Shown here one piece after another: positions 1-64,000 of a DNA stretch of 64,000 nucleotides. A model generated the notes under the pieces. The model was not told the origin of the DNA. It was given only the letters and a program-made list of their open reading frames with translations, and did no database searches. Where the stretch lies: the NCBI GenBank assembly GCA_019136655.1, contig JAGVTU010000003.1, positions 28,098 through 92,097 on the forward strand, read 5' to 3'. The DNA comes from Bacteroidota bacterium. GTDB taxonomy: Bacteria > Bacteroidota > Bacteroidia > AKYH767-A > OLB10. Within the stretch, counting starts at the first letter, position 1. Each line of letters begins with the position of its first letter. Position numbers and translations under genes: made by a program.

Positions 1-275
1 TTTTTCTCCCCACCATTTACATGATTTTTGTCATTTTTTCATAAGCTGATTTTTTTTGAAATTGCTTAAGAAACTGCGCATTTTGCAAGGTGAAATGATG
101 ATACATCACTTTTCTCTCTGAAAAACCTTCTTATCCGGTGCTTTTTGTCTTTGTTTTGACACAAACCCTTCATTATTCATGCGTAATGTCGCCTGCAATT
201 AAAGTCAAAAAATATTTAAGATAAATTTGTCCTAAATAAAACAGGTCTTACCTTTGCAACCCCAAAGTAAAGTTT

Positions 276-710
276 ATGTTTTCAAAAGCATGTGAGCACG
301 GAATTAAAGCAATTATTTACATAGCCACTCAGTCGCTGCAAGGGCAAAGGGCAAAAATTGGTGATGTGGCAATAAACTCCGGATCTCCCGGAGCTTTCAC
401 TGCAAAAGTTTTAGGTACACTTACCAAGTATAATATTGTTAATTCATATACCGGCCCTACAGGTGGCTTTGATATGTCGGTGAAACAAATGCGGCAGATA
501 AGAATGAGTGATATTGTAAAGATTATTGATGGCGATAATATTTACAATGGTTGCGGATTAGGCCTCAGCGAATGTAATGAATCAAAACCCTGCCCCATGC
601 ATGACAAGTTCAGTAAAGTGAGAGCGGGAATTAAAGATATGCTTACAAAAACTACTGTTTATGACCTTGCCAAAGGATTGCACGAAGGAAAGACAGTGCT
701 GATCAGATAA
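276..710 (+). CDS. Rrf2 family transcriptional regulator (IscR/NsrR-like, with Cys cluster)
   Basis: N-terminal wHTH resembles Rrf2 (HGIKAIIYIA...). A CGLGLSECNESKPC cysteine cluster is typical of Fe-S-binding Rrf2 regulators. It is the first gene of a co-directional, tightly spaced operon. Confidence 0.75.
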   Translation: MFSKACEHGIKAIIYIATQSLQGQRAKIGDVAINSGSPGAFTAKVLGTLTKYNIVNSYTGPTGGFDMSVKQMRQIRMSDIVKIIDGDNIYNGCGLGLSECNESKPCPMHDKFSKVRAGIKDMLTKTTVYDLAKGLHEGKTVLIR

Positions 711-797
711 CGAAGCAAAACTCACTTCTTGGTATTTTGTTCACTAATAAGATAAAAATTAATAAAAGTAAAAAGCAGTATAATTAAGATAAAAAAT

Positions 798-1034
798 ATG
801 GAGAATAAAGAAATCTGGTTACCATCATTAATTACAGCAACACCGCAGGAAGGACGTGAGTTAGCTATTAAAATGGCAAGAAAATCTATAGCTGCTATTC
901 AAACCGATCCGGAAATTAGAAAACAACTCCGCAGCGATTATGCTAATGACACAGCACAACTGATTGCTTCTGCAAATGTGGTGGCTCTCGAGTTTCAAAC
1001 CATTGCAGTTGCCAATAATTACTGGAAAAAATAA
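798..1034 (+). CDS. hypothetical small protein (78 aa)
   Basis: ORF lying between the Rrf2 gene and the truncated hemoglobin gene on the same strand. No motif recognised. Confidence 0.3.
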   Translation: MENKEIWLPSLITATPQEGRELAIKMARKSIAAIQTDPEIRKQLRSDYANDTAQLIASANVVALEFQTIAVANNYWKK

Positions 1035-1068
1035 TTCTCAGAATAAACCGGGTATATCCCTTTTTTAA

Positions 1069-1464
1069 ATGAGTGAGCTCAAAGACATAACATCCATTGA
1101 CGATATCAGAATTCTGGTAGATACTTTTTACGGCAAAATACGTGAAGATGATTTGCTGAAAGATATTTTTAACAATGTCATTCAGGACCGGTGGCCGCAA
1201 CATCTCGAAAAAATGTATCGTTTCTGGCAAACTGTTTTGTTTGACGAACACACTTATTTTGGTGCTCCATTTGTACCGCATGCGCAGCTTCCTGTAGAAA
1301 AACTTCACTTCGACCGTTGGGTGTCTTTATTCAACGAAACAGTTGATCATTTTTTCAGTGGCGAAAAAGCAACCCGCGCCAAATGGCAGGGCAACAGAAT
1401 GGCAGAAATGTTTCTGATGAAAATACAGTATTACAAAAACAACGCTTCAACACCGCTGCAATGA
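1069..1464 (+). CDS. group III truncated hemoglobin (Ctb-like)
   Basis: Aligns by eye along its whole length with Campylobacter Ctb. Shared segments include FY.K.R.D..L..IFNN.I and H..LP......F..W..LF.E. Confidence 0.75.
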   Translation: MSELKDITSIDDIRILVDTFYGKIREDDLLKDIFNNVIQDRWPQHLEKMYRFWQTVLFDEHTYFGAPFVPHAQLPVEKLHFDRWVSLFNETVDHFFSGEKATRAKWQGNRMAEMFLMKIQYYKNNASTPLQ

Positions 1465-1910
1465 AAATAATTAAACATCCGCAAGTGGTAGTTGCCGTTT
1501 TTATATGGATAGGTTTTGTCAGTGCAATAAGTTTTATGGAGTCATGGCTTAAGTTTCTGGCTCCCGGCATCACCATTCCTCTTGGACTCGGTGTTGGCAG
1601 GTTGGTGTTTGTTGCACTCAACAAGGTTGAGTGGGCGCTTGTACTGTTTATTTTAATCAGTTTGTTGTATGCACGCGAAAATATTTTCGTTATTGGGTAT
1701 GCAACATTTCTGATTCCGTTTTTTATTGTAATCATACAGACATTCTGGTTGCTGCCTGCAATGGATGCAAGAGCACAACTTCAGATTGACGGAACTACTG
1801 TTCCTCCTTCTTATCTGCATATTTATTTCGCAGGTTCCGAAGTTATAAAGGCAACCTGTTTGTTTATATTTGGCATCTCACACTTCAAACCTGTTAAAAA
1901 TTATGAGTAA
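1461..1910 (+). CDS. hypothetical 4-TM membrane protein
   Basis: The in-frame ATG at 1461 overlaps the trHb stop codon (ATGA). Four hydrophobic helices are visible. The track ORF at 1383 is probably over-extended at the 5' end. Confidence 0.45.
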   Translation: MKIIKHPQVVVAVFIWIGFVSAISFMESWLKFLAPGITIPLGLGVGRLVFVALNKVEWALVLFILISLLYARENIFVIGYATFLIPFFIVIIQTFWLLPAMDARAQLQIDGTTVPPSYLHIYFAGSEVIKATCLFIFGISHFKPVKNYE

Positions 1911-2808
1911 AGAAAAAATCTTAAACGACATTGATGGAAAATATCAGCAGCTTGGCGAAAATTCTGAAACCTATCTGAAAGGATTGCTTCAGGCAAAACC
2001 CATCACTTACTGGGATTATATTCAGGTGGACACACTGTTTACCCTGCAAAAAACCAGAACGGATTTTAAAGACGAAGCCATCTTTGTGATGTATCATCAG
2101 GTTACTGAATTGGTGTTGAAAATGATGGTGCACGAACTGCAGCAGCTTGTTTTCGAAGACCTGAAAGAAGAAATATGGATGGATAAACTCAACCGCCTCA
2201 ACCGTTATACTTCCATGCTCATTACCTCATTTGATGTGATGAAATTCGGAATGAACTATGACGACTATAATACTTTCCGCAGTACGCTTGCTCCTGCAAG
2301 TGGTTTTCAGTCGGCCACCTTCCGTTATCTCGAAATTTATTGCACACCGCTTGAAAACCTCATTAACGAAGAAGGTAAAAAACGCCTTCCTGCAAATCCA
2401 ACAGTTGAAGATTATTTTGAAAACATCTACTGGAAAGATGCAGGTACCGACAGAAAAACAGGTAAAAAATCTCTTACCCTTCGTTTGTTCGAAGAAAAAT
2501 ATTTGAACAGTTTTATTGAGTTAGCCAAAAAAGTAAAAGGAAATACGCTGGAAGAAAAAATCAAAAAGTTTCAGAATCCTTCAAAAGAATTTATATCAAA
2601 GCTTAAAGAGTTTGATATCATGTACAATGTGAAGTGGCCTATTGTGCATTTGGAAACTGCTCAGCATTACTTAGACAGCAAAGGCGAAAACAAAGCAGCA
2701 ACCGGTGGCAGCGAATGGAAAAAATATCTGCATCCGAAATATCAGCAACGTAAATTTTTCCCGAAACTATATACCCATGATGAAATAGCCCGTTGGGGAG
2801 AAGAGTAA
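1903..2808 (+). CDS. tryptophan 2,3-dioxygenase (TDO) family heme protein
   Basis: YWDYIQVDTLFTLQ and DEAIFVMYHQVTELVLKMMVHEL match the conserved TDO N-terminal helices (YxxYLxLDxLLxxQ / DELLFIxxHQxxELWFK). The ATG at 1903 overlaps the stop codon of the preceding gene. Confidence 0.65.
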   Translation: MSKEKILNDIDGKYQQLGENSETYLKGLLQAKPITYWDYIQVDTLFTLQKTRTDFKDEAIFVMYHQVTELVLKMMVHELQQLVFEDLKEEIWMDKLNRLNRYTSMLITSFDVMKFGMNYDDYNTFRSTLAPASGFQSATFRYLEIYCTPLENLINEEGKKRLPANPTVEDYFENIYWKDAGTDRKTGKKSLTLRLFEEKYLNSFIELAKKVKGNTLEEKIKKFQNPSKEFISKLKEFDIMYNVKWPIVHLETAQHYLDSKGENKAATGGSEWKKYLHPKYQQRKFFPKLYTHDEIARWGEE

Positions 2809-2828
2809 AAACAATTAAATATAATATC

Positions 2829-3599
2829 ATGGAAGTTAAAGATTTTGAAAAAGCACAGGGACACTGGATTCTTGCAAGAATGGGAAAAAGAGTTTTACGT
2901 CCCGGAGGTAAGGAGCTTACTCAAAAATTAGTTTCTGAATTACATATTTCTTCTGATGATGATGTGGTGGAATTTGCACCTGGGTTAGGTTACACAGCTA
3001 CACTTGCATTAAAAGATCATCCGCATTCTTATACCGGTGTGGATGCTGATGAAGATGCAATCAAATCATTAAAACAAAAAGTAAAAGGACAAAATATTCA
3101 GTTTGTTCTTGGCAATGCAGGAAATACCAGTATTGAAAGTAATTCTAAAGATAAAGTTTGGGGTGAAGCCATGCTTACTATGCATGCCGACCATCGCAAA
3201 TCCGAAATCATAAAAGAAGCATACCGCATTCTTAAAAAAGGAGGCCTGTATGCCATACATGAATTAGGGTTGAAGGATGTGAATGAAAATCTTAAAAGTG
3301 AAATTCAGAGAGACCTGGCAGTTACCATAAAAGTAAATGCCCGCCCACTGACAGAGCAGGAATGGAAAAGTTTACTCGAGAAAGAAGGTTTCACAGTCAG
3401 AAAAATTTATACCAATGAAATGTTGTTGCTCGAGACTAAACGTATTCTGGATGATGAAGGATTTTTCAGAACACTGAAGATTGGTTACAACATTCTGGTG
3501 AACTCATCTGCACGTAAACGCATTACAGAGATGAGAAAATCATTCAGAAAACATCAAAAACACATCAATTCAATTGTTCTGATAGCACAAAAAAGTTAA
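2829..3599 (+). CDS. class I SAM-dependent methyltransferase
   Basis: A VVEFAPGLGYTA motif resembling a Rossmann-fold SAM-binding site. The ATG at 2829 is in frame with the track ORF and avoids overlap with the upstream gene. Confidence 0.6.
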   Translation: MEVKDFEKAQGHWILARMGKRVLRPGGKELTQKLVSELHISSDDDVVEFAPGLGYTATLALKDHPHSYTGVDADEDAIKSLKQKVKGQNIQFVLGNAGNTSIESNSKDKVWGEAMLTMHADHRKSEIIKEAYRILKKGGLYAIHELGLKDVNENLKSEIQRDLAVTIKVNARPLTEQEWKSLLEKEGFTVRKIYTNEMLLLETKRILDDEGFFRTLKIGYNILVNSSARKRITEMRKSFRKHQKHINSIVLIAQKS

Positions 3600-3617
3600 T
3601 TTATAAATATCGTACCA

Positions 3618-4343
3618 ATGAGTATTTCAAAAGAAAGTATCATAGGAGAGTTGGTTGCCAATGATTATCGCACCGCTTCTGTTTTTAAAAAACACAACAT
3701 AGACTTTTGCTGCAATGGCAACAGAAGTATTGCAGACGCCTGTGAGAAAAAGAAAATTGACAGCAATGAACTGATACAGCAACTGGAGCAGGCAATAACT
3801 ACGAACAATGCATCGTCTGTTGACTTTAACTCCTGGCCACTCGACTTGCTGGCTGATTACATTGAGAAAAAACATCATCGCTATGTTGAATCCCGTTCGC
3901 AGGAAATAAAACCATTTCTTGATAAAGTAATTCGTGTGCATGGTGACAGACATCCTGAGCTGATTGAAACAGGAAAACTTTTTAACGAGAGCGTTGGAGA
4001 ACTGGCAATGCACATGAAAAAAGAAGAGCTTATGCTGTTCCCCTTCATTCGCAGAATGGTTCAGGCAGAACAAAACGGAACTTCTGTTCAGGCGCCATTC
4101 GGATCGGTGCAAAACCCCATTAAAGCTATGATGCACGACCATGATGGTGAAGGAGAGCGTTTTCGTAAAATTTCCTCTCTTACCAACAACTATAACCCTC
4201 CTGCAGATGCATGTAATACATACAGAGTAACTTATTCGATGTTAAAAGAATTCGAAGAAGACTTACATTTGCACATTCATTTGGAAAATAACATCTTATT
4301 CCCAAAAGCAATTTCAATGGAGGAAAAATTAGCAACAGTTTAA
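3618..4343 (+). CDS. ric: iron-sulfur cluster repair di-iron protein RIC (YtfE/ScdA family)
   Basis: ScdA_N-like N-terminus (DFCCNGNRSI). The C-terminal half carries hemerythrin-like His/Glu-rich cation-binding segments (HH..E, H..E..LFP, HDHDGE, HLHIHLEN). Confidence 0.75.
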   Translation: MSISKESIIGELVANDYRTASVFKKHNIDFCCNGNRSIADACEKKKIDSNELIQQLEQAITTNNASSVDFNSWPLDLLADYIEKKHHRYVESRSQEIKPFLDKVIRVHGDRHPELIETGKLFNESVGELAMHMKKEELMLFPFIRRMVQAEQNGTSVQAPFGSVQNPIKAMMHDHDGEGERFRKISSLTNNYNPPADACNTYRVTYSMLKEFEEDLHLHIHLENNILFPKAISMEEKLATV

Positions 4344-4382
4344 TCAAAATCAATTTATAACAAATTAAAAATTCAATTAAAA

Positions 4383-4901
4383 ATGAAAAAATCAATTTTA
4401 GTTTTTGCATCTGCAGCTATGTTTTTAGCTGCCTGTAGTTCATCAACCGAGCAAAAAAGCACCGAACCTGCTGCTCCTGCCGAAACAACTACTCCTGAAG
4501 CAGCTCCTGCTCCTGCCCCTGCTGAGCCTGCTGTAGTTACTCTTAACGCAGGTGATGATATGAAGTATGACATTACAGAAATTAAAGTTAAAGCGGGACA
4601 AACAGTGAAACTAACACTGCACCACACAGGTAAATTGCCGGTGTCAGGAATGGGCCATAACTTTGTTTTGTTAGCTTCTGGTGTTGACTTGGCTGAGTTT
4701 GCTCAGGCTGCTCTTAAAGCAAAAGACAGTGAGTATATTCCGGCAGATCTGTCAGATGATATTCTTGCTCATACAAAACTTATCGGTGGTGGCGAAACAA
4801 CAGAAATCGAATTTACTGCTCCTGAAAAAGGTACATATGATTACCTGTGTACTTTCCCGGGACACTATGCTATGATGCAAGGTAAATTTATTGTTGAATA
4901 A
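4383..4901 (+). CDS. azu: azurin (type-1 blue copper protein), lipoprotein-type signal
   Basis: Signal peptide with a lipobox Cys, followed by a Pro/Ala-rich linker. Azurin copper-ligand pattern: GMGHNFVL ... CTFPGHYAMMQG (Gly-His ... Cys-x4-His-x3-Met). Overall alignable with Pseudomonas azurin. Confidence 0.8.
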   Translation: MKKSILVFASAAMFLAACSSSTEQKSTEPAAPAETTTPEAAPAPAPAEPAVVTLNAGDDMKYDITEIKVKAGQTVKLTLHHTGKLPVSGMGHNFVLLASGVDLAEFAQAALKAKDSEYIPADLSDDILAHTKLIGGGETTEIEFTAPEKGTYDYLCTFPGHYAMMQGKFIVE

Positions 4902-4935
4902 TTTTGCGCTGCGATAAAAAGCAAAATTTTCATGA

Positions 4936-4970
4936 CGGGCAAGCAACTGAAAAGGCTTGCCCGTTTTTTT
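4936..4970 (+). terminator. rho-independent terminator after azurin
   Basis: Perfect 9-bp stem CGGGCAAGC / GCTTGCCCG with a 10-nt loop, followed by TTTTTTT. Confidence 0.8.
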
Positions 4971-5080
4971 ATAGCTGTTATTTAAAATAAAAAGTTAGCT
5001 GCAACAATTTTCTTTATCAACTGTTTTGAACAGAAGAAAGATAATAAAGTAAATTTTCATTCTGAATAAAAATAGAATTT

Positions 5081-5425
5081 ATGAAAATTAAACGTGTATA
5101 TGAAAAACCTGAGAAGGAAGATGGCTACCGAATATTGGTTGACAGACTGTGGCCCCGTGGTATCAGTAAAGCCTCTGCTGAAATTGATGAATGGATAAAG
5201 GAAATAGCTCCTTCAACTGAACTGAGAAAATGGTTCAATCACGAACCTGAAAAATTTCCTGAGTTTAAGAAACGATATAAAGAAGAACTCAAAACACAAA
5301 CTGCAGAGCTTAAAAAAATTCACGAACTTTCACAGAAGAAAAAAGTAACCTTATTGTATTCTGCCAAAGACACACAATTCAATCAGGCAGTCGTGTTGCT
5401 GGAAGTGTTGCAGAAACTCAAATAA
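5081..5425 (+). CDS. DUF488 family protein
   Basis: KRVYEKPEKEDGYRILVDRLWPRGISK...DEWIKEIAPSTELRKWF is the signature start of DUF488. Confidence 0.65.
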   Translation: MKIKRVYEKPEKEDGYRILVDRLWPRGISKASAEIDEWIKEIAPSTELRKWFNHEPEKFPEFKKRYKEELKTQTAELKKIHELSQKKKVTLLYSAKDTQFNQAVVLLEVLQKLK

Positions 5426-5456
5426 ATTAAACTAACAAAATTGATTCTGTTTTTCA

Positions 5457-6185
5457 ATGGACGATATACTTCATAACCTTCAGGTCATCAACAGCCGTAT
5501 TGAAGCAGCTTGCAGCAAATCACACCGCGAACGATCGGAAGTAAGATTGCTTCTTGCAACAAAAACGGTAACACCTGAACGCATTATCAAAGCTATGGAA
5601 GCAGGATATAACATGATTGGTGAAAACAAAGTGCAGGAAGTAAAAGAAAAGTACGAAGCCCTGAAAAGTATTCCGCATACAAAACATTTTATCGGACATC
5701 TTCAAAGCAATAAAATTAAGGATGTCATAAGATATGGCGTTACCTGCATTGAAACAATTGACCGCATTGAGCTCGCACAAAAATTACATCAGCGGCTTCT
5801 TTCTGAAAACAAAACAATGGAAGTGTTGATACAGGTGAATACTTCAAATGAAGAGAGTAAGTTCGGAGCAGGTCCTGATGATGCTATAGAACTTACCAAA
5901 CAGGTTTCGCAACTTGAAACATTAAAAATTAAAGGGCTGATGACAATAGGCCTTTTCAGTGCTGAAACTGAAAAAGTACGAAGCTGTTTCAGATTACTTA
6001 AAAATATTCAGCAGCAGATTGTCGCATTAAAAATTCCTCATGTGGAAATGAAAGAACTTTCGATGGGCATGAGTGGCGATCTTGAAACAGCTATTGAAGA
6101 AGGTGCAACCATTGTGCGCGTGGGCACTGCTGTTTTTGGCAAAAGGATTTATCCTGACAGTTATTACTGGAATGAAAACAAATAA
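5457..6185 (+). CDS. yggS: YggS family pyridoxal-phosphate homeostasis protein
   Basis: Matches the YggS/PLPBP family along its length (VRLLLATKTV, IGHLQSNK, ELSMGMSGD) and has the typical length. Confidence 0.8.
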   Translation: MDDILHNLQVINSRIEAACSKSHRERSEVRLLLATKTVTPERIIKAMEAGYNMIGENKVQEVKEKYEALKSIPHTKHFIGHLQSNKIKDVIRYGVTCIETIDRIELAQKLHQRLLSENKTMEVLIQVNTSNEESKFGAGPDDAIELTKQVSQLETLKIKGLMTIGLFSAETEKVRSCFRLLKNIQQQIVALKIPHVEMKELSMGMSGDLETAIEEGATIVRVGTAVFGKRIYPDSYYWNENK

Positions 6186-6188
6186 TTC

Positions 6189-7238
6189 CTACTGATTGCT
6201 TTTCAGATAATCAGTCAAAAATTTTTCAATGAGTCGCGGGTGTGCATATTTTTTCTGAAACTCCTTTATTGTCACTTTGTAAAGTTTTTCTTCTTCCGCT
6301 TTCTTTAATTTACGCTTAAGAACACTTACAATAAAATGTGCTTCTATTTTACGGTGTGTCAGCTGATGAGAGTATGTTTTTGAAATGGTGTAATCACGAA
6401 TCCCTATTTCCTTCAGCTCTTTTTGAAGTTGTTTATCTGAAATTTTTTCTTTCGTTTCTATCAGAGGAAACTCATAAAGATTTTTCCAGATGTCGTTCTC
6501 TCTGCGTTGCTGAATGTAAATTTTATCGTCATGTTTCAGCATCAGATAATAAAACCAGCGTTGCTTAATTTTCTTTTTTTGTTCTTTAACAGGAAATGAT
6601 TTTTGTGTTTGATGCGCATAAGCCATGCAATATGGCTGCAGCGGACACTGATGACATGCAGGGTTTGCAGGCGTACACACCAGCGCACCCAATTCCATCA
6701 TTGCATAATTATATAATGCAGGTCGTTTCCTGTCTCCACATTCATTTGCAATTTGCTCCAATATTTTTTTCCCTTCAGTGGAATTTACTGCCTGTTTCAC
6801 TTCAAACATTCGTGCCAACACACGGTTCACATTTCCATCTACAACAAACACCGGCTGATTGAATACAAAAGATGCAATGGCAGCAGCAGTATATGGCCCT
6901 ATCCCTTTAAGTTTTATCAACTCACTATATTGCTTCGGAAAAACACCATCGTATTTCTCTGCCACTTCACGTGCAGTAGCAAGCAGATTTCTGCCTCTGG
7001 AATAATATCCCAATCCCTGCCATAACTTCAGCACTTCGCCTTCTGACGCTGCAGCAAGAGAATAAACATCAGGATATTGTTCAGTAAATTTATAATAGTA
7101 TGGCAGCCCCTGCTCCACGCGTGTCTGCTGCAGAATAATTTCGCTCAGCCATATTTTATAAGCATCTTTTGTTTCACGAAAAGGAAGGTCGCGTTTATTT
7201 TTCTGATACCACTTTATAAGTGCTGACTGAAATGACAT
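6189..7238 (-). CDS. mutY: A/G-specific adenine DNA glycosylase MutY
   Basis: HhH-GPD domain (ILQQTRVEQ...LKGIGPYTAAAI). 4Fe-4S Cys ligands (CTPANPACHQCP..C). C-terminal NUDIX-like domain. Confidence 0.85.
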   Translation of the reverse strand: MSFQSALIKWYQKNKRDLPFRETKDAYKIWLSEIILQQTRVEQGLPYYYKFTEQYPDVYSLAAASEGEVLKLWQGLGYYSRGRNLLATAREVAEKYDGVFPKQYSELIKLKGIGPYTAAAIASFVFNQPVFVVDGNVNRVLARMFEVKQAVNSTEGKKILEQIANECGDRKRPALYNYAMMELGALVCTPANPACHQCPLQPYCMAYAHQTQKSFPVKEQKKKIKQRWFYYLMLKHDDKIYIQQRRENDIWKNLYEFPLIETKEKISDKQLQKELKEIGIRDYTISKTYSHQLTHRKIEAHFIVSVLKRKLKKAEEEKLYKVTIKEFQKKYAHPRLIEKFLTDYLKSNQ

Positions 7239-7283
7239 GTGCCAAAGAAAACAAAAACATCTGTTATTCCGGTGTTCAGTTAA

Positions 7284-8012
7284 ATGGATTTGTGTTTTTT
7301 CGGTTGTAACAATAATTCCATGTCAGTTCATTTTCTATTTTTGATATTTATCTTTTCGCACTTGTCAACTCCGTTGGTACATCCTCCTTTATTGCTTCGA
7401 AAGCTATATCCCAGTTTGATATGGAAATTGCCAGCTGCAGAAAAAGTTGTTTACCTGACATTTGATGACGGTCCTATTCCTGAAGCAACACCTTTTGTTT
7501 TGGACACACTGAAGCTATTTAATGCGAAGGCAACGTTTTTTTGCCTTGGTAAAAATGTTGCAACTAATCCCGGATTGTATGAACGCATTTTGCAGGAAGG
7601 ACACACTACCGGAAATCACACCTACAATCACCTCAACGGCTGGAAAACATCACTGACGGAATATCTTGACAATATAGAACAATGCAGAACGCTTGTTGAC
7701 TCAACATTGTTCAGACCACCTTACGGAAGAATAAGAAGCAGTCAGATACACAGCTTAAAAAACAACATGCACATTATTATGTGGGATGTGTTGAGTTATG
7801 ATTTTAAACAGGATATTTCTCCCGAACAGTGTGCAGAAAATGTTTTACAGAATGTGGATGCTGGTTCCATTGTTGTTTTTCACGACAGCATTAAAGCTTT
7901 CAAAAATATGTCAGCCACACTTCCGATGGTACTCAAACAACTTTCAGAAAAAGGTTATCGTTTTGAAGCTATTCCGAAAAACCTTCCACTACAATCACAA
8001 TCTCACCCTTAG
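7284..8012 (+). CDS. polysaccharide deacetylase (NodB/CE4) family protein
   Basis: CE4 motifs: VVYLTFDDGP, HTTGNHTYNH, and the FRPPYG region. The first roughly 40 codons of the track ORF do not look protein-like. The true start is probably a downstream alternative codon around 7410. Confidence 0.65.
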   Translation: MDLCFFGCNNNSMSVHFLFLIFIFSHLSTPLVHPPLLLRKLYPSLIWKLPAAEKVVYLTFDDGPIPEATPFVLDTLKLFNAKATFFCLGKNVATNPGLYERILQEGHTTGNHTYNHLNGWKTSLTEYLDNIEQCRTLVDSTLFRPPYGRIRSSQIHSLKNNMHIIMWDVLSYDFKQDISPEQCAENVLQNVDAGSIVVFHDSIKAFKNMSATLPMVLKQLSEKGYRFEAIPKNLPLQSQSHP

Positions 8013-8637
8013 GAGGATGAGCACTGTAATATTGATGCAGTTCGCTCAGGTTACCTCGCTTTTTCTCTTCGTAAATTTTTGAAATTTCTCTCACCACACA
8101 GGCTTTTCTCTCCGCTCCGAAAGTTGAAATAAAATCTTCAAGTGTTTTTATCAGCTTATGTGGCGACTCGTAAAACACCATGGTACGTGTTTCAGTACTC
8201 AGCATTTTCAACTTTGTCTGTCGCCCTTTTTTCACAAGAATAAAACCTTCAAAAACAAAACTGTTGCAGGGAATACCCGACATTACCAGTGCAGGAACAA
8301 AAGCCGTTGGGCCGGGCAGACAGGTAATCTCTAATTCATTTTCAATACAGGCACGGGTGAGCAAAAATCCCGGATCAGAAATTCCGGGCGTTCCTGCATC
8401 GCTAATGAGTGCAATGTTTTTCCCCTCCTGTAGCCAGCGTATAATTTCAGCAACTGCAGCATGCTCGTTGTGCTGATGATGGGCATATACTTTTTTATCT
8501 ATTCCAAAATGGCGAAGCAATACAGAAGCATTTCGTGTATCCTCTGCAAGAATGATATCTGCCATCTTCAATACGGATAATGCACGAAGGGTGATGTCTT
8601 CAAGATTGCCAACCGGTGTGGGAACTAAATAAAGCAT
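7969..8637 (-). CDS. rsmI: 16S rRNA (cytidine1402-2'-O)-methyltransferase RsmI
   Basis: N-terminus MLYLVPTPVGNLEDITLRAL...LAEDTR and a tetrapyrrole-methylase fold, both typical of RsmI. Confidence 0.85.
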   Translation of the reverse strand: MLYLVPTPVGNLEDITLRALSVLKMADIILAEDTRNASVLLRHFGIDKKVYAHHQHNEHAAVAEIIRWLQEGKNIALISDAGTPGISDPGFLLTRACIENELEITCLPGPTAFVPALVMSGIPCNSFVFEGFILVKKGRQTKLKMLSTETRTMVFYESPHKLIKTLEDFISTFGAERKACVVREISKIYEEKKRGNLSELHQYYSAHPPKGEIVIVVEGFSE

Positions 8638-8676
8638 ATTGTTTTATATGCTTCAAAAATAGAGGTTCTTGGGCGA

Positions 8677-9375
8677 TTACTGTTTAACAAATCTGCGATA
8701 AATCAACTTATCGTCCATCAGCTGCAGTTGAAGAATATAGACGCCTTTGTTGAGTTTTTCTATTGGAATAACTGAGCTGGCATCGCCTTTTTTATCCACA
8801 ACCAGCCGTCCTGCTGCATCTAAAATTCTTACGTCCTTAACGTAATTATTTGATGGGGTTTTTATCTCTAAAAATTCCTGGGCAGGATTGGGTGTGATGG
8901 AAATTGCACTTTCGGGTTCTTCATTTACTCCTGATGATATCTGAAAAAATACACAGGTGTAATAAGGATTGTATTTAATGGTTCCTGTTCCCTGACCACC
9001 AACAGGCCACACCACAATTACATTGCTTCCGAGTTTATAATTTACAGGACTGAAAAAATAAGCTGACTGAACAGCAACGGTCAAATCGCTGTTGGGTAAT
9101 ATAGTGAAAGTAGCCCCCGCATTAAGTGAGATTGTATCGGGAGGAAACACCGTGTCTGTCTGCAAGTAGATAAATAACGTACCGATAAAAGCGTTTATCG
9201 AGTCGTAGTTATGAATCGTAAACTGAATATTCAGATAGGCTTGATTGCTGTAAGCTGTATCCGGACACTGAGGATAGTCTGCGGAGATAGCCACCACGCC
9301 TAATGAATCGCTCTGCGCTGATGCGCCTGCAGCCAGCAACAGCACTGTGATGATTGATAGCAGAAGTTTTTTCAT
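8677..9375 (-). CDS. secreted protein with T9SS type-A C-terminal sorting domain
   Basis: Signal peptide. The C-terminal about 70 aa (ITPNPAQEFLEIK...KGVYILQLQL) match the Por-secretion CTD. Confidence 0.7.
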   Translation of the reverse strand: MKKLLLSIITVLLLAAGASAQSDSLGVVAISADYPQCPDTAYSNQAYLNIQFTIHNYDSINAFIGTLFIYLQTDTVFPPDTISLNAGATFTILPNSDLTVAVQSAYFFSPVNYKLGSNVIVVWPVGGQGTGTIKYNPYYTCVFFQISSGVNEEPESAISITPNPAQEFLEIKTPSNNYVKDVRILDAAGRLVVDKKGDASSVIPIEKLNKGVYILQLQLMDDKLIYRRFVKQ

Positions 9376-9476
9376 TGCTCTGTTCTTACGTTTTTAATGA
9401 CTAATTAAAAGTATAAAATGTTCTGTTATCATTATTTATTATTTTTGATTTTTCTTACCCGTTTAAAAGCAATAAA

Positions 9477-10940
9477 ATGGATATCCTCAATCAGATTATT
9501 TGTGGGCTGAATAAAGAGCAGGTACGTTTTTTCAAAATGTATCTAAGCCGTATTGAAACTGAAGACGAGCGAAAAGATGTCGTATTGTTTGACTACATAC
9601 GCAAGAGTAGCGACAACTATGATGATGAAAAAATTTTCAGGCGACTTTATGACGACAATGAAAAGAATTCTTTTTACAGATTAAAAAACAGACTCATGCG
9701 TGAAGTCAACAAAAGCCTCACGCTTCAGCATTTTGATGATGAGCCTGTGGTTTATATTTTCCGTTTGCTGGCACTCGTAAAATTTTATCTGAATAAAAAC
9801 GCACTGAAGCCTGCACATTATTTTCTGCGTAAAGCTGAACAGAAAGCAAAATCTATTGAAAACCTTGAGTTGTTAGACATCATCTATGGTGAGTTTATCA
9901 AACTTGCCAGAGAACAGGTTTCAATAAATCCTGAGGAATATATTTTAAAGCGAAAAGAAAATCTGATGAACCTGAGCCGTATGCGAACCATGGACGACAT
10001 TCTGGCTGCAGTAATTTACCGTCTTAAAGTAACTCAAAATCTTGGCACCACTGACAGCTCTGTTATTCAACTGCTCCAAAAAACCATTGACGATTTTGAT
10101 GATAAATCACTTTCATCAAGTCCTTTGTTTCGTTTCAAAATGTATCAGGGTGTAAGTCAGGTTTTGTTGCAGTCGCATCAGTATGCCCTTCTTGAAAATT
10201 ATCTGCTTAAAACCTATCATTCTTTCAGAGATGAGAAACTGTTCAACAAAAACAATCATGAAACCAAACTGCAGATGTTGATTTATCTTGTCAACTCACT
10301 TTACAAAAACGGCAAACAAAAACTGTCGCTCGAGTATGCAGATGAGTTGCACACTGCCATGAAAGAGTTTGGAAATATGCTTTATGATAAATATTTGTTT
10401 TACTATTATAACACGCTTGTCATCAACTACTCCCGCACAAATAAGCGAAAAGAGTTGGAAGTGCTGACAGAAATGGACAAGAATCCGAAGATAAATTCAA
10501 ACCCTTTCCACCGTCAGTTTATTTTACTCAATATGTCGTTGGCATGGTTCGATCTGAAAGAGTTCAATAAAGCAGCACGTTATCTTTCCAGACTGCAACT
10601 TTTACCTGAATTCAAAGAGGCTGACAGTGCACTGCGTTTGCGAATTGCCGTTACTGAACTGATGATACGTTATGAGCTGAATGATATTGACACATTTAAA
10701 TACAAACACAAACAGTTCAGGAAAGACTATGCTAAAGAGCTCACCTACCCTACAAACGAATCCGAAAAAATTATGGCAGAAATTCTTAATCTGATGACGG
10801 AAGAAAATCCTAAGAAGAATAAATCACTGTTATCGAAGGTAAAGAATATCTCCTCTGCCACACATGCCGATGATGATGCTCAGGGATTGATTCATTATGC
10901 ATCATGGTTAAAAGAAAAATTTCCGGCAGTGTTGGTGTGA
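9477..10940 (+). CDS. hypothetical all-helical (TPR-like) protein, 487 aa
   Basis: Long ORF with no recognisable catalytic motif. Composition is rich in helical repeats. Confidence 0.4.
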   Translation: MDILNQIICGLNKEQVRFFKMYLSRIETEDERKDVVLFDYIRKSSDNYDDEKIFRRLYDDNEKNSFYRLKNRLMREVNKSLTLQHFDDEPVVYIFRLLALVKFYLNKNALKPAHYFLRKAEQKAKSIENLELLDIIYGEFIKLAREQVSINPEEYILKRKENLMNLSRMRTMDDILAAVIYRLKVTQNLGTTDSSVIQLLQKTIDDFDDKSLSSSPLFRFKMYQGVSQVLLQSHQYALLENYLLKTYHSFRDEKLFNKNNHETKLQMLIYLVNSLYKNGKQKLSLEYADELHTAMKEFGNMLYDKYLFYYYNTLVINYSRTNKRKELEVLTEMDKNPKINSNPFHRQFILLNMSLAWFDLKEFNKAARYLSRLQLLPEFKEADSALRLRIAVTELMIRYELNDIDTFKYKHKQFRKDYAKELTYPTNESEKIMAEILNLMTEENPKKNKSLLSKVKNISSATHADDDAQGLIHYASWLKEKFPAVLV

Positions 10941-10984
10941 TCCGATTACAACTTTTTATTGTGTAATAATTCAAAGTGCTAAAT

Positions 10985-13381
10985 TCACACTGCCGCTTCC
11001 AATGAAGTTATTTTTTGTTCGATTACTACAATCAATTTATCAAACATAATCTTGCAATCGTTCAATACAGCAAGAGTAGCTTTCTTATCCTGCCCTTCAA
11101 GCAACAACCATTCAAGGTTTTTAAAAATTTTTGTGAAGTGGTCAAGCTCCAGCTGCCTGAATGATGGAATCATGCGATGCAAATGCGCTGCCGCCTCTGC
11201 ATAGTTTTCTTCTTCAGTAAAACGAAGTGTGTTATCGAGTAACTTGGTATTGCTGCTGACAAATATTTTAAGCATTTTTATAACAAAGTCACTTTTGCCG
11301 TTGGAGGTTTTGTACAAACTGCCCAGGTTGAAACTAAAAACATCCGTTACGATTGCAGACTGTTCTTTATGCCTTTCGATAAGTGGATTCAGAATGGTTG
11401 CAAGCTGTTTGGTGTCGAATGGTTTTAAAAGCACTTCATTCATTCCTGCATCTGCACATTCCTGGCGTGCATCATTCATCATATTTGCTGTTATGCCTAT
11501 CACAGGAAGTGTTTTGCTGATGTGTTCACGGATAAACATTACAGCTTGTCTGCCATTCATTTCAGGCATTTGCACATCCATCAGCACAGCAACAGGGTTG
11601 TTCAGTAAAATCTTTTCTATCGCTTCCTTTCCGTTATGCGCAGTAATTACATCGGCACCTGCCTCTTTCAATGATGCTATTGCCAGTTCGCGGTTCAGGT
11701 CATCATCTTCTGCAATTAAAATATTTTCGTTCAGCAAATATTTCTCTTCTTGTTCGCCAATGGTTGTATGCACGTCAGCAGTTTCCACCTGACGATAGGG
11801 TATGGTAACTGTAATTACAGTACCTTTCTGCAAGCGGCTTTCAATGGCAATATCACCGTAAAGCAATTCAACAATTTTTCCTGTAATAGCTAATCCAAGT
11901 CCTGTACCTCCATAATTTTTTTCAATGTTGTCGGCTTGTTCATACGGATTAAAAATTCGTTGCAGTTTTTCTTCCGGAATGCCGATGCCTGTATCTGAAA
12001 CTTTAAACGAGTACTTGTTCTGTTCAGATTTAAACACCTGCAAATGCACTGTGCCTTCATTGGTAAATTTGATGGCATTGGCAACAATGTTAATCAATAT
12101 CTGTCGAAGGCGTAATGGGTCGCCCTCCACCACATCACGTATTACCGCAGTAGTGTCAGCAGTAAAATTTATATGTTTTTCTGAGGCTTTTTGCGCTAAC
12201 ATGGAATACACATCATTCACTAATGCAGCAACAGAAAAGTTTTCGTTCTTTAACTGAAGTTTGCCTGTTTCAATACGCGACAAATCCAATACATCATTCA
12301 CAATATTCAGCAGATGATCGCCTGCCATATCTATAGTTCTGATATATTGTTTTTGCTCTGTTGTGGCTGAAGTATTCAGCAGTCGCTTGGTAAATCCGGT
12401 GATAGCGCTTAGCGGAGTACGTATTTCATGACTCATGCTTGCCAGAAAATCTTCTTTAAACTTCGCTAACTGTTCTGATTTTGCTTTAGCTTTTTCAAGT
12501 TCGGTTTTATAGCGGTTGGCACGACTTATTCCTGTGAGAATTATAATAGACAGCAGCAAAATAAATACCGAAGCAAACAGCGTAACTGCCATCACGGTTT
12601 GCATCTGTTGCCGCGAATCGTAAACAACTTTTTGTGATTGTATTTCGTTGTTGATTCTTATTTTTCCTTCGAGGTTATTCACCTGTTCCTGCAATTGTTC
12701 TTTCAGGACTTTATCCTGCTCCAACAAATGCAACTCTTTTTCGCTGAGAATAGAAATCTGTTTAACTTCATTTTCCTGCGCTGCAGTAACTGTTTTCTTA
12801 ATACTGCTGAGTTTTTGAGTTTGTAATTCGTTGAGCGAATCCAGTAGAATAGCTTTCTCTTCCAGCTCCCTCATTCGTTTGCCTGAAGAAAACAACCGTT
12901 TGAAAAAACCCTGTTTTGTTGCTGCAACAGAATCACTGTCGGCAGGAATGACAATATCTTTTACATTGCCTGAAATTTTACTCATTGCCTCATTAATGAG
13001 TTGCCGGTACCGAAGGTCAATCAGTTCGTCATACAATTCAAATTTCATTTTAACTGATTTTGAAATGTCATCGAACTCTTTCTCATAACCGGTAAAAAGA
13101 GATTTGAGATGAATCATCTGTGAGTCGGAAGCCGAAACCATGTTATAATAACCGGTCAGATAGTCTTTATTACGCGTGATAGCAAATGAACGTACATCAC
13201 TTTCTGCATTATTTACATTCAGCACAAGCAGGTTTAAATCTGAAATACGAGTATCAGGCTTCTGCAGATTTTCTATTGTATGGCTTAGGGCTGTTGTATT
13301 GCGGAAATTGTACCAGGTCAGAAAAACCGCTGCTGCCAGAGCTACTATCATCAACAGTACTATGTAAAATCTTTTTTGCAT
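10985..13381 (-). CDS. hybrid sensor histidine kinase / response regulator with C-terminal Hpt-like region
   Basis: Two TM segments flank a periplasmic coiled-coil sensor region of about 240 aa. H-box SHEIRTPLSAITGF. HATPase G-boxes (DTGIGI, GGTGLGL). REC domain (LIAEDDDLN...DVQMPEMNG). The C-terminal helical part resembles an Hpt domain. Confidence 0.85.
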   Translation of the reverse strand: MQKRFYIVLLMIVALAAAVFLTWYNFRNTTALSHTIENLQKPDTRISDLNLLVLNVNNAESDVRSFAITRNKDYLTGYYNMVSASDSQMIHLKSLFTGYEKEFDDISKSVKMKFELYDELIDLRYRQLINEAMSKISGNVKDIVIPADSDSVAATKQGFFKRLFSSGKRMRELEEKAILLDSLNELQTQKLSSIKKTVTAAQENEVKQISILSEKELHLLEQDKVLKEQLQEQVNNLEGKIRINNEIQSQKVVYDSRQQMQTVMAVTLFASVFILLLSIIILTGISRANRYKTELEKAKAKSEQLAKFKEDFLASMSHEIRTPLSAITGFTKRLLNTSATTEQKQYIRTIDMAGDHLLNIVNDVLDLSRIETGKLQLKNENFSVAALVNDVYSMLAQKASEKHINFTADTTAVIRDVVEGDPLRLRQILINIVANAIKFTNEGTVHLQVFKSEQNKYSFKVSDTGIGIPEEKLQRIFNPYEQADNIEKNYGGTGLGLAITGKIVELLYGDIAIESRLQKGTVITVTIPYRQVETADVHTTIGEQEEKYLLNENILIAEDDDLNRELAIASLKEAGADVITAHNGKEAIEKILLNNPVAVLMDVQMPEMNGRQAVMFIREHISKTLPVIGITANMMNDARQECADAGMNEVLLKPFDTKQLATILNPLIERHKEQSAIVTDVFSFNLGSLYKTSNGKSDFVIKMLKIFVSSNTKLLDNTLRFTEEENYAEAAAHLHRMIPSFRQLELDHFTKIFKNLEWLLLEGQDKKATLAVLNDCKIMFDKLIVVIEQKITSLEAAV

Positions 13382-13609
13382 ATCGGAATCAAAAATACAA
13401 CCCTGTTTTGTGTCATTCAGAAAATATTTTTCCCATTTTGAAACAAATACTTTCTGAAAATGCTTTTAGAAGGGAATGGTGTAAAACTTTGCAAACTACT
13501 GATATGTAAAATATTGGCATGTTAATAACGAAGGGAACAGACTCTGATTGTTTGCTTTGGCACGTTGTTGTATAGTCTTTAACCGTACAAATTTCAAATT
13601 TCAATCAAA

Positions 13610-14476
13610 ATGAAAAAGTTAATTTTAATAGCGCTGCCGGTAATAGGAATGACTTTATTCGGATGCGAAAACTACAAAGAACAGGCTGCACAGTTAGCAA
13701 AAGAACGTGATTCGCTAATGGCTTTAAATAATGCTGGAACACAAACTATTGATGAGTTTGTAAGTACGCTTACTGAAGTTGAAAACAACCTTGGCAAAAT
13801 CACTGAAAAGCAAAATGCAGTTGCAATGGCCGCTGACCGTAATCCTGAAGGAGCACGTTCATCACGCGAAAGACTGAATGCGCAGATTGAAGAGATCAAC
13901 CGTATGATGTCAGAAAATAAAGCTAAAATTGAAGAGCTTTCTAAAAAACTCGGTGGTGCAAATGCACATGCTGCAAAGTTTAAGAAAATGGTACAATCTC
14001 TTCAGGAGCAACTGACACAGAAAGAACAGGAACTGGTGGCACTGAATGAAAAATTAGGAAACCTGAATGTAGAGCTTACTTCTTTAAAAACGAGCTTTGA
14101 CTCTGTTTCAACAATGAATCAAAATCAGGCTACTACTATTGCTGAACAAACCAACAAAATTCACACTGCTTACTATACTGTTGGTAACTACAAAAAATTG
14201 CGCGACAAACAAGTTCTTTCCAAAAAAGGCGGACTACTTGGTATGGGTAAATCTGCAACTGTTGTTCCAACTATTAAAGACGATAACTTTACACGTATAG
14301 ATTATACTCAGGTAAGCACTATTCCTGTAAACAGCAAAAAAGCAGAGCTGGTAACTACACATCCGGTTGGTTCATATAAAATTGAAAAAGAAAATGACAA
14401 AATCAGTGATATCGTAATTACCGATCCTGAAAAATTCTGGAGTGCGTCAAAATATTTAGTTGTAATGACCAAATAA
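13610..14476 (+). CDS. coiled-coil lipoprotein (hypothetical)
   Basis: Lipoprotein signal (LFGC). A long heptad-like coiled-coil region precedes a C-terminal beta-rich domain. Confidence 0.5.
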   Translation: MKKLILIALPVIGMTLFGCENYKEQAAQLAKERDSLMALNNAGTQTIDEFVSTLTEVENNLGKITEKQNAVAMAADRNPEGARSSRERLNAQIEEINRMMSENKAKIEELSKKLGGANAHAAKFKKMVQSLQEQLTQKEQELVALNEKLGNLNVELTSLKTSFDSVSTMNQNQATTIAEQTNKIHTAYYTVGNYKKLRDKQVLSKKGGLLGMGKSATVVPTIKDDNFTRIDYTQVSTIPVNSKKAELVTTHPVGSYKIEKENDKISDIVITDPEKFWSASKYLVVMTK

Positions 14477-14510
14477 GAACAGAAAATAATTCTTTGGTTT
14501 TAGGTTGGGT

Positions 14511-14538
14511 AGCGGAGTAGAAATGCTCCGCTTTTTTC
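14511..14538 (+). terminator. rho-independent terminator
   Basis: Stem AGCGGAG / CTCCGCT with an 8-nt loop, followed by TTTTTT, about 35 nt after the stop at 14476. Confidence 0.65.
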
Positions 14539-14891
14539 ATGTCCGTATGTTAACCTTTAAACTTGCTTTAACCCCTTGCAAGCGTAATTTCAACCAAACT
14601 AAATTAATTATTGGTAGATGTTTCAACTATAAATTGCAAAGCTTAATGCCTCCGGTTTAATCAGTTGCTTACTTTAAATCTTCTCCATCAAAAAGCTTTA
14701 TTGCTGCAAGATTTTAAACTCCTTATCTATACACATGAGTTGTATAAGCATTAATCATAAAACTACCTATAAGGTTTGCATTAAAAAAATGTTCTGCAAA
14801 ATATTGGAGGTTCTGCCTAAAGCTAAATGCAGTACTGAATTAACAGCTTTGATAAATGTAAAGGCTTAGAATATTTTCAGTGGTATTCCTG

Positions 14892-15827
14892 TTATTTCAG
14901 ATCAACAGAAGTGCCTGCAATCATACTTCCTTCGCAATATACTTCAATGGTATATTTACCGGGAGCAAAAGCTGAACCTTTTTCCCAATAAATACACATA
15001 TTAGTTTCTTTATTGTCGTAATCAAAGGATTCTTTTACTGTATAAAGTGATGCCTGTCCGGCAATGGTAAATGTTTCGGAATTATTGGTCATCACGGAAC
15101 CATCAGGTCCGGTAATTTTTACAAAAACATCTTTTGAACCCGCAGTAGTTACCGTGTTTTCGAGAATAGTAAAGCAAGTTTTGATTTTTTGAGCCGAAGA
15201 AGCCTTGTTGGTTTCCATCTCCTTGCCACTGTTTTTATATCTCACTCCTGCAGATTTGATAGCAGTTGTTTTCAATACTGATGCTGCAGCTACCCGTTTT
15301 GTCAGAACAGAATTTTCCATTTCCAGATTAGAAGATTTATTCTTTTCAACGGTAATCATATTGTTGAGCGATTCGTTTTGTGTAAGAAGTTGTTCATTTA
15401 CTCCTCTCAGTGAATCTAATTGCATCACATATAACTGATTCATTGACTTCAGACGTTCAAGTTCCTGACGTGCTGCTTTCAGTTGTGCTGCATCACCCGA
15501 TTCAATCATTCTTCTTATCTGAGCCATCTTGCTTTTAATCTCCTCATCCTTACTCAGCAATTGTGATTGCAGACTGGAATTCTCCTGATTTATTTTTTCA
15601 AACTCGGCTTTTACACGTTGTAATTCTGCTGACAATGCATCCCGTTCAGCTGAAGTGCTTTCCAAACTGCGCGAAACTTCTTCCAAATGGCTCTTTTTAT
15701 CAAAAAACTGCCATAACAACAGGCCATTTACTCCTAATAAAATAGCAATTACTACAAAAACCAATGCCCTGCGAGAGTTTTGTTCTCTCCTGTCGGCTTT
15801 GGCATATTCACTGTTAGAGTCTTCCAT
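14892..15827 (-). CDS. membrane-anchored coiled-coil protein (hypothetical)
   Basis: Short charged N-terminus, a single TM (ALVFVVIAILLGVNGLLLW), a coiled coil of about 150 aa, and a C-terminal beta-rich domain. Confidence 0.5.
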   Translation of the reverse strand: MEDSNSEYAKADRREQNSRRALVFVVIAILLGVNGLLLWQFFDKKSHLEEVSRSLESTSAERDALSAELQRVKAEFEKINQENSSLQSQLLSKDEEIKSKMAQIRRMIESGDAAQLKAARQELERLKSMNQLYVMQLDSLRGVNEQLLTQNESLNNMITVEKNKSSNLEMENSVLTKRVAAASVLKTTAIKSAGVRYKNSGKEMETNKASSAQKIKTCFTILENTVTTAGSKDVFVKITGPDGSVMTNNSETFTIAGQASLYTVKESFDYDNKETNMCIYWEKGSAFAPGKYTIEVYCEGSMIAGTSVDLK

Positions 15828-16080
15828 TCTGTGGTGAGCAAATTTTTAATGGTGCAAAATAATATAATTTCATGAAACAGGCAATACCTGAATTGAAAAT
15901 TACGGCTATTGATACGTATTTACAGTACTAAGGGTTGCTTACTTCCCTCTCCGGTTCACTGATTTATTTTCAAAATCCTTACAAAAAGGATGAACTAATT
16001 CCTTGGGTCATTCAAATGATATCCATATTTTTACCATTACATAGTTTAAAAGTTATATTTCTGATCTAACTATCAGGCTT

Positions 16081-16764
16081 ATGATTTCCAACCTTGTTAA
16101 CCTGTTTTTCCCTGACAACTGCCCCGGCTGTGGTTATAATTTTCTGCGTGGCGAGGCTGTAATATGTCAGCGCTGCCTTCACCATTTACCCAAAACCAAC
16201 TATCACCTTTATCACGATAATCCGGTGGCTAAAAATTTCTGGGGTAAAGCTAATCTGCATGCAGCTACTTCAGTTTATTATTTTGACAAAGGTGAGTCTC
16301 TTCAGCATTTATTGCACCAACTCAAGTACAGAGGCAATAGCAAAATTGGTGTAGTGCTTGGCCAGCGTGTAGCTATGGAACTGGAGATGGCTGATGAGTT
16401 CAGACGTGCTGATGTAATTGTACCTGTACCGCTACATCCTAAAAAATTACTGCAAAGAGAATATAACCAGAGTGAAGTTATTGCTAAAGGAATGTCTGAT
16501 GTGTGGGGGACACCTGTGCAACCTGCTCTTTTAATTCGTACAAAACATACAGAAACGCAGACTCATAAATCGCGATTCGAGCGTTTTGAAAATGTAAGAG
16601 ATGTTTTTCATCTTGATAACGAAGCTTCCTATGCAGGAAAACATATTCTTATTGTAGATGATGTTATTACCACAGGATCTACCATCCTCTCCTGTGCTGA
16701 TACTTTTACAGATGTTCAGGGTTGCAAAATTTCAGTGGTGTCTGTTGCAGTAGCCCATCGTTGA
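16081..16764 (+). CDS. comF: ComF family protein (phosphoribosyltransferase domain)
   Basis: N-terminal Cys pairs (CPGCG...CQRC). C-terminal PRTase motif ILIVDDVITTGSTI. Confidence 0.65.
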   Translation: MISNLVNLFFPDNCPGCGYNFLRGEAVICQRCLHHLPKTNYHLYHDNPVAKNFWGKANLHAATSVYYFDKGESLQHLLHQLKYRGNSKIGVVLGQRVAMELEMADEFRRADVIVPVPLHPKKLLQREYNQSEVIAKGMSDVWGTPVQPALLIRTKHTETQTHKSRFERFENVRDVFHLDNEASYAGKHILIVDDVITTGSTILSCADTFTDVQGCKISVVSVAVAHR

Positions 16765-16789
16765 AATTCGGATATTTGCCACACGAATT

Positions 16790-17287
16790 ATGGCAGAACA
16801 AATTTATATAGACACTTCTCTTCCCGTAAAAGAGCGTTATGAAGAATTGTTGCCTCAGCTCAAAGCACTGGTTTCGGGTGAGGATGATATGATGGCCAAT
16901 GCTGCCAACATTTGTGCTGCTCTGAAAGAAACATTCGGATGGTTTTGGGTAGGATTTTATTTTGTAAAAGAAAACAACTCCAAAAAACAACTTGTACTCG
17001 GGCCTTTTCAGGGACCGGTAGCATGCACGCGCATTGATTTTGGCAAAGGTGTTTGCGGAACAGCCTGGGTCAACAAGGAAACTTTAATAGTGGATAATGT
17101 AGATTTGTTTCCGGGACATATTGCATGCAACAGTCTTTCAAAATCAGAAATTGTGGTTCCTGTGATAAAGGACAATCAGGTGATTGCAGTGCTCGATATT
17201 GACAGCGAAAATCTTTCGGCATTTAATGATATGGATGCTTTTTATCTCGAAAAAACAGTAAGGCTTTTAACTGATGACATCCGCTGA
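16790..17287 (+). CDS. GAF domain protein (free methionine-R-sulfoxide reductase MsrC/YebR-like)
   Basis: Single GAF fold of 165 aa with FWVGFY..., GKGVCGTA and the conserved Cys. Resembles YebR/fRMsr. Confidence 0.65.
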   Translation: MAEQIYIDTSLPVKERYEELLPQLKALVSGEDDMMANAANICAALKETFGWFWVGFYFVKENNSKKQLVLGPFQGPVACTRIDFGKGVCGTAWVNKETLIVDNVDLFPGHIACNSLSKSEIVVPVIKDNQVIAVLDIDSENLSAFNDMDAFYLEKTVRLLTDDIR

Positions 17288-17297
17288 TTTAAAATTT

Positions 17298-18902
17298 ATG
17301 CAGAGAGTTTTTTTTCAACCGCTGATGTTGTTGGCCATGCTCATGATAGGTGGTTGTGCTTCGGTAGTTGCACCATCTGGCGGACCAAAAGACACTAAAG
17401 CTCCCGAATTGCAGAAAGTATCTCCGGCAGCACTCACCACACATTTCTCAGAAAAAACAATTGTGTTTTATTTCAACGAGTTTATTCAGTTGAAGGATAA
17501 AGAAAAACAGGTTGTCATTTCACCCATAATGAAACCGGCACCTGAAATGACGGTGAAAGGAAAAAAACTGATTGTTACTCTGAAATCTCCACTCAAAGAC
17601 TCGTCAACCTATACCATCAACTTCGGCAATGCCATCTGCGACCTTCATGAGGGAAATGCACTTTCTGATTATACGTATGTGTTTTCTACCGGAAGTTTTG
17701 TGGACACTCTTTCAGTGAAAGGAAATGTGAGCTATGCAGAAAATAACAAACCGGAAAAAGGAGTGTTGGTTATGCTTTATACGGCACAGGATGATTCATT
17801 ACCTTTCTTATCCATGCCTTCCTTTATTACACGAACTGATGATAAAGGAGATTTTAAAATCAACAATATCGGACATGGTCCTTTCAAAATTTTTGCGCTG
17901 AAAGATGCTGACAATAATTACAAATATAATTCGGCAGACGAGCCTGTTGCTTTTCTTTCGTCACCAATAGCAGGTGGCGACAGCAGTGTGATTCATCTGC
18001 AGTTGTTTAAAGAAGAAGAACCCAATCTTTATGTTAAAGAATACAAAGTTTTGAATGCATTATCTGCACGCATTATACTTAACAAACCTTCTGAGGCAGT
18101 CATTCAGCCTCTGGATACAACTTCAAATTCAATCCTCTACACCAACTACAATCTGACACGCGACACAGTAATACTCTGGTTTAATGACACCCTTCAAGAT
18201 ACATTAAAAACCAAAGTCATTAATCAGGGCATTGTGATAGATACAATATCTCTTTACAAAAGCATTCCTGTTAATTTAAAACGTATTGCAGAAAAACTGA
18301 TGGTTACAACCTTGCAGCCAACATACAGCATACCGGGTGAACCGTGGAGGTTTCAAAGTTCAGTTCCACTTTCATCCATCAATATTGATAAAATTAAAAT
18401 TACCATAGACAGCATTAAGTCTGTAGCATTTATTGATTCACTAAGTCCAGTTTCTAAGCAGACGTTTTATTTGAATGCCGGTTCTAAAGAAAAAAGTAAA
18501 TATGATATTACCTTTCTGCCGGGTGCATTAACTGATATTTATCAGACTACAAATGATACAGTGAAGTTTGTTATTTCCACAGCCGCCTTTACCGATTACG
18601 GAAGTTTAAAAATTAAACTGAAAGGACTGAAAAACGGAAGATATGTGCTGCAACTGGTTGATGAAAAAGATAATGCCATCGCTGAAAAAATAATTTCTGC
18701 TGACGGAATTTATCTTTTTGAAAATTTAGCACCTGCAAAGTGCAGAGTAAAACTTATTGAAGACCTTGATGGCAACGGAAAATTCACTACAGGAAATTAT
18801 CTGAAAAATATTCAGCCGGAAAAATGTTATTACTATGGTGAAACCATCACGGTGCGTGCTAACTGGGATATTGAAACCGACTGGAAAGTTAAAATGGAAT
18901 AA
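17298..18902 (+). CDS. Ig-like domain-containing lipoprotein (hypothetical)
   Basis: Signal peptide with lipobox (MLMIGGCAS) at the ATG at 17298. Beta-rich Ig-like N-terminal region. Confidence 0.5.
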   Translation: MQRVFFQPLMLLAMLMIGGCASVVAPSGGPKDTKAPELQKVSPAALTTHFSEKTIVFYFNEFIQLKDKEKQVVISPIMKPAPEMTVKGKKLIVTLKSPLKDSSTYTINFGNAICDLHEGNALSDYTYVFSTGSFVDTLSVKGNVSYAENNKPEKGVLVMLYTAQDDSLPFLSMPSFITRTDDKGDFKINNIGHGPFKIFALKDADNNYKYNSADEPVAFLSSPIAGGDSSVIHLQLFKEEEPNLYVKEYKVLNALSARIILNKPSEAVIQPLDTTSNSILYTNYNLTRDTVILWFNDTLQDTLKTKVINQGIVIDTISLYKSIPVNLKRIAEKLMVTTLQPTYSIPGEPWRFQSSVPLSSINIDKIKITIDSIKSVAFIDSLSPVSKQTFYLNAGSKEKSKYDITFLPGALTDIYQTTNDTVKFVISTAAFTDYGSLKIKLKGLKNGRYVLQLVDEKDNAIAEKIISADGIYLFENLAPAKCRVKLIEDLDGNGKFTTGNYLKNIQPEKCYYYGETITVRANWDIETDWKVKME

Positions 18903-18905
18903 ATC

Positions 18906-19322
18906 ATGCAACAAGAAAAATTTGATTCAGGAAAAGCTCCCGAGCCTGTGGGACTTTATCCTCATGCAAGACGGGTTGGCGATCTTCTTTTTTTATCAGG
19001 TGTGGGACCTCGCGAACGTGGTACAAAAAAAATTCCGGGAGTAACACTTGATGACAAGGGCAACATTTTGTCGTATGACATAGCAGAACAATGTCATTCG
19101 GTTTTTCGCAATGTGAAATATATTCTGGAAGATGCCGGCAGCAGTTGGGAAAAAATTATTGATGTAACAGTTTTTCTTACCAATATGAAAGACGATTTTC
19201 AGGTTTACAATAAATTGTGGGCAGAATATTTCAGCGGGAATCCGCCCTGTCGCACCACAGTGGAAATTAATTGCCTGCCTACGCCCATTGCTATTGAGCT
19301 AAAAGTGATAGCAACTGTTTAA
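18906..19322 (+). CDS. ridA: RidA family protein (YjgF/TdcF)
   Basis: RidA-family signature regions, including the GPCRTTVEI segment, and the typical length. Confidence 0.85.
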   Translation: MQQEKFDSGKAPEPVGLYPHARRVGDLLFLSGVGPRERGTKKIPGVTLDDKGNILSYDIAEQCHSVFRNVKYILEDAGSSWEKIIDVTVFLTNMKDDFQVYNKLWAEYFSGNPPCRTTVEINCLPTPIAIELKVIATV

Positions 19323-19343
19323 TTGTTTTCTGATAACGACCAC

Positions 19344-20342
19344 ATGCATTTAGTTACTGGTGCCACAGGGCTTCTTGGTTCACAACTTACACTCGACCTC
19401 ATGCGTCAGGGTAAGCAGGTGCGTGTGCTGGTACGTAAAAATTCAAACCGTGATTTGCTGAAACATAAATTCAGAAAAGAAGAAAAGTTATACGAAGCTA
19501 TTCAGTTTGCAGAAGGTGATTTGCTTGACTTTTTCAGTCTGGAAGAAGCATTAGATGGAATAACACATGTGTATCATTGTGCTGCACTGGTAAATTTTGC
19601 TCCGGGAAAACGAAAAGAGTTATTTAAAACAAATGCAGAAGGCACTGAAAACTTAGTTAACGTTTGTCTTGAAAAACCTGAAGTGCGATTGGCTTATGTG
19701 AGTTCCGTTGCAACACTGGGTCGTGGAAATTCAGAACAGCAAACCGATGAAAACACTTTATGGGACAGCTCACAGCGAAACAGCGCCTATGCCGAAAGCA
19801 AATATGCAGCAGAGCGCGAAGTGTGGAGAGGAATTACCGAAGGATTGAATGCAGTTATCATCAACCCCTCTGTTATTCTGGGCGAAGGAAACTGGCGTAA
19901 CGATTCTTCTTCGCTTATACGAAAAGTGTATGAAGGTATGCCGTTTTTTACCAAAGGCGTATCGGGGTTTGTAGATGCAAAAGATGTCAGCCGAAGTTTG
20001 ATTGCTTTGATGGAAAGTAATATCCACTCCGAAAGATTTATTGTAAGTGCAGAAAACAAAAGCTATGAGTGGCTGCTGAAAACGATTGCAAAAAATCTGA
20101 ATGTGAGTCCTCCGCGTTTTCATGCAACACCTTTTTTAAGCGGTTTGGCATGGAGAATGGAAAAACTGCGATCACTGTTTAGCGGCAAGCCCACACTCAT
20201 CACCCGTGAAACCACCTACAGTGCTCAGCAGAAATATTTATACAGCCATCAGAAAATATCACAGGCACTGAACTTTTCTTTTACTCCTTTGGAACGCACC
20301 CTCGAAGAGCTGTGTGCTTTGTACCTGCAACAACGCAAATAA
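19344..20342 (+). CDS. NAD-dependent epimerase/dehydratase family (extended SDR)
   Basis: VTGATGLLGSQL Rossmann motif. A YxxxK catalytic dyad (YAESK) is present. The ATG at 19344 is preferred over the TTG at 19323. Confidence 0.75.
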   Translation: MHLVTGATGLLGSQLTLDLMRQGKQVRVLVRKNSNRDLLKHKFRKEEKLYEAIQFAEGDLLDFFSLEEALDGITHVYHCAALVNFAPGKRKELFKTNAEGTENLVNVCLEKPEVRLAYVSSVATLGRGNSEQQTDENTLWDSSQRNSAYAESKYAAEREVWRGITEGLNAVIINPSVILGEGNWRNDSSSLIRKVYEGMPFFTKGVSGFVDAKDVSRSLIALMESNIHSERFIVSAENKSYEWLLKTIAKNLNVSPPRFHATPFLSGLAWRMEKLRSLFSGKPTLITRETTYSAQQKYLYSHQKISQALNFSFTPLERTLEELCALYLQQRK

Positions 20343-20344
20343 AA

Positions 20345-20836
20345 TTATTTTCTCACATAAGCAATGTAATCCATTTGCTCAAAAGTGGTGTGTCCTGCAT
20401 TGCGCAGCATGGTTACCAGTTGTCCGCGATGATAGCTTCCATGATTTACAAAGTGCACAACTATATCTTGGATGCTGTTTGAAAATTCAATTCCCTTGGT
20501 GTTTTTATATGTTATTTTCTGTTGCAAAACTTCTTCCTTCATCGAATGAATTAAATCTCTGAAGGCAACACTGTCATCAATTAACAATTTACATAATGCA
20601 GCAAGATTTTCGGGGTAACCTCCTTCCGGATGACCGCTGTATGGTTCATTCTTCAACCTCATCTGCCACACTTTTCCTGAGTTGTAAATATGTTCAACCG
20701 TTTTTCTGACACTGCTGAAGCTGCTTTTCTGTTCTAAATCAGCAGCAGTATTACCTGCCTGCAACACTGCTTTTGTTATCCGTTCATTGGCCCAAATGTT
20801 ATACGCCAAAAGGTTGATGAGCATTTCTTTGTTCAT
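20345..20836 (-). CDS. DinB family protein
   Basis: Four-helix-bundle DinB/YfiT-like, with conserved His residues (HIYNS...HFVNHGSYHRGQ). Confidence 0.65.
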   Translation of the reverse strand: MNKEMLINLLAYNIWANERITKAVLQAGNTAADLEQKSSFSSVRKTVEHIYNSGKVWQMRLKNEPYSGHPEGGYPENLAALCKLLIDDSVAFRDLIHSMKEEVLQQKITYKNTKGIEFSNSIQDIVVHFVNHGSYHRGQLVTMLRNAGHTTFEQMDYIAYVRK

Positions 20837-20871
20837 GATAATAATTTTTTATCCCCTCTAAATTACAGATA

Positions 20872-21429
20872 TTGTTTATACAATTATCTTTAGGGCAAAA
20901 TTTTAATATGCAGATACTTCCTCCATTACCAGAAAATCTTTCTACATATTACCGTAATTATTTGCGCTATATGAAGGAAGTGGACATGTTGCAGGCTTTG
21001 CAAAATGCGTCTGATGAAATAGAATTTTTTCTGCGTTCGGTTCCTCCCGAAAAAGAGAATTTTGCTTATGGCCCCGGCAAGTGGATGCTGAAAGAAGTTG
21101 TCGGACATTTATGTGATGCAGAGCGCATACTCACTTACCGTGCCTTACGTTTTGCACGCAATGATAAAACACCTTTGGCAGGTTTTGAAGAAAACGATTA
21201 TGTGGCTTTTTCAAATTTAAAATCGCGTACTATGCAAAGTATAGGCATTGAATATCTGATAGTGCGCGAATCGTCCATTGCATTTTTTAATTCGCTTGAC
21301 GAGTCTGACTTTGACAGAGCCGGTGAAGCAAATAATAATAAAGTTACTGTGAGAGATTTGTTGTTTTTTATTATAGCTCATCAACGTCATCACTTTGCTA
21401 TAATTAAAGAACGTTATCTTGGTCATTGA
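20872..21429 (+). CDS. DinB_2 (DUF664)-like protein
   Basis: Motifs HLCDAERI and H.RHH. The likely true start is the M at 20908. Confidence 0.55.
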   Translation: MFIQLSLGQNFNMQILPPLPENLSTYYRNYLRYMKEVDMLQALQNASDEIEFFLRSVPPEKENFAYGPGKWMLKEVVGHLCDAERILTYRALRFARNDKTPLAGFEENDYVAFSNLKSRTMQSIGIEYLIVRESSIAFFNSLDESDFDRAGEANNNKVTVRDLLFFIIAHQRHHFAIIKERYLGH

Positions 21430-21457
21430 TTTTTTATTTACCTCCACTTAAACAGGT

Positions 21458-23584
21458 TTGCCCGCAGTGAAAGCGAACAAGCAGTTTTTTTATAGCATTA
21501 TACTCATCCTCATAGCCTGGTTGGGTTATTATGAAATATCGTTTTTCCGTCATACGCTGAAGTGGGATGTAATTGATCAGTATTATCCGTGGCGCATGTA
21601 TGTGGTACAGTGTCTTCGCAATGGTTTTTGGCCGTTGTGGAATCCTTATGAACAGTTTGGTTATCCCATGCATGCCGATCCGCAAAGTGGTGTGTGGTAT
21701 CCTGTGGTGTGGTTGTTTTCGTTGTTTGGGCCTTACACTCTTTACAGTGTGCAATTGGAATTTATGTTGCACGTGGCTCTGGGTGGTGTTGGAATGTTGC
21801 TGTTTCTTCAAAAAGCAGGCATACAACAGAAGGTGAGTTTTTTTCTTGCTGTATGTTATATGTTTTGTGGTTTATTTATCGGCAATGCACAACACCTCAC
21901 CTTTACAGTTGCTGCCTGCTGGATTCCTTTTATGCTTTATTCTTTTATTCAGCTGACACAAACTCCGGGAGTAAAACATGCTGCACAATTTGCTTTATTC
22001 GGTTATCTGCTGTTGTCGGGAGGATATCCGGCTTTTGCAATTATTTTATTCTATATCCTGATTGCATGCACACTGATTCTGCTGTTTACAAAACGAAATA
22101 ATACCACATGGATAAAACAATTCTTAATTTATTCTTTTGTTGCTGTTGTATTGTTGGTGCTAGCATCTTCTGCCCTGCTTTACAGTGTGTGGCAAAGCTC
22201 TGATTATCTTGCACGTGCTGAAGGTTTAAGTTATAAAGTAGCTTCCTTCGGGCCATATTCACCACAATCGTTGCTATCGTTTTTCTTCCCACTGGCATCG
22301 GCCAAGGAGTTTGCTTTCTTTGATACTGACATCAGCATGTCGTCCACCTATGTTGGGCTGATTGCTTTTGCGGGGTTTGTTGCCTTTTTGTTTTCATCCA
22401 AATCGCGCTGGCAATGGCTGTTACTTGTTGCAACACTGCTTGTTGCACTAACTGCTTTTGGCAAATATACTCCCGTACATAAACTGGTTTATTCATTTGT
22501 GCCGATGATGGATTTGTTCCGGTTTCCGTCAGTGTTTCGTCTTTACATTATTATTGGTGTGTTGATGATGGCAGGATATTATTTTTCTGCAAACTTTAAT
22601 GCTATTACTGTCAGAAAAATATTAGTGGTATTCCTGATTATTATATTTCCGGTTTCTGTTTATTTGTTTTTATCGTCAGGAAATTTTCCTCCATTCACAG
22701 GATGGAATTCTTTTATCACTGCTTTATCACTCAAACAGTCATTTGTTTTTCAGGGATTTTTTCAGTGTCTGGTCATAGGCTTGTTTCTTTTGTTGCTGTA
22801 CAAAAGCAAACAGGATACCAATTTAAGAAAATGGTTATTCGTAGCAGGCATTGCCGAAGTAATGATTGCTGCACAGTTTAATATTCCCATCACTGCTATA
22901 AATGAAAATAAAACAAAACAAACAGCAGAAGAACTACATCAGAATGCTGTTGAAGATTTTCGTCTTCCTGATATCAGACCTATGATTCTGAATAATGATT
23001 CGGGAGGATATGTTTCACCCTTTTGGCGCAATCTTAATTTATTCAAAAAACAACCTGCATGGGATGGTTATAATTCATTTCAGCTTAAAAACTATATCCG
23101 CTTTGTTGATGATGAACGTTTGCGCAACTCACAGCTGCAAAACAACTGGTTGTTTTATTCCGACTCTGTAATTTTCTTTTATGATTCAATTATTGTAGCA
23201 GATGTGCAACACAGAAAATTAGTATTTATCAACGACTCCAACCGCAAAGATATTTCTGTAATTAAACCGGGTGATAATTCTCTTAAGCTTACTGAATTTA
23301 ATCCTGAAATCATTCAGGTACAGACAGAAGTTCATAATGCTACATTACTCACACTTATGCAGCAATATTATCACGGCTGGAAAATTTATGTTGATGGACA
23401 AGAGCGAAAACCGTTTGTAAGTGATTATCTGTTTATGAGTGTTCCACTTAAACAGGGTGACACAAAGGTTGAATTCCGTTATGAAAACAAACCCGTTAAA
23501 ACCGCAGCAAAAGTTTCGTTTGCGACACTGCTGATACTTGCTGCAACATGGATAGGACTTTCTTTTAAAGGCAAGAAAAACTAA
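21458..23584 (+). CDS. YfhO family polytopic membrane protein
   Basis: More than 12 TM helices in a protein of about 700 aa with a C-terminal extracytoplasmic domain. This is the typical YfhO glycosyl-transferase-like architecture. The TTG/GTG start is uncertain. Confidence 0.55.
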   Translation: MPAVKANKQFFYSIILILIAWLGYYEISFFRHTLKWDVIDQYYPWRMYVVQCLRNGFWPLWNPYEQFGYPMHADPQSGVWYPVVWLFSLFGPYTLYSVQLEFMLHVALGGVGMLLFLQKAGIQQKVSFFLAVCYMFCGLFIGNAQHLTFTVAACWIPFMLYSFIQLTQTPGVKHAAQFALFGYLLLSGGYPAFAIILFYILIACTLILLFTKRNNTTWIKQFLIYSFVAVVLLVLASSALLYSVWQSSDYLARAEGLSYKVASFGPYSPQSLLSFFFPLASAKEFAFFDTDISMSSTYVGLIAFAGFVAFLFSSKSRWQWLLLVATLLVALTAFGKYTPVHKLVYSFVPMMDLFRFPSVFRLYIIIGVLMMAGYYFSANFNAITVRKILVVFLIIIFPVSVYLFLSSGNFPPFTGWNSFITALSLKQSFVFQGFFQCLVIGLFLLLLYKSKQDTNLRKWLFVAGIAEVMIAAQFNIPITAINENKTKQTAEELHQNAVEDFRLPDIRPMILNNDSGGYVSPFWRNLNLFKKQPAWDGYNSFQLKNYIRFVDDERLRNSQLQNNWLFYSDSVIFFYDSIIVADVQHRKLVFINDSNRKDISVIKPGDNSLKLTEFNPEIIQVQTEVHNATLLTLMQQYYHGWKIYVDGQERKPFVSDYLFMSVPLKQGDTKVEFRYENKPVKTAAKVSFATLLILAATWIGLSFKGKKN

Positions 23585-23686
23585 CTGGTCTTTATCAGTA
23601 ATTAACAACACGTTTTTTAATCTTAATAAAATGTACATGTTATGTTTCTGTGATGATGACCTATATTTGTCATTCACATTCATCAA

Positions 23687-24715
23687 ATGAAAAATTTTCT
23701 GTTGATATTCTTTCTTCTGTCGTGCATGTCGCTCTCTGCACAAACAGAAATGCACACAACTGCTGAGCCACAATCGCTGGTTAAGTGGATGACTTTGAAA
23801 GAGGCGGAGACACATTACAAAGAAGTACCTAAACCTATAATCATTGATTTTTATACAGAATGGTGTGGCTGGTGTAAGGTGATGATGAAAAACACCTATT
23901 CCAATCCGGGTATTGCATCTTACATCAATGCCAACTTCTACCCTGTGAAATTTGATGCAGAAACAAAAGACACAGTGGAATTTGATGGTGTGAAATATGC
24001 TCCCACAGGAAAGGAAAAACGCGACCCAAATGAGTTTGCAGTAAAAATGCTGAATGGCAAAATGGTTTATCCTTCAACATTGTTTCTGAATAAAGCAGCC
24101 AACTTCAATATGTCGGCACAGGGTTATCTCGAACCACAAAAAATAGAACCTATGCTGGTGTTTGTTCTTGAAAACGCTTTTCGCAGTTCGACATTTGATG
24201 ATTTTAAGAACAATTTCGAAAAAGCATTTTATGATTCAACACAACAGGCACTTTATGAAAAAGTAAAATGGAAAACACCTTTGGAGTCATTTGCAGAAAA
24301 CCAAAAACCCTCCGGGAAAAAACGAATTGTGTTTGTTCATACTGAATGGTGCAACACATGCAGGGTGATGTACCGAACTACTTTTGCCGATTCAAGTCTG
24401 CAAACTTATCTCAACAAGAAATTTGATCTGGTAGATTTTAATCCTGAAAATAAAGATGTGTTGTATTTCGAAGGTAAAAGTTATCAAAACCAACCCACAC
24501 GCGAAATGCCTTTTCATCAATTGGTTTACACCCTCGACCGCAAAGCATTCGCATTACCACAAATGGTTATTTTGGATGACAAAGACGCTATTCTCGATGT
24601 GATTTCATTCTACATTGCACCCGATGTGTTTGATGATATCATTCACTACTATGGTGACGACCGTTATAAGAACACTAAGTGGGAAGATTTTCAGAAAGAA
24701 AGAAAGGGAAAATAG
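23687..24715 (+). CDS. secreted thioredoxin-fold protein with two TRX-like modules
   Basis: Signal peptide. Two thioredoxin-like modules carry CxxC motifs WCGWC and WCNTC. Confidence 0.6.
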   Translation: MKNFLLIFFLLSCMSLSAQTEMHTTAEPQSLVKWMTLKEAETHYKEVPKPIIIDFYTEWCGWCKVMMKNTYSNPGIASYINANFYPVKFDAETKDTVEFDGVKYAPTGKEKRDPNEFAVKMLNGKMVYPSTLFLNKAANFNMSAQGYLEPQKIEPMLVFVLENAFRSSTFDDFKNNFEKAFYDSTQQALYEKVKWKTPLESFAENQKPSGKKRIVFVHTEWCNTCRVMYRTTFADSSLQTYLNKKFDLVDFNPENKDVLYFEGKSYQNQPTREMPFHQLVYTLDRKAFALPQMVILDDKDAILDVISFYIAPDVFDDIIHYYGDDRYKNTKWEDFQKERKGK

Positions 24716-24721
24716 TTTTTT

Positions 24722-25963
24722 TTATTTACGCAGTACAATACGAAATACAGTTCCTTTATCAGGCTCAGAACTTTTCACAAAAATATGTCCGTTGTGATAT
24801 TCTTCAACAATACGTTTGCTAAGAGAAAGGCCCAAACCCCAGCCTCGTGCTTTGGAAGTATAACCCGGCTTAAAGACCGTCTTGAATTTTGATTTAGGAA
24901 TTCCTTTACCTGTATCTGCAATATCAATGTAAACAAACTGCTGCTGATCGAGAAGTGTTACATTGATGGAACCTTCGCCATCCATGGCATCAATTGCATT
25001 TTTAAAAATATTTTCAAGTACCCATTCAAACAGTGGTACATTGAGTGGTGCAAACACCTGATGCGATTGTGCCGTGTCAAATTTGAAAGTAACTTTTGTA
25101 GAAGTGCGTGTGCTGATATAAGTAATGGTATTTTCAATCACCGTATTTACATCTTCTTTTTTCAAAACGGGAGCAGAGCCTATTTTTGAAAAACGCTCAG
25201 TGATGGTGTTCAGTCGGTTGATGTCTTTTTCAAGTTCTGCAAGATGAGCAGGGCTGCTTTCCGTAGATTTCAAATATTCCAGCCAGGCCATGAGGCTGCT
25301 GAGTGGTGTGCCTAACTGATGTGCCGTTTCTTTTGCCATGCCCACCCACACCTGATTTTGTTCGGCCTTGCGCGAAGTGCTGAACGCCAGGTAGCTTACC
25401 AATAAAAACAGGGCAATTATCCCTAACTGAAAATACGGATAGAATCGTAACTGGTAAAGTACCTTAGAGTCTTCGTAATAAATATAATTGTGTTGGTTAT
25501 TGGCAAATTCAATTTCAATAGGTTCATGCTTGCTTTTCATTTTCTGAAGCATACTTTTTAAATACTCATCACTCTGTGCTTTGGTTGTGTCCAGATTGAT
25601 ATGAGAAATTATTTTGCCTTCAGCATCGGTAAGTATAGCTGGTACAGTGTTGTTGTCCTGCAGCACCATCAGCGAAAAACTGATATCACCTGCTTCCACC
25701 GAAATATCGGCTAACTGTTTAGAAGCTTCTGCCCACAACTGTACTTTCTTGCGCTCCTCATCACTTAACTTGGTAACCAGATTATTGGTGTACCATAAGG
25801 AAGCAAGCCCTATGAGCATCGCTGCTGCCAGTAGCAACAGTTTCCATCGCTGTTTTTGTGTATAAATATTCACCCTCAGGTTAAACGAAAATATATCCGG
25901 GTAAAAATTCTTTCGATAGTAGGATGAATTACGAGTTTGATGCTGCAATAGTATAAATTTCAA
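24722..25963 (-). CDS. sensor histidine kinase (two TM)
   Basis: H-box HQLGTPLSSL. HATPase motifs (DTGKGIP, GWGLGLSLS). Confidence 0.8.
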   Translation of the reverse strand: MKFILLQHQTRNSSYYRKNFYPDIFSFNLRVNIYTQKQRWKLLLLAAAMLIGLASLWYTNNLVTKLSDEERKKVQLWAEASKQLADISVEAGDISFSLMVLQDNNTVPAILTDAEGKIISHINLDTTKAQSDEYLKSMLQKMKSKHEPIEIEFANNQHNYIYYEDSKVLYQLRFYPYFQLGIIALFLLVSYLAFSTSRKAEQNQVWVGMAKETAHQLGTPLSSLMAWLEYLKSTESSPAHLAELEKDINRLNTITERFSKIGSAPVLKKEDVNTVIENTITYISTRTSTKVTFKFDTAQSHQVFAPLNVPLFEWVLENIFKNAIDAMDGEGSINVTLLDQQQFVYIDIADTGKGIPKSKFKTVFKPGYTSKARGWGLGLSLSKRIVEEYHNGHIFVKSSEPDKGTVFRIVLRK

Positions 25964-26068
25964 CTATATAATCCAATAAATTCACGCGTAAGGTGCATTT
26001 AAATACTTTTTTTAGGTCCCCATGCAACCTCGGTTTCTATTTTTGCATCTTTAAGAATAAGAGCACGG

Positions 26069-26596
26069 ATGCTAAATGATGAACTCATACAACAATGTAA
26101 AGCGGGAGATGGCAGGGCACAGAGAAAAGTGTATGAGCTTACAGCATCAAAAATGATGGGGGTTTGCCTGCGTTACTCCAGAGACGAAGAAGAGGCGAAA
26201 GATTTAATGCAGGACGGATACATCAAGGTGTTCAGACAAATGGCCACTTTTCGTGGCGAGGGTTCTTTGGAAGGATGGATTAAAAAGGTAATCATCAACA
26301 CTGCGCTGGAAAACCTGCGCAAAAAGAAGTTGAGTTTTGAGTCGTTTGACAATCAGCCTGTTGAAATTAACGAAACAGCAATAAAAGACTCAGGACTGGA
26401 AGCAAAAGATTTACTGAAAATTATTCGGTCGCTTCCTGATGGTTATCGAACGGTGTTTAACCTTTTTGCAATTGAAGGTTACACACATCAGGAAATAGCC
26501 GAACAGTTGGGCATTTCCACCGGAACATCCAAATCGCAATTTGCACGGGCAAGACAACTCCTGCAAAAATTATTGACAGAAGAAAAAATTAAATAA
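26069..26596 (+). CDS. RNA polymerase ECF sigma-70 factor
   Basis: Regions 2 and 4 of sigma-70 (DLMQDGYIKVF...; GYTHQEIAEQLGISTGTSKSQ). 175 aa. Confidence 0.8.
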   Translation: MLNDELIQQCKAGDGRAQRKVYELTASKMMGVCLRYSRDEEEAKDLMQDGYIKVFRQMATFRGEGSLEGWIKKVIINTALENLRKKKLSFESFDNQPVEINETAIKDSGLEAKDLLKIIRSLPDGYRTVFNLFAIEGYTHQEIAEQLGISTGTSKSQFARARQLLQKLLTEEKIK

Positions 26597-26613
26597 TTCC
26601 CATCAGGGATAAA

Positions 26614-27516
26614 ATGAAAGAAGAAAAAAACATAGAGCAACTTTTTAAAGACGCTTTCAGCAATTTCGAGGCGCCTGTTGACCCTGCTTTATGGCAAAAT
26701 ATTGAAACCGCTGTTTCTTCTAACCCGGTAAATCCTGCTGATAAAGTACTTTCTACAACAGCAAATAAAGTGCTGGTGGTGAAAACTCTTTCAATGATTG
26801 CAGGTGTTGCATTGATTACAGCAGGAATATTACACTATTTCAACCGACCTGAAAAAACAGAAACGAAACCATCAGTTCCGGTTACGAAAGAAATAATCAC
26901 ACCTGCTGTTCAGCCAAAAACAGAACAAAAAGTAACCGAAACCGACCCGATACATCCTGCAGAAAAAAATAAAACAGTACAACCTGCAGAGAAAGAAATA
27001 AAGACAGAGAAAGAATCTAACATAGTTACTCCTGCTGTAAAAAAGGAAACTCCTGCTGTTGTAAATACTATCAGCAATCATCAGGAGAATACAACTGTCA
27101 ACCTGCAGGATAATAATGCTGTAAAATCAGAGTCAGTTAAAAAAACTGTTGCCCCTGCAACTCCCGCAGTAACTGAGAATAAAGTTACCGAAGCCCCAAA
27201 ACAAAACACTGTTGCAAAACCGGAAACAGTGGCTGTACCCGGACTTGGCAATACGATTTTTACTCCCAACGGTGATGGTATTGGCGATGTGTTTGAGTTT
27301 GACGACAGCTACCTGACAGAGGTAAACGTAAAAATATACAACTCCAAAAACTACAAGTTGGTGTATGAGTGGAATCAGACAGGAGGAAGCTGGGATGGAA
27401 AACTAAGGAATGGAAACGATGCCGATGAAGGAATTTATATCGTCATGATAAACGGAAAGGGTGTTGACGGAAATACATATAAATCTACCATCAAATTACA
27501 GTTAAGAAGAAATTAA
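26614..27516 (+). CDS. anti-sigma-like single-TM protein ending in a T9SS type-B (gliding-motility CHU_C) sorting domain
   Basis: Lies 17 nt after the sigma gene. One TM (IAGVALITAGILHYF). A Pro/Thr/Lys-rich linker. C-terminal FTPNGDGIGDVFEF...IYIVMINGKG matches the CHU_C/type-B CTD. Confidence 0.5.
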   Translation: MKEEKNIEQLFKDAFSNFEAPVDPALWQNIETAVSSNPVNPADKVLSTTANKVLVVKTLSMIAGVALITAGILHYFNRPEKTETKPSVPVTKEIITPAVQPKTEQKVTETDPIHPAEKNKTVQPAEKEIKTEKESNIVTPAVKKETPAVVNTISNHQENTTVNLQDNNAVKSESVKKTVAPATPAVTENKVTEAPKQNTVAKPETVAVPGLGNTIFTPNGDGIGDVFEFDDSYLTEVNVKIYNSKNYKLVYEWNQTGGSWDGKLRNGNDADEGIYIVMINGKGVDGNTYKSTIKLQLRRN

Positions 27517-27553
27517 AAATTAAAATAAGTATAACAATCAAATCAAAATCATC

Positions 27554-30500
27554 ATGTTTAAAAATCTAATACGAATAATGGCTTTGTGTCTTATAGGTAT
27601 TATGCTAAAACCGGAAACGGGTAATGCCTCACACATTGCAGCGGGTGACATATCGTACACCTATACGGGAAGTCCGAATACCTTCCTGATTAAATTGCGT
27701 TTGTATCGCGATTGTGCGGGGGTAACCATGAGCACATCAGAAAGTATTTGTTACACATCTGCTTCCTGCAATATTAACCAAACTCTGACGGTGACATTGT
27801 TACCGGGTTCAGGTCTGGAAATTCCTCCAACACCTTGTGTTCCTGCACAGGGACCATCCACTTGCAGTGGTGGTACTGCATATGGGGTTCAGGAGTACAT
27901 TTATCAGGCTGTACTGGTGATGCCTGCACAGTGTCAGGATTGGAAATTTCAGTGGGAAGTTTGCTGCCGAAATGGAAATATTACGAATCTGGTTAATCCG
28001 GACTTTTATGGTATGTATCTGGAAGCAACTATGAATAACCTTGATTATCCAACTAACAGTTCTCCATTTTTTAACACCATTCCTGTTACTCAGTTTTGTG
28101 TTAATAATCAGTTTTATTTTGATCAGGGAGCTATTGATCCAGACAATGATTCATTGAAGTTTGTATTGATTGATGCTCAGGATGCTTCAGGAGGTTGTCC
28201 TATGACTCCAACCAACCTGGCATATGTCTCACCATTATCAGGAATAAATCCTGTAGCGTCTGTTAATGGAACAACCATTAATCAATATACCGGTGTAATT
28301 TCATTCCTTCCCAATGTTCTTCAAACTCCAGTGATTGCATTACGTTGTTTTGAATATGACCGAACAACAGGAGCCCTGAAAAGTATAGTGAAACGGGAGC
28401 TGCAGATAAATATCGTAGCAACCTGTATCATCTCTACTCCGGGATTCGACAGTACATTGGCTTCAACCGGTTTGAATCTTGTGACCGGTGTTAACAATGT
28501 TAGTTGTGATGATACTGTATTTTATATTGTTATAGATCCTCCTGTTCAGTGTGGTTCGATTGTTCCATCTGATATTCGCGTACTTGACCCAAATGGTGTT
28601 CCTAACCCTGTAGTATCTGCATCAGGAGTTAATTGTGTGAATGGTTTAACAGACTCTATCAGAGTTGCTGTTCTAAATCCGATACATATTGGTACATCTT
28701 CGTTGTTTACAAAAATCGGCAATGACGGAAATACGTTCCTTAGTGAATGTGGTTCGCCTATGAATGAGTTTGATACCTTGTTTATTACGCTATATGATTC
28801 ATCAAATTATGCATTTAATCTCACCGATACATTAGACTGCAGCTTTGATCAGATAAACATCACAAGTAATCAGTTGATAGATTGTTTTACAATAGCTGCT
28901 GACGGAAGTGATTTTATTGTTGTTGATGCCAATGGTGTTAATGTTCCTGTTACAGGCGCTACTTGTGTTGGCGTCAACGGAAGTCATTTTGGTACACAAT
29001 TTATACTTACTACTGTTCCAACCAGTAACGTAGTAAGTCCATTGACGGTTATCGTACAAAACGGTAGCGACCTGAATACGATGGCCAACGGATGCGGCAC
29101 CATGGTGCTGTCAAATGATACCATAGGAACCATTTATGTAAGAAGTCAGCTGGATATAGATTTGGGTACAGACGTAACTGTTTGCTCCAGCGATCCTACT
29201 CCTCAGCTTGATGCAGGATTCTTTGCAGGAGCTACTTATGACTGGACATTAAACGGAACTTCTTTAGGACAAAATGCACAAACTATTCCTGCAAATGCTA
29301 CAGGTCAGTATATAGTAACTGTACAATCATCCGCATCATGTATTGGAACAGATACTGTTGAGGTAAATATTATTGCTGCTCCTGCAGTGAATTTGGGCAA
29401 CGATGTTCACCTCTGTGCAACCGATCCGTTCCCAACATTGGATGCCGGTAACCCGGGAGCAACATATCAGTGGTATCAGAACACTACTGCTATCCCCGGA
29501 GCAACATCACAACAATACACGCCAACTGCTGCAGGTACTTATTTTGTAGAAGTAAGTGTTGGAGCTTCATGCCTTGGCCGCGATACAGTAGAAGTAACCG
29601 TTGAACAACAGTTAAGCATCACCATGAGCGATTTAAGTTATTGCAGTGGCAATGCTGTAACATTACAATCCAGTTCACCAAATACAGGAGTAAATTATAG
29701 CTGGACTCTTGATGGAACTCCAATTGCAGGTCAAAACGGAAGTTCAGTTCCTGTAACAGGTTCCGGTGTTTATCAGGTTACTATCACTGCAGGTTCTTGT
29801 TCTGCCAATGCTTCTGCCAATGTAACAGAAGTAGAACAGCCTTCAGCAACTTTAACAGATATATCACAATGCGACAACGTAACAGCACCTGTGCTTGATC
29901 CTGGTTATGCACCGGCTGCAGGCAACAATACCGTATTCAGCTGGACATACAATGGAAACAGTGTTGGCGGAAATGATCCTACATTAAATACTGCTGCCAC
30001 CGGAGCCGGAAACTACAGTGTTACTATCACTAACACAATTAATGGTTATTCATGTACAGCCAATGCCTCTATGGAATTAACCATTAACGCTGCACCTGCA
30101 GTTGGTTTAGGTAATGATATTACACAATGTATGGGTGATAACCCTGCTACTCTTGCCACTGCAAATGGCACAGGATATACCTTTGAGTGGACATTAAACG
30201 GTAATGTAATTGGAGATGCTACTGACTCCAGCATTACTGCCACAAGCGCAGGAACATATGCAGTTATTGTTACTAATGCTAACGGATGTACAAGTACTGA
30301 CAATGCTGTTGTAAGTATTAATGCTTTACCATCTCCACTTATTCAGGATGATATGCAGCGTCAGGACAGTATTCCTTTCTGCGTGACACAAAACCCTGCA
30401 CCTGTTTTAGCACTGGTGAATAATGCCTTCATCCAAAGTTATCAGTGGACATTAAATGGTGATGACATCACTACCAATGCCAATGTAACCGTTACTGCTG

Positions 30501-30838
30501 TTGGTGAATATCAGGTTACTGTAATTGACTCCAATGGATGCCGCAACTCTGATGTAATTCAGATAATAGAAGCTCCTTGTGAAGTTGAAGTATTTAACGT
30601 TATCACGCCTAACAGTGATGGCAAAAACGATGTGTTTGAAGTAAAAAATCTGCTTGATTTCCCAGTACGTAAACTGACCGTGTTCAACCGCTGGGGTAAG
30701 AAAGTTTACAGTGCCAACCCATATAACAACGACTGGGATGGTGGTAATCTTGCTGCCGGTGTATATTACTTCATTTTGGAATACGATAACGGAATTAAGT
30801 CTGAAACCAAGAAAGGTTCTTTCAACCTTATCCGCTAA
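27554..30838 (+). CDS. large cell-surface protein with six tandem Ig-like repeats and T9SS type-B C-terminal sorting domain
   Basis: Signal peptide. N-terminal conserved HIAAGDISY...LYRDC module. Six repeats of about 79 aa, each with a conserved Cys pair. C-terminal VITPNSDGKNDVFEV...GVYYFILEY CTD. Confidence 0.7.
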   Translation: MFKNLIRIMALCLIGIMLKPETGNASHIAAGDISYTYTGSPNTFLIKLRLYRDCAGVTMSTSESICYTSASCNINQTLTVTLLPGSGLEIPPTPCVPAQGPSTCSGGTAYGVQEYIYQAVLVMPAQCQDWKFQWEVCCRNGNITNLVNPDFYGMYLEATMNNLDYPTNSSPFFNTIPVTQFCVNNQFYFDQGAIDPDNDSLKFVLIDAQDASGGCPMTPTNLAYVSPLSGINPVASVNGTTINQYTGVISFLPNVLQTPVIALRCFEYDRTTGALKSIVKRELQINIVATCIISTPGFDSTLASTGLNLVTGVNNVSCDDTVFYIVIDPPVQCGSIVPSDIRVLDPNGVPNPVVSASGVNCVNGLTDSIRVAVLNPIHIGTSSLFTKIGNDGNTFLSECGSPMNEFDTLFITLYDSSNYAFNLTDTLDCSFDQINITSNQLIDCFTIAADGSDFIVVDANGVNVPVTGATCVGVNGSHFGTQFILTTVPTSNVVSPLTVIVQNGSDLNTMANGCGTMVLSNDTIGTIYVRSQLDIDLGTDVTVCSSDPTPQLDAGFFAGATYDWTLNGTSLGQNAQTIPANATGQYIVTVQSSASCIGTDTVEVNIIAAPAVNLGNDVHLCATDPFPTLDAGNPGATYQWYQNTTAIPGATSQQYTPTAAGTYFVEVSVGASCLGRDTVEVTVEQQLSITMSDLSYCSGNAVTLQSSSPNTGVNYSWTLDGTPIAGQNGSSVPVTGSGVYQVTITAGSCSANASANVTEVEQPSATLTDISQCDNVTAPVLDPGYAPAAGNNTVFSWTYNGNSVGGNDPTLNTAATGAGNYSVTITNTINGYSCTANASMELTINAAPAVGLGNDITQCMGDNPATLATANGTGYTFEWTLNGNVIGDATDSSITATSAGTYAVIVTNANGCTSTDNAVVSINALPSPLIQDDMQRQDSIPFCVTQNPAPVLALVNNAFIQSYQWTLNGDDITTNANVTVTAVGEYQVTVIDSNGCRNSDVIQIIEAPCEVEVFNVITPNSDGKNDVFEVKNLLDFPVRKLTVFNRWGKKVYSANPYNNDWDGGNLAAGVYYFILEYDNGIKSETKKGSFNLIR
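29150..30575 (+). repeat. six tandem repeats of about 237 bp (about 79-aa Ig-like units) inside the 27554-30838 CDS
   Basis: Each unit has the pattern LG(N/T)D..C...P.LDAG.....Y.W..NG..I......T.TA.G.Y.V.V....C...D.V.V. Confidence 0.7.
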
Positions 30839-30861
30839 GTCACTTTTTGTTTCTATTTTTG

Positions 30862-30900
30862 CAAGAGCGTATTCAATAATGAGTACGCTCTTGTTTTTTG
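30862..30900 (+). terminator. rho-independent terminator
   Basis: 10-bp perfect stem CAAGAGCGTA / TACGCTCTTG followed by TTTTTT. Confidence 0.8.
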
Positions 30901-30913
30901 TTTCAATTCATTT

Positions 30914-31867
30914 ATGAAAGTTACCGAACATTTACGTCAGTCAAAGAAAACGCTGTTCAGCATTGAAGTTCTGCCTCCATTGAAAGGTAAAAGCATTCAG
31001 TCTATCTTCAATGCTATTGACCCACTGATGGAGTTTAAGCCCCCCTTTGTTGATGTAACGTATCACCGCGAAGAGTTTGTATATAAGAAACGAGAAGGTG
31101 GTTATCTGGAAAAAATTTCTATTCGCAAACGCCCTGGTACTGTTGGAATTTGTGCGGCTATTATGAATCATTATCAGGTTGATGCAGTTCCACATATTAT
31201 TTGTGGAGGTTTTTCAAAAGAAGAAACAGAAAATGCTCTGATAGACTTAAATTTTTTGGGTATTGACAATGTGCTGTTACTGCGTGGCGATTCAGAAAAA
31301 CATGAACAACATTTTACACCTGAACCCGGTGGTCACAACTATGCGATAGATCTGGTGAATCAGGTTGTGAATATGAACCGAGGTGTTTTTTTGGATGATG
31401 ATTTGAAGGGTGTGGAACCAACTTCTTTCTGCATTGGTGTTGCCGGTTATCCCGAAAAACATTTCGAAGCTCCCAATCTGAATACCGATATTTCCCATCT
31501 CAAAAAGAAAGTTGATGCCGGAGCAGAATATATCGTTACTCAAATGTTTTTTGATAATGAAAAATTCTTTGCCTTCGTAAAAAAATGCCGCGATGCGGGT
31601 ATTTCCGTTCCAATTATTCCAGGTCTTAAACCACTCTCTACCCGGAAACAATTAACCATACTTCCTAAAACATTTCATATAGATATTCCGGAGACATTAT
31701 ACTCAGAAGTGGAAAAATGTTCGGACGACACTGCAGTAAAAACCCTTGGAATTGAATGGGCTGTTCAACAATCAAAAGAGTTGATAAAATTTGGCGTACC
31801 ATGTCTTCACTTTTACACCATGGGTAATCCCGAAAATATCAGACTCATTGCATCACAAATATTTTAG
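30914..31867 (+). CDS. metF: methylenetetrahydrofolate reductase [NAD(P)H]
   Basis: LFSIEVLPP ... the typical MTHFR TIM-barrel, 317 aa. Confidence 0.85.
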   Translation: MKVTEHLRQSKKTLFSIEVLPPLKGKSIQSIFNAIDPLMEFKPPFVDVTYHREEFVYKKREGGYLEKISIRKRPGTVGICAAIMNHYQVDAVPHIICGGFSKEETENALIDLNFLGIDNVLLLRGDSEKHEQHFTPEPGGHNYAIDLVNQVVNMNRGVFLDDDLKGVEPTSFCIGVAGYPEKHFEAPNLNTDISHLKKKVDAGAEYIVTQMFFDNEKFFAFVKKCRDAGISVPIIPGLKPLSTRKQLTILPKTFHIDIPETLYSEVEKCSDDTAVKTLGIEWAVQQSKELIKFGVPCLHFYTMGNPENIRLIASQIF

Positions 31868-31980
31868 ATCAGGCATTTTAGTTGTGAGCGATACAAAATC
31901 ATATACATGTAAGAATATAATGACACTAAAACTTTTAATTTTTGCAGGTGTTAAGCAATATATTTTGTAATATCTAATAC

Positions 31981-32868
31981 GTGAACAGGTTTTCAATTAA
32001 GGACATTGAAATACTGACAGGCATCAAGCCTCATACTATCAGGATATGGGAGCAACGTTACGGTATTTTGCAACCACAACGCACAGCCACCAACATACGA
32101 TATTATTCTGACAATGATTTAAAGCTGATGCTGAATGTATCGTTGTTGAATAAGATGGGTTATAAAATTTCTAAGATAACCTGCCTTAGTGCTGACGAAA
32201 TTGAAAACAAAGTAAGGAGCATGGCCGAGAGTGCCTGCGATGCCGATATCAATCTTGGTGTCCTGCTCAATTGTCTGGTAAGCCTCGATGAAGAAGCCTT
32301 TGAAAGTCTCCTCAACAAAAACCTGAATTGCATTGGCCTTGAAATGACAATGAACAATATCATTTTTCCTTTTCTGAAACGCATAGGTATGTTGTGGCTT
32401 GGCGGAAGTATTGCACCTGCATTTGAACATTTTTTTACAAATCTTGTACGACAGAAACTCATTGCTGCCATAGATAAACAGGAGAGAAAAATTGGTCCGA
32501 ATTCAAAAAACTTTCTTCTTTTCCTTCCACCCAACGAACCACATGAACTTGGTTTGCTCTATGCGCACTATTTAATCCGTTCGCGTGGTCACCGGTCAAT
32601 TTATATGGGATTAAATTTGCCTGTTCAGCATATCTTATGCGCTAACGAAATGTACAAACCCGATTATGTACTTACAGCACTGACTACTTGTGTAAAAATT
32701 AAAGCAGTAGAAGAGTTTGTTCAACATATCTCAAAAGCTTTTTCTCAGAGTAAAATTCTCATTTCAGGAACACAGGCATTAAACCGTTGTTTCCAAATAC
32801 CACATAATGCACGTCTGGTAACCGACTTTGAAGATTTTATATTTTTGCTTGAAAATAAAACCGGCTGA
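31981..32868 (+). CDS. MerR family transcriptional regulator with C-terminal B12-binding-like domain
   Basis: MerR HTH (FSIKDIEILTGIKPHTIRIWEQRYG). The C-terminal region resembles a cobalamin-binding Rossmann-like domain. GTG start. Confidence 0.6.
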   Translation: MNRFSIKDIEILTGIKPHTIRIWEQRYGILQPQRTATNIRYYSDNDLKLMLNVSLLNKMGYKISKITCLSADEIENKVRSMAESACDADINLGVLLNCLVSLDEEAFESLLNKNLNCIGLEMTMNNIIFPFLKRIGMLWLGGSIAPAFEHFFTNLVRQKLIAAIDKQERKIGPNSKNFLLFLPPNEPHELGLLYAHYLIRSRGHRSIYMGLNLPVQHILCANEMYKPDYVLTALTTCVKIKAVEEFVQHISKAFSQSKILISGTQALNRCFQIPHNARLVTDFEDFIFLLENKTG

Positions 32869-32883
32869 CAACAGTTTTTTCGA

Positions 32884-33177
32884 ATGCCACTTTCTGAACT
32901 GACAAGTCAACATCCGTATTTGTTAATTGATTTTTACGCTGACTGGTGTGAGCCCTGTAAGTGGCTTAATCCGGTGCTGGAAGAATTAAAAACAAAACTG
33001 CCTCAACTGCATATTCATAAAGTAAATGTAGATGAGCAAACAGCGATTGCTCAAAATTTTGATGTTCGCAGCGTACCTGTACTGGTGTTGTTTGTAAATG
33101 GAAAAGTAGTTTGGCGTATGAACGGATTTAAATATGCCCGAGAGTTGGCAGACGAACTTAAAGCTTATATGAAATAA
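32884..33177 (+). CDS. thioredoxin with atypical CEPC active site
   Basis: Thioredoxin fold of 97 aa. The active site reads WCEPC instead of the canonical WCGPC. Confidence 0.75.
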   Translation: MPLSELTSQHPYLLIDFYADWCEPCKWLNPVLEELKTKLPQLHIHKVNVDEQTAIAQNFDVRSVPVLVLFVNGKVVWRMNGFKYARELADELKAYMK

Positions 33178-33261
33178 TCTTTTTGTTTATAAGTTTTGTC
33201 ATTGTGCTGAAGTTACAGACATACAGTTGCTGTTAACTGCTACTTTTACACACCTTCAACT

Positions 33262-35547
33262 ATGGCAAAAAAGAAAATCACATTATCAAAAAATCAATGG
33301 GCTGAAATTAAAAAAGAGCTTTATGGGGTGTTTATTAAGCAGCCAAATGCTTCCTTCAATTACAAACAGGCCTGGCGCAAAGCCGAAATAAATCTGAGTG
33401 ATGAAATTATTACTCAGCTATTATTTGCCGACAAAAAATATGTAGATGACCATTTGCAGCAAATATTGATAGAATTGACTGAATCGGGAGAGTTGATTGA
33501 AACACAACCTTACCGTTATAAACTTTTGCCTTCTGTAAAATTTGTAGTAGGTGTTATAGAGATTTCATCCAAAGGAGAGGGATATGTCATAAACAAAGAA
33601 TTTAAAGAAGATATACAGATTCCTGCGCGGCTGACTGCTAATGCGCTCAATGGCGATACAGTGAAAATTAGTTTGCTAGCACACCGTGAAGGAAGACGCC
33701 AACAGGGAGAGGTTGTTGAAATTATTAAACGTGCGCGACTTGAATTTGCCGGTACGCTACAGCACAGCGGCAGTTATGCATTTGTAGTCTGTGATGACAG
33801 CAAAATGCATACTGATGTTTTTGTTCCCGGAAAAAATCTGAACGGAGCCCGAAATGGTGATAAAGTAATTGTACGCATTACCGAATGGGACAGCGATGCA
33901 AGAAACCCTGTTGGAGAAATTATCAGGCTGCTTGGAACTCCCGGAGAGCATTTTGCAGAGATGAATGCCATTATAGTTGAGTATGGCTTGCCCGAAACAT
34001 TTCCTGAAGAAGTAGAAAAAGAAGCTAAAAAAATTTCTGATAAAATCAGTAACGAAGAAATTAAAAAAAGGCGCGACTTTCGTAAAATACTCACCTTTAC
34101 TATTGACCCTGTTGATGCGAAAGATTTTGATGATGCGCTTTCAATTAAAAAGTTGCCGTCCGGTAACTGGGAAATAGGCGTACATATTGCTGATGTTTCG
34201 CACTTTGTAAAACCAGGCACTGCGATGGAAGCCGAAGCATATAAACGTGCCACCTCTATTTATCTTGTTGACAGAGTGATTCCCATGTTACCGGAAAAAT
34301 TATCCAACATGGTTTGTTCGCTAAGGCCTAATGAAGAAAAGCTTTGCTTCTCTGCGGTTTTTGAAATGAATAATCGTGCTGAAGTAATTTCAGAGTGGTA
34401 TGGAAAAACCATCATCAATTCTGACAAAAGATTTACTTACGAAGAAGCTCAGGAAATTATTGAAACCGGAAAAGGTGATTATAGCGAGGAGCTGTTAACT
34501 TTTAATCAACTTGCAAAGTTGCTTCGCAAAGAAAGGTTGAAAAACGGAGCCATCAGTTTCGAAAAATCAGAAGTAAAATTTCGCCTTGACGACAAAGGAA
34601 ACCCTACAGGTATTTATCTTAAAGAAAGCAAGGACTCCAATAAACTAATTGAAGAGTTTATGTTGCTTGCAAACAGAAAAGTGGCGGAGTTTATAGGAAA
34701 AAATAATGAGTCAGGAAAGAAGAAAAAAACCGAGTCAAAAACATTTGTTTACCGAATACACGATGTTCCTGTAGAAGAAAAGCTAAGTGACTTTAAATCA
34801 TTTGCTGCTCAATTTGGCTACCGCATTAACAATTCATCCGGAAAGGAAGCTGCACACTCCATAAACAAAATGCTTACTGATGTGAATGGAAAAAAAGAAC
34901 AAAGCATGCTTGAGCAGTTAGCCATCAGAAGTATGGCAAAGGCTGCTTATTCAACAGATAACATTGGACATTATGGTTTAGCTTTTGAATACTATACGCA
35001 TTTCACTTCACCCATCAGACGTTACCCGGATGTGATGGTGCACCGTTTGTTAGAGCTTTATATGGCCGGAGGAAAGAGTGTGTCTAAAGATGAGTATGAG
35101 GAAAAATGCAAACACAGTACCGAACAGGAAATTAATGCTGCTGACGCAGAACGTTCTTCCATTAAGTATAAACAGGTACAATACATTGCTGAACGGAAGA
35201 ATGAAATTTTTAAAGGTGTAATTTCAGGTGTTACAGATTGGGGAATTTATGTAGAGCTGGAAGGAAATAAATGTGAGGGGATGATACGGCTTCGTGATAT
35301 GAATGATGATTATTACGAGTTGGATCAAAAGAATTTTTGCATCGTTGGTAATCGCACACGAAAAAAATACACCTTGGGTGACGAACTGCTTGTTGCCGTA
35401 AAAAACACAGACATAATTCGCAAGCAGATTGATTTCATCATTTATGATGAAAACAGACAACATGAAATTAATCCGTTTAAGAGGAGTGACAAGCAAAGAA
35501 ATTCAAAGAAGTTTAAAGGCTCACCAAAACGAAAAGGGAGAAGGTAA
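33262..35547 (+). CDS. rnr: ribonuclease R
   Basis: Cold-shock/OB domains. RNB catalytic domain (FTIDPVDAKDFDDA...). C-terminal S1 domain and a Lys/Arg tail. Confidence 0.9.
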   Translation: MAKKKITLSKNQWAEIKKELYGVFIKQPNASFNYKQAWRKAEINLSDEIITQLLFADKKYVDDHLQQILIELTESGELIETQPYRYKLLPSVKFVVGVIEISSKGEGYVINKEFKEDIQIPARLTANALNGDTVKISLLAHREGRRQQGEVVEIIKRARLEFAGTLQHSGSYAFVVCDDSKMHTDVFVPGKNLNGARNGDKVIVRITEWDSDARNPVGEIIRLLGTPGEHFAEMNAIIVEYGLPETFPEEVEKEAKKISDKISNEEIKKRRDFRKILTFTIDPVDAKDFDDALSIKKLPSGNWEIGVHIADVSHFVKPGTAMEAEAYKRATSIYLVDRVIPMLPEKLSNMVCSLRPNEEKLCFSAVFEMNNRAEVISEWYGKTIINSDKRFTYEEAQEIIETGKGDYSEELLTFNQLAKLLRKERLKNGAISFEKSEVKFRLDDKGNPTGIYLKESKDSNKLIEEFMLLANRKVAEFIGKNNESGKKKKTESKTFVYRIHDVPVEEKLSDFKSFAAQFGYRINNSSGKEAAHSINKMLTDVNGKKEQSMLEQLAIRSMAKAAYSTDNIGHYGLAFEYYTHFTSPIRRYPDVMVHRLLELYMAGGKSVSKDEYEEKCKHSTEQEINAADAERSSIKYKQVQYIAERKNEIFKGVISGVTDWGIYVELEGNKCEGMIRLRDMNDDYYELDQKNFCIVGNRTRKKYTLGDELLVAVKNTDIIRKQIDFIIYDENRQHEINPFKRSDKQRNSKKFKGSPKRKGRR

Positions 35548-35580
35548 GTAAATTCCTCAGGATTTTTTACTTTTAGCGCA

Positions 35581-36354
35581 ATGGAAAATATTAAAGTTAT
35601 AGAGCGAAGAGGAGCAAAAAAAATAATCTCCATCTTTTTTAAGTTTCTAATGACAGATACGATAAACTCATTTTTGTTACTCTTAAAAAAGAACCGGAAA
35701 TACTCTTTTGATGATGCTAAATATCACGGAATTAATTTAGGAAGTAGCACAACCTCTCCTCAGGGTTGGATAGGAATCAGTGGAGGTGTTACTATTCTTT
35801 TGCTGAATATGCCGGCCTTTGTATTGCGCATGATTTATCCTTTTTCAAGCAGAAGTAAAAAAACTCCTTTTAGTGAATTTTATAAAAAAGTAAAATCATC
35901 TCGCATATTACATCATAATTTGTTTTATGGTATTCCTTTTAAGAATGCTGCTGTTTCAAATGTTTTCACAAGTCATTTTTTTGAGCACCTTTCTTATAAT
36001 TCAGCCGTATATATGGTTAAGGAATCTTATCGTGTTTTAAAACCAGGTGGTATGATTCATGTTGTAGTACCAAGTTTAGAAAGCGATGTGAATAAATTAA
36101 AACAAGCTACAGAAGAATATGATAAAGGTAATCCAGATGCAGCAAGGGCATTGTTAACAGAACCTTATGTTGACTTAACTGATCCATTCAGCCATCATCG
36201 CTTTATGTACGATTTTGATGATATGAAAATATTGCTCGAAAAAGCGGGATTTAAAAACATAAGACAGGTAGAACGTTATAAAGGGGCAATGCCAAATATT
36301 CAACCTCTTGAAAACAGGCCCGGGCTAATTGTTGAAGCTGTAAAAGAATTATAG
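35581..36354 (+). CDS. class I SAM-dependent methyltransferase (Methyltransf_11-like)
   Basis: LKPGGMIHVVVP is the motif that follows the SAM-binding region in this family. Confidence 0.6.
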   Translation: MENIKVIERRGAKKIISIFFKFLMTDTINSFLLLLKKNRKYSFDDAKYHGINLGSSTTSPQGWIGISGGVTILLLNMPAFVLRMIYPFSSRSKKTPFSEFYKKVKSSRILHHNLFYGIPFKNAAVSNVFTSHFFEHLSYNSAVYMVKESYRVLKPGGMIHVVVPSLESDVNKLKQATEEYDKGNPDAARALLTEPYVDLTDPFSHHRFMYDFDDMKILLEKAGFKNIRQVERYKGAMPNIQPLENRPGLIVEAVKEL

Positions 36355-36366
36355 AAATTAATTTTC

Positions 36367-36942
36367 TTATTTCCTATAAAAGTTCATTTCGTCAATATAG
36401 TCTGCTACTTTTTCAGGCATCATAAAACGCACATCTTTTTTTGATTTGATAGCATTGCGAATGAATGTTGATGATATTTCCATCAACGGTGCTTCTATAA
36501 ATTTTACTTTAGGATGATTCTTAAAATCACCTCCGTCAAACCCGGGACGAGGATATATGTAGATGGAATAATACTCCAGTATCTGCTCATAGTTTTTCCA
36601 CTTATGAAAAGTATGCAGATTGTCACTTCCCATAATTAATACAAACTCATGCTGCGGGTATTTTTCCTGAAGGTGTGTAAGTGTGTTAATGGTGTAAGAT
36701 GGTTTGGGTAAACCAAATTCAATTTTTGAAGCTTTCATTTTGCGATAGTCGCCAATTGCCAACTCCACCAGCTGCAATCTTTGAAAATCGTTTAGCAAAC
36801 TTCCTGCCGGCTTGAGTGGGTTATGTGGCGAAACAACAAACCATACCTGATTCAAATCTGAAAACTCTGTAAAAAAATTTGCAATAACCATGTGGCCATT
36901 GTGCACGGGATTAAACGATCCGAAAAACAAACCGGTTTTCAT
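36367..36942 (-). CDS. nadD: nicotinate-nucleotide adenylyltransferase
   Basis: GLFFGSFNPVHNGH (HxGH nucleotidyltransferase motif), 191 aa. Confidence 0.9.
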   Translation of the reverse strand: MKTGLFFGSFNPVHNGHMVIANFFTEFSDLNQVWFVVSPHNPLKPAGSLLNDFQRLQLVELAIGDYRKMKASKIEFGLPKPSYTINTLTHLQEKYPQHEFVLIMGSDNLHTFHKWKNYEQILEYYSIYIYPRPGFDGGDFKNHPKVKFIEAPLMEISSTFIRNAIKSKKDVRFMMPEKVADYIDEMNFYRK

Positions 36943-36945
36943 CTT

Positions 36946-38472
36946 TCAGTTTACTCTGATGTTATCAATTCTTGTTTCTCTGTCGGCATTGTACTGAACG
37001 GTAAGAATCAAGTTTCCATTATCATCATACGTTTTCCAAATACCGTTGCGCATGCCATGTTGGTAGTTTCTTATTTCACGTAATTTTCCATTTTCATTGT
37101 AATAGAGATGTTCTCCTTCTTCCAAACCGTCTGCATATTTACCTGAAAAAGCCTGTTTGCCGTTTCTATAGGTTTGATGCCACATCCCAAATTTTCTTCC
37201 ATCGCGGTATTCACCTTCGGCAATATATTCTCCATTATTATATTTCCACAGTCCCTCTTTATTGCCTTCAATGTATTTTCCGGTGGCTATCAGCTGCAGC
37301 GAATCGTTGTACTCATTCGAGATGCCATTTTCTTTCCCTTTGTCGAATGTTTCATCTCTGCGCAAATTTCCATTTTCAAAATACCATTTCCATTCTCCCT
37401 GCGGCAATCCGTTTTCATAGTTTCCGGTTTGTTGCACACTGTTGTTTTTAAATAAGTATTTCCAGGTACCTGTTTTCTTTCCATTTTTATATTCTCCTTC
37501 GGCACGTAAAGTTCCGTCATCATAAAAATATTTCCACCAACCCTGCCTTTGATAATTATCATCCATCATTCCTTCACCGGCAAGTTTATTATCCTGATAT
37601 AATTTTGCAGATGTTACTTTTCCGTTTTCATCAAAAAATTTTTCTGTACCCTCTTTCTTACCATCAATCACATTTACTATTGATTTGAGTTTTCCATTCG
37701 GGTAAAAGTTTCTTTCAAGTTCCAGCTTAGCGGTATTTTGTTTTTCGACAACAGGTTCTCCGTTTTTATATTTCTCGTTTTTTGTCAGCGTGCCATTCTC
37801 AGAATATTCTTTATAGAAACCATTCAGTTTATCATCAAGATACTGTGCTTCGCTTTTAACCTTTTCGTTTGGATAAAATGTTTTCCATACACCTTGTTTT
37901 AATCCAAACTTATCAATACGGTTTATTCGCTCAACATTTTTTACATATCCTTCGCTGTAATGTGTAATGGTTACAATTCGCCCGTCTTCGGCATATTCTT
38001 TTGCAATACCTTCCTCCACTCCGTTCTTAAACGGTATTTCAGAAATTACTTTTCCATTTTCGCCATATTCCTTAAACCATCCTTCGCGTATATTGTCTTT
38101 TAACTGCTCTTCTGTTTTAAGTTTGCCATCAGCATAAAAAGTACGTTGCAGTCCATTCTTTTTTCCATCAGAATAGTTAAACTCTGAAACAAGTACGCCT
38201 GCATCTGAATAAAATTTCCACAGGCCTTCAGGTTGATTATTTTTTCTTTCACCTTCTGATTTCAGTTTTTCATTTTCATAATATGATTTCCAAATTCCTT
38301 CAGGTTTACCGTTTACAAATTTGCCTTCGCTGCTTTTTTTTCCGTTTGGATAATAAAAAACTTTATATCCATCGGTAATAATGGTATCCGTCTGGCCGAA
38401 GCCTGACATCTGAAAAAGCAAAAACAAAATAATCAGGGAACTTTTATATCCCATATTTAGCCGATATTTCAA
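36946..38472 (-). CDS. MORN-repeat (YwqK family) periplasmic protein
   Basis: Signal peptide. About 20 tandem repeats of about 23 aa with the pattern G.WK.YYENGKLK.EG.YKNGK. Translationally coupled to nadA upstream by a 29-nt overlap, and its stop lies 1 nt before the nadD start codon. Confidence 0.7.
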
Positions 38473-39442
38473 GCATTCGTTTCAGTGGTCTCAGTGCGTC
38501 TTCGCGCAGATGCTCAGGAATGGTTATTTCAGGTACCTCGTTTTTCATACATAAATATACTTTTTCAAGTGTATTCAGTTTCATATACGGACAGTCGTTG
38601 CATGCACAACTGTTATCAGGCGGAGCAGGAATAAATGTTTTGTCAGGCGATGCTTTCTGCATCTGATATAAAATTCCTGTTTCAGTTGCTACAATAAATT
38701 CTTTTGCAGGATTTGTTTGTGTGTATTTAAGTAATCCTGTTGTGGAGCCAATAAAATCAGCATGGCTCAAAACTTGTTCTTCACATTCAGGATGAGCAAT
38801 TACAAGTGCATTGGGATGTTGTTCTTTCAGTTTAACAATTTTTTGCTCTGAAAAAATTTCATGCACTATGCAACTGCCATTCCACAGCACCATTGGACGA
38901 CCTGTTTTTTTAGTGATATATGCACCCAGATTTCTGTCGGGAGCAAAAACTATTTTCTGATCAGGTGGCAACGTTTCAATTATTTTAGAAACATTGCTTG
39001 ATGTACAAATGATATCACTCAGTGCTTTTATCTCTGCCGAACAGTTGATATAAGATATTACAATATGATCGGGATACTTAGCTAAAAATGCTTTAAAATC
39101 TTTTGGAGAGCAACTGTCGGCTAAAGAGCATCCTGCATTTAGGTCAGGTATAACAACTTTTTTTGTTGGGTTAAGCAGTTTAGCTGTTTCAGCCATGAAA
39201 TGAACTCCGGCAAACACAATAATGTCAGCATCTGTTTTTTCAGCTTTTTGTGCCAAGGCCAAACTGTCTCCAATGAAGTCAGCCACATCCTGAATGTCTG
39301 AATCCTGATAATAATGCGCCAGAAGAACTGCATTCTTCTCTTTTTTCAACCGCTCTATTTCTGCAAATAAATCCACTGTTGGCAATACTTGTTCGGGCAA
39401 ATATCCATATTTCTTAACCAGTGTGGCAGTATCCGTACTCAT
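38444..39442 (-). CDS. nadA: quinolinate synthase
   Basis: Type-2 NadA of about 330 aa with conserved Cys residues and typical fold segments. Confidence 0.9.
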
Positions 39443-39924
39443 GATTTAAAACAACAATACAATAATTAATAAATTAAAATTTAAATATATATTATTTCTA
39501 TTTATCCGGTTGATAGCTTGTATAACTTTTACAGTACTCTCTTGTTTTAAAACTTATTATTGGTTGGTCAACAATTTATTGTTTGGTTATACCATGTTAA
39601 AGAAATGATTTTTAAAGATATGTAAATATATATTAACAACGGTTAATAACCTTTATTGTTTGTAAATATCAGTTGATAAAATGAAACTTCAGGTGAATTA
39701 ATCAGTGCAAAGTTCGTGAAAAAATAAGCTCCCTTAAATTTTGAATTTCTTAAAAAGTACTTAAGGTAGTTTTGATTTGAACAAAGCAATCTAAAACTTT
39801 AAAATTCTTTCAACAGAAAATTAAAATATAAACAGGATAGTTGTTAATTTTACGCTGAATTAAAAGGCTAAATATCAGTACAAAAAAATTTAGCTGTTCA
39901 TAATGGTTTATAACGTAAAATAAG

Positions 39925-40353
39925 ATGCAAAAAATAGTAATTGGCAGCGATCATGCAGGTTTTGAAATGAAGGAAAAGATTAAAAAATCCTTTGCTTCTA
40001 AATATGAGTTTACAGATAAAGGAACATACAGTGCTGATTCTGTTGACTATCCTGATTATGCACACCAAGTGGCAGAAGCTGTAGTTTCCGGGAGTTTTGA
40101 AAAAGGAATTTTGCTATGCGGCAGTGGCAATGGTGTGGCAATGGCTGCCAACAAACACCACGGTATCAGAGCTGCACTTTGCTGGACTCCTGAAATTGCA
40201 AGTCTTGCCCGGCAACATAATGATGCCAACATTCTTTGCATTCCCGCACGGTTTGTAGATGAAAAAACAGCTTTTGAAATGATTGAAAGATTTTTTGATA
40301 TTTCATTCGAAGGAGGAAGACATCTCAAGCGTGTTGAAAAAATTGACTGTTAA
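39925..40353 (+). CDS. rpiB: ribose 5-phosphate isomerase B
   Basis: IGSDHAGFEMKE ... LCGSGNGVAMAANK is the canonical RpiB/LacAB motif pair. Confidence 0.9.
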   Translation: MQKIVIGSDHAGFEMKEKIKKSFASKYEFTDKGTYSADSVDYPDYAHQVAEAVVSGSFEKGILLCGSGNGVAMAANKHHGIRAALCWTPEIASLARQHNDANILCIPARFVDEKTAFEMIERFFDISFEGGRHLKRVEKIDC

Positions 40354-40365
40354 CAAGCCATATAA

Positions 40366-41070
40366 ATGAAAAAGCTAATTCTGATAATTTTAATTTTTGT
40401 TGCAGTAAAAACAGAAGCACAACGCCAAGACATTGCCAGAGATTCTGTAATGAAAACAAGTCATTTCAATGTATCTCTTATGGGCGGATTAAGCTGGCGT
40501 GTGGCACAAACAGACCCTGCAGCAAACAAAATTGAGAAGGCATATATTAAAGACCTGAAAAGCGGAAAGAGTTTTTCCATTGCAGCACGATACTTTTTTA
40601 AAAAGAAATTTGGTGTTGGGCTTAAATTTAACACACATCTGTCTAAAGTGCAGTTTAACGACCTTTACATGGAGTATAACGGTCAGAATTATTATGGCAG
40701 TTTATCAGATGACATAGCCATCAATTCTTACGCAGCTGTTTTCAGCGGGCGGATTTATAACCGTTCTCACTCAGGCTGTTTTACTTTTGACGGAGGGCTG
40801 GCATTTATGACCTACCGCGATAATGCACGAATTGCTCAAAACAAAATTCTTGTAGAAGGATTGACAGCAGGTATCAATTTATCTGCAGGTTATGCACTCT
40901 CACTCACCAGAAATATAGCAGTAACGTTGGGGTTTGATTATGTTATGGGAACTTTAACAGAATATGATCAGACTGAAAACGGAGTTAAAAGCCGCATTAC
41001 TCTTGACGAAAATCAGGCTCAGGGGTTAACTCACATTGATGTGATGGCGGGACTCATCATTAGTTTCTGA
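40366..41070 (+). CDS. outer-membrane beta-barrel protein (hypothetical)
   Basis: Signal peptide. Alternating amphipathic beta strands. C-terminal aromatic residue (ISF). Confidence 0.5.
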   Translation: MKKLILIILIFVAVKTEAQRQDIARDSVMKTSHFNVSLMGGLSWRVAQTDPAANKIEKAYIKDLKSGKSFSIAARYFFKKKFGVGLKFNTHLSKVQFNDLYMEYNGQNYYGSLSDDIAINSYAAVFSGRIYNRSHSGCFTFDGGLAFMTYRDNARIAQNKILVEGLTAGINLSAGYALSLTRNIAVTLGFDYVMGTLTEYDQTENGVKSRITLDENQAQGLTHIDVMAGLIISF

Positions 41071-41089
41071 TTTGTACCTTAAGGTAATT

Positions 41090-41857
41090 CTAAAAATCTT
41101 TCCTGATAAATTTACGGATAGCAGCAATTGTCGGAACAATAATCCACACAATTAATATTGCAAAAATTACAACCGATCCTTTTTGTGAGCCCAAAAACTC
41201 TTTGAACAATGCACCGCTGTAGCCCATTAGTGCAGAGTAATCGGTGTGAATCAAAATTAAAATACGTGAAATATCAACGGGGTTGAACGAACTGAGCACA
41301 ATGATTAATTTTTCAATAGGATAATCGCTGAACTGAAACATGATTAACAGCAGAATACCATCGTAAAGAATTGAAAAAAACAACCAAATGAAAATAGCCA
41401 TACCAATTCCTTTGGCTTTATCTCTGGTAATGACAGAACCAAAAAATGCAAGTGATGTGAAAATAAGCGTGAGCAATGCACCTGTTATAATAAACAACAA
41501 GCCAATTTTATCGGGAGAATAAATTAAAACAGGAATTCCTGCACCTACAATAAATGCAGTAACCAGTGATAATGATACTGCTGCATAAATACTGGTGATT
41601 AATTTTTTTCTGGAAATGGGTTGCGCCACCAGCAGCTCAATAAACTCACCTGAATTGAAAATATAAATGGTGCTGTAAATTAAACTTACCAAAGGCACTA
41701 TAAACAGAATAATATTAAGCAGACTTAAAATACCTTTTGTGGTATTGTTATCCAGATTAAAAATGCCGAAACAGGTTAAAAACAAAAAGAGCAAATAAGT
41801 AAGCACAACCTTACTTTTCAGTATATCAATGGTAACGTACTTGACAATCTTATTCAT
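41090..41857 (-). CDS. nosY: ABC-2 type permease, NosY-like
   Basis: 6-TM permease overlapping the upstream NosF ATPase by 4 nt. Last gene of the nos cluster. Confidence 0.65.
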   Translation of the reverse strand: MNKIVKYVTIDILKSKVVLTYLLFLFLTCFGIFNLDNNTTKGILSLLNIILFIVPLVSLIYSTIYIFNSGEFIELLVAQPISRKKLITSIYAAVSLSLVTAFIVGAGIPVLIYSPDKIGLLFIITGALLTLIFTSLAFFGSVITRDKAKGIGMAIFIWLFFSILYDGILLLIMFQFSDYPIEKLIIVLSSFNPVDISRILILIHTDYSALMGYSGALFKEFLGSQKGSVVIFAILIVWIIVPTIAAIRKFIRKDF

Positions 41858-42561
41858 AAGGTTTTTAAAATTGAAGTAATTACTTTTGAAACAGACTTTT
41901 CACCGGTGCGGTGCTGAAGTTCTTCAATGCCTGAGTGAAACACCAGATTACCTTCGCGCAGATACATTATTTCTGATACCAACTCATCCAACTCACTGAG
42001 TATATGCGAAGTGATGAGAATAATTTTTCCTTTGCTTCGTTCGTGTTTGATTTTTTCTTTCAGTATTTCAGAAGATAAAGGATCAAGGCCGGCAGTAGGT
42101 TCATCCAGAATAATTATTTCAGGAGAAAACAAAAATGCAAGACAGGCACTTACCTTTTGAGTGGTACCACCCGACAGTGTGCCCATACGTTTGGAGAATA
42201 AAGCTTTCAAGCCGAAAGCTTCCATCAGTTCAGTGTCAGCACTGCTCAAGGCTGTTTTTCTTATTTCAAGAATCATATCGAACACCTGCTGAATGGTCAT
42301 ATTCTGTGGATAACGACCTATCTGTGGCATATATCCAATGATGTTGCGGTATTTATAATCTCCTTTGATAGACTGATTGTTTATTTCAATCGTTCCCGAA
42401 TCCGGAATCAGCATTCCGAGCAGACATTTGATAAAAGTAGTTTTGCCGGAAGCGTTAGGACCCAGTAGTGCTACAGAATTACTTTTCTTTATCTGAACAG
42501 AAATATCCTTAAGCACATGCAGCTTACCGAATTTCTTGTTAACGTTTTTTATATCTATCAC
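41854..42561 (-). CDS. nosF: ABC transporter ATP-binding protein, NosF-like
   Basis: Walker A (GPNASGKTT), signature motif LSGGTTQK, Walker B (IILDEP). Sits between nosD and nosY. Confidence 0.8.
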   Translation of the reverse strand: MIDIKNVNKKFGKLHVLKDISVQIKKSNSVALLGPNASGKTTFIKCLLGMLIPDSGTIEINNQSIKGDYKYRNIIGYMPQIGRYPQNMTIQQVFDMILEIRKTALSSADTELMEAFGLKALFSKRMGTLSGGTTQKVSACLAFLFSPEIIILDEPTAGLDPLSSEILKEKIKHERSKGKIILITSHILSELDELVSEIMYLREGNLVFHSGIEELQHRTGEKSVSKVITSILKTL

Positions 42562-43859
42562 ATCTTTACCGGTTTTATCAGAGGAGTGTTGTCAACCAGG
42601 TTTTCAGGAGTGATACTTGGAATGATTTTTTCGCTCTGATCGAGTAGAAAAACTATAAAACTTCTCAAAAATACGGATGCTACGGGAATATTTTCAATGA
42701 CCATGCTGAATAAACTGATTGGGCGGTAAGGAACATCACCAACACCATCACGTTTTAAGTCATAACCATCATATTTATCCCAGAAGTTTCCGTTAAAATT
42801 ATTTAATACAAGGCTTCCATTGGTTGCAACATCAAATGTGTTTTCAAAAAAATTATTGTTGTTAACATTATTGTTATTACAACTTGCCTGTATGCGGATG
42901 GCATATCCATTTCTCAGAAATTTATTGTTGGTTACATCTATTCTGTTAGTACCTTCCAGATAAATACCAATGGTATTTTGTTCAAAAACATTATCTCTGA
43001 TGATACCGTCATTTATTTCTTTCAGTAGCAGCCCATATGTAGATTCACCCTGATTAAACAGAAAGTGATTCTTAAACATGTGGATATTATTTGAAAACAT
43101 TACTGCCACACCTGCACCATTTTTTTCGAATGTATTGTTAATGTATTCATCGTTGTTTGAAAACATAAAGTGTAACCCATAACGAATGTTACTCTTGCAA
43201 TAATTATCAGTGATGGTGGAATGTTGAACAAATTCAAAATAAATACCATCCCGATGACCCGTAATATTGTTATTTGCTATTTTAGCATAACTGTTCTTCC
43301 AGAGATGAATGCCATTTCCGGTTGTTTGTTCGTCATTACCCGGAACACCTCTTATCTGGTTGTATGTAATACTAAAATTGTCGCATCCTGCAATGTAAAT
43401 GGCAAAATGTGTATTAAGAATGGTATTTTTTGTAATTAAGAACTGACGGCTGTCAATTACTTTAATGGCGGCTAGATCTTTTAATGACGAAAATCCTGAA
43501 TACTGAAATGTAAGTCCTGAGACAACCACACCGGCAACATCTTTTATAGTAAGAATTTCATAAGTGCCCTCACCATCCAGCACCGGATTGTTTTTACCCA
43601 GAAGGGTAATTTTTTTCTTTATTACAATATTTTTTTCTTTGTAAATACCGCCATTTACCACAATGGTATCTCCATCTTTGGCAATGTCAACAGCATTTTT
43701 TATGGTGGTTATTTTATCACGGCCCGAAACGTTGATCACTTCTGCATGAAGTGGCAACATGAAAAATAAAAAAACAACAGAAAAGAAAAGACAGCGTATC
43801 CAACTAAGGAAATGCAGCCAAAACCTTTTCCCAATTACAAATTTCTCCACCGTATTCAT
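42558..43859 (-). CDS. nosD: nitrous oxide reductase maturation protein NosD (periplasmic right-handed beta-helix)
   Basis: Repeated parallel-beta-helix units (N.I....GI.L). Size and position match NosD. Confidence 0.8.
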   Translation of the reverse strand: MNTVEKFVIGKRFWLHFLSWIRCLFFSVVFLFFMLPLHAEVINVSGRDKITTIKNAVDIAKDGDTIVVNGGIYKEKNIVIKKKITLLGKNNPVLDGEGTYEILTIKDVAGVVVSGLTFQYSGFSSLKDLAAIKVIDSRQFLITKNTILNTHFAIYIAGCDNFSITYNQIRGVPGNDEQTTGNGIHLWKNSYAKIANNNITGHRDGIYFEFVQHSTITDNYCKSNIRYGLHFMFSNNDEYINNTFEKNGAGVAVMFSNNIHMFKNHFLFNQGESTYGLLLKEINDGIIRDNVFEQNTIGIYLEGTNRIDVTNNKFLRNGYAIRIQASCNNNNVNNNNFFENTFDVATNGSLVLNNFNGNFWDKYDGYDLKRDGVGDVPYRPISLFSMVIENIPVASVFLRSFIVFLLDQSEKIIPSITPENLVDNTPLIKPVKM

Positions 43860-44235
43860 TTAAAAGCTTCCGAGCGTTTTCTTCTGATGAAAAAGCAGCA
43901 AACCCACTATTCATCGGAGTGCGAATATCGGCACTTTTCAGAAAAACGGCATTTGCTGCTTCTAACAAATCAGTCTTATCAAAATAATTTACAACTAAAA
44001 CATGACTATACTGTACTTCTTTATTTTCAGGCAAAGCTTTCCACTGTATCATGCAGTTTACATCGTCAAACTTATAAATACGGCCTTTATTGGTAATCAA
44101 CTCTGCACCAAAACGTGTATCTGCTACAGGCATTTTACAGTGATGGCAACTGTCTTTTCCGGCAACAAGGGGTTCCGGTTTCTGCGCACAAGAGGTAAAT
44201 ACCAATACAAATAACAGCAAGAACAATTTTTTCAT
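43804..44235 (-). CDS. nosL: copper chaperone lipoprotein NosL
   Basis: Lipoprotein signal (FTSC). CHHCKMPV metal-binding motif. 143 aa, immediately upstream of nosD. Confidence 0.6.
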   Translation of the reverse strand: MKKLFLLLFVLVFTSCAQKPEPLVAGKDSCHHCKMPVADTRFGAELITNKGRIYKFDDVNCMIQWKALPENKEVQYSHVLVVNYFDKTDLLEAANAVFLKSADIRTPMNSGFAAFSSEENARKLLNEYGGEICNWEKVLAAFP

Positions 44236-44813
44236 TACGCTGCTTTATGTTTTCGCCATTCGATAAACCAAACAACAGCCGCAATGACTACAGAGCCTGC
44301 AACAATATAACCTCCCAAATCGGGCATTGAAAATGCATCAAAATTCAACAATTGTTTATGACCAATAATTGGAGGCTGATACGACATGCCCGGAACCTGA
44401 ATAGGAGCATCAGGGCTCAGGTTATGTCCATAGTCGTAAGTCCACTGATAAAAATCGTACATTGCTAAAACACCTCCTAATGCAGAAACAATCAGGTAGC
44501 TGAATAAGAGTTTGCGACTTCCGGTAATTGCAACCAGCAAACCATAAATAATGAATGCCGCTACAATATAAACAAGGTATGAAAATTCCGGAAACATATC
44601 AACACTTATTTTTTTCATTCCGATATAATGATTCAAACCATTGATGATATCAACATCACCGGTAAGTTTATTAAACCATATATTCATCATTAACCCTTCC
44701 GGATATTGTGGCGCGAACAAATCTATCCGCCAGATAGGAGTGAAATAAGAAATAATAATAGCTAAAGAACATAAAGCGATTATTACTCTGGAAAGGCCAC
44801 TTAGCTTTTGCAT
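44235..44813 (-). CDS. 4-TM membrane protein, NosB-like
   Basis: Integral membrane protein in the slot that NosB occupies in clade-II nos clusters. Confidence 0.4.
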   Translation of the reverse strand: MQKLSGLSRVIIALCSLAIIISYFTPIWRIDLFAPQYPEGLMMNIWFNKLTGDVDIINGLNHYIGMKKISVDMFPEFSYLVYIVAAFIIYGLLVAITGSRKLLFSYLIVSALGGVLAMYDFYQWTYDYGHNLSPDAPIQVPGMSYQPPIIGHKQLLNFDAFSMPDLGGYIVAGSVVIAAVVWFIEWRKHKAA

Positions 44814-44836
44814 ATAAAGGATGTTATTTTGAATTA

Positions 44837-45406
44837 TTAATTACCGGGAGGTAGCAATACGGCATCTACAACATGAATAATACCATTTGCTGCTGGAATA
44901 GTGGCTATTATATTTGCCTGATTATTTACCATTATCTTTCCATCTTTAACAGAAAGGCTAATGTTTTTTGAATTAGCCTGATTGATACTTTGTCCATCAG
45001 AGAACATTTCAGGCTTAAATACTCCAACAGAAACATGGTACTCCAATATATCCTGAAGCTTTGCTTTGTTTTCTGGTTTCATAAGGTCTTCCACAGTTCC
45101 TTTTGGTAATTTATTGAAAGCATCGTTGGTGGGTGCAAATACAGTAAATGGTCCTGCATTTGATAATACTGTTACCAGTTCAGCCTGTTTGAGCGCAGCT
45201 ACCAATGTTGAATGGTCAGCCGAACCAACGGCAATTTTAACAACATCTTTTTGAGAATCATTATCCTGAACCGCTTCTTGTCCTCCTGCAGGAGATTCCT
45301 GAGCAGTGGTGCTTTCACCGTTTGTTTTATTTTCAGCTGCGGGAGGGTTGCATGCATATACCAATGCTGCAATCATTACTAAATAAAATAATTTATACTT
45401 TCTCAT
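44837..45406 (-). CDS. fasciclin (FAS1) domain lipoprotein
   Basis: Lipoprotein signal (VYAC). FAS1 motifs TVFAPTNDAF and HVVDAVLLP. Confidence 0.75.
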   Translation of the reverse strand: MRKYKLFYLVMIAALVYACNPPAAENKTNGESTTAQESPAGGQEAVQDNDSQKDVVKIAVGSADHSTLVAALKQAELVTVLSNAGPFTVFAPTNDAFNKLPKGTVEDLMKPENKAKLQDILEYHVSVGVFKPEMFSDGQSINQANSKNISLSVKDGKIMVNNQANIIATIPAANGIIHVVDAVLLPPGN

Positions 45407-45469
45407 TGTGTTTTGGTATTATTCGCCTCATTGCTATGTTAACATAGCAATGAGGCGAAGGTTTATTAA

Positions 45470-47461
45470 TTATAGTTTATCATCTTCAGATTTTGGCTGA
45501 TTAGTTCCTGTGCTGAAATGTAAAGGAACATTGTTATTAGGAGCACTGATTCGGATATAACCTTGCATTTCCTGATGCAAAGCTGAACAGAAGTCGGTAC
45601 AATAAATTGGATAAACACCAACTTTCTCAGGCTTCCAAACAAGTGTTTGTGTTTCGCCCGGCATAATAAGCAATTCAGCATTGTTAGCACCCTTTACAGC
45701 AAACCCATGTGGTACGTCCCAATCTTGTTCCAAATTAGTAACGTGGAAGTAAACTACATCACCCAACTTCACGCCTTCAATGTTATCAGGAGTAAGATGT
45801 GAGCGTATTGCAGTCATATAAATATGCACTTCGTTGCCTTTACGTTCAACTTTGGCTTCTTTATCGCCCATGGTTACATAAGGATGTTTATTTTCTTCAA
45901 TTTTATAAAACTTAACAGAGTTCTTCGACACTATATCAGCAGGAATTGCTTCAGCGTAGTGAGGCTCGCCTATAGTTGGGAAGTCAAGTATCATTTTCAT
46001 TTTGTCACCACTGATATCATACAACTGAGCACTCTGACATAATTCAGGTCCTGTTGGCAGATAACGGTCTTTGGTAATTTTGTTGTAAGCTATTAGATAT
46101 TTACCCCATGGCTTTTTGGTAGGCCCACCGGGTACACTCAGGTGTCCAACAGAGTAATAAGTAGGAGCACGATCTAATACCTGAAGGTCGCTCACACGCC
46201 ACTTAACAACTTCAGAAGATACGAACATAGAAGTATAAGCATTACCGTTAGCATCAAACTCTGTGTGCAATGGTCCTAAGCCAGGTTTTTTAACTTCACC
46301 ATGTAATACGGCATCATATTTTAACACCGGAATACCCGCATAGTCACCTTCAAATGTTTTCTTATCTATAGCATCCAGCATTTTAGTGAATGAGAACACA
46401 GGAATAACTGCAGCAAGTTTTCCACTACCTACAATATATTCTCCTGTTGGGTCGGTATCACATCCATGCGGGTTTTTGGGACAAGGCATGAAATAAACCA
46501 TGTCAGGACAATCTTTTGGGTCGAGCATAATCACTTCTTTCTCCATTACTGAAGTTGCAGTATGAGTATGTTCGTCAAAGGTATTGTGAGCATAATTTAC
46601 ACTTTTCTTAATACCTTTTCCGGCTTTTACATATTCTTCTGCTTTTTTCCAGTTAACAGCCATAATGAAGTCTTTATCATTTTTGGCAGAGTTTACTTCA
46701 AGAAGTGTGTTTGCTCTTTCTGTATTATAACAACTTACAAAAAACCATCCGTGAGATTTTCCTTTTCCTGCTCTTGCCAGGTCAAAGTCAACACCCGGTA
46801 ACAGAATCTGAAATGCAAGGTTCATTTTACCTGTTTCTTTATCAACACCGATTAAGCTAATGGTAGCTTTAAAGTTATCTTTATACGTATTGATAGGCAC
46901 ATCATTATTATTATCAGACATTGGCACGGCAAAACGAGTTCCTGCAATAACATACTCTGAATTCTCTGTAATAAATGGAGAGGAGTGGTTACCTGCACTG
47001 TTAGGAATTTCAATAATTTCAGCCGTTTTGAAAGACTTCATATCAATTCTTGCAATACGCGGAGTATTGTTTCCGTTTCCAAAAGCCCATCTTCCATCAT
47101 GCACACCATCAGTCTCTGATAAGGCAATATGATGTAAGTCGTCCCAAGGAACAAATCCATGAGAAGTGTTGAGCATAGGCTTTGTTTCTTCGCTGTAACC
47201 GTAGCCTTTTTCTGGATCTACAGAAAATACAGGGATAACTCTAAAAAGCCTTCCTGAAGGAATACCATAAACTGACATTTGGCCGCTGAAACCTCCGGAA
47301 ACGAAGTTGTAAAACTCATCGTATTTTCCGGGAGCCACATAAACCTTTTGAGCAGCGTCTCCTGACGTAGTAGTACTTACGTTTTTGGGTTTACAGGAGA
47401 AGACGGTTGTTGCAAACGCTATTGCAAGCAGCGATAACGTTTTTAATTCTGATTGTCTCAT
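45470..47461 (-). CDS. nosZ: nitrous-oxide reductase NosZ, Sec-dependent (clade II)
   Basis: Sec/lipoprotein-type signal, not Tat. Seven-bladed propeller region with His-rich CuZ ligand segments. C-terminal cupredoxin CuA site CTDFCSALHQEM (C-x2-FC-x3-H-x2-M). Confidence 0.9.
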   Translation of the reverse strand: MRQSELKTLSLLAIAFATTVFSCKPKNVSTTTSGDAAQKVYVAPGKYDEFYNFVSGGFSGQMSVYGIPSGRLFRVIPVFSVDPEKGYGYSEETKPMLNTSHGFVPWDDLHHIALSETDGVHDGRWAFGNGNNTPRIARIDMKSFKTAEIIEIPNSAGNHSSPFITENSEYVIAGTRFAVPMSDNNNDVPINTYKDNFKATISLIGVDKETGKMNLAFQILLPGVDFDLARAGKGKSHGWFFVSCYNTERANTLLEVNSAKNDKDFIMAVNWKKAEEYVKAGKGIKKSVNYAHNTFDEHTHTATSVMEKEVIMLDPKDCPDMVYFMPCPKNPHGCDTDPTGEYIVGSGKLAAVIPVFSFTKMLDAIDKKTFEGDYAGIPVLKYDAVLHGEVKKPGLGPLHTEFDANGNAYTSMFVSSEVVKWRVSDLQVLDRAPTYYSVGHLSVPGGPTKKPWGKYLIAYNKITKDRYLPTGPELCQSAQLYDISGDKMKMILDFPTIGEPHYAEAIPADIVSKNSVKFYKIEENKHPYVTMGDKEAKVERKGNEVHIYMTAIRSHLTPDNIEGVKLGDVVYFHVTNLEQDWDVPHGFAVKGANNAELLIMPGETQTLVWKPEKVGVYPIYCTDFCSALHQEMQGYIRISAPNNNVPLHFSTGTNQPKSEDDKL

Positions 47462-47489
47462 ATTATATTTATATATTTAATTCCTAAAT

Positions 47490-47984
47490 TTATTTTACTC
47501 CGTCATTTTCGCGCATAAACTCATACACATGACGGGCATCATCATCTGTCAATCCCTGATTGGGCATACGCACCAAGCATTCCTCTAATAAACCCTGTGC
47601 AATTGCATCGGTATCGAGCATTTCATCAGGATTTGTAGAGAAGTTCATAATCCACTCTGCAGTACGTTTTTTAGTAACATCTTTCCATCCCGGTCCAACA
47701 AGCTTTTCGTCTGTGAGACGGTGACAGGCAGAACATTTTACATCATAAATTTTCTTTCCGGCATCTGCCATTTGTTTATCAAGGGTAGGACTTACTTCAA
47801 CATTTGTAAATTTACCTACACCTTTATTTTCATCCGAAGCTTGTACTTCTTCGGCTTCTTTTACCAACTCTTTTGAATCAGTTGGTTCTTCTTTTTTTTG
47901 TTCGTTGCTTCCACAAGCATAAAATGCTATGATTGCAGTAAGAACAACCATGGTTTTAAGTGTTAAATTTTTAATGGATTTCAT
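47490..47984 (-). CDS. mono-heme c-type cytochrome (nos-associated)
   Basis: Signal peptide. A single CSACH heme-binding motif. Immediately upstream of nosZ, as in clade-II clusters. Confidence 0.75.
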   Translation of the reverse strand: MKSIKNLTLKTMVVLTAIIAFYACGSNEQKKEEPTDSKELVKEAEEVQASDENKGVGKFTNVEVSPTLDKQMADAGKKIYDVKCSACHRLTDEKLVGPGWKDVTKKRTAEWIMNFSTNPDEMLDTDAIAQGLLEECLVRMPNQGLTDDDARHVYEFMRENDGVK

Positions 47985-48056
47985 ATTTAATCTGATTTAT
48001 ATTAATGACGGTACAAAAGTAAAAAAGAGATTAAGTGCGCACATATATAACAAGGA

Positions 48057-48090
48057 TGATAATTATCAACAAATAATTTGATAATTATCT
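48057..48090 (-). promoter_or_regulatory. two tandem copies of the 12-bp palindrome TGATAATTATCA (second copy 11/12), 22 bp centre to centre, upstream of the cytochrome c-nosZ operon
   Basis: 48057-48068 is TGATAATTATCA, a perfect palindrome. 48079-48090 is TGATAATTATCT. On the minus strand a Bacteroidota -7 box TACTTTTG (48014-48021) lies about 30 nt upstream of the cytochrome c ATG. The palindromes sit about 35-75 nt upstream of that box. Confidence 0.5.
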
Positions 48091-48170
48091 GATTGCACAC
48101 CCCCAATACATCCTAAATGACCGATTTTGAAGTATTCAAAAAATATTGAACAAAATGCAGCTATTTTTCA

Positions 48171-48551
48171 CTAACAACTAATACGGTAAACAATCCATGT
48201 ATAAAAGAAAGACAACACCAATGAACCAACAACAAGTATTGTAGCTCTTACAACATCTTTTTTATGGCAATGATGGTCGTCCACATTTTCAAGATTACCC
48301 AATTCTTTAAAATTATATAGACTGAAAAACGCAAAAAGGATACAAAACCGGGTAAGAACTTCAATGAATAAAACGATGGTTGCAAAAGTGGCAATCATCA
48401 ATAAAACGGCCAACCACTTAGCACAGGCCAAACGCACTGCAATGGTCAGCAATACGGAAATAAAAAGAAATAAGAACAGGAATTTCTGCCTTACCCTAAC
48501 TTCTTTTTCGCCTATATTACAACATCCTGCAAGATAGCCTTTGTCCGACAT
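48171..48551 (-). CDS. hypothetical small membrane protein (possibly DUF2892-like)
   Basis: Two or three TM helices. N-terminal NIGEKEVRVRQ weakly resembles the YgaP/DUF2892 NIGxxDRxxR motif. CC and HHCH cysteine/histidine clusters. Confidence 0.35.
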   Translation of the reverse strand: MSDKGYLAGCCNIGEKEVRVRQKFLFLFLFISVLLTIAVRLACAKWLAVLLMIATFATIVLFIEVLTRFCILFAFFSLYNFKELGNLENVDDHHCHKKDVVRATILVVGSLVLSFFYTWIVYRISC

Positions 48552-48670
48552 GCATTATGATTTTTATCCCATTAAACATAATATATGTGTAGTTGTTTGC
48601 TGATAAATAATTTTTAAAGTCAAAAATATAGCCTTTGACTTTTTTATTTTCACGGCCAAAATCAGATTGA

Positions 48671-50050
48671 ATGAAATATTTTCTGGCAGTATTACTGTTT
48701 TTTTCCTTTTCGGTTTCGTCTCAGGCACAGAGTGAAGACTCACTCGTTATCCGTAAAATATTTGAAGAAGCATTGCAAAACGGCAAAGCTTATGATCATC
48801 TGAAAGTGCTTTGCAAAACCATTGGACACAGGCTGAGTGGCACACCTCAGGCAGCAGAGGCGGTAAAATGGGCCGAAAAAGCAATGACAGATTTTGGTGC
48901 CGACACTGTTTTTAAGCAGGATGTAATGGTGCCACACTGGGACAGAGGTGCAAAAGAAAAAGCAGAAATATTTCCATCCAAATCCAGAAATATTATCCCA
49001 TTAAATGTGCTTGCTCTTGGAGGCAGCGTGGGTACTGATAACGGACCACTGCTGACGCAGGTAATTGAAGTAAAATCACTGGCATCACTGGACAGCATTC
49101 CGGCAAAAGAAATAAAAGGAAAAATTGTTTTTCTGAATGAGCACATGGATGCAAAATATGTGAACACTTTTGAAGCATACGATCATGCATTTATGATTCG
49201 CTGGGCCTGTGCCCTTAAAACAGCTCCTTTGGGTGCAGTTGCAGTTATCATTCGCTCGGTGAATCCATCACTCGATGATTTTCCGCATACTGGAGTGATG
49301 AGCTATGCTGACAGTATCAAAAAAATTCCTGCATGTGCTATCAGCACCAACGAAGCTGATAAACTTTCTGCACTTTTAAAGAAAGACCCTTCATTGAAAA
49401 TAAAACTTGAAATGCACTGCCGCACACTTCCTGATGTAGCATCGCACAATGTTGTTGGTCAGCTAAACGGAACTACATTTAAAGATCAATACCTCGTAGT
49501 TGGCGGGCATCTTGATTCATGGGATACGGGCGAAGGTGCTCATGATGATGGTGCAGGAGTGGTACAGTCTATGGAAGTTTTGAATCTGCTTAAAAAAGCA
49601 GGAGTAGTACCTAAACACAATATTCGTGCAGTTGCTTTTATGAATGAGGAGAACGGAAACCGTGGCGGAATAAAATATGCAGAACTGGCACAGCAGAACA
49701 ATGAGAAACACATTGCAGCTATTGAATCTGATGCAGGAGGATTTACACCAAGAGGATTTTTTATGAAAGGGGACTCGCTGCAGAGAGAAAAAATATTAGC
49801 CTGGAAACCGCTGTTTGCTCCTTATTTTATTCATAGTTTTGAGCTGGAAGGAGGAGGTGTGGATATTGGCCCTCTCAGAAAAAAACAAAATACTTTTTTA
49901 ATGGGATTACTTCCGGATACACAGCGCTACTTCGACATTCATCACAGCCCCAATGATGTTTTTGAAAACGTTAACCGGAGAGAACTTGAACTTGGTGCTG
50001 CCACCATGGCTGCAATGATATATCTGATTGATAAATACGGTTTGGAATAA
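48671..50050 (+). CDS. M28 family metallopeptidase
   Basis: Signal peptide. Zn-ligand region VGGHLDSWDTGEGAHDDGAGV and NEENG, typical of M28 aminopeptidases. Confidence 0.75.
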   Translation: MKYFLAVLLFFSFSVSSQAQSEDSLVIRKIFEEALQNGKAYDHLKVLCKTIGHRLSGTPQAAEAVKWAEKAMTDFGADTVFKQDVMVPHWDRGAKEKAEIFPSKSRNIIPLNVLALGGSVGTDNGPLLTQVIEVKSLASLDSIPAKEIKGKIVFLNEHMDAKYVNTFEAYDHAFMIRWACALKTAPLGAVAVIIRSVNPSLDDFPHTGVMSYADSIKKIPACAISTNEADKLSALLKKDPSLKIKLEMHCRTLPDVASHNVVGQLNGTTFKDQYLVVGGHLDSWDTGEGAHDDGAGVVQSMEVLNLLKKAGVVPKHNIRAVAFMNEENGNRGGIKYAELAQQNNEKHIAAIESDAGGFTPRGFFMKGDSLQREKILAWKPLFAPYFIHSFELEGGGVDIGPLRKKQNTFLMGLLPDTQRYFDIHHSPNDVFENVNRRELELGAATMAAMIYLIDKYGLE

Positions 50051-50062
50051 TTGTAAGGCACT

Positions 50063-51220
50063 ATGTTGAAAGAAGCAGATTTCAAAAAAGCAACATCCGA
50101 AGTCTTAAAAGAGGGAAAGACAAGACAGCGTTTTGAGCAGGCCATTCAAAAGCAGAATCAAAGAAAGAAAAATTACGATACACTTTTTTCTGATTTTGAT
50201 CTTGCATCCAAACGTGCTGCATACATTCGGTGGAAAGCTATTGAAAGTCTCGACAAACTGCTGATAGCTTTTGAAGCCAATTGCATCAAATCAGGAATAA
50301 AGGTTTTGTGGGCACTCGACAGCGAACAGGCATTACAGGAAATTAATTCCGTTGCACAAAAACACAACCTTTCTCATATTGACATTCAATCGCGATTGCA
50401 GGAAGAGCTTAATCTTCCACTTTCCGAAATTGGTTATGGCAAAAAATTAGCAGTGCGCGATGTTGCTTTTATCAGCGCTGAACCTTCAGGAATTATTTGT
50501 CGCAACACAACAAATAATCTGATACAGGAGTCTGCTTCAAATGATGTGGTGCTTTACATAGCTCCTATAGACAGTATGCTGACATCACTTCACGATGCAG
50601 AAGTGTTACTCGGAATTTTATCTGCCGGCCCTGATGACCAAAACATAAAAAATAACTTACGCATTATTACTTCTGCTAACGAAAGTAACGGAGCTGTGTA
50701 TGTGCTGTTGGTGGACAACGGAAGAAGCACCCTACTCGAAAATATTAAACTGCGTCAGTTGTTGCGATGTATTCACAGTGGGGCATGCAACGAATCAAGT
50801 GCAGTAGTTCACAGCATTGGTTTTACGGGCGGCAACAGACAGGAGTATGGCCCTTTGCTTTATGCCAAAGCTCCCGCTATTGGAGGGTACAGAGATTTTG
50901 GACATTACGCCTATAACACTCCTTTATGCGGACAGTGCAATGTGGTTTGTCCGGTTAGGGTTGATTTTACAGATATTTTCTTAGAGCACCGCCACGTGAT
51001 GGTTCAGCAAAAACTGCGGCCGCAAAAAGAACGCTTATTTTATATGGTTTGGAAAAAAACCATGCTCAAGCGCGAGTTTATGAACTGGAAAGCCGTTAAC
51101 CCGATGCGATATTCTATAGAAACACTTTTTCTGAAATCAAAAACAGGTATTCGCAAACTTCCTGAAGCAGCACACGTATCGTTCAATCAGCAGTGGCGCG
51201 AACGAATGGGAATGAAATAA
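50063..51220 (+). CDS. LutB/LldF-like LUD-domain iron-sulfur protein (shorter than canonical LutB)
   Basis: The N-terminus aligns by eye with the LutB N-terminus (..KR.A.F.DF..W....IK...L..LD.LL..FE.N....G..V.WA.D..EA...I). A CGQCNVVCP ferredoxin-like motif is present. At 385 aa it is shorter than the about 470 aa of LutB. Confidence 0.45.
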   Translation: MLKEADFKKATSEVLKEGKTRQRFEQAIQKQNQRKKNYDTLFSDFDLASKRAAYIRWKAIESLDKLLIAFEANCIKSGIKVLWALDSEQALQEINSVAQKHNLSHIDIQSRLQEELNLPLSEIGYGKKLAVRDVAFISAEPSGIICRNTTNNLIQESASNDVVLYIAPIDSMLTSLHDAEVLLGILSAGPDDQNIKNNLRIITSANESNGAVYVLLVDNGRSTLLENIKLRQLLRCIHSGACNESSAVVHSIGFTGGNRQEYGPLLYAKAPAIGGYRDFGHYAYNTPLCGQCNVVCPVRVDFTDIFLEHRHVMVQQKLRPQKERLFYMVWKKTMLKREFMNWKAVNPMRYSIETLFLKSKTGIRKLPEAAHVSFNQQWRERMGMK

Positions 51221-51224
51221 TCAC

Positions 51225-52274
51225 TCACTTTTTAGAATCAGAAAGCAATTGCTTTAAGTCAGGGCGCAACCTGCTTTTGAATACGGCATGAGCATTTTCT
51301 TTCTTCTTGCCTTTGCGTAATTTTTTCTGCTCTTCTAAAGGAAGATTGATGATGGTCTGACATTCAACAGTGCAACATCCCTGATATTTCTCTCTGCATT
51401 CATTGCATTGTATAAAAAGCAGATGACAATCATCATTGGCACAGTTCACATGTGTGTCGCATAAGGCACCACACTGATGGCAGGTGCTCACAATTTCATC
51501 GCTGATGCGTTCACCCATGCGCTCATCAAAAACAAAATTTTTTCCGTGATATTTATTTTCAAGCTCTCCGGATTTAATGTCTCTTGCATATTGAATGATT
51601 CCACCATAAAGCTGGTTCACATCTTTGTATCCATGATGTTTAAAATAAGCACTTGCTTTCTCACATCTGATACCTCCCGTGCAGTACAACAGAATTTTTT
51701 TATCCTTATCATCCTTCGTCATTTCAATGGCTTTTGGAAGTGCATCGCGAAAAGTGTCTGCATCAGGCTTCAATGCGTTTTCAAAATAACCTACTTCACT
51801 TTCGTAATGATTGCGCATATCCACCACAATGGTGTCGGGATGGCCGAGAGCTTCGTTAAATTCTTTTGCCGACAAATGTTTGCCCACATTGCTTACATCA
51901 AATGCATTGTCATCAAGTCCGTCAGCCACAATTTTATTTTTTATGCGGACAATAAGTTTATAAAACGATTTACCGTCATCTTCCACTGCAATCTTCAGCG
52001 GAACATCTTTAAGATATTCGTTTTGGTTAAGGTATTCTGTAAATTTATTCCAGTTGTGTTCAGGAACACTAACCTGTGCATTCACTCCTTCTGAAGCTAT
52101 ATAAATACGTCCGAAGACCTGAAGGTCTGTAAAATCAATAAAAAGCTGATTTCTGAAATTTTCAACATCTCCCAACTTTAAATAGCGGTAGAAAGAAACG
52201 GTGATACGTTTAAAAGTTTCTTCCGCCAATTGTTTTTTAAGGAGCTGTTTACTTACAAGGTTTCGTAATTGCAT
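51225..52274 (-). CDS. trhO: rhodanese-related tRNA uridine(34) hydroxylase TrhO (YceA/UPF0176)
   Basis: The N-terminal UPF0176 region, including the GRIYIASEGVNAQ segment. Rhodanese active site CTGGIRCEKA. C-terminal Cys-rich tail. Confidence 0.8.
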   Translation of the reverse strand: MQLRNLVSKQLLKKQLAEETFKRITVSFYRYLKLGDVENFRNQLFIDFTDLQVFGRIYIASEGVNAQVSVPEHNWNKFTEYLNQNEYLKDVPLKIAVEDDGKSFYKLIVRIKNKIVADGLDDNAFDVSNVGKHLSAKEFNEALGHPDTIVVDMRNHYESEVGYFENALKPDADTFRDALPKAIEMTKDDKDKKILLYCTGGIRCEKASAYFKHHGYKDVNQLYGGIIQYARDIKSGELENKYHGKNFVFDERMGERISDEIVSTCHQCGALCDTHVNCANDDCHLLFIQCNECREKYQGCCTVECQTIINLPLEEQKKLRKGKKKENAHAVFKSRLRPDLKQLLSDSKK

Positions 52275-52396
52275 GTTACGTGTTGTAATTAAATTAACTC
52301 GGCTGCAAAAGTAATAAAAACAAAATTCTCACAAAGGATTATCTCTTAATAACACTTACATTTGTACATAAAAAGCCATCCTGTAACAAAAAATCA

Positions 52397-53380
52397 ATGA
52401 GCAACGGAAAGTTTGTCATCTCTCTCGACTTTGAACTGATGTGGGGTGTAAGAGACAAAAAAAGCAAAACCACTTACGGTGAAAACATTCTTGGCGTACA
52501 TCAGGCATTGCCACTCATGCTCAAGATGTTTCGCGACTATGATATAAAAGCTACTTTTTCTACGGTTGGGTTTTTATTTTTCGAAACAAAAAAAGATTTA
52601 TTAAACAACCTACCCAATATTAAACCTGCATATAACGATTCCAACATCTCTCCCTACAATGGATATTTTGATGAGTTAGGCGATGATTATAAAAAAGACA
52701 AATACAATTTTGCTACAGACCTGCTTCGTGAAATTCAAAAATATCCTGAACAGGAAATAGGTACTCACACTTTTTCGCATTATTACTGCCTCGAGCCCGG
52801 CCAAACTCCTGAAGCTTTCAGAGATGATTTGAACAAAGCTATTGACATTGCCGAAAAACAAAACATCAGACTTACATCACTGGTGTTTCCGCGAAATCAG
52901 TTCAACAACCGGTACCTGAAAGTGTGCAGCGATTTGGGAATTGTATGTTACCGTGGCAATGAACACTCGTGGTTGTATGATGCAAAAAATGCAGCGAGCG
53001 AAAGTTATTTTAGAAGAGCACTGAGGCTGATGGATGCTTACGTCAACATCTCAGGGCACAATTGTTATTCGGATGAATATATGAGAAGCAAAACACCTTA
53101 CGATATTCCTTCGAGCAGATTCTTAAGACCTTTTTCCAAAAAGCTGGCTGCACTGGATGGTTTAAGACTGAAAAGAATTACTTCAGGTATGAGCTATGCC
53201 GCAAAAAACAATCTTACCTATCATTTGTGGTGGCATCCTCATAACTTTGGTACTGACCAAAAAGAAAACTTTAATTTTTTGGAAAAAATACTGAAACATT
53301 ATTCCAAATTAAATAAGGAATACAATTTGCAGAGCATCACTATGACAGAGCTTGCATTGCAACTGCGCAAACAGGTATAA
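52397..53380 (+). CDS. polysaccharide deacetylase-like protein (PEP-CTERM-locus-type subfamily resemblance)
   Basis: N-terminal SLDFELMWG resembles the D.ED(W/Y)F motif. Conserved His pairs (HTFSHYY; HLWWHPHNF). Followed immediately by a FemAB/GNAT-like gene. Confidence 0.5.
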   Translation: MSNGKFVISLDFELMWGVRDKKSKTTYGENILGVHQALPLMLKMFRDYDIKATFSTVGFLFFETKKDLLNNLPNIKPAYNDSNISPYNGYFDELGDDYKKDKYNFATDLLREIQKYPEQEIGTHTFSHYYCLEPGQTPEAFRDDLNKAIDIAEKQNIRLTSLVFPRNQFNNRYLKVCSDLGIVCYRGNEHSWLYDAKNAASESYFRRALRLMDAYVNISGHNCYSDEYMRSKTPYDIPSSRFLRPFSKKLAALDGLRLKRITSGMSYAAKNNLTYHLWWHPHNFGTDQKENFNFLEKILKHYSKLNKEYNLQSITMTELALQLRKQV

Positions 53381-53381
53381 C

Positions 53382-54320
53382 ATGAGTCAGGAAATAGAAT
53401 TTAGCAGAATAGAACCACAAGACACACCACGACTGCACGAACTGGCACTGAAGAATGATGGCAATGTTAGTCTCACTCCCGAAAACTTTGATCACTGGTA
53501 TTTTCGCAATCCTTCAAAATCTAATTCACTGTGGAAAGTAGTTTGCAATGGAGAAACGGAAGGATATGCCACCACCAATAATTTTAAATATGTGATTGAA
53601 GGAAAAGAATACCTCATCGCTTTACCTCAGAATGTGCTTACCTCTGAAAAAGTAAGAGGCGGAGGGCTGTTTGGCAAGCTATATTACCTCACCGAAAAAG
53701 ATAATCTGGAAGAAAAAGGCGTGGACATGTTTCTGACATCAACAGGTACAATGAGCACTGATATTTTTCTTAAAAAGTTTGGTTATGTCAGAGGATATTT
53801 GCCTTCTGTACTTGTGAAATTTGCAAGCCCGCGCGCATTGTTTTCACGTGGAAACTTTTCGCTCATTCAGGATGTAAACAGCTTGTCGTTTGAAACCTCT
53901 TATCAGATAGAAAATGCACGTATAAAAAACATGGAGTATCTGAAGTGGAGATATGCTCAGTGTAACAAAAAGGTTTTGCGTGTGATTTCTGTTTCAGTAA
54001 AAAATGAAATAGTAGGATATGCATTCTTAATAGTACGAAAAATGTATGGTTTACCAACTTTGATGTTAGCAGATATGATTTGCAAGCGCGAAGAAAACAT
54101 TGCTGATATTATTGATGCCTGTCATGTGTTTGCCACACGCAACATGTTTGCTGCCGTCATTATGCTTGAGTTGGATTATAACTGCAGACGCAGAGGTATA
54201 AACGTAACCATGAAAAACCATCTGAACTTTTTGTCGAAGGGAAAGACTCCTGAAGAAACGAAATGGCTGAGCACACGCAAGCTCAATTATTTTTTTGGCG
54301 ATCTGGACTTTTTCTGGTAG
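53382..54320 (+). CDS. FemAB-like / GNAT-fold acyltransferase (hypothetical)
   Basis: Two-lobed GNAT-like architecture of about 310 aa, similar to the FemAB-related proteins that pair with deacetylases in exopolysaccharide loci. The ATG at 53382 is preferred over the track start inside the upstream gene. Confidence 0.45.
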   Translation: MSQEIEFSRIEPQDTPRLHELALKNDGNVSLTPENFDHWYFRNPSKSNSLWKVVCNGETEGYATTNNFKYVIEGKEYLIALPQNVLTSEKVRGGGLFGKLYYLTEKDNLEEKGVDMFLTSTGTMSTDIFLKKFGYVRGYLPSVLVKFASPRALFSRGNFSLIQDVNSLSFETSYQIENARIKNMEYLKWRYAQCNKKVLRVISVSVKNEIVGYAFLIVRKMYGLPTLMLADMICKREENIADIIDACHVFATRNMFAAVIMLELDYNCRRRGINVTMKNHLNFLSKGKTPEETKWLSTRKLNYFFGDLDFFW

Positions 54321-54331
54321 TGAAATATTTT

Positions 54332-55444
54332 TTAAAACACATCCCAGTCGGTAAGTGTTGCCAGCCAGTTGTTTTTGTCTAAACAATCATCATCCTGATA
54401 TTTTAATTTTCGCACCAAAAGGTTTAATGGTCGCGGATTAAATCGCTCAGGAATACGAATGAAACCACTTCGTTTCTTTTTAAGAAATGTATGGCAGTTG
54501 AACGATGTAAAAATCATTGCAATATCTTTTCCGAAAATCTCTTTGGCATTTTTTCTGACAGTATGAATCAGCCTTATCATGTCATCTTCTTTTTCAAATG
54601 CAAAATCCATCATCAGCAAAGCCTGTGCGCCTAACATTTCATCAGTTTTAAAAATAGCCGAGGCTGTAATTTTGTTTCCTTCTCGCACTGAAATAATGCG
54701 GTGTGCAGCAGTTGGCTTAAGTTGATAACGCCATTTCATATAATCAAAATCTTTTTGCAGATGAAATGTAAAAGGTTTTGCAAAATGGTCGTAAAATTCA
54801 CTCAGAACTTCCGTTATTTTTTCTGAAATCAGAAGATTTTCTTTTGGAAAGGATTTAGCGCGTGCAAGACTACCATACAACCTGAGTATTGCACTTCCCA
54901 CAAAAACAAAAAGCGGATTTTTTGTTTTGGCTTTTATCAGCAATGAAGCTTTCACCGGCATAAGGTAAGTATCATACACTGCTACTTTGTGGTATCCGTT
55001 GTATTTGATGAAGGTATGTATGCTTTTGTTATTCGGAAAAGTATAAGCAATATCAATGTCGTGATTCAACATATCATCATTGGCATAGCATGCAAGCTGA
55101 CGAAACAATCCACGTCCGCGCTCGCTCGCACTCATTGCCACATCCTGCACCATGGCAAATTTTTTTTCCCAACCATGAATTCTGCCGTGATAAACAGGAA
55201 CATGATAATAACCTACAATTTTATCACTGTTGTTATAAGCCACATATATCAGTGACTGCTTTGCAGGCAAATCACGATATTGCCACTTCCAAAGTTTATC
55301 AGTGAATACATCAGCATTATGCGAATCGCCTTCGCGGAGGATAATTTTTATCTGCTCCAGCAAAGCTTCTGCATCATCGCCTACATCAATCCTGCAAAAC
55401 CTGTAAGCTGATGTTTGGGATTTCTCCTTTTCGCTCATACTCAT
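54332..55444 (-). CDS. FemAB-like / GNAT-fold acyltransferase (hypothetical), paralog-like partner of the second deacetylase
   Basis: GNAT-like core (YVAYNNSDKIVGYYHV...VQDVAMSASERGRGLFRQL). About 370 aa. Overlaps the 3' end of the upstream deacetylase gene. Confidence 0.45.
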   Translation of the reverse strand: MSMSEKEKSQTSAYRFCRIDVGDDAEALLEQIKIILREGDSHNADVFTDKLWKWQYRDLPAKQSLIYVAYNNSDKIVGYYHVPVYHGRIHGWEKKFAMVQDVAMSASERGRGLFRQLACYANDDMLNHDIDIAYTFPNNKSIHTFIKYNGYHKVAVYDTYLMPVKASLLIKAKTKNPLFVFVGSAILRLYGSLARAKSFPKENLLISEKITEVLSEFYDHFAKPFTFHLQKDFDYMKWRYQLKPTAAHRIISVREGNKITASAIFKTDEMLGAQALLMMDFAFEKEDDMIRLIHTVRKNAKEIFGKDIAMIFTSFNCHTFLKKKRSGFIRIPERFNPRPLNLLVRKLKYQDDDCLDKNNWLATLTDWDVF

Positions 55445-56246
55445 TTACAAGACTGGTTACGGTATCAAATTGAAGATGGGACAATAATTTTTGGGTGTTG
55501 CTATAAGTTTTTTTCAGATTGGCATAATGCGTGAGCATGGCTTTTCGCTCAAATTTTACATGCGGATGTTCAGGATCGTATTCCCATGGATGTATGTAAA
55601 ACATATTGGGAAGATTATTCTTTAAACGTTGCTTCATTCCATTCAGCGTAAAGGAATAAGGAAATATTCTAAAATACGCTCCACCAACAGCCCATTTTTT
55701 TCTTAGGAATGAAAAACGTGAAACTGGAAATTCTATCAGATTGTTTTCTTTAATTCTGAAAACAGAATCGGGACAGGAAGAAATACCATAACGCCATGTT
55801 TTTATGGGCGAAATGGAACAATCAATTTTATAACCTTCTTCGGCAAGAATGTCGAGTGCCCACAAACTTTTGGAAGTGATTGAAAAAAATGGAGAGCGGT
55901 GTGTGGTAACTTCTTTCCCTGTTAACTGCTCAATAATATTTTTCGTTTGTCTTATTTCATTACGGAATTCATCAGGAGTCTGGTTATAAACTTTTTCATG
56001 AGAGTAGCCGTGCGAACCCAGTTCATGGCCTGCTGCAGCAACTTCTTTTATCAAATGTGGATAAGTTTCTGCAATCCATCCCAGGGTAAAAAATGTTGCT
56101 TTGCTGTTGGAGGCGTTCAGAAGTTCCAGCACTCGGTAAAAACCTTTTTCTATTCTTCGTTCATATTTATGCCAGTCGCTGAAAGGAAGCTCAATGCCCT
56201 GATACCAGTCTTCAAAATCAACAGTGAAACTATTCTTGCTCATCAC
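55386..56246 (-). CDS. polysaccharide deacetylase (CE4/PEP-CTERM-locus type)
   Basis: FTVDFEDWYQ N-terminus. ATFFTLGWIAE...GHELGSHGYSH CE4 motifs. Confidence 0.7.
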   Translation of the reverse strand: MMSKNSFTVDFEDWYQGIELPFSDWHKYERRIEKGFYRVLELLNASNSKATFFTLGWIAETYPHLIKEVAAAGHELGSHGYSHEKVYNQTPDEFRNEIRQTKNIIEQLTGKEVTTHRSPFFSITSKSLWALDILAEEGYKIDCSISPIKTWRYGISSCPDSVFRIKENNLIEFPVSRFSFLRKKWAVGGAYFRIFPYSFTLNGMKQRLKNNLPNMFYIHPWEYDPEHPHVKFERKAMLTHYANLKKTYSNTQKLLSHLQFDTVTSLVNEYERKGEIPNISLQVLQD

Positions 56247-56422
56247 ATTTTATAAAAAAACAAACGTACAGCATTTATTTTATATTCAGAAGTGATAGAT
56301 CGAAACAATAGAAAATGTTGGGAGTGGTAATAATTTTTCGCGCTGCAAAATGGGCTTTAACCATAAATTAACCAAATTCGCACAATGAATTATTTTGTTT
56401 TACATCTGAAAAATTAAAATAT

Positions 56423-58963
56423 ATGAAACGGAGTAAATTTCTGACAGCGTTAGTTATCACAGCATTTGTTATTGCATCGTGCAAAAGCACCAAGGAAACA
56501 ACAGTGGAAACGCATTACCTTCCGGAGATAGAAGTAAAGCCTGCCTTTGAAGGTTATCAGGCTAGCACTACTATTCTTACTGATTTGCAACACATCAGGT
56601 TGCAGGTGCGCCCCGACTGGAGTAAGAAATATCTCTACGGTAAAATTGAGATTACCGCCAAACCGCATTTCAATCCGCAAAACACGCTTATACTTAATGC
56701 TCGTGGAATGGATATAAATGAAGTGGCGTTGATGACTTCCTCAGGAAGCAAAAACAAATTGACTTATGATTATCAAAACGACTCACTTACCATAACTCTC
56801 GACAAAACCTATAAGAATACAGAGCCTTATACAGTGTATATTGACTATGTAGCCAAGCCTGATGAATTGAAAAAAACAAGTGGAAGCGCAGCCATATCCA
56901 ACGACAAAGGACTTTATTTTATTAATGCAGATGGTAAAGACCCTAACAAACCTACGCAACTATGGACACAGGGCGAAACACAAAGTAACTCTGTTTGGTT
57001 TCCAACCATTGACAGGCCCAACCAGCGATTTACTCAGGAGATAAGCATCACTACTGAGGACAAATATGTTACTCTAAGCAACGGTGTGCTAACTTCATCC
57101 ATGAAAAATGCAGACGGCACACGCACCGACACATGGAAACAATCGCTCACTGCTGCACCTTATCTCACTATGATGGCTGTGGGTCCATTTAAAGTGGTTA
57201 AAGACAAATGGCGCAATTTGGAAGTGAACTACTACGTAGATGCCGAGTATGAACCTTATGCACGCGATATATTTGGCAATACTCCGGAAATGCTTGAGTT
57301 TTTTTCAAAGAAACTGGGAGTAGATTATCCCTGGGAAAAATTTTCGCAGGCTGTGGTGCACGATTATGTAAGCGGAGCCATGGAAAATACTACTGCCGTA
57401 ATTCACGGTGGACAACTGCAACGCACTTCACGCGAATTGCTTGATGCAAACAATGAAGAAACTATTTCGCATGAGTTGTTTCATCACTGGTTTGGCGACC
57501 TTGTTACATGCGAATCGTGGAGCAACATTCCGTTGAATGAATCATTTGCAACTTATGGTGAGTATTTGTGGAATGAATATAAATACGGACGCGATGAAGC
57601 GGATTACAGCGGTATGAATGACCTGAACCAGTACCTAGCTGAAGCACGATACAAGCAGGTTGATTTGATAAGGTATCATTACAATAATGAGTTGGAAATG
57701 TTTGATCGCCATAGCTACTCGAAAGGAGGTCGCATATTGCACATGCTTCGCAAATATGTTGGTGATGATGCTTTTTTTGCTTCGCTGAAGAAATATCTCA
57801 ACGATAATAAATTTCAGCCTGTGGAAGCACATGAACTGCGCCTTGCTTTTGAAGCAGTGACAGGAGAAGATTTAAACTGGTTTTTTAATGAGTGGTTTTT
57901 TGCAAAAGGTCATCCTGATATTGAAATAAGTTATCAGTGGAACGATACCATAAAAAAAGAGACCGTAATCATTGAGCAGAAACAAAGCTTGAAAGAAACT
58001 CCACTGTACAAACTTCCGCTGGCAATAGATATTTACGAAGGAGGAAAAGTAAGACGCGAAGAAGTAACATTGACACAGGAAAAAGAAATTTTATTTTTTG
58101 ACTGTAACACCAAACCGGATTTGGTAAATGTGGATGCTGAGAAACAATTGTTATGTGTTAAGAAAGATAATCATACAACAGAAGAGTGGATTTTTCAGTA
58201 CAATCATGCTCCATTGTTTTTAGACAGATATGAAGCCATATCCAAACTTGCCAAAGGTTATGAAGGAGGAAGCGCATCTGCAGCAACCCTGAAAAAAGCA
58301 TTGCTTGATAAACATTTTGCCATAAGAATACTTGCGCTTAAAAATATTGGTGCTGCTGCTAAAACAGACAGTACCATTAAACCAATGATAGCACGCCTGG
58401 TGCAACACGATAAAAAATCGGATGTACGCGAAGAAGCACTTGTAATGATGCATGAATTGTATGACGATGCATCGCTTGACAATGCTGCAATGAACGACTC
58501 GTCATATGCAGTGATGACAACGGCACTGGATTATTACATAGAAAAAAACCCAACGCAGATAACCATGCTGAAAAAATATGAGAGCGACAACAATAATACA
58601 TTGCGTTACGCTCTCAGTAATATTTATGCTGATTATGGTGATGATGAACAGTTTGATTTTATGAAATCGGCTTTGGAGAAAGCATCAGGATTTGGGAAAT
58701 TTGGACTGATACAAACCATGGGAAAATATCTGGAGCGCTGCTCACCTGATAAGATAGACGAAGGAGCGAAGTTGCTTGCTTCAACGGTACAAAACTCCGG
58801 CTCTAAATTTATGACCATGCAAATAAAGAGTACGTTTGGACGTGTTGGAAAATTTGTGGATGGAAAGGCGAAAGAGTTTGAAAACAAACCGGAGGCTGAA
58901 CAGTATAAAAAAATTTCTGCTTATATAAAAGAACAACTGGCTGAGATTAAAAAGAAAGAGTAA
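56423..58963 (+). CDS. M1 family metallopeptidase (aminopeptidase N-like) with C-terminal HEAT-like repeats
   Basis: Lipoprotein-type signal. GAMEN motif. HELFHHWFGD...(18 aa)...E zinc-binding HExxH-E. Confidence 0.85.
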   Translation: MKRSKFLTALVITAFVIASCKSTKETTVETHYLPEIEVKPAFEGYQASTTILTDLQHIRLQVRPDWSKKYLYGKIEITAKPHFNPQNTLILNARGMDINEVALMTSSGSKNKLTYDYQNDSLTITLDKTYKNTEPYTVYIDYVAKPDELKKTSGSAAISNDKGLYFINADGKDPNKPTQLWTQGETQSNSVWFPTIDRPNQRFTQEISITTEDKYVTLSNGVLTSSMKNADGTRTDTWKQSLTAAPYLTMMAVGPFKVVKDKWRNLEVNYYVDAEYEPYARDIFGNTPEMLEFFSKKLGVDYPWEKFSQAVVHDYVSGAMENTTAVIHGGQLQRTSRELLDANNEETISHELFHHWFGDLVTCESWSNIPLNESFATYGEYLWNEYKYGRDEADYSGMNDLNQYLAEARYKQVDLIRYHYNNELEMFDRHSYSKGGRILHMLRKYVGDDAFFASLKKYLNDNKFQPVEAHELRLAFEAVTGEDLNWFFNEWFFAKGHPDIEISYQWNDTIKKETVIIEQKQSLKETPLYKLPLAIDIYEGGKVRREEVTLTQEKEILFFDCNTKPDLVNVDAEKQLLCVKKDNHTTEEWIFQYNHAPLFLDRYEAISKLAKGYEGGSASAATLKKALLDKHFAIRILALKNIGAAAKTDSTIKPMIARLVQHDKKSDVREEALVMMHELYDDASLDNAAMNDSSYAVMTTALDYYIEKNPTQITMLKKYESDNNNTLRYALSNIYADYGDDEQFDFMKSALEKASGFGKFGLIQTMGKYLERCSPDKIDEGAKLLASTVQNSGSKFMTMQIKSTFGRVGKFVDGKAKEFENKPEAEQYKKISAYIKEQLAEIKKKE

Positions 58964-59251
58964 GCCGGTGATGCGTTAAAGGGAACGATTGTATGCTTAT
59001 TGTTATAGCATCAACAATCAATTGCATGTTAATATTTAACACCCGGCATCCCGCAGTATTACGCGACTGTTGGGTGGTTAATGTAATCCCTATATGATTA
59101 ACAATTTCAGTTTATAATCAGAGGTTCTTATGTTGTGTGAGTACTCTTGTCTCAGTTGAAAGGTTAGAGATACGCCCGTTAACCCACTCTGTTTTTTTAT
59201 AAATTTGCTTGCATAATATTGAACGGCAACACAGCGACAATAGCACTAGAA

Positions 59252-60169
59252 ATGAAAAAATATCCAATAACAACTTTCGTGATTTTTGCCATGTTAATAT
59301 CCTGGGCAGGTTGGATACCATTCGCTGCTACACAAGCCGGTTTATGGACTGTCAAAGTGCCTGCAGAGCTGGTTTGGCTTGCAGAATTTGGACCAACATT
59401 GTCAGCATTTATTGTTACATGGTTGGTTTATAGCAAAACAGGCATCAGTAATTTAATGAAGAGATTGTTGATGTGGAAGGTAAATTACAAATGGTATTTG
59501 TTGGCGATTTTTATAACTCCGGTTTTTATTTTGTTAAGCATTGGTATTGATATTTTATTTTTCGGAACAAAGTACGACTGGTCTTTATTGAATGATTGGG
59601 ACAAAAATTTCATTACTCGTACGGAAGCATTTACTCCTTCATTAGGATTGATTTCCGGAATTGTTTCGTTTATGAAAACAGGAACCCTTGCAACAGCATT
59701 GATGTTTCTGTTGCTTGCCCTCACCAATGGTGGATTATCAGAAGAAGTAGGATGGCGAGGTTTTGCTTTGAAGGAATTTCAGCGCAAGCCATATAATATA
59801 TTACTTACAAGTTTGTTTGTTGCAATTCTTTGGGCAGTATGGCATACTGGTACATTATTCTGGAAAACCATGATGACATCCAGCTTCAGCGAAGGACTGT
59901 TGTTTGCATTTACTTATTTGTTGCAATATCTGTTGTTAATATTTCCTCTATCGGTAATTTATACAGTTTTGGTCAATGGAACAGGAGGCAGTATTTTTCT
60001 TGCAATTATTCTGCATGCATTTTACAATATTTCAATTTCAGTTATTACGGCAGCTTTCCCTGGTTTTCCAATGTTAACATTTGTGATTTGTATGTTGGTG
60101 TTTTCCATCATCCTTATTGTAGCATTATGGAGAAACAATACATACAATAAGTGTTTACAGTCAGTATAA
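59252..60169 (+). CDS. CPBP family intramembrane metalloprotease (CAAX protease/Abi)
   Basis: EEVGWRGF motif 1, FWAVWH motif 2, and a conserved His in the HAFYN region. Polytopic. The ATG at 59252 is preferred over the TTG at 59219. Confidence 0.7.
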   Translation: MKKYPITTFVIFAMLISWAGWIPFAATQAGLWTVKVPAELVWLAEFGPTLSAFIVTWLVYSKTGISNLMKRLLMWKVNYKWYLLAIFITPVFILLSIGIDILFFGTKYDWSLLNDWDKNFITRTEAFTPSLGLISGIVSFMKTGTLATALMFLLLALTNGGLSEEVGWRGFALKEFQRKPYNILLTSLFVAILWAVWHTGTLFWKTMMTSSFSEGLLFAFTYLLQYLLLIFPLSVIYTVLVNGTGGSIFLAIILHAFYNISISVITAAFPGFPMLTFVICMLVFSIILIVALWRNNTYNKCLQSV

Positions 60170-60374
60170 TTAGAGTCTTATTATCATGGAAAGAACCAAC
60201 TGTATTTAACACAGGGTATCAAGCAGTATAGCTGAGTGATTAATGTATAGCCATAAATGGTGATGTTATTAATTACATTTTCTCTCCACCTGATATGGTG
60301 AACTATAAAAAAATAATGCCGGTTCGCTTCTGCGCACATTCTGCAATTTTATCTTTGCATTATTATTTTAGAAA

Positions 60375-61916
60375 ATGCAACGAAGAATAAGAACACGTTT
60401 TGCGCCAAGCCCTACCGGCCCGCTGCACATGGGTGGTGTGCGCACTGCATTATATGCTTATCTGTTTGCCAAAAAAAATGGCGGAGATTTTTTATTGAGA
60501 ATTGAAGATACCGATCAGAACCGTTTTGTTCCCGGTGCTGAAGATTATATTATTGAAGCGTTGCACTGGTGCGGAATACATATTGATGAAGGTGTTTCCG
60601 TAGGAGGGCCACATGCTCCCTATCGGCAGAGTGAGCGGAAAGAAAAATACCGTCAGTATGCATTGCAGCTGATAGAGTCAGGTCATGCCTATTATGCATT
60701 TGATACGGCAGCTGAGCTGGAACAACAGCGTAAAATCGCAGAAGAGAAAAAACAAACATTTGCCTACGGCAGTGCCACCAGAATGAACCTGAAAAACTCT
60801 CTTACACTCAGTGCTGACGAAACTCAAAAACTGCTGGATGACGGTGTGCCTCATGTCATACGTTTGAAAGTGCCTGCTGATGAAACCATCGTTTTTACTG
60901 ATCTCATTCGTGGTGAAGTGCAGTTTAATTCATCACTTGTTGATGATAAGGTACTGCTCAAGAGTGATGGCATGCCAACCTATCATCTCGCCCACATTGT
61001 GGACGACTATCAGATGGAAATTACGCATGCCATTCGTGGTGAAGAGTGGTTACCATCTGCACCGGCACATATTCTTACGTATCAGTATCTGAACTGGCAA
61101 GATAAGATGCCTCAGTATGCACATTTGCCATTGTTGCTGAAACCGGATGGCAAAGGAAAACTCAGCAAACGCGATGGCGACAGGCTTGGATTTCCTGTTT
61201 TTCCTCTGGAGTGGAAGGATCCCTTCAGCGGAGAAATTTCAAATGGCTATCGCGAAAAAGGATATTACCCCGAAGCGTTTATCAATATGCTTGCAATGCT
61301 GGGATGGAATCCCGGTACGGAACAGGAACTGTTTACCATGGATGAACTTGTGCAAGCATTTTCATTCGACCATGTGCATAAAGCAGGAGCACGTTTCGAT
61401 CCTGAAAAAGCAGTATGGTACAATGCACAGTGGCTGCAAAGGCAGAATGATGATGACTTGGCTGAACGATTAAGTAAATATGTTCAGCAGCATTTTAAAC
61501 TTTCAGAAGGCCATCATTGTCTCGAAAAAGTCTATCTCAAAGAATGTGTTCGATTGCTAAAACCACGTATTCAGTTTGAGCAGGAGATGATTGCCAAAGG
61601 CGAGTATCTTTTTGTAGCACCAACTGAATATGACAATGCAGTCATCAGCAAACGATGGAAGCCTGCACTGCAACCATTCTATAATAATTTACTCTCGGCT
61701 TGGGAAGAAGTTAAAACATTTGATGCTGCTGAAGCAGAACAGACTTTTAAAAACACTGCAGAAAAAAATAACCTGAAACCGGGCGAGGCGTTGCAACTTA
61801 CCAGAGTATTTGTGAGCGGACAGGCTCAGGGAGTAGATTTATTTCCTATGATTGCATTGCTGGGCAAAACGGAAGTATTGCAGCGTGTGAAATCAGCTTT
61901 GAGCAAAATGAGTTAA
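60375..61916 (+). CDS. gltX: glutamate--tRNA ligase
   Basis: RFAPSPTGPLHMGG (HIGH-class motif). KLSKRDG (KMSKS). 513 aa. Confidence 0.95.
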   Translation: MQRRIRTRFAPSPTGPLHMGGVRTALYAYLFAKKNGGDFLLRIEDTDQNRFVPGAEDYIIEALHWCGIHIDEGVSVGGPHAPYRQSERKEKYRQYALQLIESGHAYYAFDTAAELEQQRKIAEEKKQTFAYGSATRMNLKNSLTLSADETQKLLDDGVPHVIRLKVPADETIVFTDLIRGEVQFNSSLVDDKVLLKSDGMPTYHLAHIVDDYQMEITHAIRGEEWLPSAPAHILTYQYLNWQDKMPQYAHLPLLLKPDGKGKLSKRDGDRLGFPVFPLEWKDPFSGEISNGYREKGYYPEAFINMLAMLGWNPGTEQELFTMDELVQAFSFDHVHKAGARFDPEKAVWYNAQWLQRQNDDDLAERLSKYVQQHFKLSEGHHCLEKVYLKECVRLLKPRIQFEQEMIAKGEYLFVAPTEYDNAVISKRWKPALQPFYNNLLSAWEEVKTFDAAEAEQTFKNTAEKNNLKPGEALQLTRVFVSGQAQGVDLFPMIALLGKTEVLQRVKSALSKMS

Positions 61917-61988
61917 ATATTTTCCGGAAGAATACAACAGGTTTTTCAACTTAAATTCAATGGCGAAACAAGTTGAAGAAAAAATTAC

Positions 61989-63587
61989 TCAATATGGATT
62001 AGCAAGAATTATACTGCTGTATGGTCCAATAGTAAGTTTCAAAGTATTGCTGTTGTATAATGTTTCGCGCGAAGTCTGAAAAATAACCTTCATTAGTAAC
62101 TTATCCTTTTCATTCAGTGTGACTGTTATTGGTGTTGCTGTTATGTTATTCACTACTAAATATTGCTGCATATTGTAATTGCGGTAATAAGCCAACAACC
62201 CTTTGCCACAGAGTTCCGATTTTTCAAACGATCCAAACTTCAGTGCAGGAGAATTATTGCGTATTTGTATCATTCTGACATAGTGGTTGTAAAGCGAAGT
62301 GTCCTCCGGAATTTGCATATAGGCAGGAACAACAGTTTTGTCGGTGCTGTATTTTGGTTTCTCCCAGCGTGGACGCATGTTATCTGTTTTCTCACTGTAA
62401 AATAACATGGGCTCTCTGATGTATTCATCAGGTTTCATTCCTCTCATTCCTATTTCTTCGCCATAATAAATATAAGGAATTCCCGGAAGAGTTAACAAAA
62501 TGGTTGCAGCAATTCGTGCTTTTGGAAAACTGTTATTCAGTTCACTCATCACTCTGTTCTGATCGTGATTTGTCAGAAAAATAATATCCTTATAATCTTT
62601 GTTTGCAACGGAATAGTGCGAGATTATTTTTTCCATTTTATTGGTAAATCCTGATGCATCTTCTTTCTTAAGCGACTGAACAACCTCATCAGCCAGAGTA
62701 AAATCAAAACAGGCATCCAGCGGTTTTAAATAAGGCGCAACCATGTCGAATGAATTATTTACTTCTCCTGCAAGAAAAACAGATTTATTGAGATTTTTAA
62801 CGTAAGCTGAAATCATTGTCCAGAATCCGATGTTCTTGTTTACATCATTAAAAATATGCTGTGCTGCATCTAATCTGAAACCGTCCACACCTTTATCCAA
62901 CCAGAATTTTAAAATACGTTTAGCCTCCTCCACAACTTTTGGATTGTCGTAGTTCCAGTCGGGCATTTCAGGACTGAAAAAACCATAGTAATACGATTTG
63001 CCAATATTTTTTCCTTTAGCATCTTTAGGCAAATGCCATTGCGATTTTTCATTTGCGGGCGGATGGTCTGTCCAGATAAAATAATTTCTGTATTCGCTGT
63101 TTACATCTTTTGCTGCATTCACAAACCAGGGATGTCTGTTGCTGCAATGATTGAGAGGAATGTCGAGAATTACTTTGAAACCCTGATCATGCGCATCTTT
63201 TATAAAGTAAGAAAACGATTCCGTGGTTCCGTATTCCGGTGACAAAGAATAATAGTCTGTTACATCGTATTTATGGTAAGATGGAGAAGCAAAAACCGGA
63301 CTTATAAGAATAGCTTCCACACCCAGTTTTTTGAGATAATCCCATCGGGCTGTGATGCCCTTTAGGTCGCCAATGCCGTCACCGTTGCCATCGCAAAACG
63401 AACGAACGAAAATATGATAGGTTACCGATTGTGGCCAGTGGGCATTGGAGGGTTCTTTGGTTAGGGTTGCCTGATTTTGACCTTGTGTTGCCGTCATCGA
63501 AAACAATAAAATAATAAAGAGAATAAACTTATTCATTGTGAAATTTAAAAGGAACAGCGATATTAAACAAAAAGTATGAGCAGTCAA
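61989..63587 (-). CDS. GH13 alpha-amylase family glycoside hydrolase (secreted)
   Basis: Signal peptide, likely from the internal MNKFILFIILLF. GH13 catalytic regions GDGIGDLKGI, GFKVILDIPLNH and GFRLDAA. Confidence 0.8.
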   Translation of the reverse strand: MTAHTFCLISLFLLNFTMNKFILFIILLFSMTATQGQNQATLTKEPSNAHWPQSVTYHIFVRSFCDGNGDGIGDLKGITARWDYLKKLGVEAILISPVFASPSYHKYDVTDYYSLSPEYGTTESFSYFIKDAHDQGFKVILDIPLNHCSNRHPWFVNAAKDVNSEYRNYFIWTDHPPANEKSQWHLPKDAKGKNIGKSYYYGFFSPEMPDWNYDNPKVVEEAKRILKFWLDKGVDGFRLDAAQHIFNDVNKNIGFWTMISAYVKNLNKSVFLAGEVNNSFDMVAPYLKPLDACFDFTLADEVVQSLKKEDASGFTNKMEKIISHYSVANKDYKDIIFLTNHDQNRVMSELNNSFPKARIAATILLTLPGIPYIYYGEEIGMRGMKPDEYIREPMLFYSEKTDNMRPRWEKPKYSTDKTVVPAYMQIPEDTSLYNHYVRMIQIRNNSPALKFGSFEKSELCGKGLLAYYRNYNMQQYLVVNNITATPITVTLNEKDKLLMKVIFQTSRETLYNSNTLKLTIGPYSSIILANPY

Positions 63588-63596
63588 TGATTAGCT

Positions 63597-63968
63597 TTGC
63601 AGCAAATTAAGTTTTCTATGCAACAACTGCTCATTTCAGGAATAGAATTATATGCCTTTCACGGATGCCTGCCCGAAGAGCGAATCATTGGCACATATTA
63701 TACGGTTGATGTTTGTTTTACCGGAAATTTTGATGCCGCCATTGCATCAGACAACCTTTCAACGGCTGTAGATTATGTAAGAGTGAGTGAAATAGTGAAG
63801 GCTGAAATGCTGATACCCTCCAACCTTATTGAGCATGTAGGCGGCCGCATACTCAGGTCGTTGCGTGTTGAATTTCCTTCCTGCGAAAAAATTAAAGTGT
63901 CTGTGGCTAAAAAAAATCCGCCTTCTCATATAGGTTTTAATAAAGCTGTATTTGTGATAGAAGGATAA
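63597..63968 (+). CDS. folB: dihydroneopterin aldolase
   Basis: FolB-family motifs (GIELYAFHGCLPEER; DYVRVSE) in a protein of about 120 aa. Confidence 0.8.
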   Translation: MQQIKFSMQQLLISGIELYAFHGCLPEERIIGTYYTVDVCFTGNFDAAIASDNLSTAVDYVRVSEIVKAEMLIPSNLIEHVGGRILRSLRVEFPSCEKIKVSVAKKNPPSHIGFNKAVFVIEG

Positions 63969-64000
63969 TTATTCAATTTAAAGTAACAATCGCCCTCAAA

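What the first reader, a model, noticed from the sequence alone, without database searches (positions are those of the whole stretch)
276..4970. Eight-gene Rrf2-headed operon mixing NO-stress proteins with a TDO-family heme protein and azurin
Rrf2, a 78-aa hypothetical protein, group III trHb, a 4-TM membrane protein, a TDO-like protein, a SAM MTase, RIC and azurin are all co-directional. Gaps between them are at most 88 nt. There are two start/stop overlaps (ATGA at 1461-1464, and an 8-nt overlap at 1903-1910). The array is closed by a strong terminator at 4936-4970. Truncated hemoglobin, RIC and an Fe-S Rrf2 regulator (NsrR-like) are each known nitrosative-stress players. Their fusion into a single operon with a copper electron carrier (azurin, a typical donor to NosZ/NirK) and a TDO-family protein is not a named canonical module. 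The same window contains a full nosZ cluster 37 kb away, which suggests a coordinated N-oxide module.
Basis: partly seen in the sequence, partly recalled or inferred. Interest (0 to 1): 0.55.

Follow-up and report, generated by a model that had tools for sequence, protein, structure and literature searches.

The report
Rrf2-controlled NO-stress operon in Bacteroidota
This is a real eight-gene operon, switched by its own iron-sulfur Rrf2 regulator through a conserved 24-bp DNA palindrome; versions of it recur across Bacteroidota, and they unexpectedly place a genuine tryptophan 2,3-dioxygenase and an orphan heme protein (HTHP) beside classic nitric-oxide/oxygen damage-repair genes.

Summary
Eight co-directional genes (276-4901) have gaps of at most 87 nt and two start/stop overlaps. 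There is one Bacteroidota-type promoter (226-256) and a strong terminator (4934-4970).

New findings:
- The "hypothetical" 78-aa gene encodes an HTHP heme protein.
- The TDO-like protein keeps every catalytic and Trp-binding residue of Xanthomonas TDO.
- A 24-bp palindrome (214-237) overlaps the -33 promoter element. It sits about 54-75 bp (mostly 62-66) upstream of nearly every orthologous Rrf2 gene examined. A PWM at 14 bits or more found it nowhere else in 1.5 Mb, apart from second sites just downstream of Rrf2. It occurs in two classes that co-vary with the Rrf2 recognition helix.
- The core Rrf2-trHb-Mem-TDO-RIC recurs in 55 of 80 species-level loci. Four Rrf2-anchored loci all carry RIC, and none carries TDO.

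Best reading: an autoregulated, Fe-S Rrf2-repressed stress operon that works like NsrR but is not an NsrR orthologue. The signal (NO, versus O2 or oxidants) is inferred. The proposed link to the nos cluster 36 kb away is not supported: no shared operator, and unrelated genes lie between. The azurin-to-NosZ idea is untested.

Verdict: a new variant of a known kind, of moderate interest. Why TDO belongs here is unexplained.

The parts
214..237 (.). 24-bp palindromic operator ATTTAAGATAAATTTGTCCTAAAT, the predicted Rrf2 binding site
   Evidence: It is the only match in the window (expected 0.01 by chance; still the only hit at >=10 bits). An equivalent palindrome lies 54-75 bp (mostly 62-66) upstream of the Rrf2 ATG in nearly all of the ~50 orthologous loci. 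In 1.5 Mb, PWM hits >=14 bits occur only there or directly after Rrf2. The two operator classes co-vary with the recognition helix.
226..256 (+). Bacteroidota-type promoter: -33 TTTG (226-229), 19-nt spacer, -7 TAccTTTG (249-256)
   Evidence: It is the only TTTG-N17-21-TAnnTTTG match in 1-5500. A TAnnTTTG-like element is visible at the same place in most orthologous upstream regions. The promoter consensus comes from established knowledge of Bacteroides sigma-A promoters. The transcription start was not determined.
276..710 (+). Rrf2-family regulator, 144 aa, predicted Fe-S cluster protein and autoregulator
   Evidence: PF02082, E 2e-19. It falls below every NCBIfam equivalog cut-off, including NsrR, IscR, RirA and CymR. 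C6, E7, C93, C100, C106 and H109 are each conserved in >=90% of 47 orthologue sequences.
798..1034 (+). HTHP, hexameric tyrosine-coordinated heme protein, 78 aa
   Evidence: PF11534, E 1.3e-35. PDB 2OYY, E 9.5e-21, with Y47 aligned to a conserved Tyr of 2OYY, which I take to be the heme-ligand Tyr (residue identity from my own knowledge, not checked here).
1069..1464 (+). Group III truncated hemoglobin, 131 aa
   Evidence: PF01152, 28.7 bits (cut-off 21). The best PDB match is 2IG3, C. jejuni Ctb, E 1.6e-12.
1461..1910 (+). Conserved four-helix membrane protein ('Mem'), 149 aa, no family, translationally coupled to both neighbours
1903..2808 (+). Tryptophan 2,3-dioxygenase homologue, 301 aa
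   Evidence: PF03301, 88 bits. All XcTDO active-site residues align: F61, H65, Y122, R126, L129, S133, H249, T267, Y36 and Y39. Most of these are invariant among 12 diverse sequences and in >=90% of 81 sequences, except F61 (>=60%), Y36 and Y39 (invariant among 12; below 90% among 81) and S133 (invariant among 12; not checked among 81). All top fold matches are TDOs.
2829..3599 (+). Class I SAM-dependent methyltransferase, 256 aa, substrate unknown
   Evidence: Methyltransf_11/25/31. The best NCBIfam model is the DVU_1556 family, below cut-off. Only weak PDB matches. It is present in ~10-13 related loci, and also in L095, which has no TDO.
3618..4343 (+). RIC (ScdA/YtfE/DnrN type di-iron protein for repair of iron centres), 241 aa
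   Evidence: TIGR03652, 256 bits, above the cut-off of 204.7. ScdA_N plus Hemerythrin domains. It is the one partner found in all four Rrf2-anchored loci.
4383..4901 (+). Lipoprotein blue-copper protein of the azurin/auracyanin family (Laz-like), 172 aa
   Evidence: PF00127. TIGR02695 scores 103.8 against a cut-off of 105.1. PDB auracyanin A 2AAN (7e-24) and Neisseria Laz 3AY2 (7e-21), the latter including the Ala/Pro-rich linker. The lipobox LAAC and the Cu ligands H...C-x4-H-x3-M can be read.
4934..4970 (+). Intrinsic terminator closing the operon
   Evidence: An 11-bp GC-rich stem plus T7; fold.
5081..5425 (+). DUF488 gene: a recurrent downstream neighbour, possibly a ninth member reached by read-through
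   Evidence: PF04343/PF22752. It follows RIC or azurin closely, or overlaps them, in many relatives, e.g. L048, L070, L091 and L096. In the window it lies behind the terminator.

Best explanation
This is one autoregulated transcription unit. A dimer of the Rrf2 protein binds the palindrome at 214-237. The protein is predicted to carry an Fe-S cluster on C93, C100 and C106, plus H109 or the invariant N-terminal C6/E7. The palindrome overlaps the -33 element of the only promoter, so binding blocks RNA polymerase. When the cluster is damaged, most probably by nitric oxide made during N-oxide respiration in the community, the repressor leaves. A ~4.7-kb mRNA is then made, running from about 262 to the terminator at 4970.

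The mRNA encodes the repressor itself and a kit of proteins that handle small reactive gases and repair metal centres:
- RIC, which repairs Fe-S and iron centres.
- A group III truncated hemoglobin, for NO dioxygenation or O2 buffering.
- HTHP, a peroxidase-like heme protein.
- A four-helix membrane protein, translationally coupled to the hemoglobin and to TDO.
- A genuine tryptophan 2,3-dioxygenase.
- A methyltransferase.
- A lipid-anchored azurin, acting as a periplasmic electron carrier.

Shown: gene structure, promoter/operator/terminator anatomy, conservation, operator-helix co-variation, and family and active-site assignments. Inferred: repression rather than activation, the Fe-S cluster, NO as the signal, and every biochemical role. 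The reason TDO is a member is not known.
For: Operon anatomy.

Operator:
- Unique in the window.
- Found 54-75 bp (mostly 62-66) before nearly every orthologous Rrf2 gene.
- In 1.5 Mb, PWM hits >=14 bits lie only before or just after Rrf2.
- Class 1 (ATTTAnGAyAAATTTrTCnTAAAT) goes with the helix SP(E/G)AFTAK(V/I)LG. Class 2 (ATAGTGGAyA..TrTCCACTAT) goes with SPEAYTSKILQ.

Cluster ligands are conserved.

Conservation: 55 of 80 species loci carry partners. trHb or Mem lies directly upstream of TDO in 45 of 73 loci. RIC or MT lies directly downstream in 37 of 71.

Rrf2-anchored loci L093-L096 all have the operator and/or RIC.

NO theme:
- RIC is an equivalog of YtfE/ScdA/DnrN. These genes belong to NO-responsive regulons (NsrR, NorR, HcpR) in other phyla (PMC1274295).
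- The trHb is closest to C. jejuni Ctb. Established knowledge: ctb is induced by NO through NssR.
- L095 places the operon beside NirK-like and COX2-COX1-SCO1 genes.
- The host carries a clade II-type nos cluster.

GC content is uniform, so the operon is native.
Against: - No experiment supports any of this.
- The regulator is not an NsrR orthologue, and its operator differs from the proteobacterial NsrR motif gATGyAT-N5-ATrCATc.
- Its C-x6-C-x5-C-x2-H pattern is IscR-like.
- No hmp, hcp, norB or nnrS gene was found in any of the operons.
- The heme-copper oxidase inserted in ~18-20 related operons is cbb3-like and keeps the cross-link Tyr. That makes it an O2 reductase type, not a NOR.
- Hemerythrins, HTHP and the neighbouring OsmC/thioredoxin/rhodanese cluster fit an O2 or peroxide signal equally well.
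- An operator centred near -38 could in principle serve activation.
Confidence: 0.55

Rival explanations
1. Same operon and same Rrf2/operator switch, but the physiological signal is O2 or peroxide (oxidative or micro-oxic transition stress) rather than NO. Oxidation of the Fe-S cluster would derepress a set of O2-binding or O2-consuming proteins (trHb, hemerythrin, TDO, a cbb3-type oxidase in relatives), a peroxidase-like HTHP, and RIC to repair oxidised clusters.
For: - The oxidase in related operons is closest to cbb3 CcoN (E 1e-64, against 6e-10 for NorB) and keeps the catalytic Tyr. CcoN/CcoO models also hit.
- Hemerythrin genes occur in 24 loci and a 2Fe-2S ferredoxin in 11.
- The neighbouring cluster is Crp/Fnr-OsmC-rhodanese-thioredoxin.
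- A weak operator-like site lies 41 nt before a catalase gene in L089.
- TDO needs O2. HTHP has reported peroxidase/catalase activity (my own knowledge).
- No dedicated NO enzymes are present in the operons.
Against: - RIC orthologues are mostly under NO-responsive regulators elsewhere.
- The closest trHb relative is NO-induced in Campylobacter (my own knowledge).
- cbb3 oxidases also reduce NO slowly.
- L095 sits beside a NirK-like gene.
Confidence: 0.25
2. The Rrf2 protein is an IscR-like sensor of Fe-S, iron or heme status, and the operon is a metalloprotein-homeostasis unit rather than a gas-stress unit.
For: - The (Cys)3-His spacing matches IscR.
- The class 2 operator ATAGTGGAyA..TrTCCACTAT resembles the IscR type-1 consensus (consensus from memory; operator).
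- JGI names some homologues 'iron-sulfur cluster assembly transcription factor'.
- The operon is dominated by heme, iron and copper proteins.
Against: - The IscR equivalog models score 42.5 and 21.6 bits against cut-offs of 207 and 275.
- No isc, suf, iron-uptake or heme-synthesis gene appears in any of the operons examined.
Confidence: 0.1
3. One reading: the operon and the nos cluster 36 kb away form one coordinated N-oxide module, with azurin as electron donor to NosZ.
For: - A nos cluster is in the window: cytochrome c 47490-47984, nosZ 45470-47461, NosD 42558-43859, an ABC ATPase 41854-42561 and an ABC-2 permease 41090-41857. I read the last two as NosF and NosY from their position.
- Clade II nos scaffolds of the CFB group are reported to be enriched in adjacent Rrf2 regulators (PMC6264515).
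- Azurins donate electrons to N-oxide reductases in some bacteria (my own knowledge).
Against: - No operator copy lies near nos, or anywhere else in the window, even at 10 bits.
- The genes between are unrelated: RNase R, MTHFR, an ECF sigma factor, T9SS cargo, NadA and others.
- nos has its own cytochrome c.
- Azurin is present in only about 8-10 of the related operons.
Confidence: 0.08
4. The genes are merely adjacent and are transcribed from several promoters; co-directionality reflects synteny, not co-regulation.
For: - The promoter scan is consensus-based, and relaxed internal promoters cannot be excluded.
- Many relatives have a second operator and promoter after Rrf2, so Rrf2 can be a separate unit there.
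- An 87-nt gap follows Rrf2 in the window.
Against: - Two overlaps, and gaps of 18-39 nt elsewhere.
- No second operator or full promoter match inside 276-4901.
- A single strong terminator at the end.
- Gene content is shuffled among species but always lies behind the same operator.
Confidence: 0.08

Closest known systems
NsrR regulons of Proteobacteria, Neisseria, Bacillus and Streptomyces (NO-sensing Rrf2 repressor)
   Same: An Rrf2 protein with three C-terminal Cys; a palindromic operator overlapping the promoter; RIC (ytfE/dnrN) as a core target together with a globin; the regulator encoded beside its targets.
   Different: It is not orthologous (NsrR model 28 bits against a cut-off of 182). 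The operator sequence differs. The ligand pattern is IscR-like, with an extra conserved His and an invariant N-terminal Cys-Glu. The globin is a group III trHb rather than Hmp. Members without precedent are TDO, HTHP, the four-helix membrane protein, the MTase and the lipo-azurin.
IscR (E. coli [2Fe-2S] Rrf2 regulator)
   Same: A Cys3-His ligand arrangement, and a 24-25-bp palindrome of the ATAG..GAC...GTC..CTAT style (class 2 operator).
   Different: It scores below the IscR equivalog cut-offs, and there are no isc or suf targets.
Campylobacter jejuni NssR regulon (cgb, ctb)
   Same: It contains a group III truncated hemoglobin, the closest solved relative (2IG3), as a stress-induced gene.
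   Different: The regulator there is Crp/Fnr-type, not Rrf2, and the regulon has no RIC, TDO or HTHP.
Bacterial tryptophan 2,3-dioxygenase (KynA; Xanthomonas campestris 2NW7/2NW8) of the kynurenine pathway
   Same: The heme ligands and all Trp-binding residues are conserved. It shares 70-76% identity with stand-alone TDO genes of Mesonia and Aequorivita (Flavobacteriaceae), an order reported to use the kynurenine route to NAD.
   Different: The middle third is divergent (TIGR03036 92 bits against a cut-off of 390). It is not linked to any other kynurenine-pathway gene. It is embedded in a stress operon. The host also has NadA (38444-39442).
Neisseria Laz (lipid-modified azurin) and Chloroflexus auracyanin A
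   Same: A lipobox, an Ala/Pro-rich linker, an azurin fold and the Cu ligands His/Cys/His/Met.
   Different: Here it is encoded as the last gene of an Rrf2 operon, and its partner oxidoreductase is unknown.
HTHP of Silicibacter (Ruegeria) pomeroyi (2OYY)
   Same: Same length; about 55% identical by my count over the aligned region; a conserved Tyr aligns at Y47.
   Different: No physiological role is known for HTHP. Here it has a defined regulatory and genomic context.

Membership tests
NsrR (NO-sensing Rrf2 repressor) | Rrf2 winged-helix fold | tested here: met
   PF02082, E 2.2e-19, 70 bits against a cut-off of 30.
NsrR (NO-sensing Rrf2 repressor) | Three conserved C-terminal Cys ligands for an Fe-S cluster | tested here: met
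   C93, C100 and C106 are each conserved in >=90% of 47 orthologue sequences.
NsrR (NO-sensing Rrf2 repressor) | Sequence orthology to characterised NsrR | tested here: not met
   NF008240 scores 28 bits against a cut-off of 182. PDB matches are only weak hits to generic Rrf2/CymR proteins.
NsrR (NO-sensing Rrf2 repressor) | NsrR-type operator (gATGyAT-N5-ATrCATc) | tested here: not met
   The operator is ATTTAnGAyAAATTTrTCnTAAAT. The NsrR motif is taken from PMC1274295.
NsrR (NO-sensing Rrf2 repressor) | Regulon of NO-detoxification or repair genes (hmp, ytfE/dnrN, hcp, nnrS) | tested here: inconclusive
   RIC is always present, and a trHb often. No hmp, hcp, nnrS or norB gene was found.
NsrR (NO-sensing Rrf2 repressor) | DNA binding abolished by NO | not testable with these tools
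   Requires purified protein, or expression data.
IscR | Cys3-His cluster ligation | tested here: met
   C93-x6-C100-x5-C106-x2-H109 is conserved. The IscR pattern C92/C98/C104/H107 is from memory.
IscR | Orthology, and control of isc/suf genes | tested here: not met
   TIGR02010 scores 42.5 against 207.6. No isc or suf genes lie in or next to any locus.
Tryptophan 2,3-dioxygenase (TDO/KynA) | Proximal and distal His, and the Trp-binding residues (XcTDO F51, H55, Y113, R117, L120, S124, H240, T254, Y24, Y27) | tested here: met
   All align with identical residues. Most are invariant among 12 diverse sequences and in >=90% of 81 sequences; exceptions are F61 (>=60%), Y36 and Y39 (invariant among 12; below 90% among 81) and S133 (invariant among 12; not checked among 81).
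Tryptophan 2,3-dioxygenase (TDO/KynA) | Family model score and fold | tested here: met
   Pfam PF03301 scores 88 bits against 34.9. All top Foldseek matches are TDOs at probability 1.00, although TM is only ~0.45 and the model pLDDT is 72. The TIGR03036 equivalog cut-off is not reached (92 against 391).
Tryptophan 2,3-dioxygenase (TDO/KynA) | Operates within a kynurenine pathway (kynB, kmo, kynU, haao in the genome) | not testable with these tools
   None was seen among the called genes of the loci whose annotation was returned. Whole genomes could not be scanned.
RIC (YtfE/ScdA/DnrN) | ScdA_N domain plus a di-iron hemerythrin-like domain, at equivalog score | tested here: met
   TIGR03652 scores 256 bits against 204.7, with PF04405 and PF01814.
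Group III truncated hemoglobin | 2/2 globin closest to Ctb | tested here: met
   2IG3, E 1.6e-12, against 2e-3 for the group II protein YjbI. PF01152 is above its cut-off.
HTHP | ~75-aa protein with a Tyr heme ligand | tested here: met
   PF11534, E 1.3e-35. 2OYY, E 9.5e-21, with Y47 aligned to a conserved Tyr that I take to be the ligand.
Azurin / lipid-modified azurin | Type-1 Cu ligands (His, Cys, His, Met) in a cupredoxin fold | tested here: met
   GHNF...C-TFPG-H-YAM-M aligns with auracyanin A and Laz. TIGR02695 scores 103.8 against 105.1, marginally below the cut-off.
Azurin / lipid-modified azurin | Lipoprotein signal and a flexible Ala/Pro linker (Laz) | tested here: met
   MKKSILVFASAAMFLAAC followed by a PAAPAETTTPEAAPAPAPAEPA linker. 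The linker aligns with that of Laz, 3AY2.

The most novel reading that the evidence does not exclude
TDO is in this regulon because the regulon responds to damage of Fe-S clusters. On this reading, NO or O2 destroys the [4Fe-4S] quinolinate synthase NadA, which is encoded in this same window. The same insult inactivates the Fe-S repressor. That would switch on RIC to repair clusters, and TDO as the entry to an Fe-S-independent route from tryptophan to quinolinate and NAD. Alternatively, TDO could supply kynurenine-type radical scavengers. The co-translated group III hemoglobin and four-helix membrane protein would keep the TDO heme free of NO and supplied with O2.

This makes a prediction. Lineages where TDO is the only NAD route should have released it from Rrf2 control; these would be the stand-alone genes in Mesonia and Aequorivita. 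Lineages with NadA should keep TDO conditional.
Probability: 0.12. Interest if true: 0.75.

Novelty: new variant of a known kind. Interest (0 to 1): 0.5.

Why it matters
- It defines a phylum-wide, apparently undescribed Rrf2 regulon in Bacteroidota. The definition includes operator, promoter, two specificity classes and a modular gene set. These organisms are abundant in wastewater, soil and marine N-cycling communities.
- It gives the orphan heme protein HTHP and an unnamed membrane protein family their first regulatory context.
- It shows that the Bacteroidota tryptophan 2,3-dioxygenase usually sits inside a gas/metal-stress operon. That links tryptophan oxidation to NO or O2 stress in a way that can be tested in cultured relatives.
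- It supplies a concrete DNA motif for regulon prediction in metagenomes of N2O-reducing Bacteroidota.

Tried and rejected
- The oxidase in related operons as a nitric-oxide reductase. Rejected: it is far closer to cbb3 CcoN than to NorB and keeps the cross-link Tyr.
- Extra operator copies at nos or elsewhere in the window. None found, with up to 3 mismatches or at >=10 bits.
- Operator before stand-alone TDO genes (Mesonia, Aequorivita, Saprospiraceae). No PWM hit; only a degenerate half-site-like element in Aequorivita.
- Rfam families in 1-6500. None.
- Literature. No paper in the library combines TDO with NsrR or Rrf2, or with RIC or trHb. The HTHP literature found is protein engineering only. 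The OLB10 search was uninformative.
- Exact look-up of the 708-aa product of window 21458-23584. Not on record.
- Recent horizontal transfer. GC is uniform at 36-41%.
- Rest of the kynurenine pathway in the same genome. This could not be tested.

Full report
**1. What is in the sequence**

They are Rrf2 (276-710), a 78-aa ORF (798-1034), a globin (1069-1464), a membrane protein (1461-1910), a TDO-like protein (1903-2808), a methyltransferase (2829-3599), RIC (3618-4343) and an azurin-like protein (4383-4901).

The gaps are 87, 34, -4, -8, 20, 18 and 39 nt. Both overlaps (ATGA at 1461-1464; ATGAGTAA at 1903-1910) can be read directly.

A hairpin at 4934-4965 followed by seven T closes the array. 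The fold of 4900-4985 gives dG -24.9 kcal/mol and z -2.9, and none of 200 shuffles folds as well. The consensus scan missed this terminator only because its loop exceeds 8 nt.

GC content is uniform, and no Rfam family matches 1-6500. Identical or near-identical contigs from independent assemblies show the same order. The nearest named genome is Bacteroidetes bacterium OLB10, with TDO 98% identical.

**2. What the genes are**

- **Rrf2.** It hits Pfam Rrf2 (E 2e-19) but reaches no NCBIfam equivalog. NsrR scores 28 against a cut-off of 182, IscR 42.5 against 207, and RirA and CymR are similarly low. PDB matches are weak.
- **78-aa ORF.** This 'hypothetical' is an HTHP heme protein (PF11534, E 1.3e-35). 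It matches 2OYY at E 9.5e-21, with Y47 aligned to a conserved Tyr that I take to be the heme ligand.
- **Globin.** It is group III; the best solved relative is C. jejuni Ctb, 2IG3 (E 1.6e-12).
- **Membrane protein.** It has no family. It has 795 homologues, nearly all annotated as hypothetical. The confident AF2 model shows four helices (pLDDT 84.7), but these match only generic bundles.
- **TDO-like protein.** Pfam matches only its N-terminal half. In the alignment to Xanthomonas TDO (2NW7), however, every active-site residue is identical: F61=F51, H65=H55, Y122=Y113, R126=R117, L129=L120, S133=S124, H249=H240, T267=T254 and Y36/Y39=Y24/Y27. Most of these are invariant among 12 diverse sequences and in >=90% of 81 sequences; the exceptions are F61 (>=60%), Y36 and Y39 (invariant among 12; below 90% among 81) and S133 (invariant among 12; not checked among 81). 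The top fold matches are all TDOs. I therefore treat it as a genuine tryptophan 2,3-dioxygenase.
- **Methyltransferase.** It is a generic class I enzyme.
- **RIC.** It passes the equivalog cut-off (256 against 204.7 bits).
- **Last gene.** It encodes a lipoprotein with an Ala/Pro-rich linker and a complete type-1 copper site. Its closest solved relatives are auracyanin A and Neisseria Laz.

**3. The regulatory site**

I aligned the 110 nt before the Rrf2 start codon from about 50 loci. This revealed a conserved 24-bp palindrome.

- In the window it is ATTTAAGATAAATTTGTCCTAAAT at 214-237. In L012 it is a perfect palindrome.
- It lies 54-75 nt, mostly 62-66 nt, before the ATG in nearly all loci.
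- In the window the pattern matches once, against 0.01 expected by chance.
- A PWM built from 36 sites was scanned over 1.5 Mb (86 loci plus the window). It scores >=14 bits only at these positions and, in about 22 loci, at a second site directly after Rrf2, in front of the next gene.
- At >=10 bits the window still has a single hit.
- The palindrome overlaps a TTTG (226-229). Nineteen nt downstream lies TAccTTTG (249-256). This is the Bacteroides-type -33/-7 promoter (consensus from established knowledge), and it is the only full match in 1-5500.
- The operators fall into two classes: ATTTAnGAyAAATTTrTCnTAAAT and ATAGTGGAyA..TrTCCACTAT. The predicted recognition helix changes with them, from SP(E/G)AFTAK(V/I)LG to SPEAYTSKILQ. 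This co-variation is what direct recognition by this protein predicts.
- C93, C100 and C106 are conserved, as are H109 (IscR-like spacing) and an invariant N-terminal MFSKACE.

**4. Comparative genomics**

One scan of species-representative genomes with a TDO alignment gave 403 confirmed relatives, of which the best 80 were kept. I mapped the window's proteins onto these 80 loci.

- 55 of 80 carry at least one partner.
- trHb or Mem lies directly upstream of TDO in 45 of 73 loci with enough flank.
- RIC or the MTase lies directly downstream in 37 of 71.
- Rrf2 lies upstream in 37 of 60.
- The lineages span Cyclobacteriaceae, Cytophagales, Chitinophagaceae, Flavobacteriales, Vicingaceae and others.
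- The complete eight-gene order is found only in the closest relatives (L007, L008).
- HTHP, Mem, MTase, azurin and DUF488 come and go.
- About 18-20 loci have an insert between Rrf2 and HTHP/trHb. It holds a divergent heme-copper oxidase, a CcoO-like dihaem subunit and two small ORFs.
- That oxidase is cbb3-like: E 1e-64 to CcoN, against 6e-10 to NorB. It keeps the cross-link tyrosine. It is therefore an oxygen-reductase type, not a NOR.
- Other recurrent extras are a 153-aa hemerythrin (24 loci), a 2Fe-2S ferredoxin (11 loci) and an unknown 98-aa protein (17 loci).
- Twenty-five loci have TDO without partners, some followed only by DUF488. These are mostly Mesonia, Aequorivita, Ulvibacter and Haloflavibacter (Flavobacteriaceae) and Saprospiraceae. 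They lack the operator.
- As a reciprocal test I looked up four Rrf2 homologues chosen without reference to TDO. Pedobacter flavus has Rrf2-Mem-RIC-azurin. A Saprospiraceae MAG has Rrf2-RIC-hemerythrin. A Ferruginibacter contig has Rrf2-HTHP-Mem-MTase-RIC-NDH2, next to COX2-COX1-SCO1, catalase and a NirK-like gene. A Cyclobacteriaceae MAG has Rrf2-trHb-RIC-DUF488.
- All four have RIC and none has TDO. The three I checked carry the class 1 operator 64 nt (site start) before the Rrf2 gene start. The invariant pair is therefore Rrf2 plus RIC. trHb-Mem-TDO is a frequent optional module, and this operon is the usual home of the TDO gene outside Flavobacteriaceae.

**5. Surroundings**

The nos cluster is real and lies on the minus strand:

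- cytochrome c, 47490-47984
- nosZ, 45470-47461 (nos_propeller)
- a fasciclin protein, 44837-45406
- an unknown 192-aa ORF
- NosD, 42558-43859
- an ABC ATPase, 41854-42561, and an ABC-2 permease, 41090-41857, which I read as NosF and NosY from their position

The 36 kb between the operon and nos encodes unrelated functions. These include MutY-like, YggS-like, sensor kinases, an ECF sigma factor, T9SS cargo, MTHFR, a MerR/B12 regulator, RNase R and a NadD-like protein. NadA lies at 38444-39442. The organism therefore has at least the quinolinate synthase of the aspartate route to NAD, which suggests TDO is not its only route.

Just upstream of the window start, sister contigs show a Crp/Fnr-OsmC-DUF6132-rhodanese-thioredoxin cluster.

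**6. Mechanism**

The best-supported model is an autoregulated repressor-operator switch. Holo-Rrf2 occupies 214-237 and occludes the -33 element. Loss or modification of its cluster releases it. One mRNA then runs to the terminator.

The signal is inferred from the cargo. RIC genes sit in NO-responsive regulons in other phyla: NsrR, NorR, and HcpR in Bacteroides (PMC1274295). The nearest trHb relative, Ctb, is NO-induced in Campylobacter (my own knowledge). The host is an N2O reducer from N-cycling communities.

Several points count against a purely NO reading:

- there are no hmp, hcp, norB or nnrS genes;
- the oxidase in relatives is an oxygen-reductase type;
- hemerythrins and HTHP are present;
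- the neighbours are thiol/peroxide stress genes.

I put NO (nitrosative damage) at about 0.55, O2 or peroxide at about 0.25, and Fe-S/iron/heme status at about 0.1. Repression rather than activation is inferred from the site's position and from family precedent.

Why a true TDO is co-translated with a group III globin and a four-helix membrane protein is unexplained. I can offer three possibilities: protection or oxygenation of an NO-sensitive ferrous-heme enzyme; supply of kynurenine-type scavengers; or an Fe-S-independent bypass of NadA. The last is the most novel reading and is testable by whole-genome pathway profiling, which I could not do here.

**7. Comparison with known systems and novelty**

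The system works like an NsrR regulon but fails two membership tests for NsrR, orthology and operator. It shares the IscR ligand pattern without IscR targets.

No paper in the searchable library describes this operon or links TDO or HTHP to Rrf2, RIC or trHb. One paper notes that Rrf2 genes are enriched next to clade II nos clusters in CFB scaffolds (PMC6264515), which is not the arrangement here. [quoted passage not shown]

I classify the finding as a new variant of a known kind: a lineage-specific Rrf2 stress regulon with a defined operator and unusual members.

**8. Verdict**

The operon, the Cys ligands, the palindrome and the recurrence in Bacteroidota are all borne out, while the link to nos is not supported and NO as the signal remains untested. 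Interest is moderate (0.5).

Noticed in passing
window 38444-39442 (-) and 36367-36942 (-): A quinolinate synthase NadA (PF02445, E 3e-126) and a cytidylyltransferase-like (NadD-type) gene lie near the nos cluster. The host therefore has at least the quinolinate synthase of the aspartate route to NAD, which bears on why it also keeps a TDO.
   Followed up: partly
window 41090-47984 (-): The nos cluster has a clade II-like layout: cytochrome c, nosZ, a fasciclin-domain protein (44837-45406), an unknown 192-aa ORF (44235-44813), NosD, then an ABC ATPase and an ABC-2 permease that I read as NosF and NosY. No Rrf2 gene or operator lies next to it, unlike the CFB scaffolds described in PMC6264515.
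   Followed up: partly
window 5081-6185 (+); L091 9275-9619; L096 9690-10043; L087 9254-9988: DUF488 (YeaO-like) and an Ala_racemase_N/YggS-type PLP protein recur just downstream of the operon in many lineages. In some loci DUF488 overlaps RIC or sits between azurin and a hemerythrin, so it is probably a regulon member there.
   Followed up: partly
L087 907-4351; L089 5198-9437; L091 2753-6561: Related operons carry a divergent cbb3-like oxidase with a ~130-aa N-terminal extension, a 335-aa CcoO-like subunit with an extra cytochrome c domain, and two conserved small ORFs (86 and 134-140 aa) with no family. The cross-link Tyr is kept.
   Followed up: partly
L089 18113-18136; L095 4976-4999: Two weak operator-like palindromes lie outside the operon. 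One (16.8 bits) is 41 nt before a catalase gene. The other (11.4 bits) is 118 nt before a COX2-COX1-SCO1 cluster that sits directly upstream of the Rrf2 operon. They may be extra regulon members or chance matches.
   Followed up: no
L094 8516-9233: The RIC gene after Rrf2 in this Saprospiraceae MAG matches in two pieces in different frames (residues 1-84 and 82-239). This is either a frameshift pseudogene or an assembly error.
   Followed up: no
L051, L063, L065, L075, L076, L079, L085, about 70 nt upstream of TDO: Aequorivita stand-alone TDO genes share a conserved upstream element, AATAGAAAAATATCCCTTATT. It looks like a decayed class 2 operator (right half TATCC..TAT) and scores below the PWM threshold.
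   Followed up: no
L001 4820-8069 (immediately upstream of window position 1): A co-directional cluster of Crp/Fnr regulator, OsmC, DUF6132, three rhodanese-domain proteins and thioredoxins precedes the operon. It is another thiol/peroxide or sulfur stress unit.
   Followed up: no
window 30914-32868 (+): An MTHFR gene is followed by a MerR-family regulator with a B12-binding domain (CarH/LitR-like), possibly for light- or B12-dependent control.
   Followed up: no
window 9477-10940 (+), 13610-14476 (+), 14892-15827 (-), 40366-41070 (+), 44235-44813 (-): Several sizeable ORFs (192-487 aa) have no Pfam family, including one between NosD and the fasciclin gene inside the nos cluster.
   Followed up: no

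What the first reader, a model, noticed from the sequence alone, without database searches (positions are those of the whole stretch)
26069..30900. ECF sigma / anti-sigma-like TM protein bearing a T9SS type-B sorting domain / giant Ig-repeat T9SS substrate
The gene right after the ECF sigma factor has the hallmarks of a cognate anti-sigma: a 17-nt gap, a short cytoplasmic N-terminus and a single TM. Its C-terminus, however, is a gliding-motility-type (CHU_C, type-B) T9SS sorting domain. The next gene, a 1094-aa repeat adhesin, carries the same domain. An inner-membrane-anchored regulator with an outer-membrane-secretion CTD is topologically paradoxical. It suggests coupling between T9SS cargo engagement and sigma factor release, a surface-signalling logic I do not know as a described mechanism. 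The divergently encoded orphan histidine kinase (24722-25963) may belong to the same module. The clean terminator at 30862-30900 delimits the unit.
Basis: partly seen in the sequence, partly recalled or inferred. Interest (0 to 1): 0.6.

Follow-up and report, generated by a model that had tools for sequence, protein, structure and literature searches.

The report
Anti-sigma factor with secretion-signal-like tail

Summary
In detail: ECF sigma (26069-26596), a 300-aa protein 17 nt downstream (26614-27516) and a 1094-aa type-B T9SS adhesin (27554-30838) form one unit, from an ECF-type promoter (26023-26050) to a terminator (30861-30894).

ORF2 is not a secreted protein with a signal peptide. Its first ~35 aa are a conserved module (2,340 cluster representatives). 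All 17 loci examined place it directly after a closely related ECF sigma, against 1 of 101 ordinary CHU_C proteins.

The same module, TM helix and long disordered tether occur in proteins ending in an outer-membrane beta-barrel. That is the published Dma architecture (Dma1/Das1, PNAS 2024), so the "paradox" has a precedent. The CHU_C-ended version is not in the literature I could search.

ORF2's CHU_C domain belongs to a distinct subfamily. It keeps most type-B motifs but lacks the RWG motif (60/65 cargo against 3/96 anti-sigma class).

Large CHU_C adhesins adjoin the pair in 9 of 11 informative loci. One of these adhesins is separately transcribed and carries the same promoter motif.

The histidine kinase is not part of the conserved module.

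Verdict: a new variant of a known kind. The trigger for sigma release is inferred, not shown.

The parts
26023..26050 (+). ECF-type promoter TGCAAC-N16-GCATCT, 18 nt upstream of the sigma start codon. Predicted to be autoregulated.
   Evidence: It is the only strict match in the 64-kb window, where 0.08 are expected. The same motif sits at the same position upstream of the sigma gene in 11 of the 13 CHU_C-class loci examined (strict or near-strict; none found in L082 or L030), in the barrel-class locus L091 (just upstream of a Kazal-type gene that precedes the sigma), and upstream of a separate CHU_C cargo gene in L084.
26069..26596 (+). ECF sigma factor, 175 aa.
   Evidence: Matches Sigma70_r2, Sigma70_r4_2 and TIGR02937. 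It is 43-57% identical to the sigmas of other CHU_C-class loci (34% for the outlier L089), and 48-51% identical to sigmas paired with beta-barrel (Dma-architecture) partners. Unrelated ECFs are 26-29% identical.
26614..26718 (+). ORF2 residues 1-35: conserved N-terminal module (NIEQLFKDAFSNFEAxVxPxxWxNI), the predicted cytoplasmic sigma-binding domain.
   Evidence: F11 and W27 are invariant. There are 2,340 cluster representatives at E<=1e-3. The model predicts two short helices, 7-15 and 24-35. No Pfam family or PDB entry matches. The module is shared with Dma-architecture proteins.
26776..26841 (+). ORF2 residues 55-76: single transmembrane helix (signal anchor).
   Evidence: Best Kyte-Doolittle 19-residue window scores 1.99 at residues 54-72. 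The AF2 model has a helix at 58-76. In 90/96 family members there is exactly one such segment, with a median start at residue 58. Net flank charge is +0.9 on the N side and -1.2 on the C side.
26842..27231 (+). ORF2 residues 77-206: low-complexity tether rich in T, K, V, E and P, predicted disordered.
   Evidence: Composition. pLDDT is below 50 over residues 77-199. The family-wide linker has a median of 159 aa, a minimum of 134 and a maximum of 285.
27232..27516 (+). ORF2 residues 207-300 plus stop codon: diverged CHU_C / type-B-CTD-like beta-sandwich that lacks the RWG motif.
   Evidence: Pfam CHU_C scores 38.5 bits; TIGR04131 scores 28.8, below its cutoff of 35. pLDDT exceeds 90. The R-[WFY]-G motif is present in 60/65 cargo CTDs but only 3/96 anti-sigma-class CTDs. 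ORF2 reads IYNSKNY where ORF3 reads VFNRWGK.
27554..30838 (+). ORF3: 1094-aa type-B T9SS cargo (Ig/PKD-repeat adhesin), 37 nt after ORF2 and probably co-transcribed with it.
   Evidence: Matches CHU_C at 77.9 bits, TIGR04131 at 50.2 bits (above cutoff), Ig_7 and PKD_3. It has an N-terminal signal-peptide-like segment and an intact RWG motif. There is no terminator between ORF2 and ORF3.
30861..30904 (+). Intrinsic terminator closing the three-gene unit.
   Evidence: 15-bp stem with 6 GC pairs, a 4-nt loop and a T-run.

Best explanation
The three genes form one autoregulated operon: ECF promoter, sigma, anti-sigma, type-B adhesin, terminator.

ORF2 is the sigma's cognate anti-sigma factor and is built on the Dma scaffold:
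- a ~35-aa cytoplasmic N-terminal module that holds the sigma;
- one inner-membrane helix;
- a disordered tether of at least 130 aa, long enough to cross the periplasm;
- a C-terminal domain directed at the outer membrane.

In Dma proteins that last domain is an 8-stranded barrel. In ORF2 it is a paralogue of the T9SS type-B C-terminal domain that has lost the RWG motif found in nearly all real cargo.

Inferred mechanism: this pseudo-cargo domain docks on the type-B branch of the T9SS at the outer membrane, on a PorP/SprF-like shuttle or on the translocon, without being released. Its docking state is set by how busy or intact that branch is. The docking state controls proteolysis of the tether and then intramembrane cleavage, which frees the sigma to transcribe its own operon, including the adhesin.

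What is shown:
- gene order, domains and the promoter motif;
- the strict sigma linkage;
- the shared scaffold with Dma-architecture proteins;
- the RWG loss;
- the cargo linkage.

What is inferred:
- sigma binding (by analogy with Dma1 residues 1-40 binding Das1);
- N-in topology;
- reach to the outer membrane;
- the docking partner;
- the direction of the signal. I lean towards engagement leading to release, which would match adhesin synthesis to free secretion capacity.
For: Anti-sigma role:
- The N-module is conserved and widespread (2,340 representatives).
- A sigma of one ECF group sits directly upstream in 17/17 loci, with gaps from -23 to +50 nt and frequent overlap. The rate is 1/101 for ordinary CHU_C proteins, and that one case is a divergent family member.

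Dma relationship:
- The same N-module also heads proteins that end in OMP_b-brl or OMP_b-brl_2 domains.
- 2/2 of those tested follow an ECF sigma that is 48-51% identical to the window's sigma.
- The P0130 model shows N-helices, a TM helix, a disordered stretch at 98-252 and 8 long strands.
- The published definition and experiments are in PMC10927553 and PMC13088901.

Tether:
- It is disordered and never shorter than 134 aa in 91 proteins.

Pseudo-cargo domain:
- TPNGD, W.G and G.Y.Y are kept at 99% or more, while R-[WFY]-G falls from 60/65 to 3/96.
- In L087 and L088 the anti-sigma CTD is 51% identical to the neighbouring cargo CTD yet differs exactly at RWG.
- All five conserved type-B motifs are needed for secretion, and the shuttles are limiting in abundance (PMC12618676).
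- Type-B CTDs stay bound to PorP-like barrels (PMC9143113).

Regulon:
- The promoter motif is conserved.
- There is a 37-nt gap and no terminator before ORF3.
- Cargo is adjacent in 9/11 informative loci despite unrelated passenger domains.
- L084 has a second promoter copy ahead of a separate cargo gene.
Against:
- I could not obtain the B. thetaiotaomicron Dma1 or B. fragilis Reo sequences. Homology of the N-module is therefore shown only to Dma-architecture proteins found here, not to the experimentally studied ones.
- ECF21 membership of the sigma could not be tested.
- No PorP/SprF-like gene lies in the window or next to any family locus.
- Loss of RWG could equally mean the domain no longer interacts with the T9SS at all.
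- In the window itself ORF2's CTD is only 31% identical to ORF3's and is not its best match.
- Three loci (L082, L085, L096) have no adjacent cargo.
- K+R counts flanking the TM do not by themselves settle the topology.
- The fold search gave only generic Ig/Fn3 matches.
- The fraction of N-module proteins with CHU_C (96/117) is inflated, because the query profile was built from CHU_C-class members.
Confidence: 0.6

Rival explanations
1. ORF2 is a conventional single-pass anti-sigma factor. Its CHU_C-like beta-sandwich is simply a periplasmic sensor or ligand-binding domain recruited from the abundant local CTD pool. It has no contact with the T9SS or the outer membrane.
For: - The RWG motif, near-universal in cargo, is lost, and the NCBIfam type-B model scores below its cutoff.
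- No shuttle gene is nearby.
- The fold is a generic Ig-like sandwich.
- Three loci lack adjacent cargo.
Against: - A disordered tether of at least 134 aa is conserved in every member, which a membrane-proximal sensor does not need.
- The sibling class with the same scaffold ends in an outer-membrane barrel.
- The other type-B motifs are kept at 99% or more.
- Type-B cargo genes adjoin the pair in 9/11 informative loci, and one shares the promoter motif.
- In L087 and L088 the domain tracks its neighbour's CTD more closely than its own orthologue.
Confidence: 0.22
2. One reading: ORF2 carries a fully functional type-B sorting signal that the T9SS actually translocates. Pulling or export of the C-terminus while the N-terminus is held in the inner membrane is what triggers sigma release. 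The C-terminal fragment ends up on the cell surface, much as Dma1 C-terminal fragments end up in vesicles.
For: - Pfam CHU_C scores above its threshold.
- RefSeq names the Brumimicrobium member a T9SS type-B sorting-domain protein.
- The tether is long enough to reach the outer membrane.
- Dma1 yields C-terminal outer-membrane fragments (PMC10927553).
Against: - RWG is absent in 93/96 members, and the C-terminal Gly in 64/96.
- Each conserved type-B motif was required for secretion of SprB-CTD fusions (PMC12618676). Which lettered motif RWG corresponds to could not be read from the text.
- TIGR04131 scores below its cutoff for ORF2.
Confidence: 0.13
3. ORF2 is an ordinary secreted CHU_C protein. 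The hydrophobic segment is a cleaved signal peptide, or the start codon is miscalled, and the position next to the sigma gene is coincidental.
For: Public records name these proteins only as gliding-motility C-terminal-domain proteins or as hypothetical proteins.
Against: - The hydrophobic segment starts at about residue 55 and is about 22 residues long.
- The preceding 35 aa are the most conserved part of the protein, and all homologues start at the same Met.
- Sigma adjacency is 17/17 for the family against 1/101 for ordinary CHU_C proteins.
- The genes often overlap.
Confidence: 0.03

Closest known systems
[quoted passage not shown]
   Same: - Encoded directly after an ECF sigma.
- A short N-terminal sigma-binding region of about 40 aa, one inner-membrane helix and a long disordered periplasmic tether.
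- A C-terminal domain aimed at the outer membrane.
- Restricted to Bacteroidota.
- Proteins with the full Dma architecture carry the same N-module as ORF2, and their sigmas are about 50% identical to the window's sigma.
   Different: - The defining C-terminal 8-stranded barrel is absent. ORF2 has a ~90-aa CHU_C beta-sandwich instead, so it cannot insert into the outer membrane by itself and would need a partner.
- The known Dma regulons concern vesiculation and polysaccharide utilization loci, not adhesins.
- Direct homology to Bt Dma1 was not tested.
T9SS type-B CTD cargo and their PorP/SprF-like shuttles (SprB/SprF, PG1035/PorP; PMC12618676, PMC9143113)
   Same: The C-terminal domain belongs to the same Pfam family (CHU_C) and keeps the TPNGD, W.G, G.Y.Y and L.R positions. 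The neighbouring gene is a genuine type-B cargo.
   Different: - No cleavable signal peptide; instead a cytoplasmic module plus a membrane anchor.
- The RWG motif and often the C-terminal Gly are lost.
- Below the NCBIfam cutoff.
- No passenger domain, only a disordered tether.
- No adjacent shuttle gene.
Cell-surface signalling FecA/FecR/FecI
   Same: An anti-sigma factor relays a signal from an outer-membrane machine across the periplasm to an ECF sigma, with regulated proteolysis as the likely output.
   Different: FecR has a folded periplasmic domain that contacts the N-terminal extension of a TonB-dependent transporter. There is no sequence or domain relationship, and no FecR Pfam match.
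PorA-PorXY-SigP pathway of P. gingivalis (PMC7712824)
   Same: A small CTD-bearing protein reports on T9SS status and ultimately controls an ECF sigma. It is proposed as feedback between secretion capacity and gene expression.
   Different: - PorA has a signal peptide and a type-A CTD and is surface-located.
- It acts through a two-component system, not as an anti-sigma.
- It is restricted to Porphyromonas.
- The histidine kinase in the window is not PorY (51 bits against a 350-bit cutoff).
RseA/DegS/RseP envelope-stress pathway
   Same: A single-pass anti-sigma factor whose degradation is triggered by the state of outer-membrane protein traffic.
   Different: RseA has a folded class-I anti-sigma domain and a periplasmic RseB-binding domain. 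It does not itself carry an outer-membrane targeting domain.

Membership tests
[quoted passage not shown] | Encoded adjacent to its cognate ECF (ECF21) sigma factor | tested here: met
   A 17-nt gap in the window. Adjacency holds in 17/17 related loci. Whether the sigma belongs to ECF21 itself could not be tested. It is about 50% identical to sigmas paired with barrel-type partners.
[quoted passage not shown] | N-terminal ~40-aa sigma-binding domain homologous to that of Dma1/Reo | tested here: inconclusive
   The N-module profile hits barrel-architecture proteins at E of 1e-13 to 1e-22. The Bt Dma1 sequence (WP_008766767.1) could not be retrieved, and binding cannot be tested here.
[quoted passage not shown] | Single alpha-helical inner-membrane segment after the N-terminal domain | tested here: met
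   Hydrophobic segment at residues 55-76 and an AF2 helix at 58-76. 90/96 family members have exactly one such segment.
[quoted passage not shown] | Long intrinsically disordered tether | tested here: met
   Residues 77-199 have pLDDT below 50 and low-complexity composition. Family linkers span 134-285 aa.
[quoted passage not shown] | C-terminal eight-stranded outer-membrane beta-barrel | tested here: not met
   ORF2 ends in a ~90-aa CHU_C beta-sandwich with no OMP_b-brl match. The sibling P0130 does have the barrel.
T9SS type-B CTD substrates (PF13585 / TIGR04131) | C-terminal domain matching the family models above their curated thresholds | tested here: inconclusive
   Pfam CHU_C scores 38.5 bits, above 27. 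NCBIfam TIGR04131 scores 28.8 bits, below 35, with a partial alignment.
T9SS type-B CTD substrates (PF13585 / TIGR04131) | N-terminal cleavable Sec signal peptide | tested here: not met
   The hydrophobic segment begins at residue ~55 after a conserved module, is about 22 residues long, and has no conserved cleavage motif. No dedicated signal-peptide predictor was available.
T9SS type-B CTD substrates (PF13585 / TIGR04131) | Full set of conserved CTD motifs required for secretion | tested here: not met
   R-[WFY]-G is present in 60/65 cargo CTDs and 3/96 anti-sigma-class CTDs, and is absent in ORF2. The C-terminal Gly is present in 64/65 against 32/96. How these map onto the published motifs A-E cannot be read from the text.
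T9SS type-B CTD substrates (PF13585 / TIGR04131) | [quoted passage not shown] | tested here: not met
   No PorP/SprF-like gene is adjacent in the window or in any family locus. Orphan substrates that use a distant shuttle exist (PMC12618676), so this alone does not exclude membership. The function itself cannot be tested here.
ECF sigma factors | Sigma-70 regions 2 and 4 only, about 170-200 aa | tested here: met
   Matches Sigma70_r2, Sigma70_r4_2 and TIGR02937 at 92 bits, above 42.9; 175 aa.
Catalogued anti-sigma domains (zinc-binding/class I ASD, RskA, FecR, DUF4179, NepR) | Sequence match to a catalogued anti-sigma domain | tested here: not met
   No Pfam hit on the N-terminal 81 aa even at E<=10, apart from hydrophobic noise. 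No PDB sequence match.
PorXY-SigP T9SS regulatory system | PorY-family histidine kinase as part of the module | tested here: not met
   NF052314 (PorY) scores 51 bits against a 350-bit cutoff. A kinase accompanies the pair only in the closest syntenic relative, L081, and in none of the other loci.

The most novel reading that the evidence does not exclude
The protein is a tethered pseudo-cargo. Its RWG-less type-B CTD competes with real adhesin CTDs for the scarce PorP/SprF-like shuttles or for the translocon. Occupancy of the type-B secretion branch is thereby read out directly as anti-sigma stability. This would be a secretion-capacity homeostat that spans both membranes in one polypeptide and matches adhesin synthesis to export capacity.
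Probability: 0.3. Interest if true: 0.8.

Novelty: new variant of a known kind. Interest (0 to 1): 0.62.

Why it matters
How Bacteroidota regulate their many type-B T9SS adhesins is largely unknown. It is also unknown what signals Dma-type anti-sigma factors sense and how they reach the outer membrane.

A widespread, so far unannotated sister class of Dma proteins swaps the barrel for a modified secretion-signal domain and sits next to adhesin genes. This bears on both questions:
- It gives a concrete candidate for feedback between the secretion machine and transcription.
- It suggests that the Dma scaffold is a general trans-envelope signalling chassis with exchangeable outer-membrane modules.
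- It supplies simple handles for testing: a defined promoter motif, a single motif difference (RWG), and a cultured carrier, Brumimicrobium aurantiacum.

It also matters for annotation. These proteins are currently counted as T9SS substrates, which they probably are not.

Tried and rejected
- The genome-contig scan with the full-length alignment was swamped by the generic FTPNGDG motif of CHU_C. Only 2 of 80 loci were true full-length relatives, so I reused the rest as a background control.
- The word-indexed search with the N-terminal profile returned only four fragments.
- The word-indexed search with a barrel-class profile found no Bacteroides proteins, so Bt Dma1 and Reo could not be compared.
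- The metagenome scan failed with the broad profile and gave only three short contigs with a narrower one.
- Supplements of the ECF-classification and Dma papers are not held.
- The Foldseek PDB search gave only generic Ig/Fn3 sandwiches.
- L034's 1084-aa ORF looked like a fusion of anti-sigma and adhesin. It is an indel artefact of a nanopore assembly: an out-of-frame Arg-rich stretch, a new signal peptide at residue ~372, and the CHU_C in another frame.
- The idea that the anti-sigma CTD always mimics its own neighbour's CTD holds in L087, L088, L084 and L077. It does not hold in the window, L081, L089 or L030.
- K+R counts for the positive-inside rule were uninformative; only net charge gives mild support for N-in topology.
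- Relaxed promoter matches elsewhere in the window (1851-1878, 34132-34156, 55474-55501) are at the background rate.
- The histidine kinase was rejected as a module member.


Full report
**1. The observation**

- a 175-aa ORF at 26069-26596;
- a 17-nt gap;
- a 300-aa ORF at 26614-27516;
- a 37-nt gap;
- a 1094-aa ORF at 27554-30838;
- a divergent 413-aa ORF at 24722-25963.

Profile searches give the following:
- The first ORF is an ECF sigma (Sigma70_r2, Sigma70_r4_2, TIGR02937).
- ORF2 carries a C-terminal CHU_C domain. Pfam scores 38.5 bits against a threshold of 27. The NCBIfam type-B model TIGR04131 scores only 28.8 against a cutoff of 35, with a partial alignment.
- ORF3 is a bona fide type-B T9SS cargo: CHU_C 77.9 bits, TIGR04131 50.2 bits, plus Ig_7 and PKD_3.
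- The divergent gene is a histidine kinase.

A 15-bp-stem terminator with a T-run lies at 30861-30894. Nothing comparable separates the three genes.

**2. ORF2 is not a secreted protein with a signal peptide**

Its only hydrophobic segment lies at residues ~55-76 and is about 22 residues long. Homologues down to 21-29% identity all start at the same Met. They share a strongly conserved first ~35 residues (NIEQLFKDAFSNFEAxVxPxxWxNI, with F11 and W27 invariant), then a hydrophobic segment, a variable low-complexity linker and a conserved CHU_C domain.

The AF2 model gives:
- two short helices (7-15, 24-35);
- a TM helix (58-76);
- a disordered stretch (77-199, pLDDT below 50);
- a confident beta-sandwich (210-300, pLDDT above 90).

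Net charge around the TM across 92 members is +0.9 on the N side and -1.2 on the C side. This mildly favours an N-in orientation.

**3. Linkage to the sigma factor is strict and specific**

Eight diverse members looked up in public assemblies all have an ECF sigma immediately upstream on the same strand, often overlapping by 4-14 nt.

I used the 80 loci returned by a scan that mostly captured ordinary CHU_C proteins as a control. All 14 CHU_C ORFs with the N-terminal motif follow a sigma, against 1 of 101 without it. The single exception, L030, is a divergent member with a TM and an extra PKD domain.

Three metagenome contigs and the cultured Brumimicrobium aurantiacum genome show the same arrangement. 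That makes 17 of 17 loci.

These sigmas are 43-57% identical to the window's sigma (34% for the outlier L089). Unrelated ECFs are 26-29% identical.

**4. The operon and its promoter**

Upstream of the sigma genes there is a conserved ECF-type promoter, (A)TGCAAC-N15-16-GCATCT, about 15-35 nt before the start codon.
- In the window the strict motif occurs once in 64 kb, at 26023-26050, where 0.08 matches are expected.
- In L084 a second copy lies about 60 nt upstream of a separately transcribed NIDO/PKD/CHU_C cargo gene.
- A copy is also present in a barrel-class locus, L091.

This argues for autoregulation and for type-B cargo being in the regulon. In the window the cargo is probably simply co-transcribed.

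**5. Linkage to cargo**

A large CHU_C protein lies next to the pair, or within two genes, in 9 of 11 informative loci. The passenger domains are unrelated: Ig_7/PKD_3, SprB+PKD, NIDO/PKD, fn3 and a 2034-aa protein. L082 and L085 have none, and neither does the Brumimicrobium locus L096. Two further contigs are truncated.

A histidine kinase accompanies the pair only in the closest, fully syntenic relative, L081. The window's kinase is far below the PorY cutoff. It is therefore not part of the conserved module.

**6. The wider family: the Dma connection**

A profile of the N-terminal 48 aa, searched exhaustively against 1.84 billion representatives, finds 2,340 proteins at E<=1e-3. The motif is often repeated in tandem.

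Of the 117 top hits of at least 250 aa, 96 carry CHU_C. These have one TM with a median start at residue 58, and a TM-to-CTD linker of 134-285 aa that is never short. This proportion is biased, because the profile was built from CHU_C-class members.

A second class of 485-640 aa ends in OMP_b-brl or OMP_b-brl_2 domains.
- Both members I could look up sit directly after an ECF sigma.
- Those sigmas are 48-51% identical to the window's sigma.
- The model of P0130 shows two helix-pair N-modules, a TM helix, a disordered stretch at 98-252 and eight long strands.

[quoted passage not shown] Dma1 residues 1-40 pull down the ECF21 sigma Das1. Full-length protein is in the membranes and C-terminal fragments are in vesicles. 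Reo/EcfO of B. fragilis is the orthologue (PMC10927553; PMC13088901).

Neither paper mentions the T9SS or CHU_C, and no other paper I could find does either. The N-module has no Pfam family and no solved relative.

**7. ORF2's CHU_C domain belongs to a distinct subfamily**

I aligned the last 95 aa of 65 ordinary cargo proteins with those of 96 anti-sigma-class proteins.

| Position | Cargo | Anti-sigma class |
|---|---|---|
| P of TPNGD | 65/65 | 95/96 |
| W of W.G | 65/65 | 96/96 |
| Y of G.Y.Y | 63/65 | 95/96 |
| R-[WFY]-G after I[FY]N | 60/65 | 3/96 |
| C-terminal Gly | 64/65 | 32/96 |

- The L.R ending is also kept in both groups.
- The Trp of the RWG motif is not seen in the anti-sigma class.
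- ORF2 reads IYNSKNY where ORF3 reads VFNRWGK.
- In L087 and L088 the anti-sigma CTD is 51% identical to its neighbour's cargo CTD, closer than to its own orthologue, yet it differs exactly at RWG.

Published work shows three relevant things:
- Each of five conserved type-B motifs is needed for secretion.
- Type-B CTDs need cognate PorP/SprF-like shuttles that are limiting in amount (PMC12618676).
- The CTD stays bound to the PorP-like barrel for surface anchorage (PMC9143113).

The sequences of the published motifs are not in the text. That RWG is one of them is therefore my inference.

**8. Interpretation**

The best-supported reading is a Dma-type anti-sigma factor. Its outer-membrane module is a pseudo-cargo, type-B-CTD-like domain rather than a barrel, and it controls an autoregulated operon that includes a type-B adhesin.

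Shown:
- the architecture;
- the linkage to the sigma;
- the promoter;
- the cargo association;
- the motif loss.

Inferred:
- sigma binding;
- reach to the outer membrane;
- docking on a shuttle or the translocon;
- proteolytic release;
- the direction of the signal.

The main rival is that the domain is merely a periplasmic sensor with no T9SS contact.

The signal-peptide reading is rejected.

**9. Novelty and limits**

The scaffold is known (Dma, 2024). The CHU_C-ended class and its association with adhesin genes are not described in the literature I could search, and databases label these proteins as T9SS substrates. I therefore file it as a new variant of a known kind.

Limits:
- No binding or localisation test was possible.
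- There is no direct comparison with Bt Dma1.
- The sigma could not be assigned to ECF21.
- The sample of loci is modest, and most come from metagenome assemblies.

Noticed in passing
window 26033-26047 and 30849-30863: The exact 15-mer GTTTCTATTTTTGCA occurs twice in the window, where 0.03 matches are expected. One copy lies inside the spacer/-10 of the sigma promoter. The other lies between the ORF3 stop codon and the terminator stem. It contains a Bacteroidota housekeeping -7-like box (TATTTTTG). The second copy lacks the GCAAC -35 element and may be the metF promoter. Unexplained.
   Followed up: partly
P0058 (1463 aa), P0059-P0066, L084 7001-8077, L034: The anti-sigma N-module is often tandemly repeated: 2 copies in L084 and L034, 4-6 in many barrel-class proteins, and 23 matched stretches in P0058. 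P0058 ends in a C-type lectin domain and has no TM by my hydropathy scan (no 19-residue window at or above Kyte-Doolittle 1.6). What multiple sigma-binding modules would do is unclear.
   Followed up: no
L091 2177-2425: In a barrel-class (Dma-architecture) locus, a Kazal-type protease-inhibitor gene sits directly upstream of the sigma, with the ECF promoter motif at its 5' end (2179-2205). This is interesting because release of such anti-sigma factors is thought to be proteolytic.
   Followed up: no
L034 6328-9582: An apparent 1084-aa fusion of anti-sigma N-module and adhesin is an indel artefact of a nanopore-based assembly. The real arrangement is sigma, anti-sigma-CHU_C, NIDO/PKD/CHU_C adhesin.
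   Followed up: yes
window 30914-35547; L081, L084, L085, L096: The sigma/anti-sigma locus keeps the same neighbours (metF/MTHFR, a MerR/B12-binding regulator, thioredoxin or redoxin, RNase R) across lineages whose anti-sigma proteins are only 23-44% identical. This suggests an old, vertically inherited core locus rather than a mobile cassette.
   Followed up: partly
L088 1-2036: In one family locus, PorU-like (Peptidase_C25) and PorV genes lie 4-6 kb upstream of the sigma gene.
   Followed up: no
L090 2907-4078: A second, more distant sigma-like gene (29% identical) and a further ORF follow directly after the anti-sigma gene. The contig ends there.
   Followed up: no
window 41090-47461 (-): A nitrous-oxide reductase cluster: a protein with nos_propeller repeats (45470-47461) and NosD (42558-43859).
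   Followed up: no
window 10985-13381 (-): A hybrid histidine kinase with a CHASE3 sensor domain and a receiver domain (798 aa). It is unrelated to the finding.
   Followed up: no
L096 8001-9104 (Brumimicrobium aurantiacum QURB01000001.1): A cultured organism carries a class member (N-module, TM, tether, PKD, CHU_C; 367 aa) that overlaps its sigma gene by 11 nt. RefSeq labels it only as a T9SS type-B sorting-domain protein. Several other members (P0014, P0024, P0028, L030) also have an extra PKD domain before the CHU_C.
   Followed up: partly
P0069, P0070, P0084: Some N-module proteins of 300-360 aa have a TM and a tether but neither a CHU_C nor a barrel domain. They may represent a third class, or they may be truncated gene calls.
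   Followed up: no

What the first reader, a model, noticed from the sequence alone, without database searches (positions are those of the whole stretch)
41090..48551. Complete clade-II (Sec-type) nos cluster with non-canonical inserts
The order on the minus strand is small membrane protein, cytochrome c, nosZ (Sec signal, CuA CTDFCSALHQEM), FAS1-domain lipoprotein, NosB-like 4-TM protein, nosL, nosD, nosF, nosY. The fasciclin protein sits between nosZ and the NosB-like gene. The small Cys/His-rich membrane protein (48171-48551) is upstream of the cytochrome c gene. I do not know either of these as an established nos gene. Azurin, a potential electron donor, is encoded 37 kb away in the NO-stress operon.
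Basis: partly seen in the sequence, partly recalled or inferred. Interest (0 to 1): 0.5.

Follow-up and report, generated by a model that had tools for sequence, protein, structure and literature searches.

The report
Fasciclin lipoprotein gene in nos operon
This is an ordinary, complete nitrous-oxide-reductase operon of a Bacteroidota bacterium, but the fasciclin-domain lipoprotein gene inside it is a widely conserved, co-regulated and apparently undescribed companion of these operons, whereas the small membrane protein upstream is only a chance neighbour.

Summary
NosZ is a Sec-dependent clade II enzyme (TIGR04246, 928 bits). The "NosB-like" gene is canonical NosB: it has four TM helices and the motifs LNHYIGM and YGHN. 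The small Cys/His membrane protein is not a nos gene. It is absent from 80 related nos loci. Its few homologues sit next to an M28 peptidase gene, with or without nos.

The fasciclin gene is the real finding. An orthologue lies beside nos in 58 of 66 informative NosZ-selected loci. Of 80 loci selected only by fasciclin similarity, 75 carry nos genes. It occupies six different positions relative to the nos genes. When it is transcribed separately it carries the same 16-bp Crp/Fnr-type palindrome, at the same distance from the start codon, as the nos promoter.

In Flavobacterium the gene sits in a Crp/Fnr–membrane protein–fasciclin unit. In two of five such loci that unit adjoins nirK/nor, with no nos gene within 10 kb. 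It therefore follows the N-oxide respiration regulon, not nosZ strictly.

I found no paper linking fasciclin to nos. The function is inferred: most likely a membrane-tethered periplasmic adaptor for the lipoprotein NosZ/cytochrome c module.

The parts
48056..48091 (-). Two FNR/CRP-type boxes (cAGATAATTATCAA at 48091-48078 and TTGATAATTATCAt at 48069-48056) in the 186-bp gap upstream of the cytochrome c gene. This is the predicted operator of the nos promoter.
   Evidence: Sequence read. Close relatives L001-L029 carry two TGA-N6-TCA boxes at the same place. More distant relatives carry one 16-bp palindrome, TATGAY-N4-RYCATA, centred at a median of -69.
48014..48033 (-). Candidate Bacteroidota-type -7 promoter boxes: TAATCTCT at 48033-48026 and TACTTTTG at 48021-48014.
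   Evidence: Sequence read. The same TAnnTTTG-like element follows the operator by about 21-23 nt in related loci. Assigning it as a promoter is inference; the sigma-70 scan was uninformative.
47490..47984 (-). Monohaem c-type cytochrome lipoprotein (164 aa, CSACH). First gene of the operon and presumed electron donor to NosZ.
   Evidence: PF00034, E 2.7e-9. It lies upstream of nosZ on the same strand in 99 of the related loci that have at least 200 bp of usable upstream sequence. All 103 orthologues have an N-terminal Cys.
45470..47461 (-). nosZ, a clade II Sec-dependent nitrous-oxide reductase with a lipoprotein-type signal (…TVFSC-KPK) and the CuA motif CTDFCSALHQEM.
   Evidence: TIGR04246 at 928 bits, cut-off 625. 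PF18764. A lipobox Cys is present in 116 of 116 orthologues.
45422..45459 (-). Perfect 17-bp stem, 4-nt loop hairpin just after the nosZ stop codon, with no U-tract. Probably an attenuator or mRNA 3'-end stabiliser that sets NosZ expression above that of the accessory genes.
   Evidence: A strong hairpin after nosZ is general in related loci, whichever gene follows: median best dG about -20, against about -9 for shuffled sequence.
44837..45406 (-). Fasciclin (FAS1) lipoprotein of 189 aa: signal peptide plus lipobox (LVYAC), a disordered linker of about 20-40 residues, a conserved GQ..V.D..S.K segment and one canonical FAS1 domain. This is the conserved non-canonical member.
   Evidence: PF02469, E 4e-34. 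Synteny. Shared operator. Conservation and absence of Cys in the mature part. AF2 model. Fold matches.
44235..44813 (-). nosB, a 192-aa protein with four TM helices, carrying the NosB motifs LNHYIGM and YGHN.
   Evidence: Translation. Motifs and the flavobacterial NosB assignment come from PMC9697520. An orthologue lies between nosZ (or fas) and nosL in essentially all related loci.
43804..44235 (-). nosL, the copper chaperone lipoprotein.
   Evidence: PF05573, E 3e-15.
42558..43859 (-). nosD, the periplasmic beta-helix maturation protein. The ORF as listed overlaps nosL by 56 nt, so the true start may be later.
   Evidence: TIGR04247 at 395 bits, cut-off 300.
41854..42561 (-). nosF, the ABC ATPase.
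   Evidence: PF00005. Conserved position.
41090..41857 (-). nosY, the ABC-2 permease.
   Evidence: PF12679. Conserved position.
48171..48551 (-). Small Cys/His-rich membrane protein. Listed only to exclude it: it is a flanking gene of the M28 peptidase neighbourhood, not a nos gene.
   Evidence: No homologue in 80 nos loci by tblastn or phmmer --max. Only 10 homologues in the 5.8-billion-protein collection. In L081-L083 it lies divergent from the M28 peptidase gene and is followed by YceI, with no nos genes.

Best explanation
The region is a complete Bacteroidota-type clade II nos operon: cytochrome c, nosZ, fas, nosB, nosL, nosD, nosF, nosY. It is transcribed from a promoter in the 186-bp gap upstream of the cytochrome c gene. 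That promoter carries two FNR/CRP-type boxes. A hairpin after nosZ separates the structural genes from the accessory genes.

The fasciclin gene is a genuine, conserved and co-regulated component of N-oxide respiration in Bacteroidota. It is usually built into the nos operon. Elsewhere it is a separate gene under the same Crp/Fnr-type operator. I rate this statement at about 0.85.

The most likely mechanism is inferred, and I rate it at about 0.3-0.35. The protein would be a membrane-tethered periplasmic FAS1 adaptor. It would dock to the NosZ / cytochrome c module, or to NosB, and would stabilise or position NosZ during copper-site maturation or electron transfer. NosZ and the cytochrome c are themselves predicted lipoproteins here. 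The comparison is with CupS, a FAS1 protein that is an accessory subunit of cyanobacterial NDH-1MS, and with the small proteins NosP/NosQ, which bind and protect clade I NosZ.

NosB is canonical. The small membrane protein upstream is a chance neighbour.
For: Gene identities.

Forward synteny. Of 80 loci chosen by NosZ similarity (72-83% identity, several Bacteroidota orders), 58 carry a fasciclin orthologue (47-68% identity) within 2.8 kb of the nos genes. Only 8 loci with at least 2.5 kb beyond both ends of the cluster lack it. No second FAS1 hit occurs anywhere in the 1.33 Mb searched.

Reverse synteny. Of 80 metagenome loci chosen only by fasciclin similarity, 75 carry nos genes.

Six placements were seen: nosZ-fas-nosB, cytc-fas-nosZ, nosD-fas-nosF, nosY-fas, nosY-(globin)-fas convergent, and fas divergent from cytc. 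The linkage therefore survived at least five rearrangements.

Co-regulation. A palindrome derived from the cytochrome c upstream regions (TATGAY-N4-RYCATA) occurs upstream of cytc in 39-45 of 105 loci. It occurs upstream of separately transcribed fas in 12-18 of 23 loci, and upstream of in-operon fas in 0 of 102. It is essentially absent upstream of nosZ, nosB, nosL, nosD, nosF and nosY. Its centre lies at a median of -69 from the ATG for both cytc and fas. Background is 0.007-0.011 per 160 bp, and the binomial P is 1.6e-20. All five Flavobacterium loci also have it upstream of fas.

Orthology of in-operon and separate copies: mean divergence 0.42 between the two classes against 0.37 within them, in line with the other Nos proteins. 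Distances correlate with NosZ distances at r = 0.54, against 0.61 for NosF.

Predicted lipoproteins: NosZ 116 of 116, cytochrome c 103 of 103, Fas 113 of 131.

Structural precedent: the closest solved bacterial relatives are Fdp (101 bits, 42% identity) and the NDH-1MS subunit CupS (84 bits, 41% identity, TM 0.81).

Precedent for lineage-specific NosZ-binding accessories: NosP/NosQ.

Exclusion of the small membrane protein.
Against: There is no direct evidence of any physical or functional interaction.

The mature fasciclin protein has no Cys and no evident metal-binding motif, so a copper-chaperone role has no support.

About 12% of well-covered nos loci have no fasciclin gene nearby.

Two orthologues with 8 kb of flank on each side have no nos neighbour (L119, L126).

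In two of five Flavobacterium loci the Crp/Fnr-membrane protein-fas unit adjoins nirK/nor genes, with no nos within 10 kb. This argues that the role may not be specific to NosZ.

The loci are phylogenetically related, so the counts overstate the number of independent observations.

The broader operator pattern was widened (TGTG half-site) after I had seen the fas upstream regions. The strict pattern derived from cytc still gives 12 of 23.

The promoter and operator assignments are sequence inference only.
Confidence: 0.6

Rival explanations
1. The fasciclin lipoprotein is a general envelope component of the Crp/Fnr-controlled N-oxide or low-oxygen regulon. It might work with the co-transcribed ~410-aa membrane protein, or with NirK/Nor. 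Its position inside nos operons would then reflect co-regulation rather than a NosZ-specific job.
For: In all five Flavobacterium loci fas follows a Crp/Fnr gene and a conserved ~410-aa polytopic membrane protein. In L167 and L170 this unit adjoins Rrf2-norCB-nirK-SCO1-norQD, with no nos within 10 kb. The same operator precedes the regulator gene, the ~410-aa membrane protein gene, RIC genes and a nor gene. L119 has the operator but no nos nearby.
Against: In more than 100 loci fas lies inside the nos operon at four different internal positions, including between nosD and nosF. It was never found inside a nir or nor operon in the material examined. Whether the L167 and L170 genomes have nos elsewhere is unknown.
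Confidence: 0.28
2. The FAS1 domain binds a hydrophobic isoprenoid ligand (carotenoid, flexirubin or menaquinone), as the AstaP fasciclin proteins bind astaxanthin. It would then serve quinone or pigment handling during anaerobic respiration.
For: Astaxanthin-binding fasciclin proteins are among the solved relatives (8c18, 22iy, 9wm8). L119 places a fas orthologue next to an MqnC/CofH-like radical SAM gene.
Against: Similarity to AstaP is the weakest among the FAS1 hits: 47 bits and 27-29% identity, against 41-43% for CupS and Fdp. No ligand-site comparison was possible. There is no recurrent linkage to pigment or quinone genes.
Confidence: 0.07
3. The fasciclin gene is a passively inherited hitchhiker with no functional tie to N-oxide respiration (for example an adhesin).
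For: Characterised bacterial FAS1 proteins such as Fdp are adhesion proteins. That is my own knowledge; the molecule names are. Some nos clusters lack the gene.
Against: The gene occupies six different placements while staying linked to nos. Linkage in the reverse direction is 75 of 80. The shared operator sits at the same distance when the gene is transcribed separately. There are no other FAS1 genes in 1.33 Mb of flanking DNA.
Confidence: 0.03
4. The small Cys/His membrane protein at 48171-48551 is an additional nos gene co-transcribed with the operon, as the first reader suggested might be the case.
For: It lies on the same strand, 186 bp upstream. No terminator-like site was found between it and the cytochrome c gene. 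The layout is shared by close relatives (76% identity, L084/L085).
Against: It is absent from all 80 related nos loci. Its more distant homologues keep the M28 peptidase neighbour but are followed by YceI, not nos. The predicted operator and promoter lie downstream of it.
Confidence: 0.04

Closest known systems
Clade II (Sec-dependent) nos gene clusters of Bacteroidota, e.g. Flavobacterium cytc-nosZ-nosB-nosL-nosD-nosF-nosY (PMC9697520)
   Same: The gene set and order match. NosZ is the TIGR04246 type. NosB has the LNHYIGM and YGHN motifs. There is no nosR or nosX, and a monohaem cytochrome c gene lies upstream.
   Different: A fasciclin lipoprotein gene lies between nosZ and nosB. Published descriptions that I could search do not mention it.
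CupS, the FAS1-fold subunit of the cyanobacterial NDH-1MS CO2-uptake complex (PDB 6TJV chain Q, 2MXA)
   Same: It is a single FAS1 domain of similar size. It shares 41-42% identity, 84 bits and TM-score 0.81 with the model. It is a small accessory protein attached to a membrane-bound energy-converting complex that handles a small gas-like substrate (this last point is my own knowledge).
   Different: CupS is cytoplasmic and not lipidated, and it belongs to a different complex. No interaction partner is shown here.
NosP/NosQ, lineage-specific small accessory proteins of clade I nos clusters (bioRxiv 10.64898/2025.12.16.694761)
   Same: These are extra genes embedded in nos clusters of a restricted lineage. 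They were shown to bind NosZ and protect its maturation, which is the kind of role proposed here.
   Different: They are unrelated in sequence and fold, have no signal peptide, occur in clade I Proteobacteria and are needed specifically at low pH.
Fdp, the fasciclin I domain protein of Rhodobacter sphaeroides (PDB 1W7D/1W7E)
   Same: It is the closest solved single-domain bacterial relative (101 bits, 42-43% identity).
   Different: Fdp is described as an adhesion protein with no link to denitrification genes (my own knowledge). It has no lipoprotein anchor or linker.
NosB, the clade II-specific polytopic membrane protein (Hein et al. 2017, cited in PMC9697520)
   Same: It is a clade-restricted accessory gene placed directly after nosZ, essential in Wolinella, and its mechanism is still unknown.
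   Different: NosB is an integral membrane protein present in nearly all clade II clusters. The fasciclin protein is a soluble-domain lipoprotein, seen here only in Bacteroidota, and is not always inside the operon.

Membership tests
Clade II Sec-dependent NosZ | Scores above the curated cut-off of the Sec-dependent NosZ model and better than on the Tat-type model | tested here: met
   TIGR04246 at 928 bits (cut-off 625), against 354 bits for TIGR04244.
Clade II Sec-dependent NosZ | Sec-type rather than twin-arginine signal peptide | tested here: met
   The N-terminus MRQSELKTLSLLAIAFATTVFSC-KPK has no RR motif and has a lipobox-type Cys. No signal-peptide predictor was run.
Clade II Sec-dependent NosZ | CuA-binding motif C-x2-F-C-x3-H-x-E-M in the C-terminal cupredoxin domain | tested here: met
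   CTDFCSALHQEM is in the translation. There is a weak cupredoxin hit.
Clade II nos cluster | nosB present; nosR and nosX absent from the cluster | tested here: met
   NosB was identified. None of the nine products has a NosR- or NosX-type family hit.
NosB | Polytopic membrane protein with the conserved stretches LNHYIGM and YGHN, encoded between nosZ and nosL/nosD | tested here: met
   Both motifs are in the 192-aa product. Four hydrophobic segments were read by eye from the translation. The motif definition is from PMC9697520. The product is 47-72% identical to the gene at this position in related loci. No Pfam or NCBIfam model exists to score it.
Fasciclin / FAS1 domain (PF02469) | Matches the Pfam model above its gathering score and adopts the FAS1 fold | tested here: met
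   117.9 bits against a cut-off of 22. AF2 model with pLDDT about 80 in the domain. All top Foldseek PDB matches are FAS1 domains.
nos accessory gene (operational definition) | Conserved linkage to nosZ across divergent genomes and gene orders | tested here: met
   58 of 66 informative loci in the forward direction, 75 of 80 in the reverse direction, and six placements. Exceptions: L119, L126, L167, L170.
nos accessory gene (operational definition) | Co-regulated with nosZ | tested here: inconclusive
   The same predicted operator lies at the same distance upstream of cytc-nosZ and of separately transcribed fas. This is sequence prediction only, with no expression data.
nos accessory gene (operational definition) | Required for N2O reduction or NosZ maturation | not testable with these tools
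   This needs a deletion mutant and N2O kinetics.
CupS-like accessory subunit of a membrane complex | Stable binding to a partner subunit of the complex | not testable with these tools
   Only the fold and 41% identity are shown. No multimer prediction or biochemistry was available.
Small membrane protein as a nos gene | Conserved linkage to nos clusters | tested here: not met
   0 of 80 nos loci contain a homologue. Homologues in L082 and L083 lie next to the M28 peptidase and YceI genes without nos.
Azurin (TIGR02695), for the cupredoxin at 4383-4901 | Scores above the curated equivalog cut-off | tested here: not met
   103.8 bits against a cut-off of 105.1. It is azurin-like but marginally below threshold. 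PF00127 is clearly met.

The most novel reading that the evidence does not exclude
The fasciclin lipoprotein is an unrecognised, functionally required nos-system protein of Bacteroidota. It would be a tethered subunit or assembly factor that binds lipoprotein NosZ (with its cytochrome c and/or NosB) and determines whether these abundant, mostly non-denitrifying N2O reducers make active enzyme. That would make it a new nos gene, comparable in status to NosB or NosP/Q.
Probability: 0.3. Interest if true: 0.7.

Novelty: new variant of a known kind. Interest (0 to 1): 0.55.

Why it matters
Bacteroidota with clade II NosZ are among the most abundant N2O sinks in soils and wastewater, and they are candidates for N2O-mitigation inoculants. 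How their minimal nos clusters receive electrons and mature a Sec-exported, apparently lipid-anchored NosZ is unresolved. Even NosB has no known mechanism.

A conserved, co-regulated and uncharacterised lipoprotein sits in or beside most of these clusters. That gives a concrete, cheaply testable candidate, and several cultured carriers are available for a deletion.

The shared operator also defines a candidate Crp/Fnr regulon in this phylum: the nos operon, fas, a ~410-aa membrane protein, RIC and nor. This could improve prediction of when nosZ is expressed.

If the gene proves dispensable, the result is still useful. It would show that nos-cluster membership alone over-predicts function.

Tried and rejected
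1. The sigma-70 promoter and terminator scan gave 32 sites against 31.5 expected. It is uninformative because Bacteroidota use other promoter elements. Only the hairpin after nosZ was useful.

2. The classical FNR box TTGAT-N4-ATCAA with at most one mismatch was found upstream of cytc in only 17 of 103 loci. I replaced it with a motif found by k-mer enrichment.

3. The exhaustive representative search with the Fas profile was swamped by multi-FAS1 repeat proteins: 33,559 representatives at E<1e-3. It gave no subfamily boundary and no informative fusions.

4. P0112, a two-family hit that looked like a possible fusion, is just a multi-FAS1 fragment.

5. A copper-chaperone role for Fas has no support: no Cys in the mature part and no Met/His cluster.

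6. My first guess was that the ~410-aa membrane protein behind the operator is NnrS. Pfam and NCBIfam did not support it, with no hits.

7. I tested whether the presence of Fas correlates with NosZ being a lipoprotein. It cannot, because all NosZ orthologues have the lipobox.

8. The window has no Crp/Fnr regulator or ~410-aa membrane protein gene within its 64 kb.

9. The look-up of P0310 returned nothing.

10. Five literature searches that included the word fasciclin, paired with nosZ, nitrous oxide reductase, denitrification, nos-cluster terms or nitrous oxide, returned only unrelated papers.

Full report
**Observation.**
- Family scans identify a monohaem cytochrome c (PF00034).
- They also identify a single-domain fasciclin protein (PF02469, E 4e-34), NosL (PF05573), NosD (TIGR04247, 395 bits), an ABC ATPase and an ABC-2 permease.
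- The CuA motif CTDFCSALHQEM is in the NosZ translation.
- Two products have no family hit: the 126-aa membrane protein (6 Cys, DDHHCH) and the 192-aa four-TM protein.
- Spacing is operon-like: gaps of 28, 63 and 23 bp, then overlaps. The exception is the 186 bp between the 126-aa gene and the cytochrome c gene.

**The NosB-like gene is NosB.** A study of Flavobacterium nos clusters (PMC9697520) shows that the "hypothetical protein" between nosZ and nosL in flavobacteria is NosB. That paper gives two conserved NosB stretches, LNHYIGM and YGHN. Both are present in the window's 192-aa product. An orthologue at 44-75% identity occupies this position in essentially all related loci. It is the canonical clade II accessory gene, not an insert.

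**The small membrane protein is not a nos gene.**
- Neither tblastn nor phmmer with filters off finds a homologue in any of 80 related nos loci.
- The 5.8-billion-protein collection holds only 10 homologues.
- Only close relatives share the window's layout (76% identity, L084/L085).
- At 52-54% identity the gene is still divergent from the same M28 peptidase gene. In L082 and L083 it is followed by a YceI gene instead of cytochrome c and nos.
- Its conserved partner is therefore the flanking backbone, next to which the nos cluster happens to lie in this lineage.
- The predicted nos operator and promoter lie downstream of it.

**The fasciclin gene: forward synteny.** I fetched 80 loci from one-genome-per-species contigs by NosZ similarity (72-83% identity). 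They include Chitinophagaceae, Saprospiraceae, Flavobacterium, Sphingobacteriales, Cytophagales-like MAGs and several isolates.
- A fasciclin orthologue at 47-68% identity lies within 2.8 kb of the nos genes in 58 loci.
- Of the other 22 loci, 14 are cut too short to judge. Only 8 have at least 2.5 kb beyond both ends of the cluster and still lack the gene.
- No second FAS1 hit occurs anywhere in the 1.33 Mb of these loci. The background density of such genes is therefore very low.

**Reverse synteny.** I fetched 80 metagenome loci by similarity to the fasciclin protein alone (56-97% identity). Of these, 75 carry nos genes beside it. Three of the five exceptions are short contigs. Two have 8 kb on each side without nos (L119, L126). 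Their neighbours are unrelated genes.

**Placements.** The gene is found in six arrangements:
- nosZ-fas-nosB, as in the window. This is the commonest.
- cytc-fas-nosZ.
- nosD-fas-nosF.
- nosY-fas on the same strand.
- After nosY on the opposite strand, usually behind a small globin-like gene.
- Once, divergent from cytc.

Linkage thus survived at least five rearrangements, including insertions into the core of the maturation operon. In-operon and separately placed copies are orthologues. Their mean divergence is 0.42 between the classes and 0.37 within them, which parallels NosZ, NosB and NosD. Fas distances correlate with NosZ distances at r = 0.54, compared with NosF 0.61, NosY 0.68, NosB 0.78 and NosD 0.80.

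**Co-regulation.** K-mer enrichment in the 200 bp upstream of the cytochrome c genes, followed by inspection, revealed a 16-bp palindrome, TATGAY-N4-RYCATA. Its core is TGA-N6-TCA, as in FNR/CRP sites. It is followed about 21 nt later by a TAnnTTTG-like element.
- With a pattern taken strictly from the cytc sites, background is 0.007 per 160 bp.
- That pattern occurs upstream of cytc in 39 of 105 loci, upstream of in-operon fas in 0 of 102, and upstream of opposite-strand (separately transcribed) fas in 12 of 23. The binomial P is 1.6e-20, ignoring relatedness.
- A slightly wider pattern allows a TGTG half-site. I added that after seeing the fas regions. It gives 45 of 105 for cytc and 18 of 23 for opposite-strand fas. 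It gives 0-1 hits each upstream of nosZ, nosB, nosL, nosD, nosF and nosY.
- The site centre is at a median of -69 from the ATG for both cytc and fas.
- The other genes behind this site are a Crp/Fnr-family regulator (22 cases), a conserved ~410-aa polytopic membrane protein (15 cases) and DUF2249/ScdA/hemerythrin RIC proteins (10 cases).
- The window and its closest relatives instead carry two TGA-N6-TCA boxes upstream of cytc. In the window these are cAGATAATTATCAA and TTGATAATTATCAt, at 48091-48056.

**Flavobacterium.** I ran a second reverse test from the F. cucumis orthologue and obtained five usable look-ups.
- All five show a unit of Crp/Fnr regulator, ~410-aa membrane protein and fas. 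In each, fas has its own copy of the operator about 60 bp upstream.
- In two loci (L166, L168) the unit is convergent with the nos operon.
- In one locus (L169) nos lies 6 kb away, behind nor, NrdD, RIC and a globin gene.
- In two loci (L167, L170) the unit adjoins Rrf2-norCB-nirK-SCO1-norQD, with no nos within 10 kb.
- The gene therefore tracks the N-oxide respiration island and regulon, and not nosZ in every genome. This is the main reason I do not call it NosZ-specific with confidence.

**The protein.** I compared 131 distinct orthologues.
- They share a signal peptide with a lipobox Cys (113 of 131 match a permissive pattern), a low-complexity linker, an invariant GQ..V.D..S.K segment and the canonical FAS1 motifs.
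- There is no Cys at all in the mature part, so a copper-chaperone role has no support.
- AF2 gives a confident FAS1 domain (pLDDT about 80) and a disordered linker over residues 20-61.
- The closest solved bacterial relatives are Fdp of Rhodobacter sphaeroides (101 bits, 42-43% identity) and CupS, the FAS1 subunit of cyanobacterial NDH-1MS (84 bits, 41-42% identity, TM 0.81).
- Further relatives are phycobilisome linker proteins, MPT70 and the astaxanthin-binding AstaP proteins.
- All 116 NosZ orthologues carry a lipobox-type Cys followed by KPK or KPN. All 103 cytochrome c orthologues have an N-terminal Cys, and NosL is a known lipoprotein. The electron donor, the enzyme, the copper chaperone and the fasciclin protein are thus all predicted to be lipid-anchored in the periplasm.

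**Hairpin.** The perfect 17-bp hairpin at 45422-45459, between nosZ and fas, does not mark fas as a separate unit. A strong hairpin follows nosZ in related loci regardless of the next gene. The median best dG is -20.6 with fas next (n = 91), -20.8 with fas elsewhere (n = 34) and -18.3 without fas (n = 21), against about -9 for shuffled sequence. It lacks a U-tract. I read it as an attenuator or 3'-end stabiliser that sets NosZ expression above that of the accessory genes. This is inference.

**Mechanism.**
- Shown: conserved linkage in both directions, multiple placements, a shared predicted operator, the lipoprotein architecture and the FAS1 fold.
- Inferred: the protein is a tethered protein-protein adaptor acting on the NosZ/cytochrome c/NosB module during maturation or electron transfer.
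- The precedents are CupS, a FAS1 accessory subunit of a membrane complex, and NosP/NosQ. The latter are lineage-specific small proteins encoded in clade I nos clusters that bind NosZ and protect its maturation.
- I put about 0.85 on "genuine co-regulated component of N-oxide respiration" and about 0.3 on the NosZ-adaptor mechanism.
- The main rival, at about 0.28, is a regulon-wide envelope role not specific to NosZ.

**Novelty.** Five full-text searches that included the word fasciclin, paired with nosZ, nitrous oxide reductase, denitrification, nos-cluster terms or nitrous oxide, found no paper connecting them. Two papers that analyse Bacteroidota nos clusters do not mention it. Subscription-only literature was not searchable. 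The cluster itself is a known kind. The conserved fasciclin member and the shared operator are, as far as I could determine, undescribed.

**Verdict.** This is a known system with one real, conserved, untested extra component, one mislabelled canonical gene (NosB) and one chance neighbour (the small membrane protein).

Noticed in passing
window 47390-47461 (NosZ N-terminus); L001-L165: All 116 NosZ orthologues examined carry a lipobox-type Cys followed by KPK or KPN. All 103 upstream cytochrome c proteins have an N-terminal Cys. NosZ and its donor are therefore predicted lipoproteins throughout this Bacteroidota group, not soluble periplasmic proteins.
   Followed up: partly
L042:15824-16219; L035:14085-14459; L168:11093-11467: A 124-131-aa globin-like gene (PF01152 Bac_globin, just above the cut-off) follows nosY directly in 22 of the 34 loci that have it. 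Often it sits between nosY and a convergent fas gene. The window lacks it.
   Followed up: partly
L032:7348-8568; L168:8683-9912: A conserved ~410-aa polytopic membrane protein with His-rich motifs (HSHFAFAGW, YLHFQYNGW) lies behind the same operator. It has no Pfam or NCBIfam hit. In Flavobacterium it is placed between a Crp/Fnr gene and fas. The two examples are 49% identical. My guess that it is NnrS was not supported.
   Followed up: partly
L001-L029, about 40-70 nt upstream of the cytochrome c start: A conserved stem-loop, AAAAGACA-N5-TGTCTTTT, lies in the presumed 5' leader of the nos operon in the window's nearer relatives. The window itself does not have it.
   Followed up: no
window 276-4901: A gene group runs from an Rrf2-family regulator (276-710) to a RIC iron-sulfur repair protein (3618-4343, TIGR03652, 256 bits) and an azurin-like cupredoxin (4383-4901, 103.8 bits against a cut-off of 105.1). 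It also contains a tryptophan-dioxygenase-like gene and a methyltransferase gene.
   Followed up: partly
window 48171-48551; L081-L085: The small membrane protein belongs to a very small family: 10 clusters in 5.8 billion proteins. Members have N-terminal GCCN and DDHHCH motifs and are always divergent from an M28 peptidase gene. Function unknown.
   Followed up: partly
L166:4496-7975; L167-L170, same relative position: In the Flavobacterium N-oxide islands a conserved trio is divergent from the Crp/Fnr gene. It comprises a 125-129-aa protein, a YtkA-like protein of about 270-300 aa, and a 663-673-aa protein with a weak TonB Plug hit. The operator lies in the shared intergenic region.
   Followed up: no
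window 37550-37561: A 12-mer identical to the nos operator box (TGATAATTATCA) lies inside the 508-aa repeat-protein ORF at 36946-38472. The pattern TGAT-N4-ATCA occurs 3 times in the window against about 2 expected, so this is probably chance.
   Followed up: no
L119:6644-8465: One fas orthologue without nos neighbours still carries the operator at -69. It follows an MqnC/CofH-like radical SAM gene.
   Followed up: no
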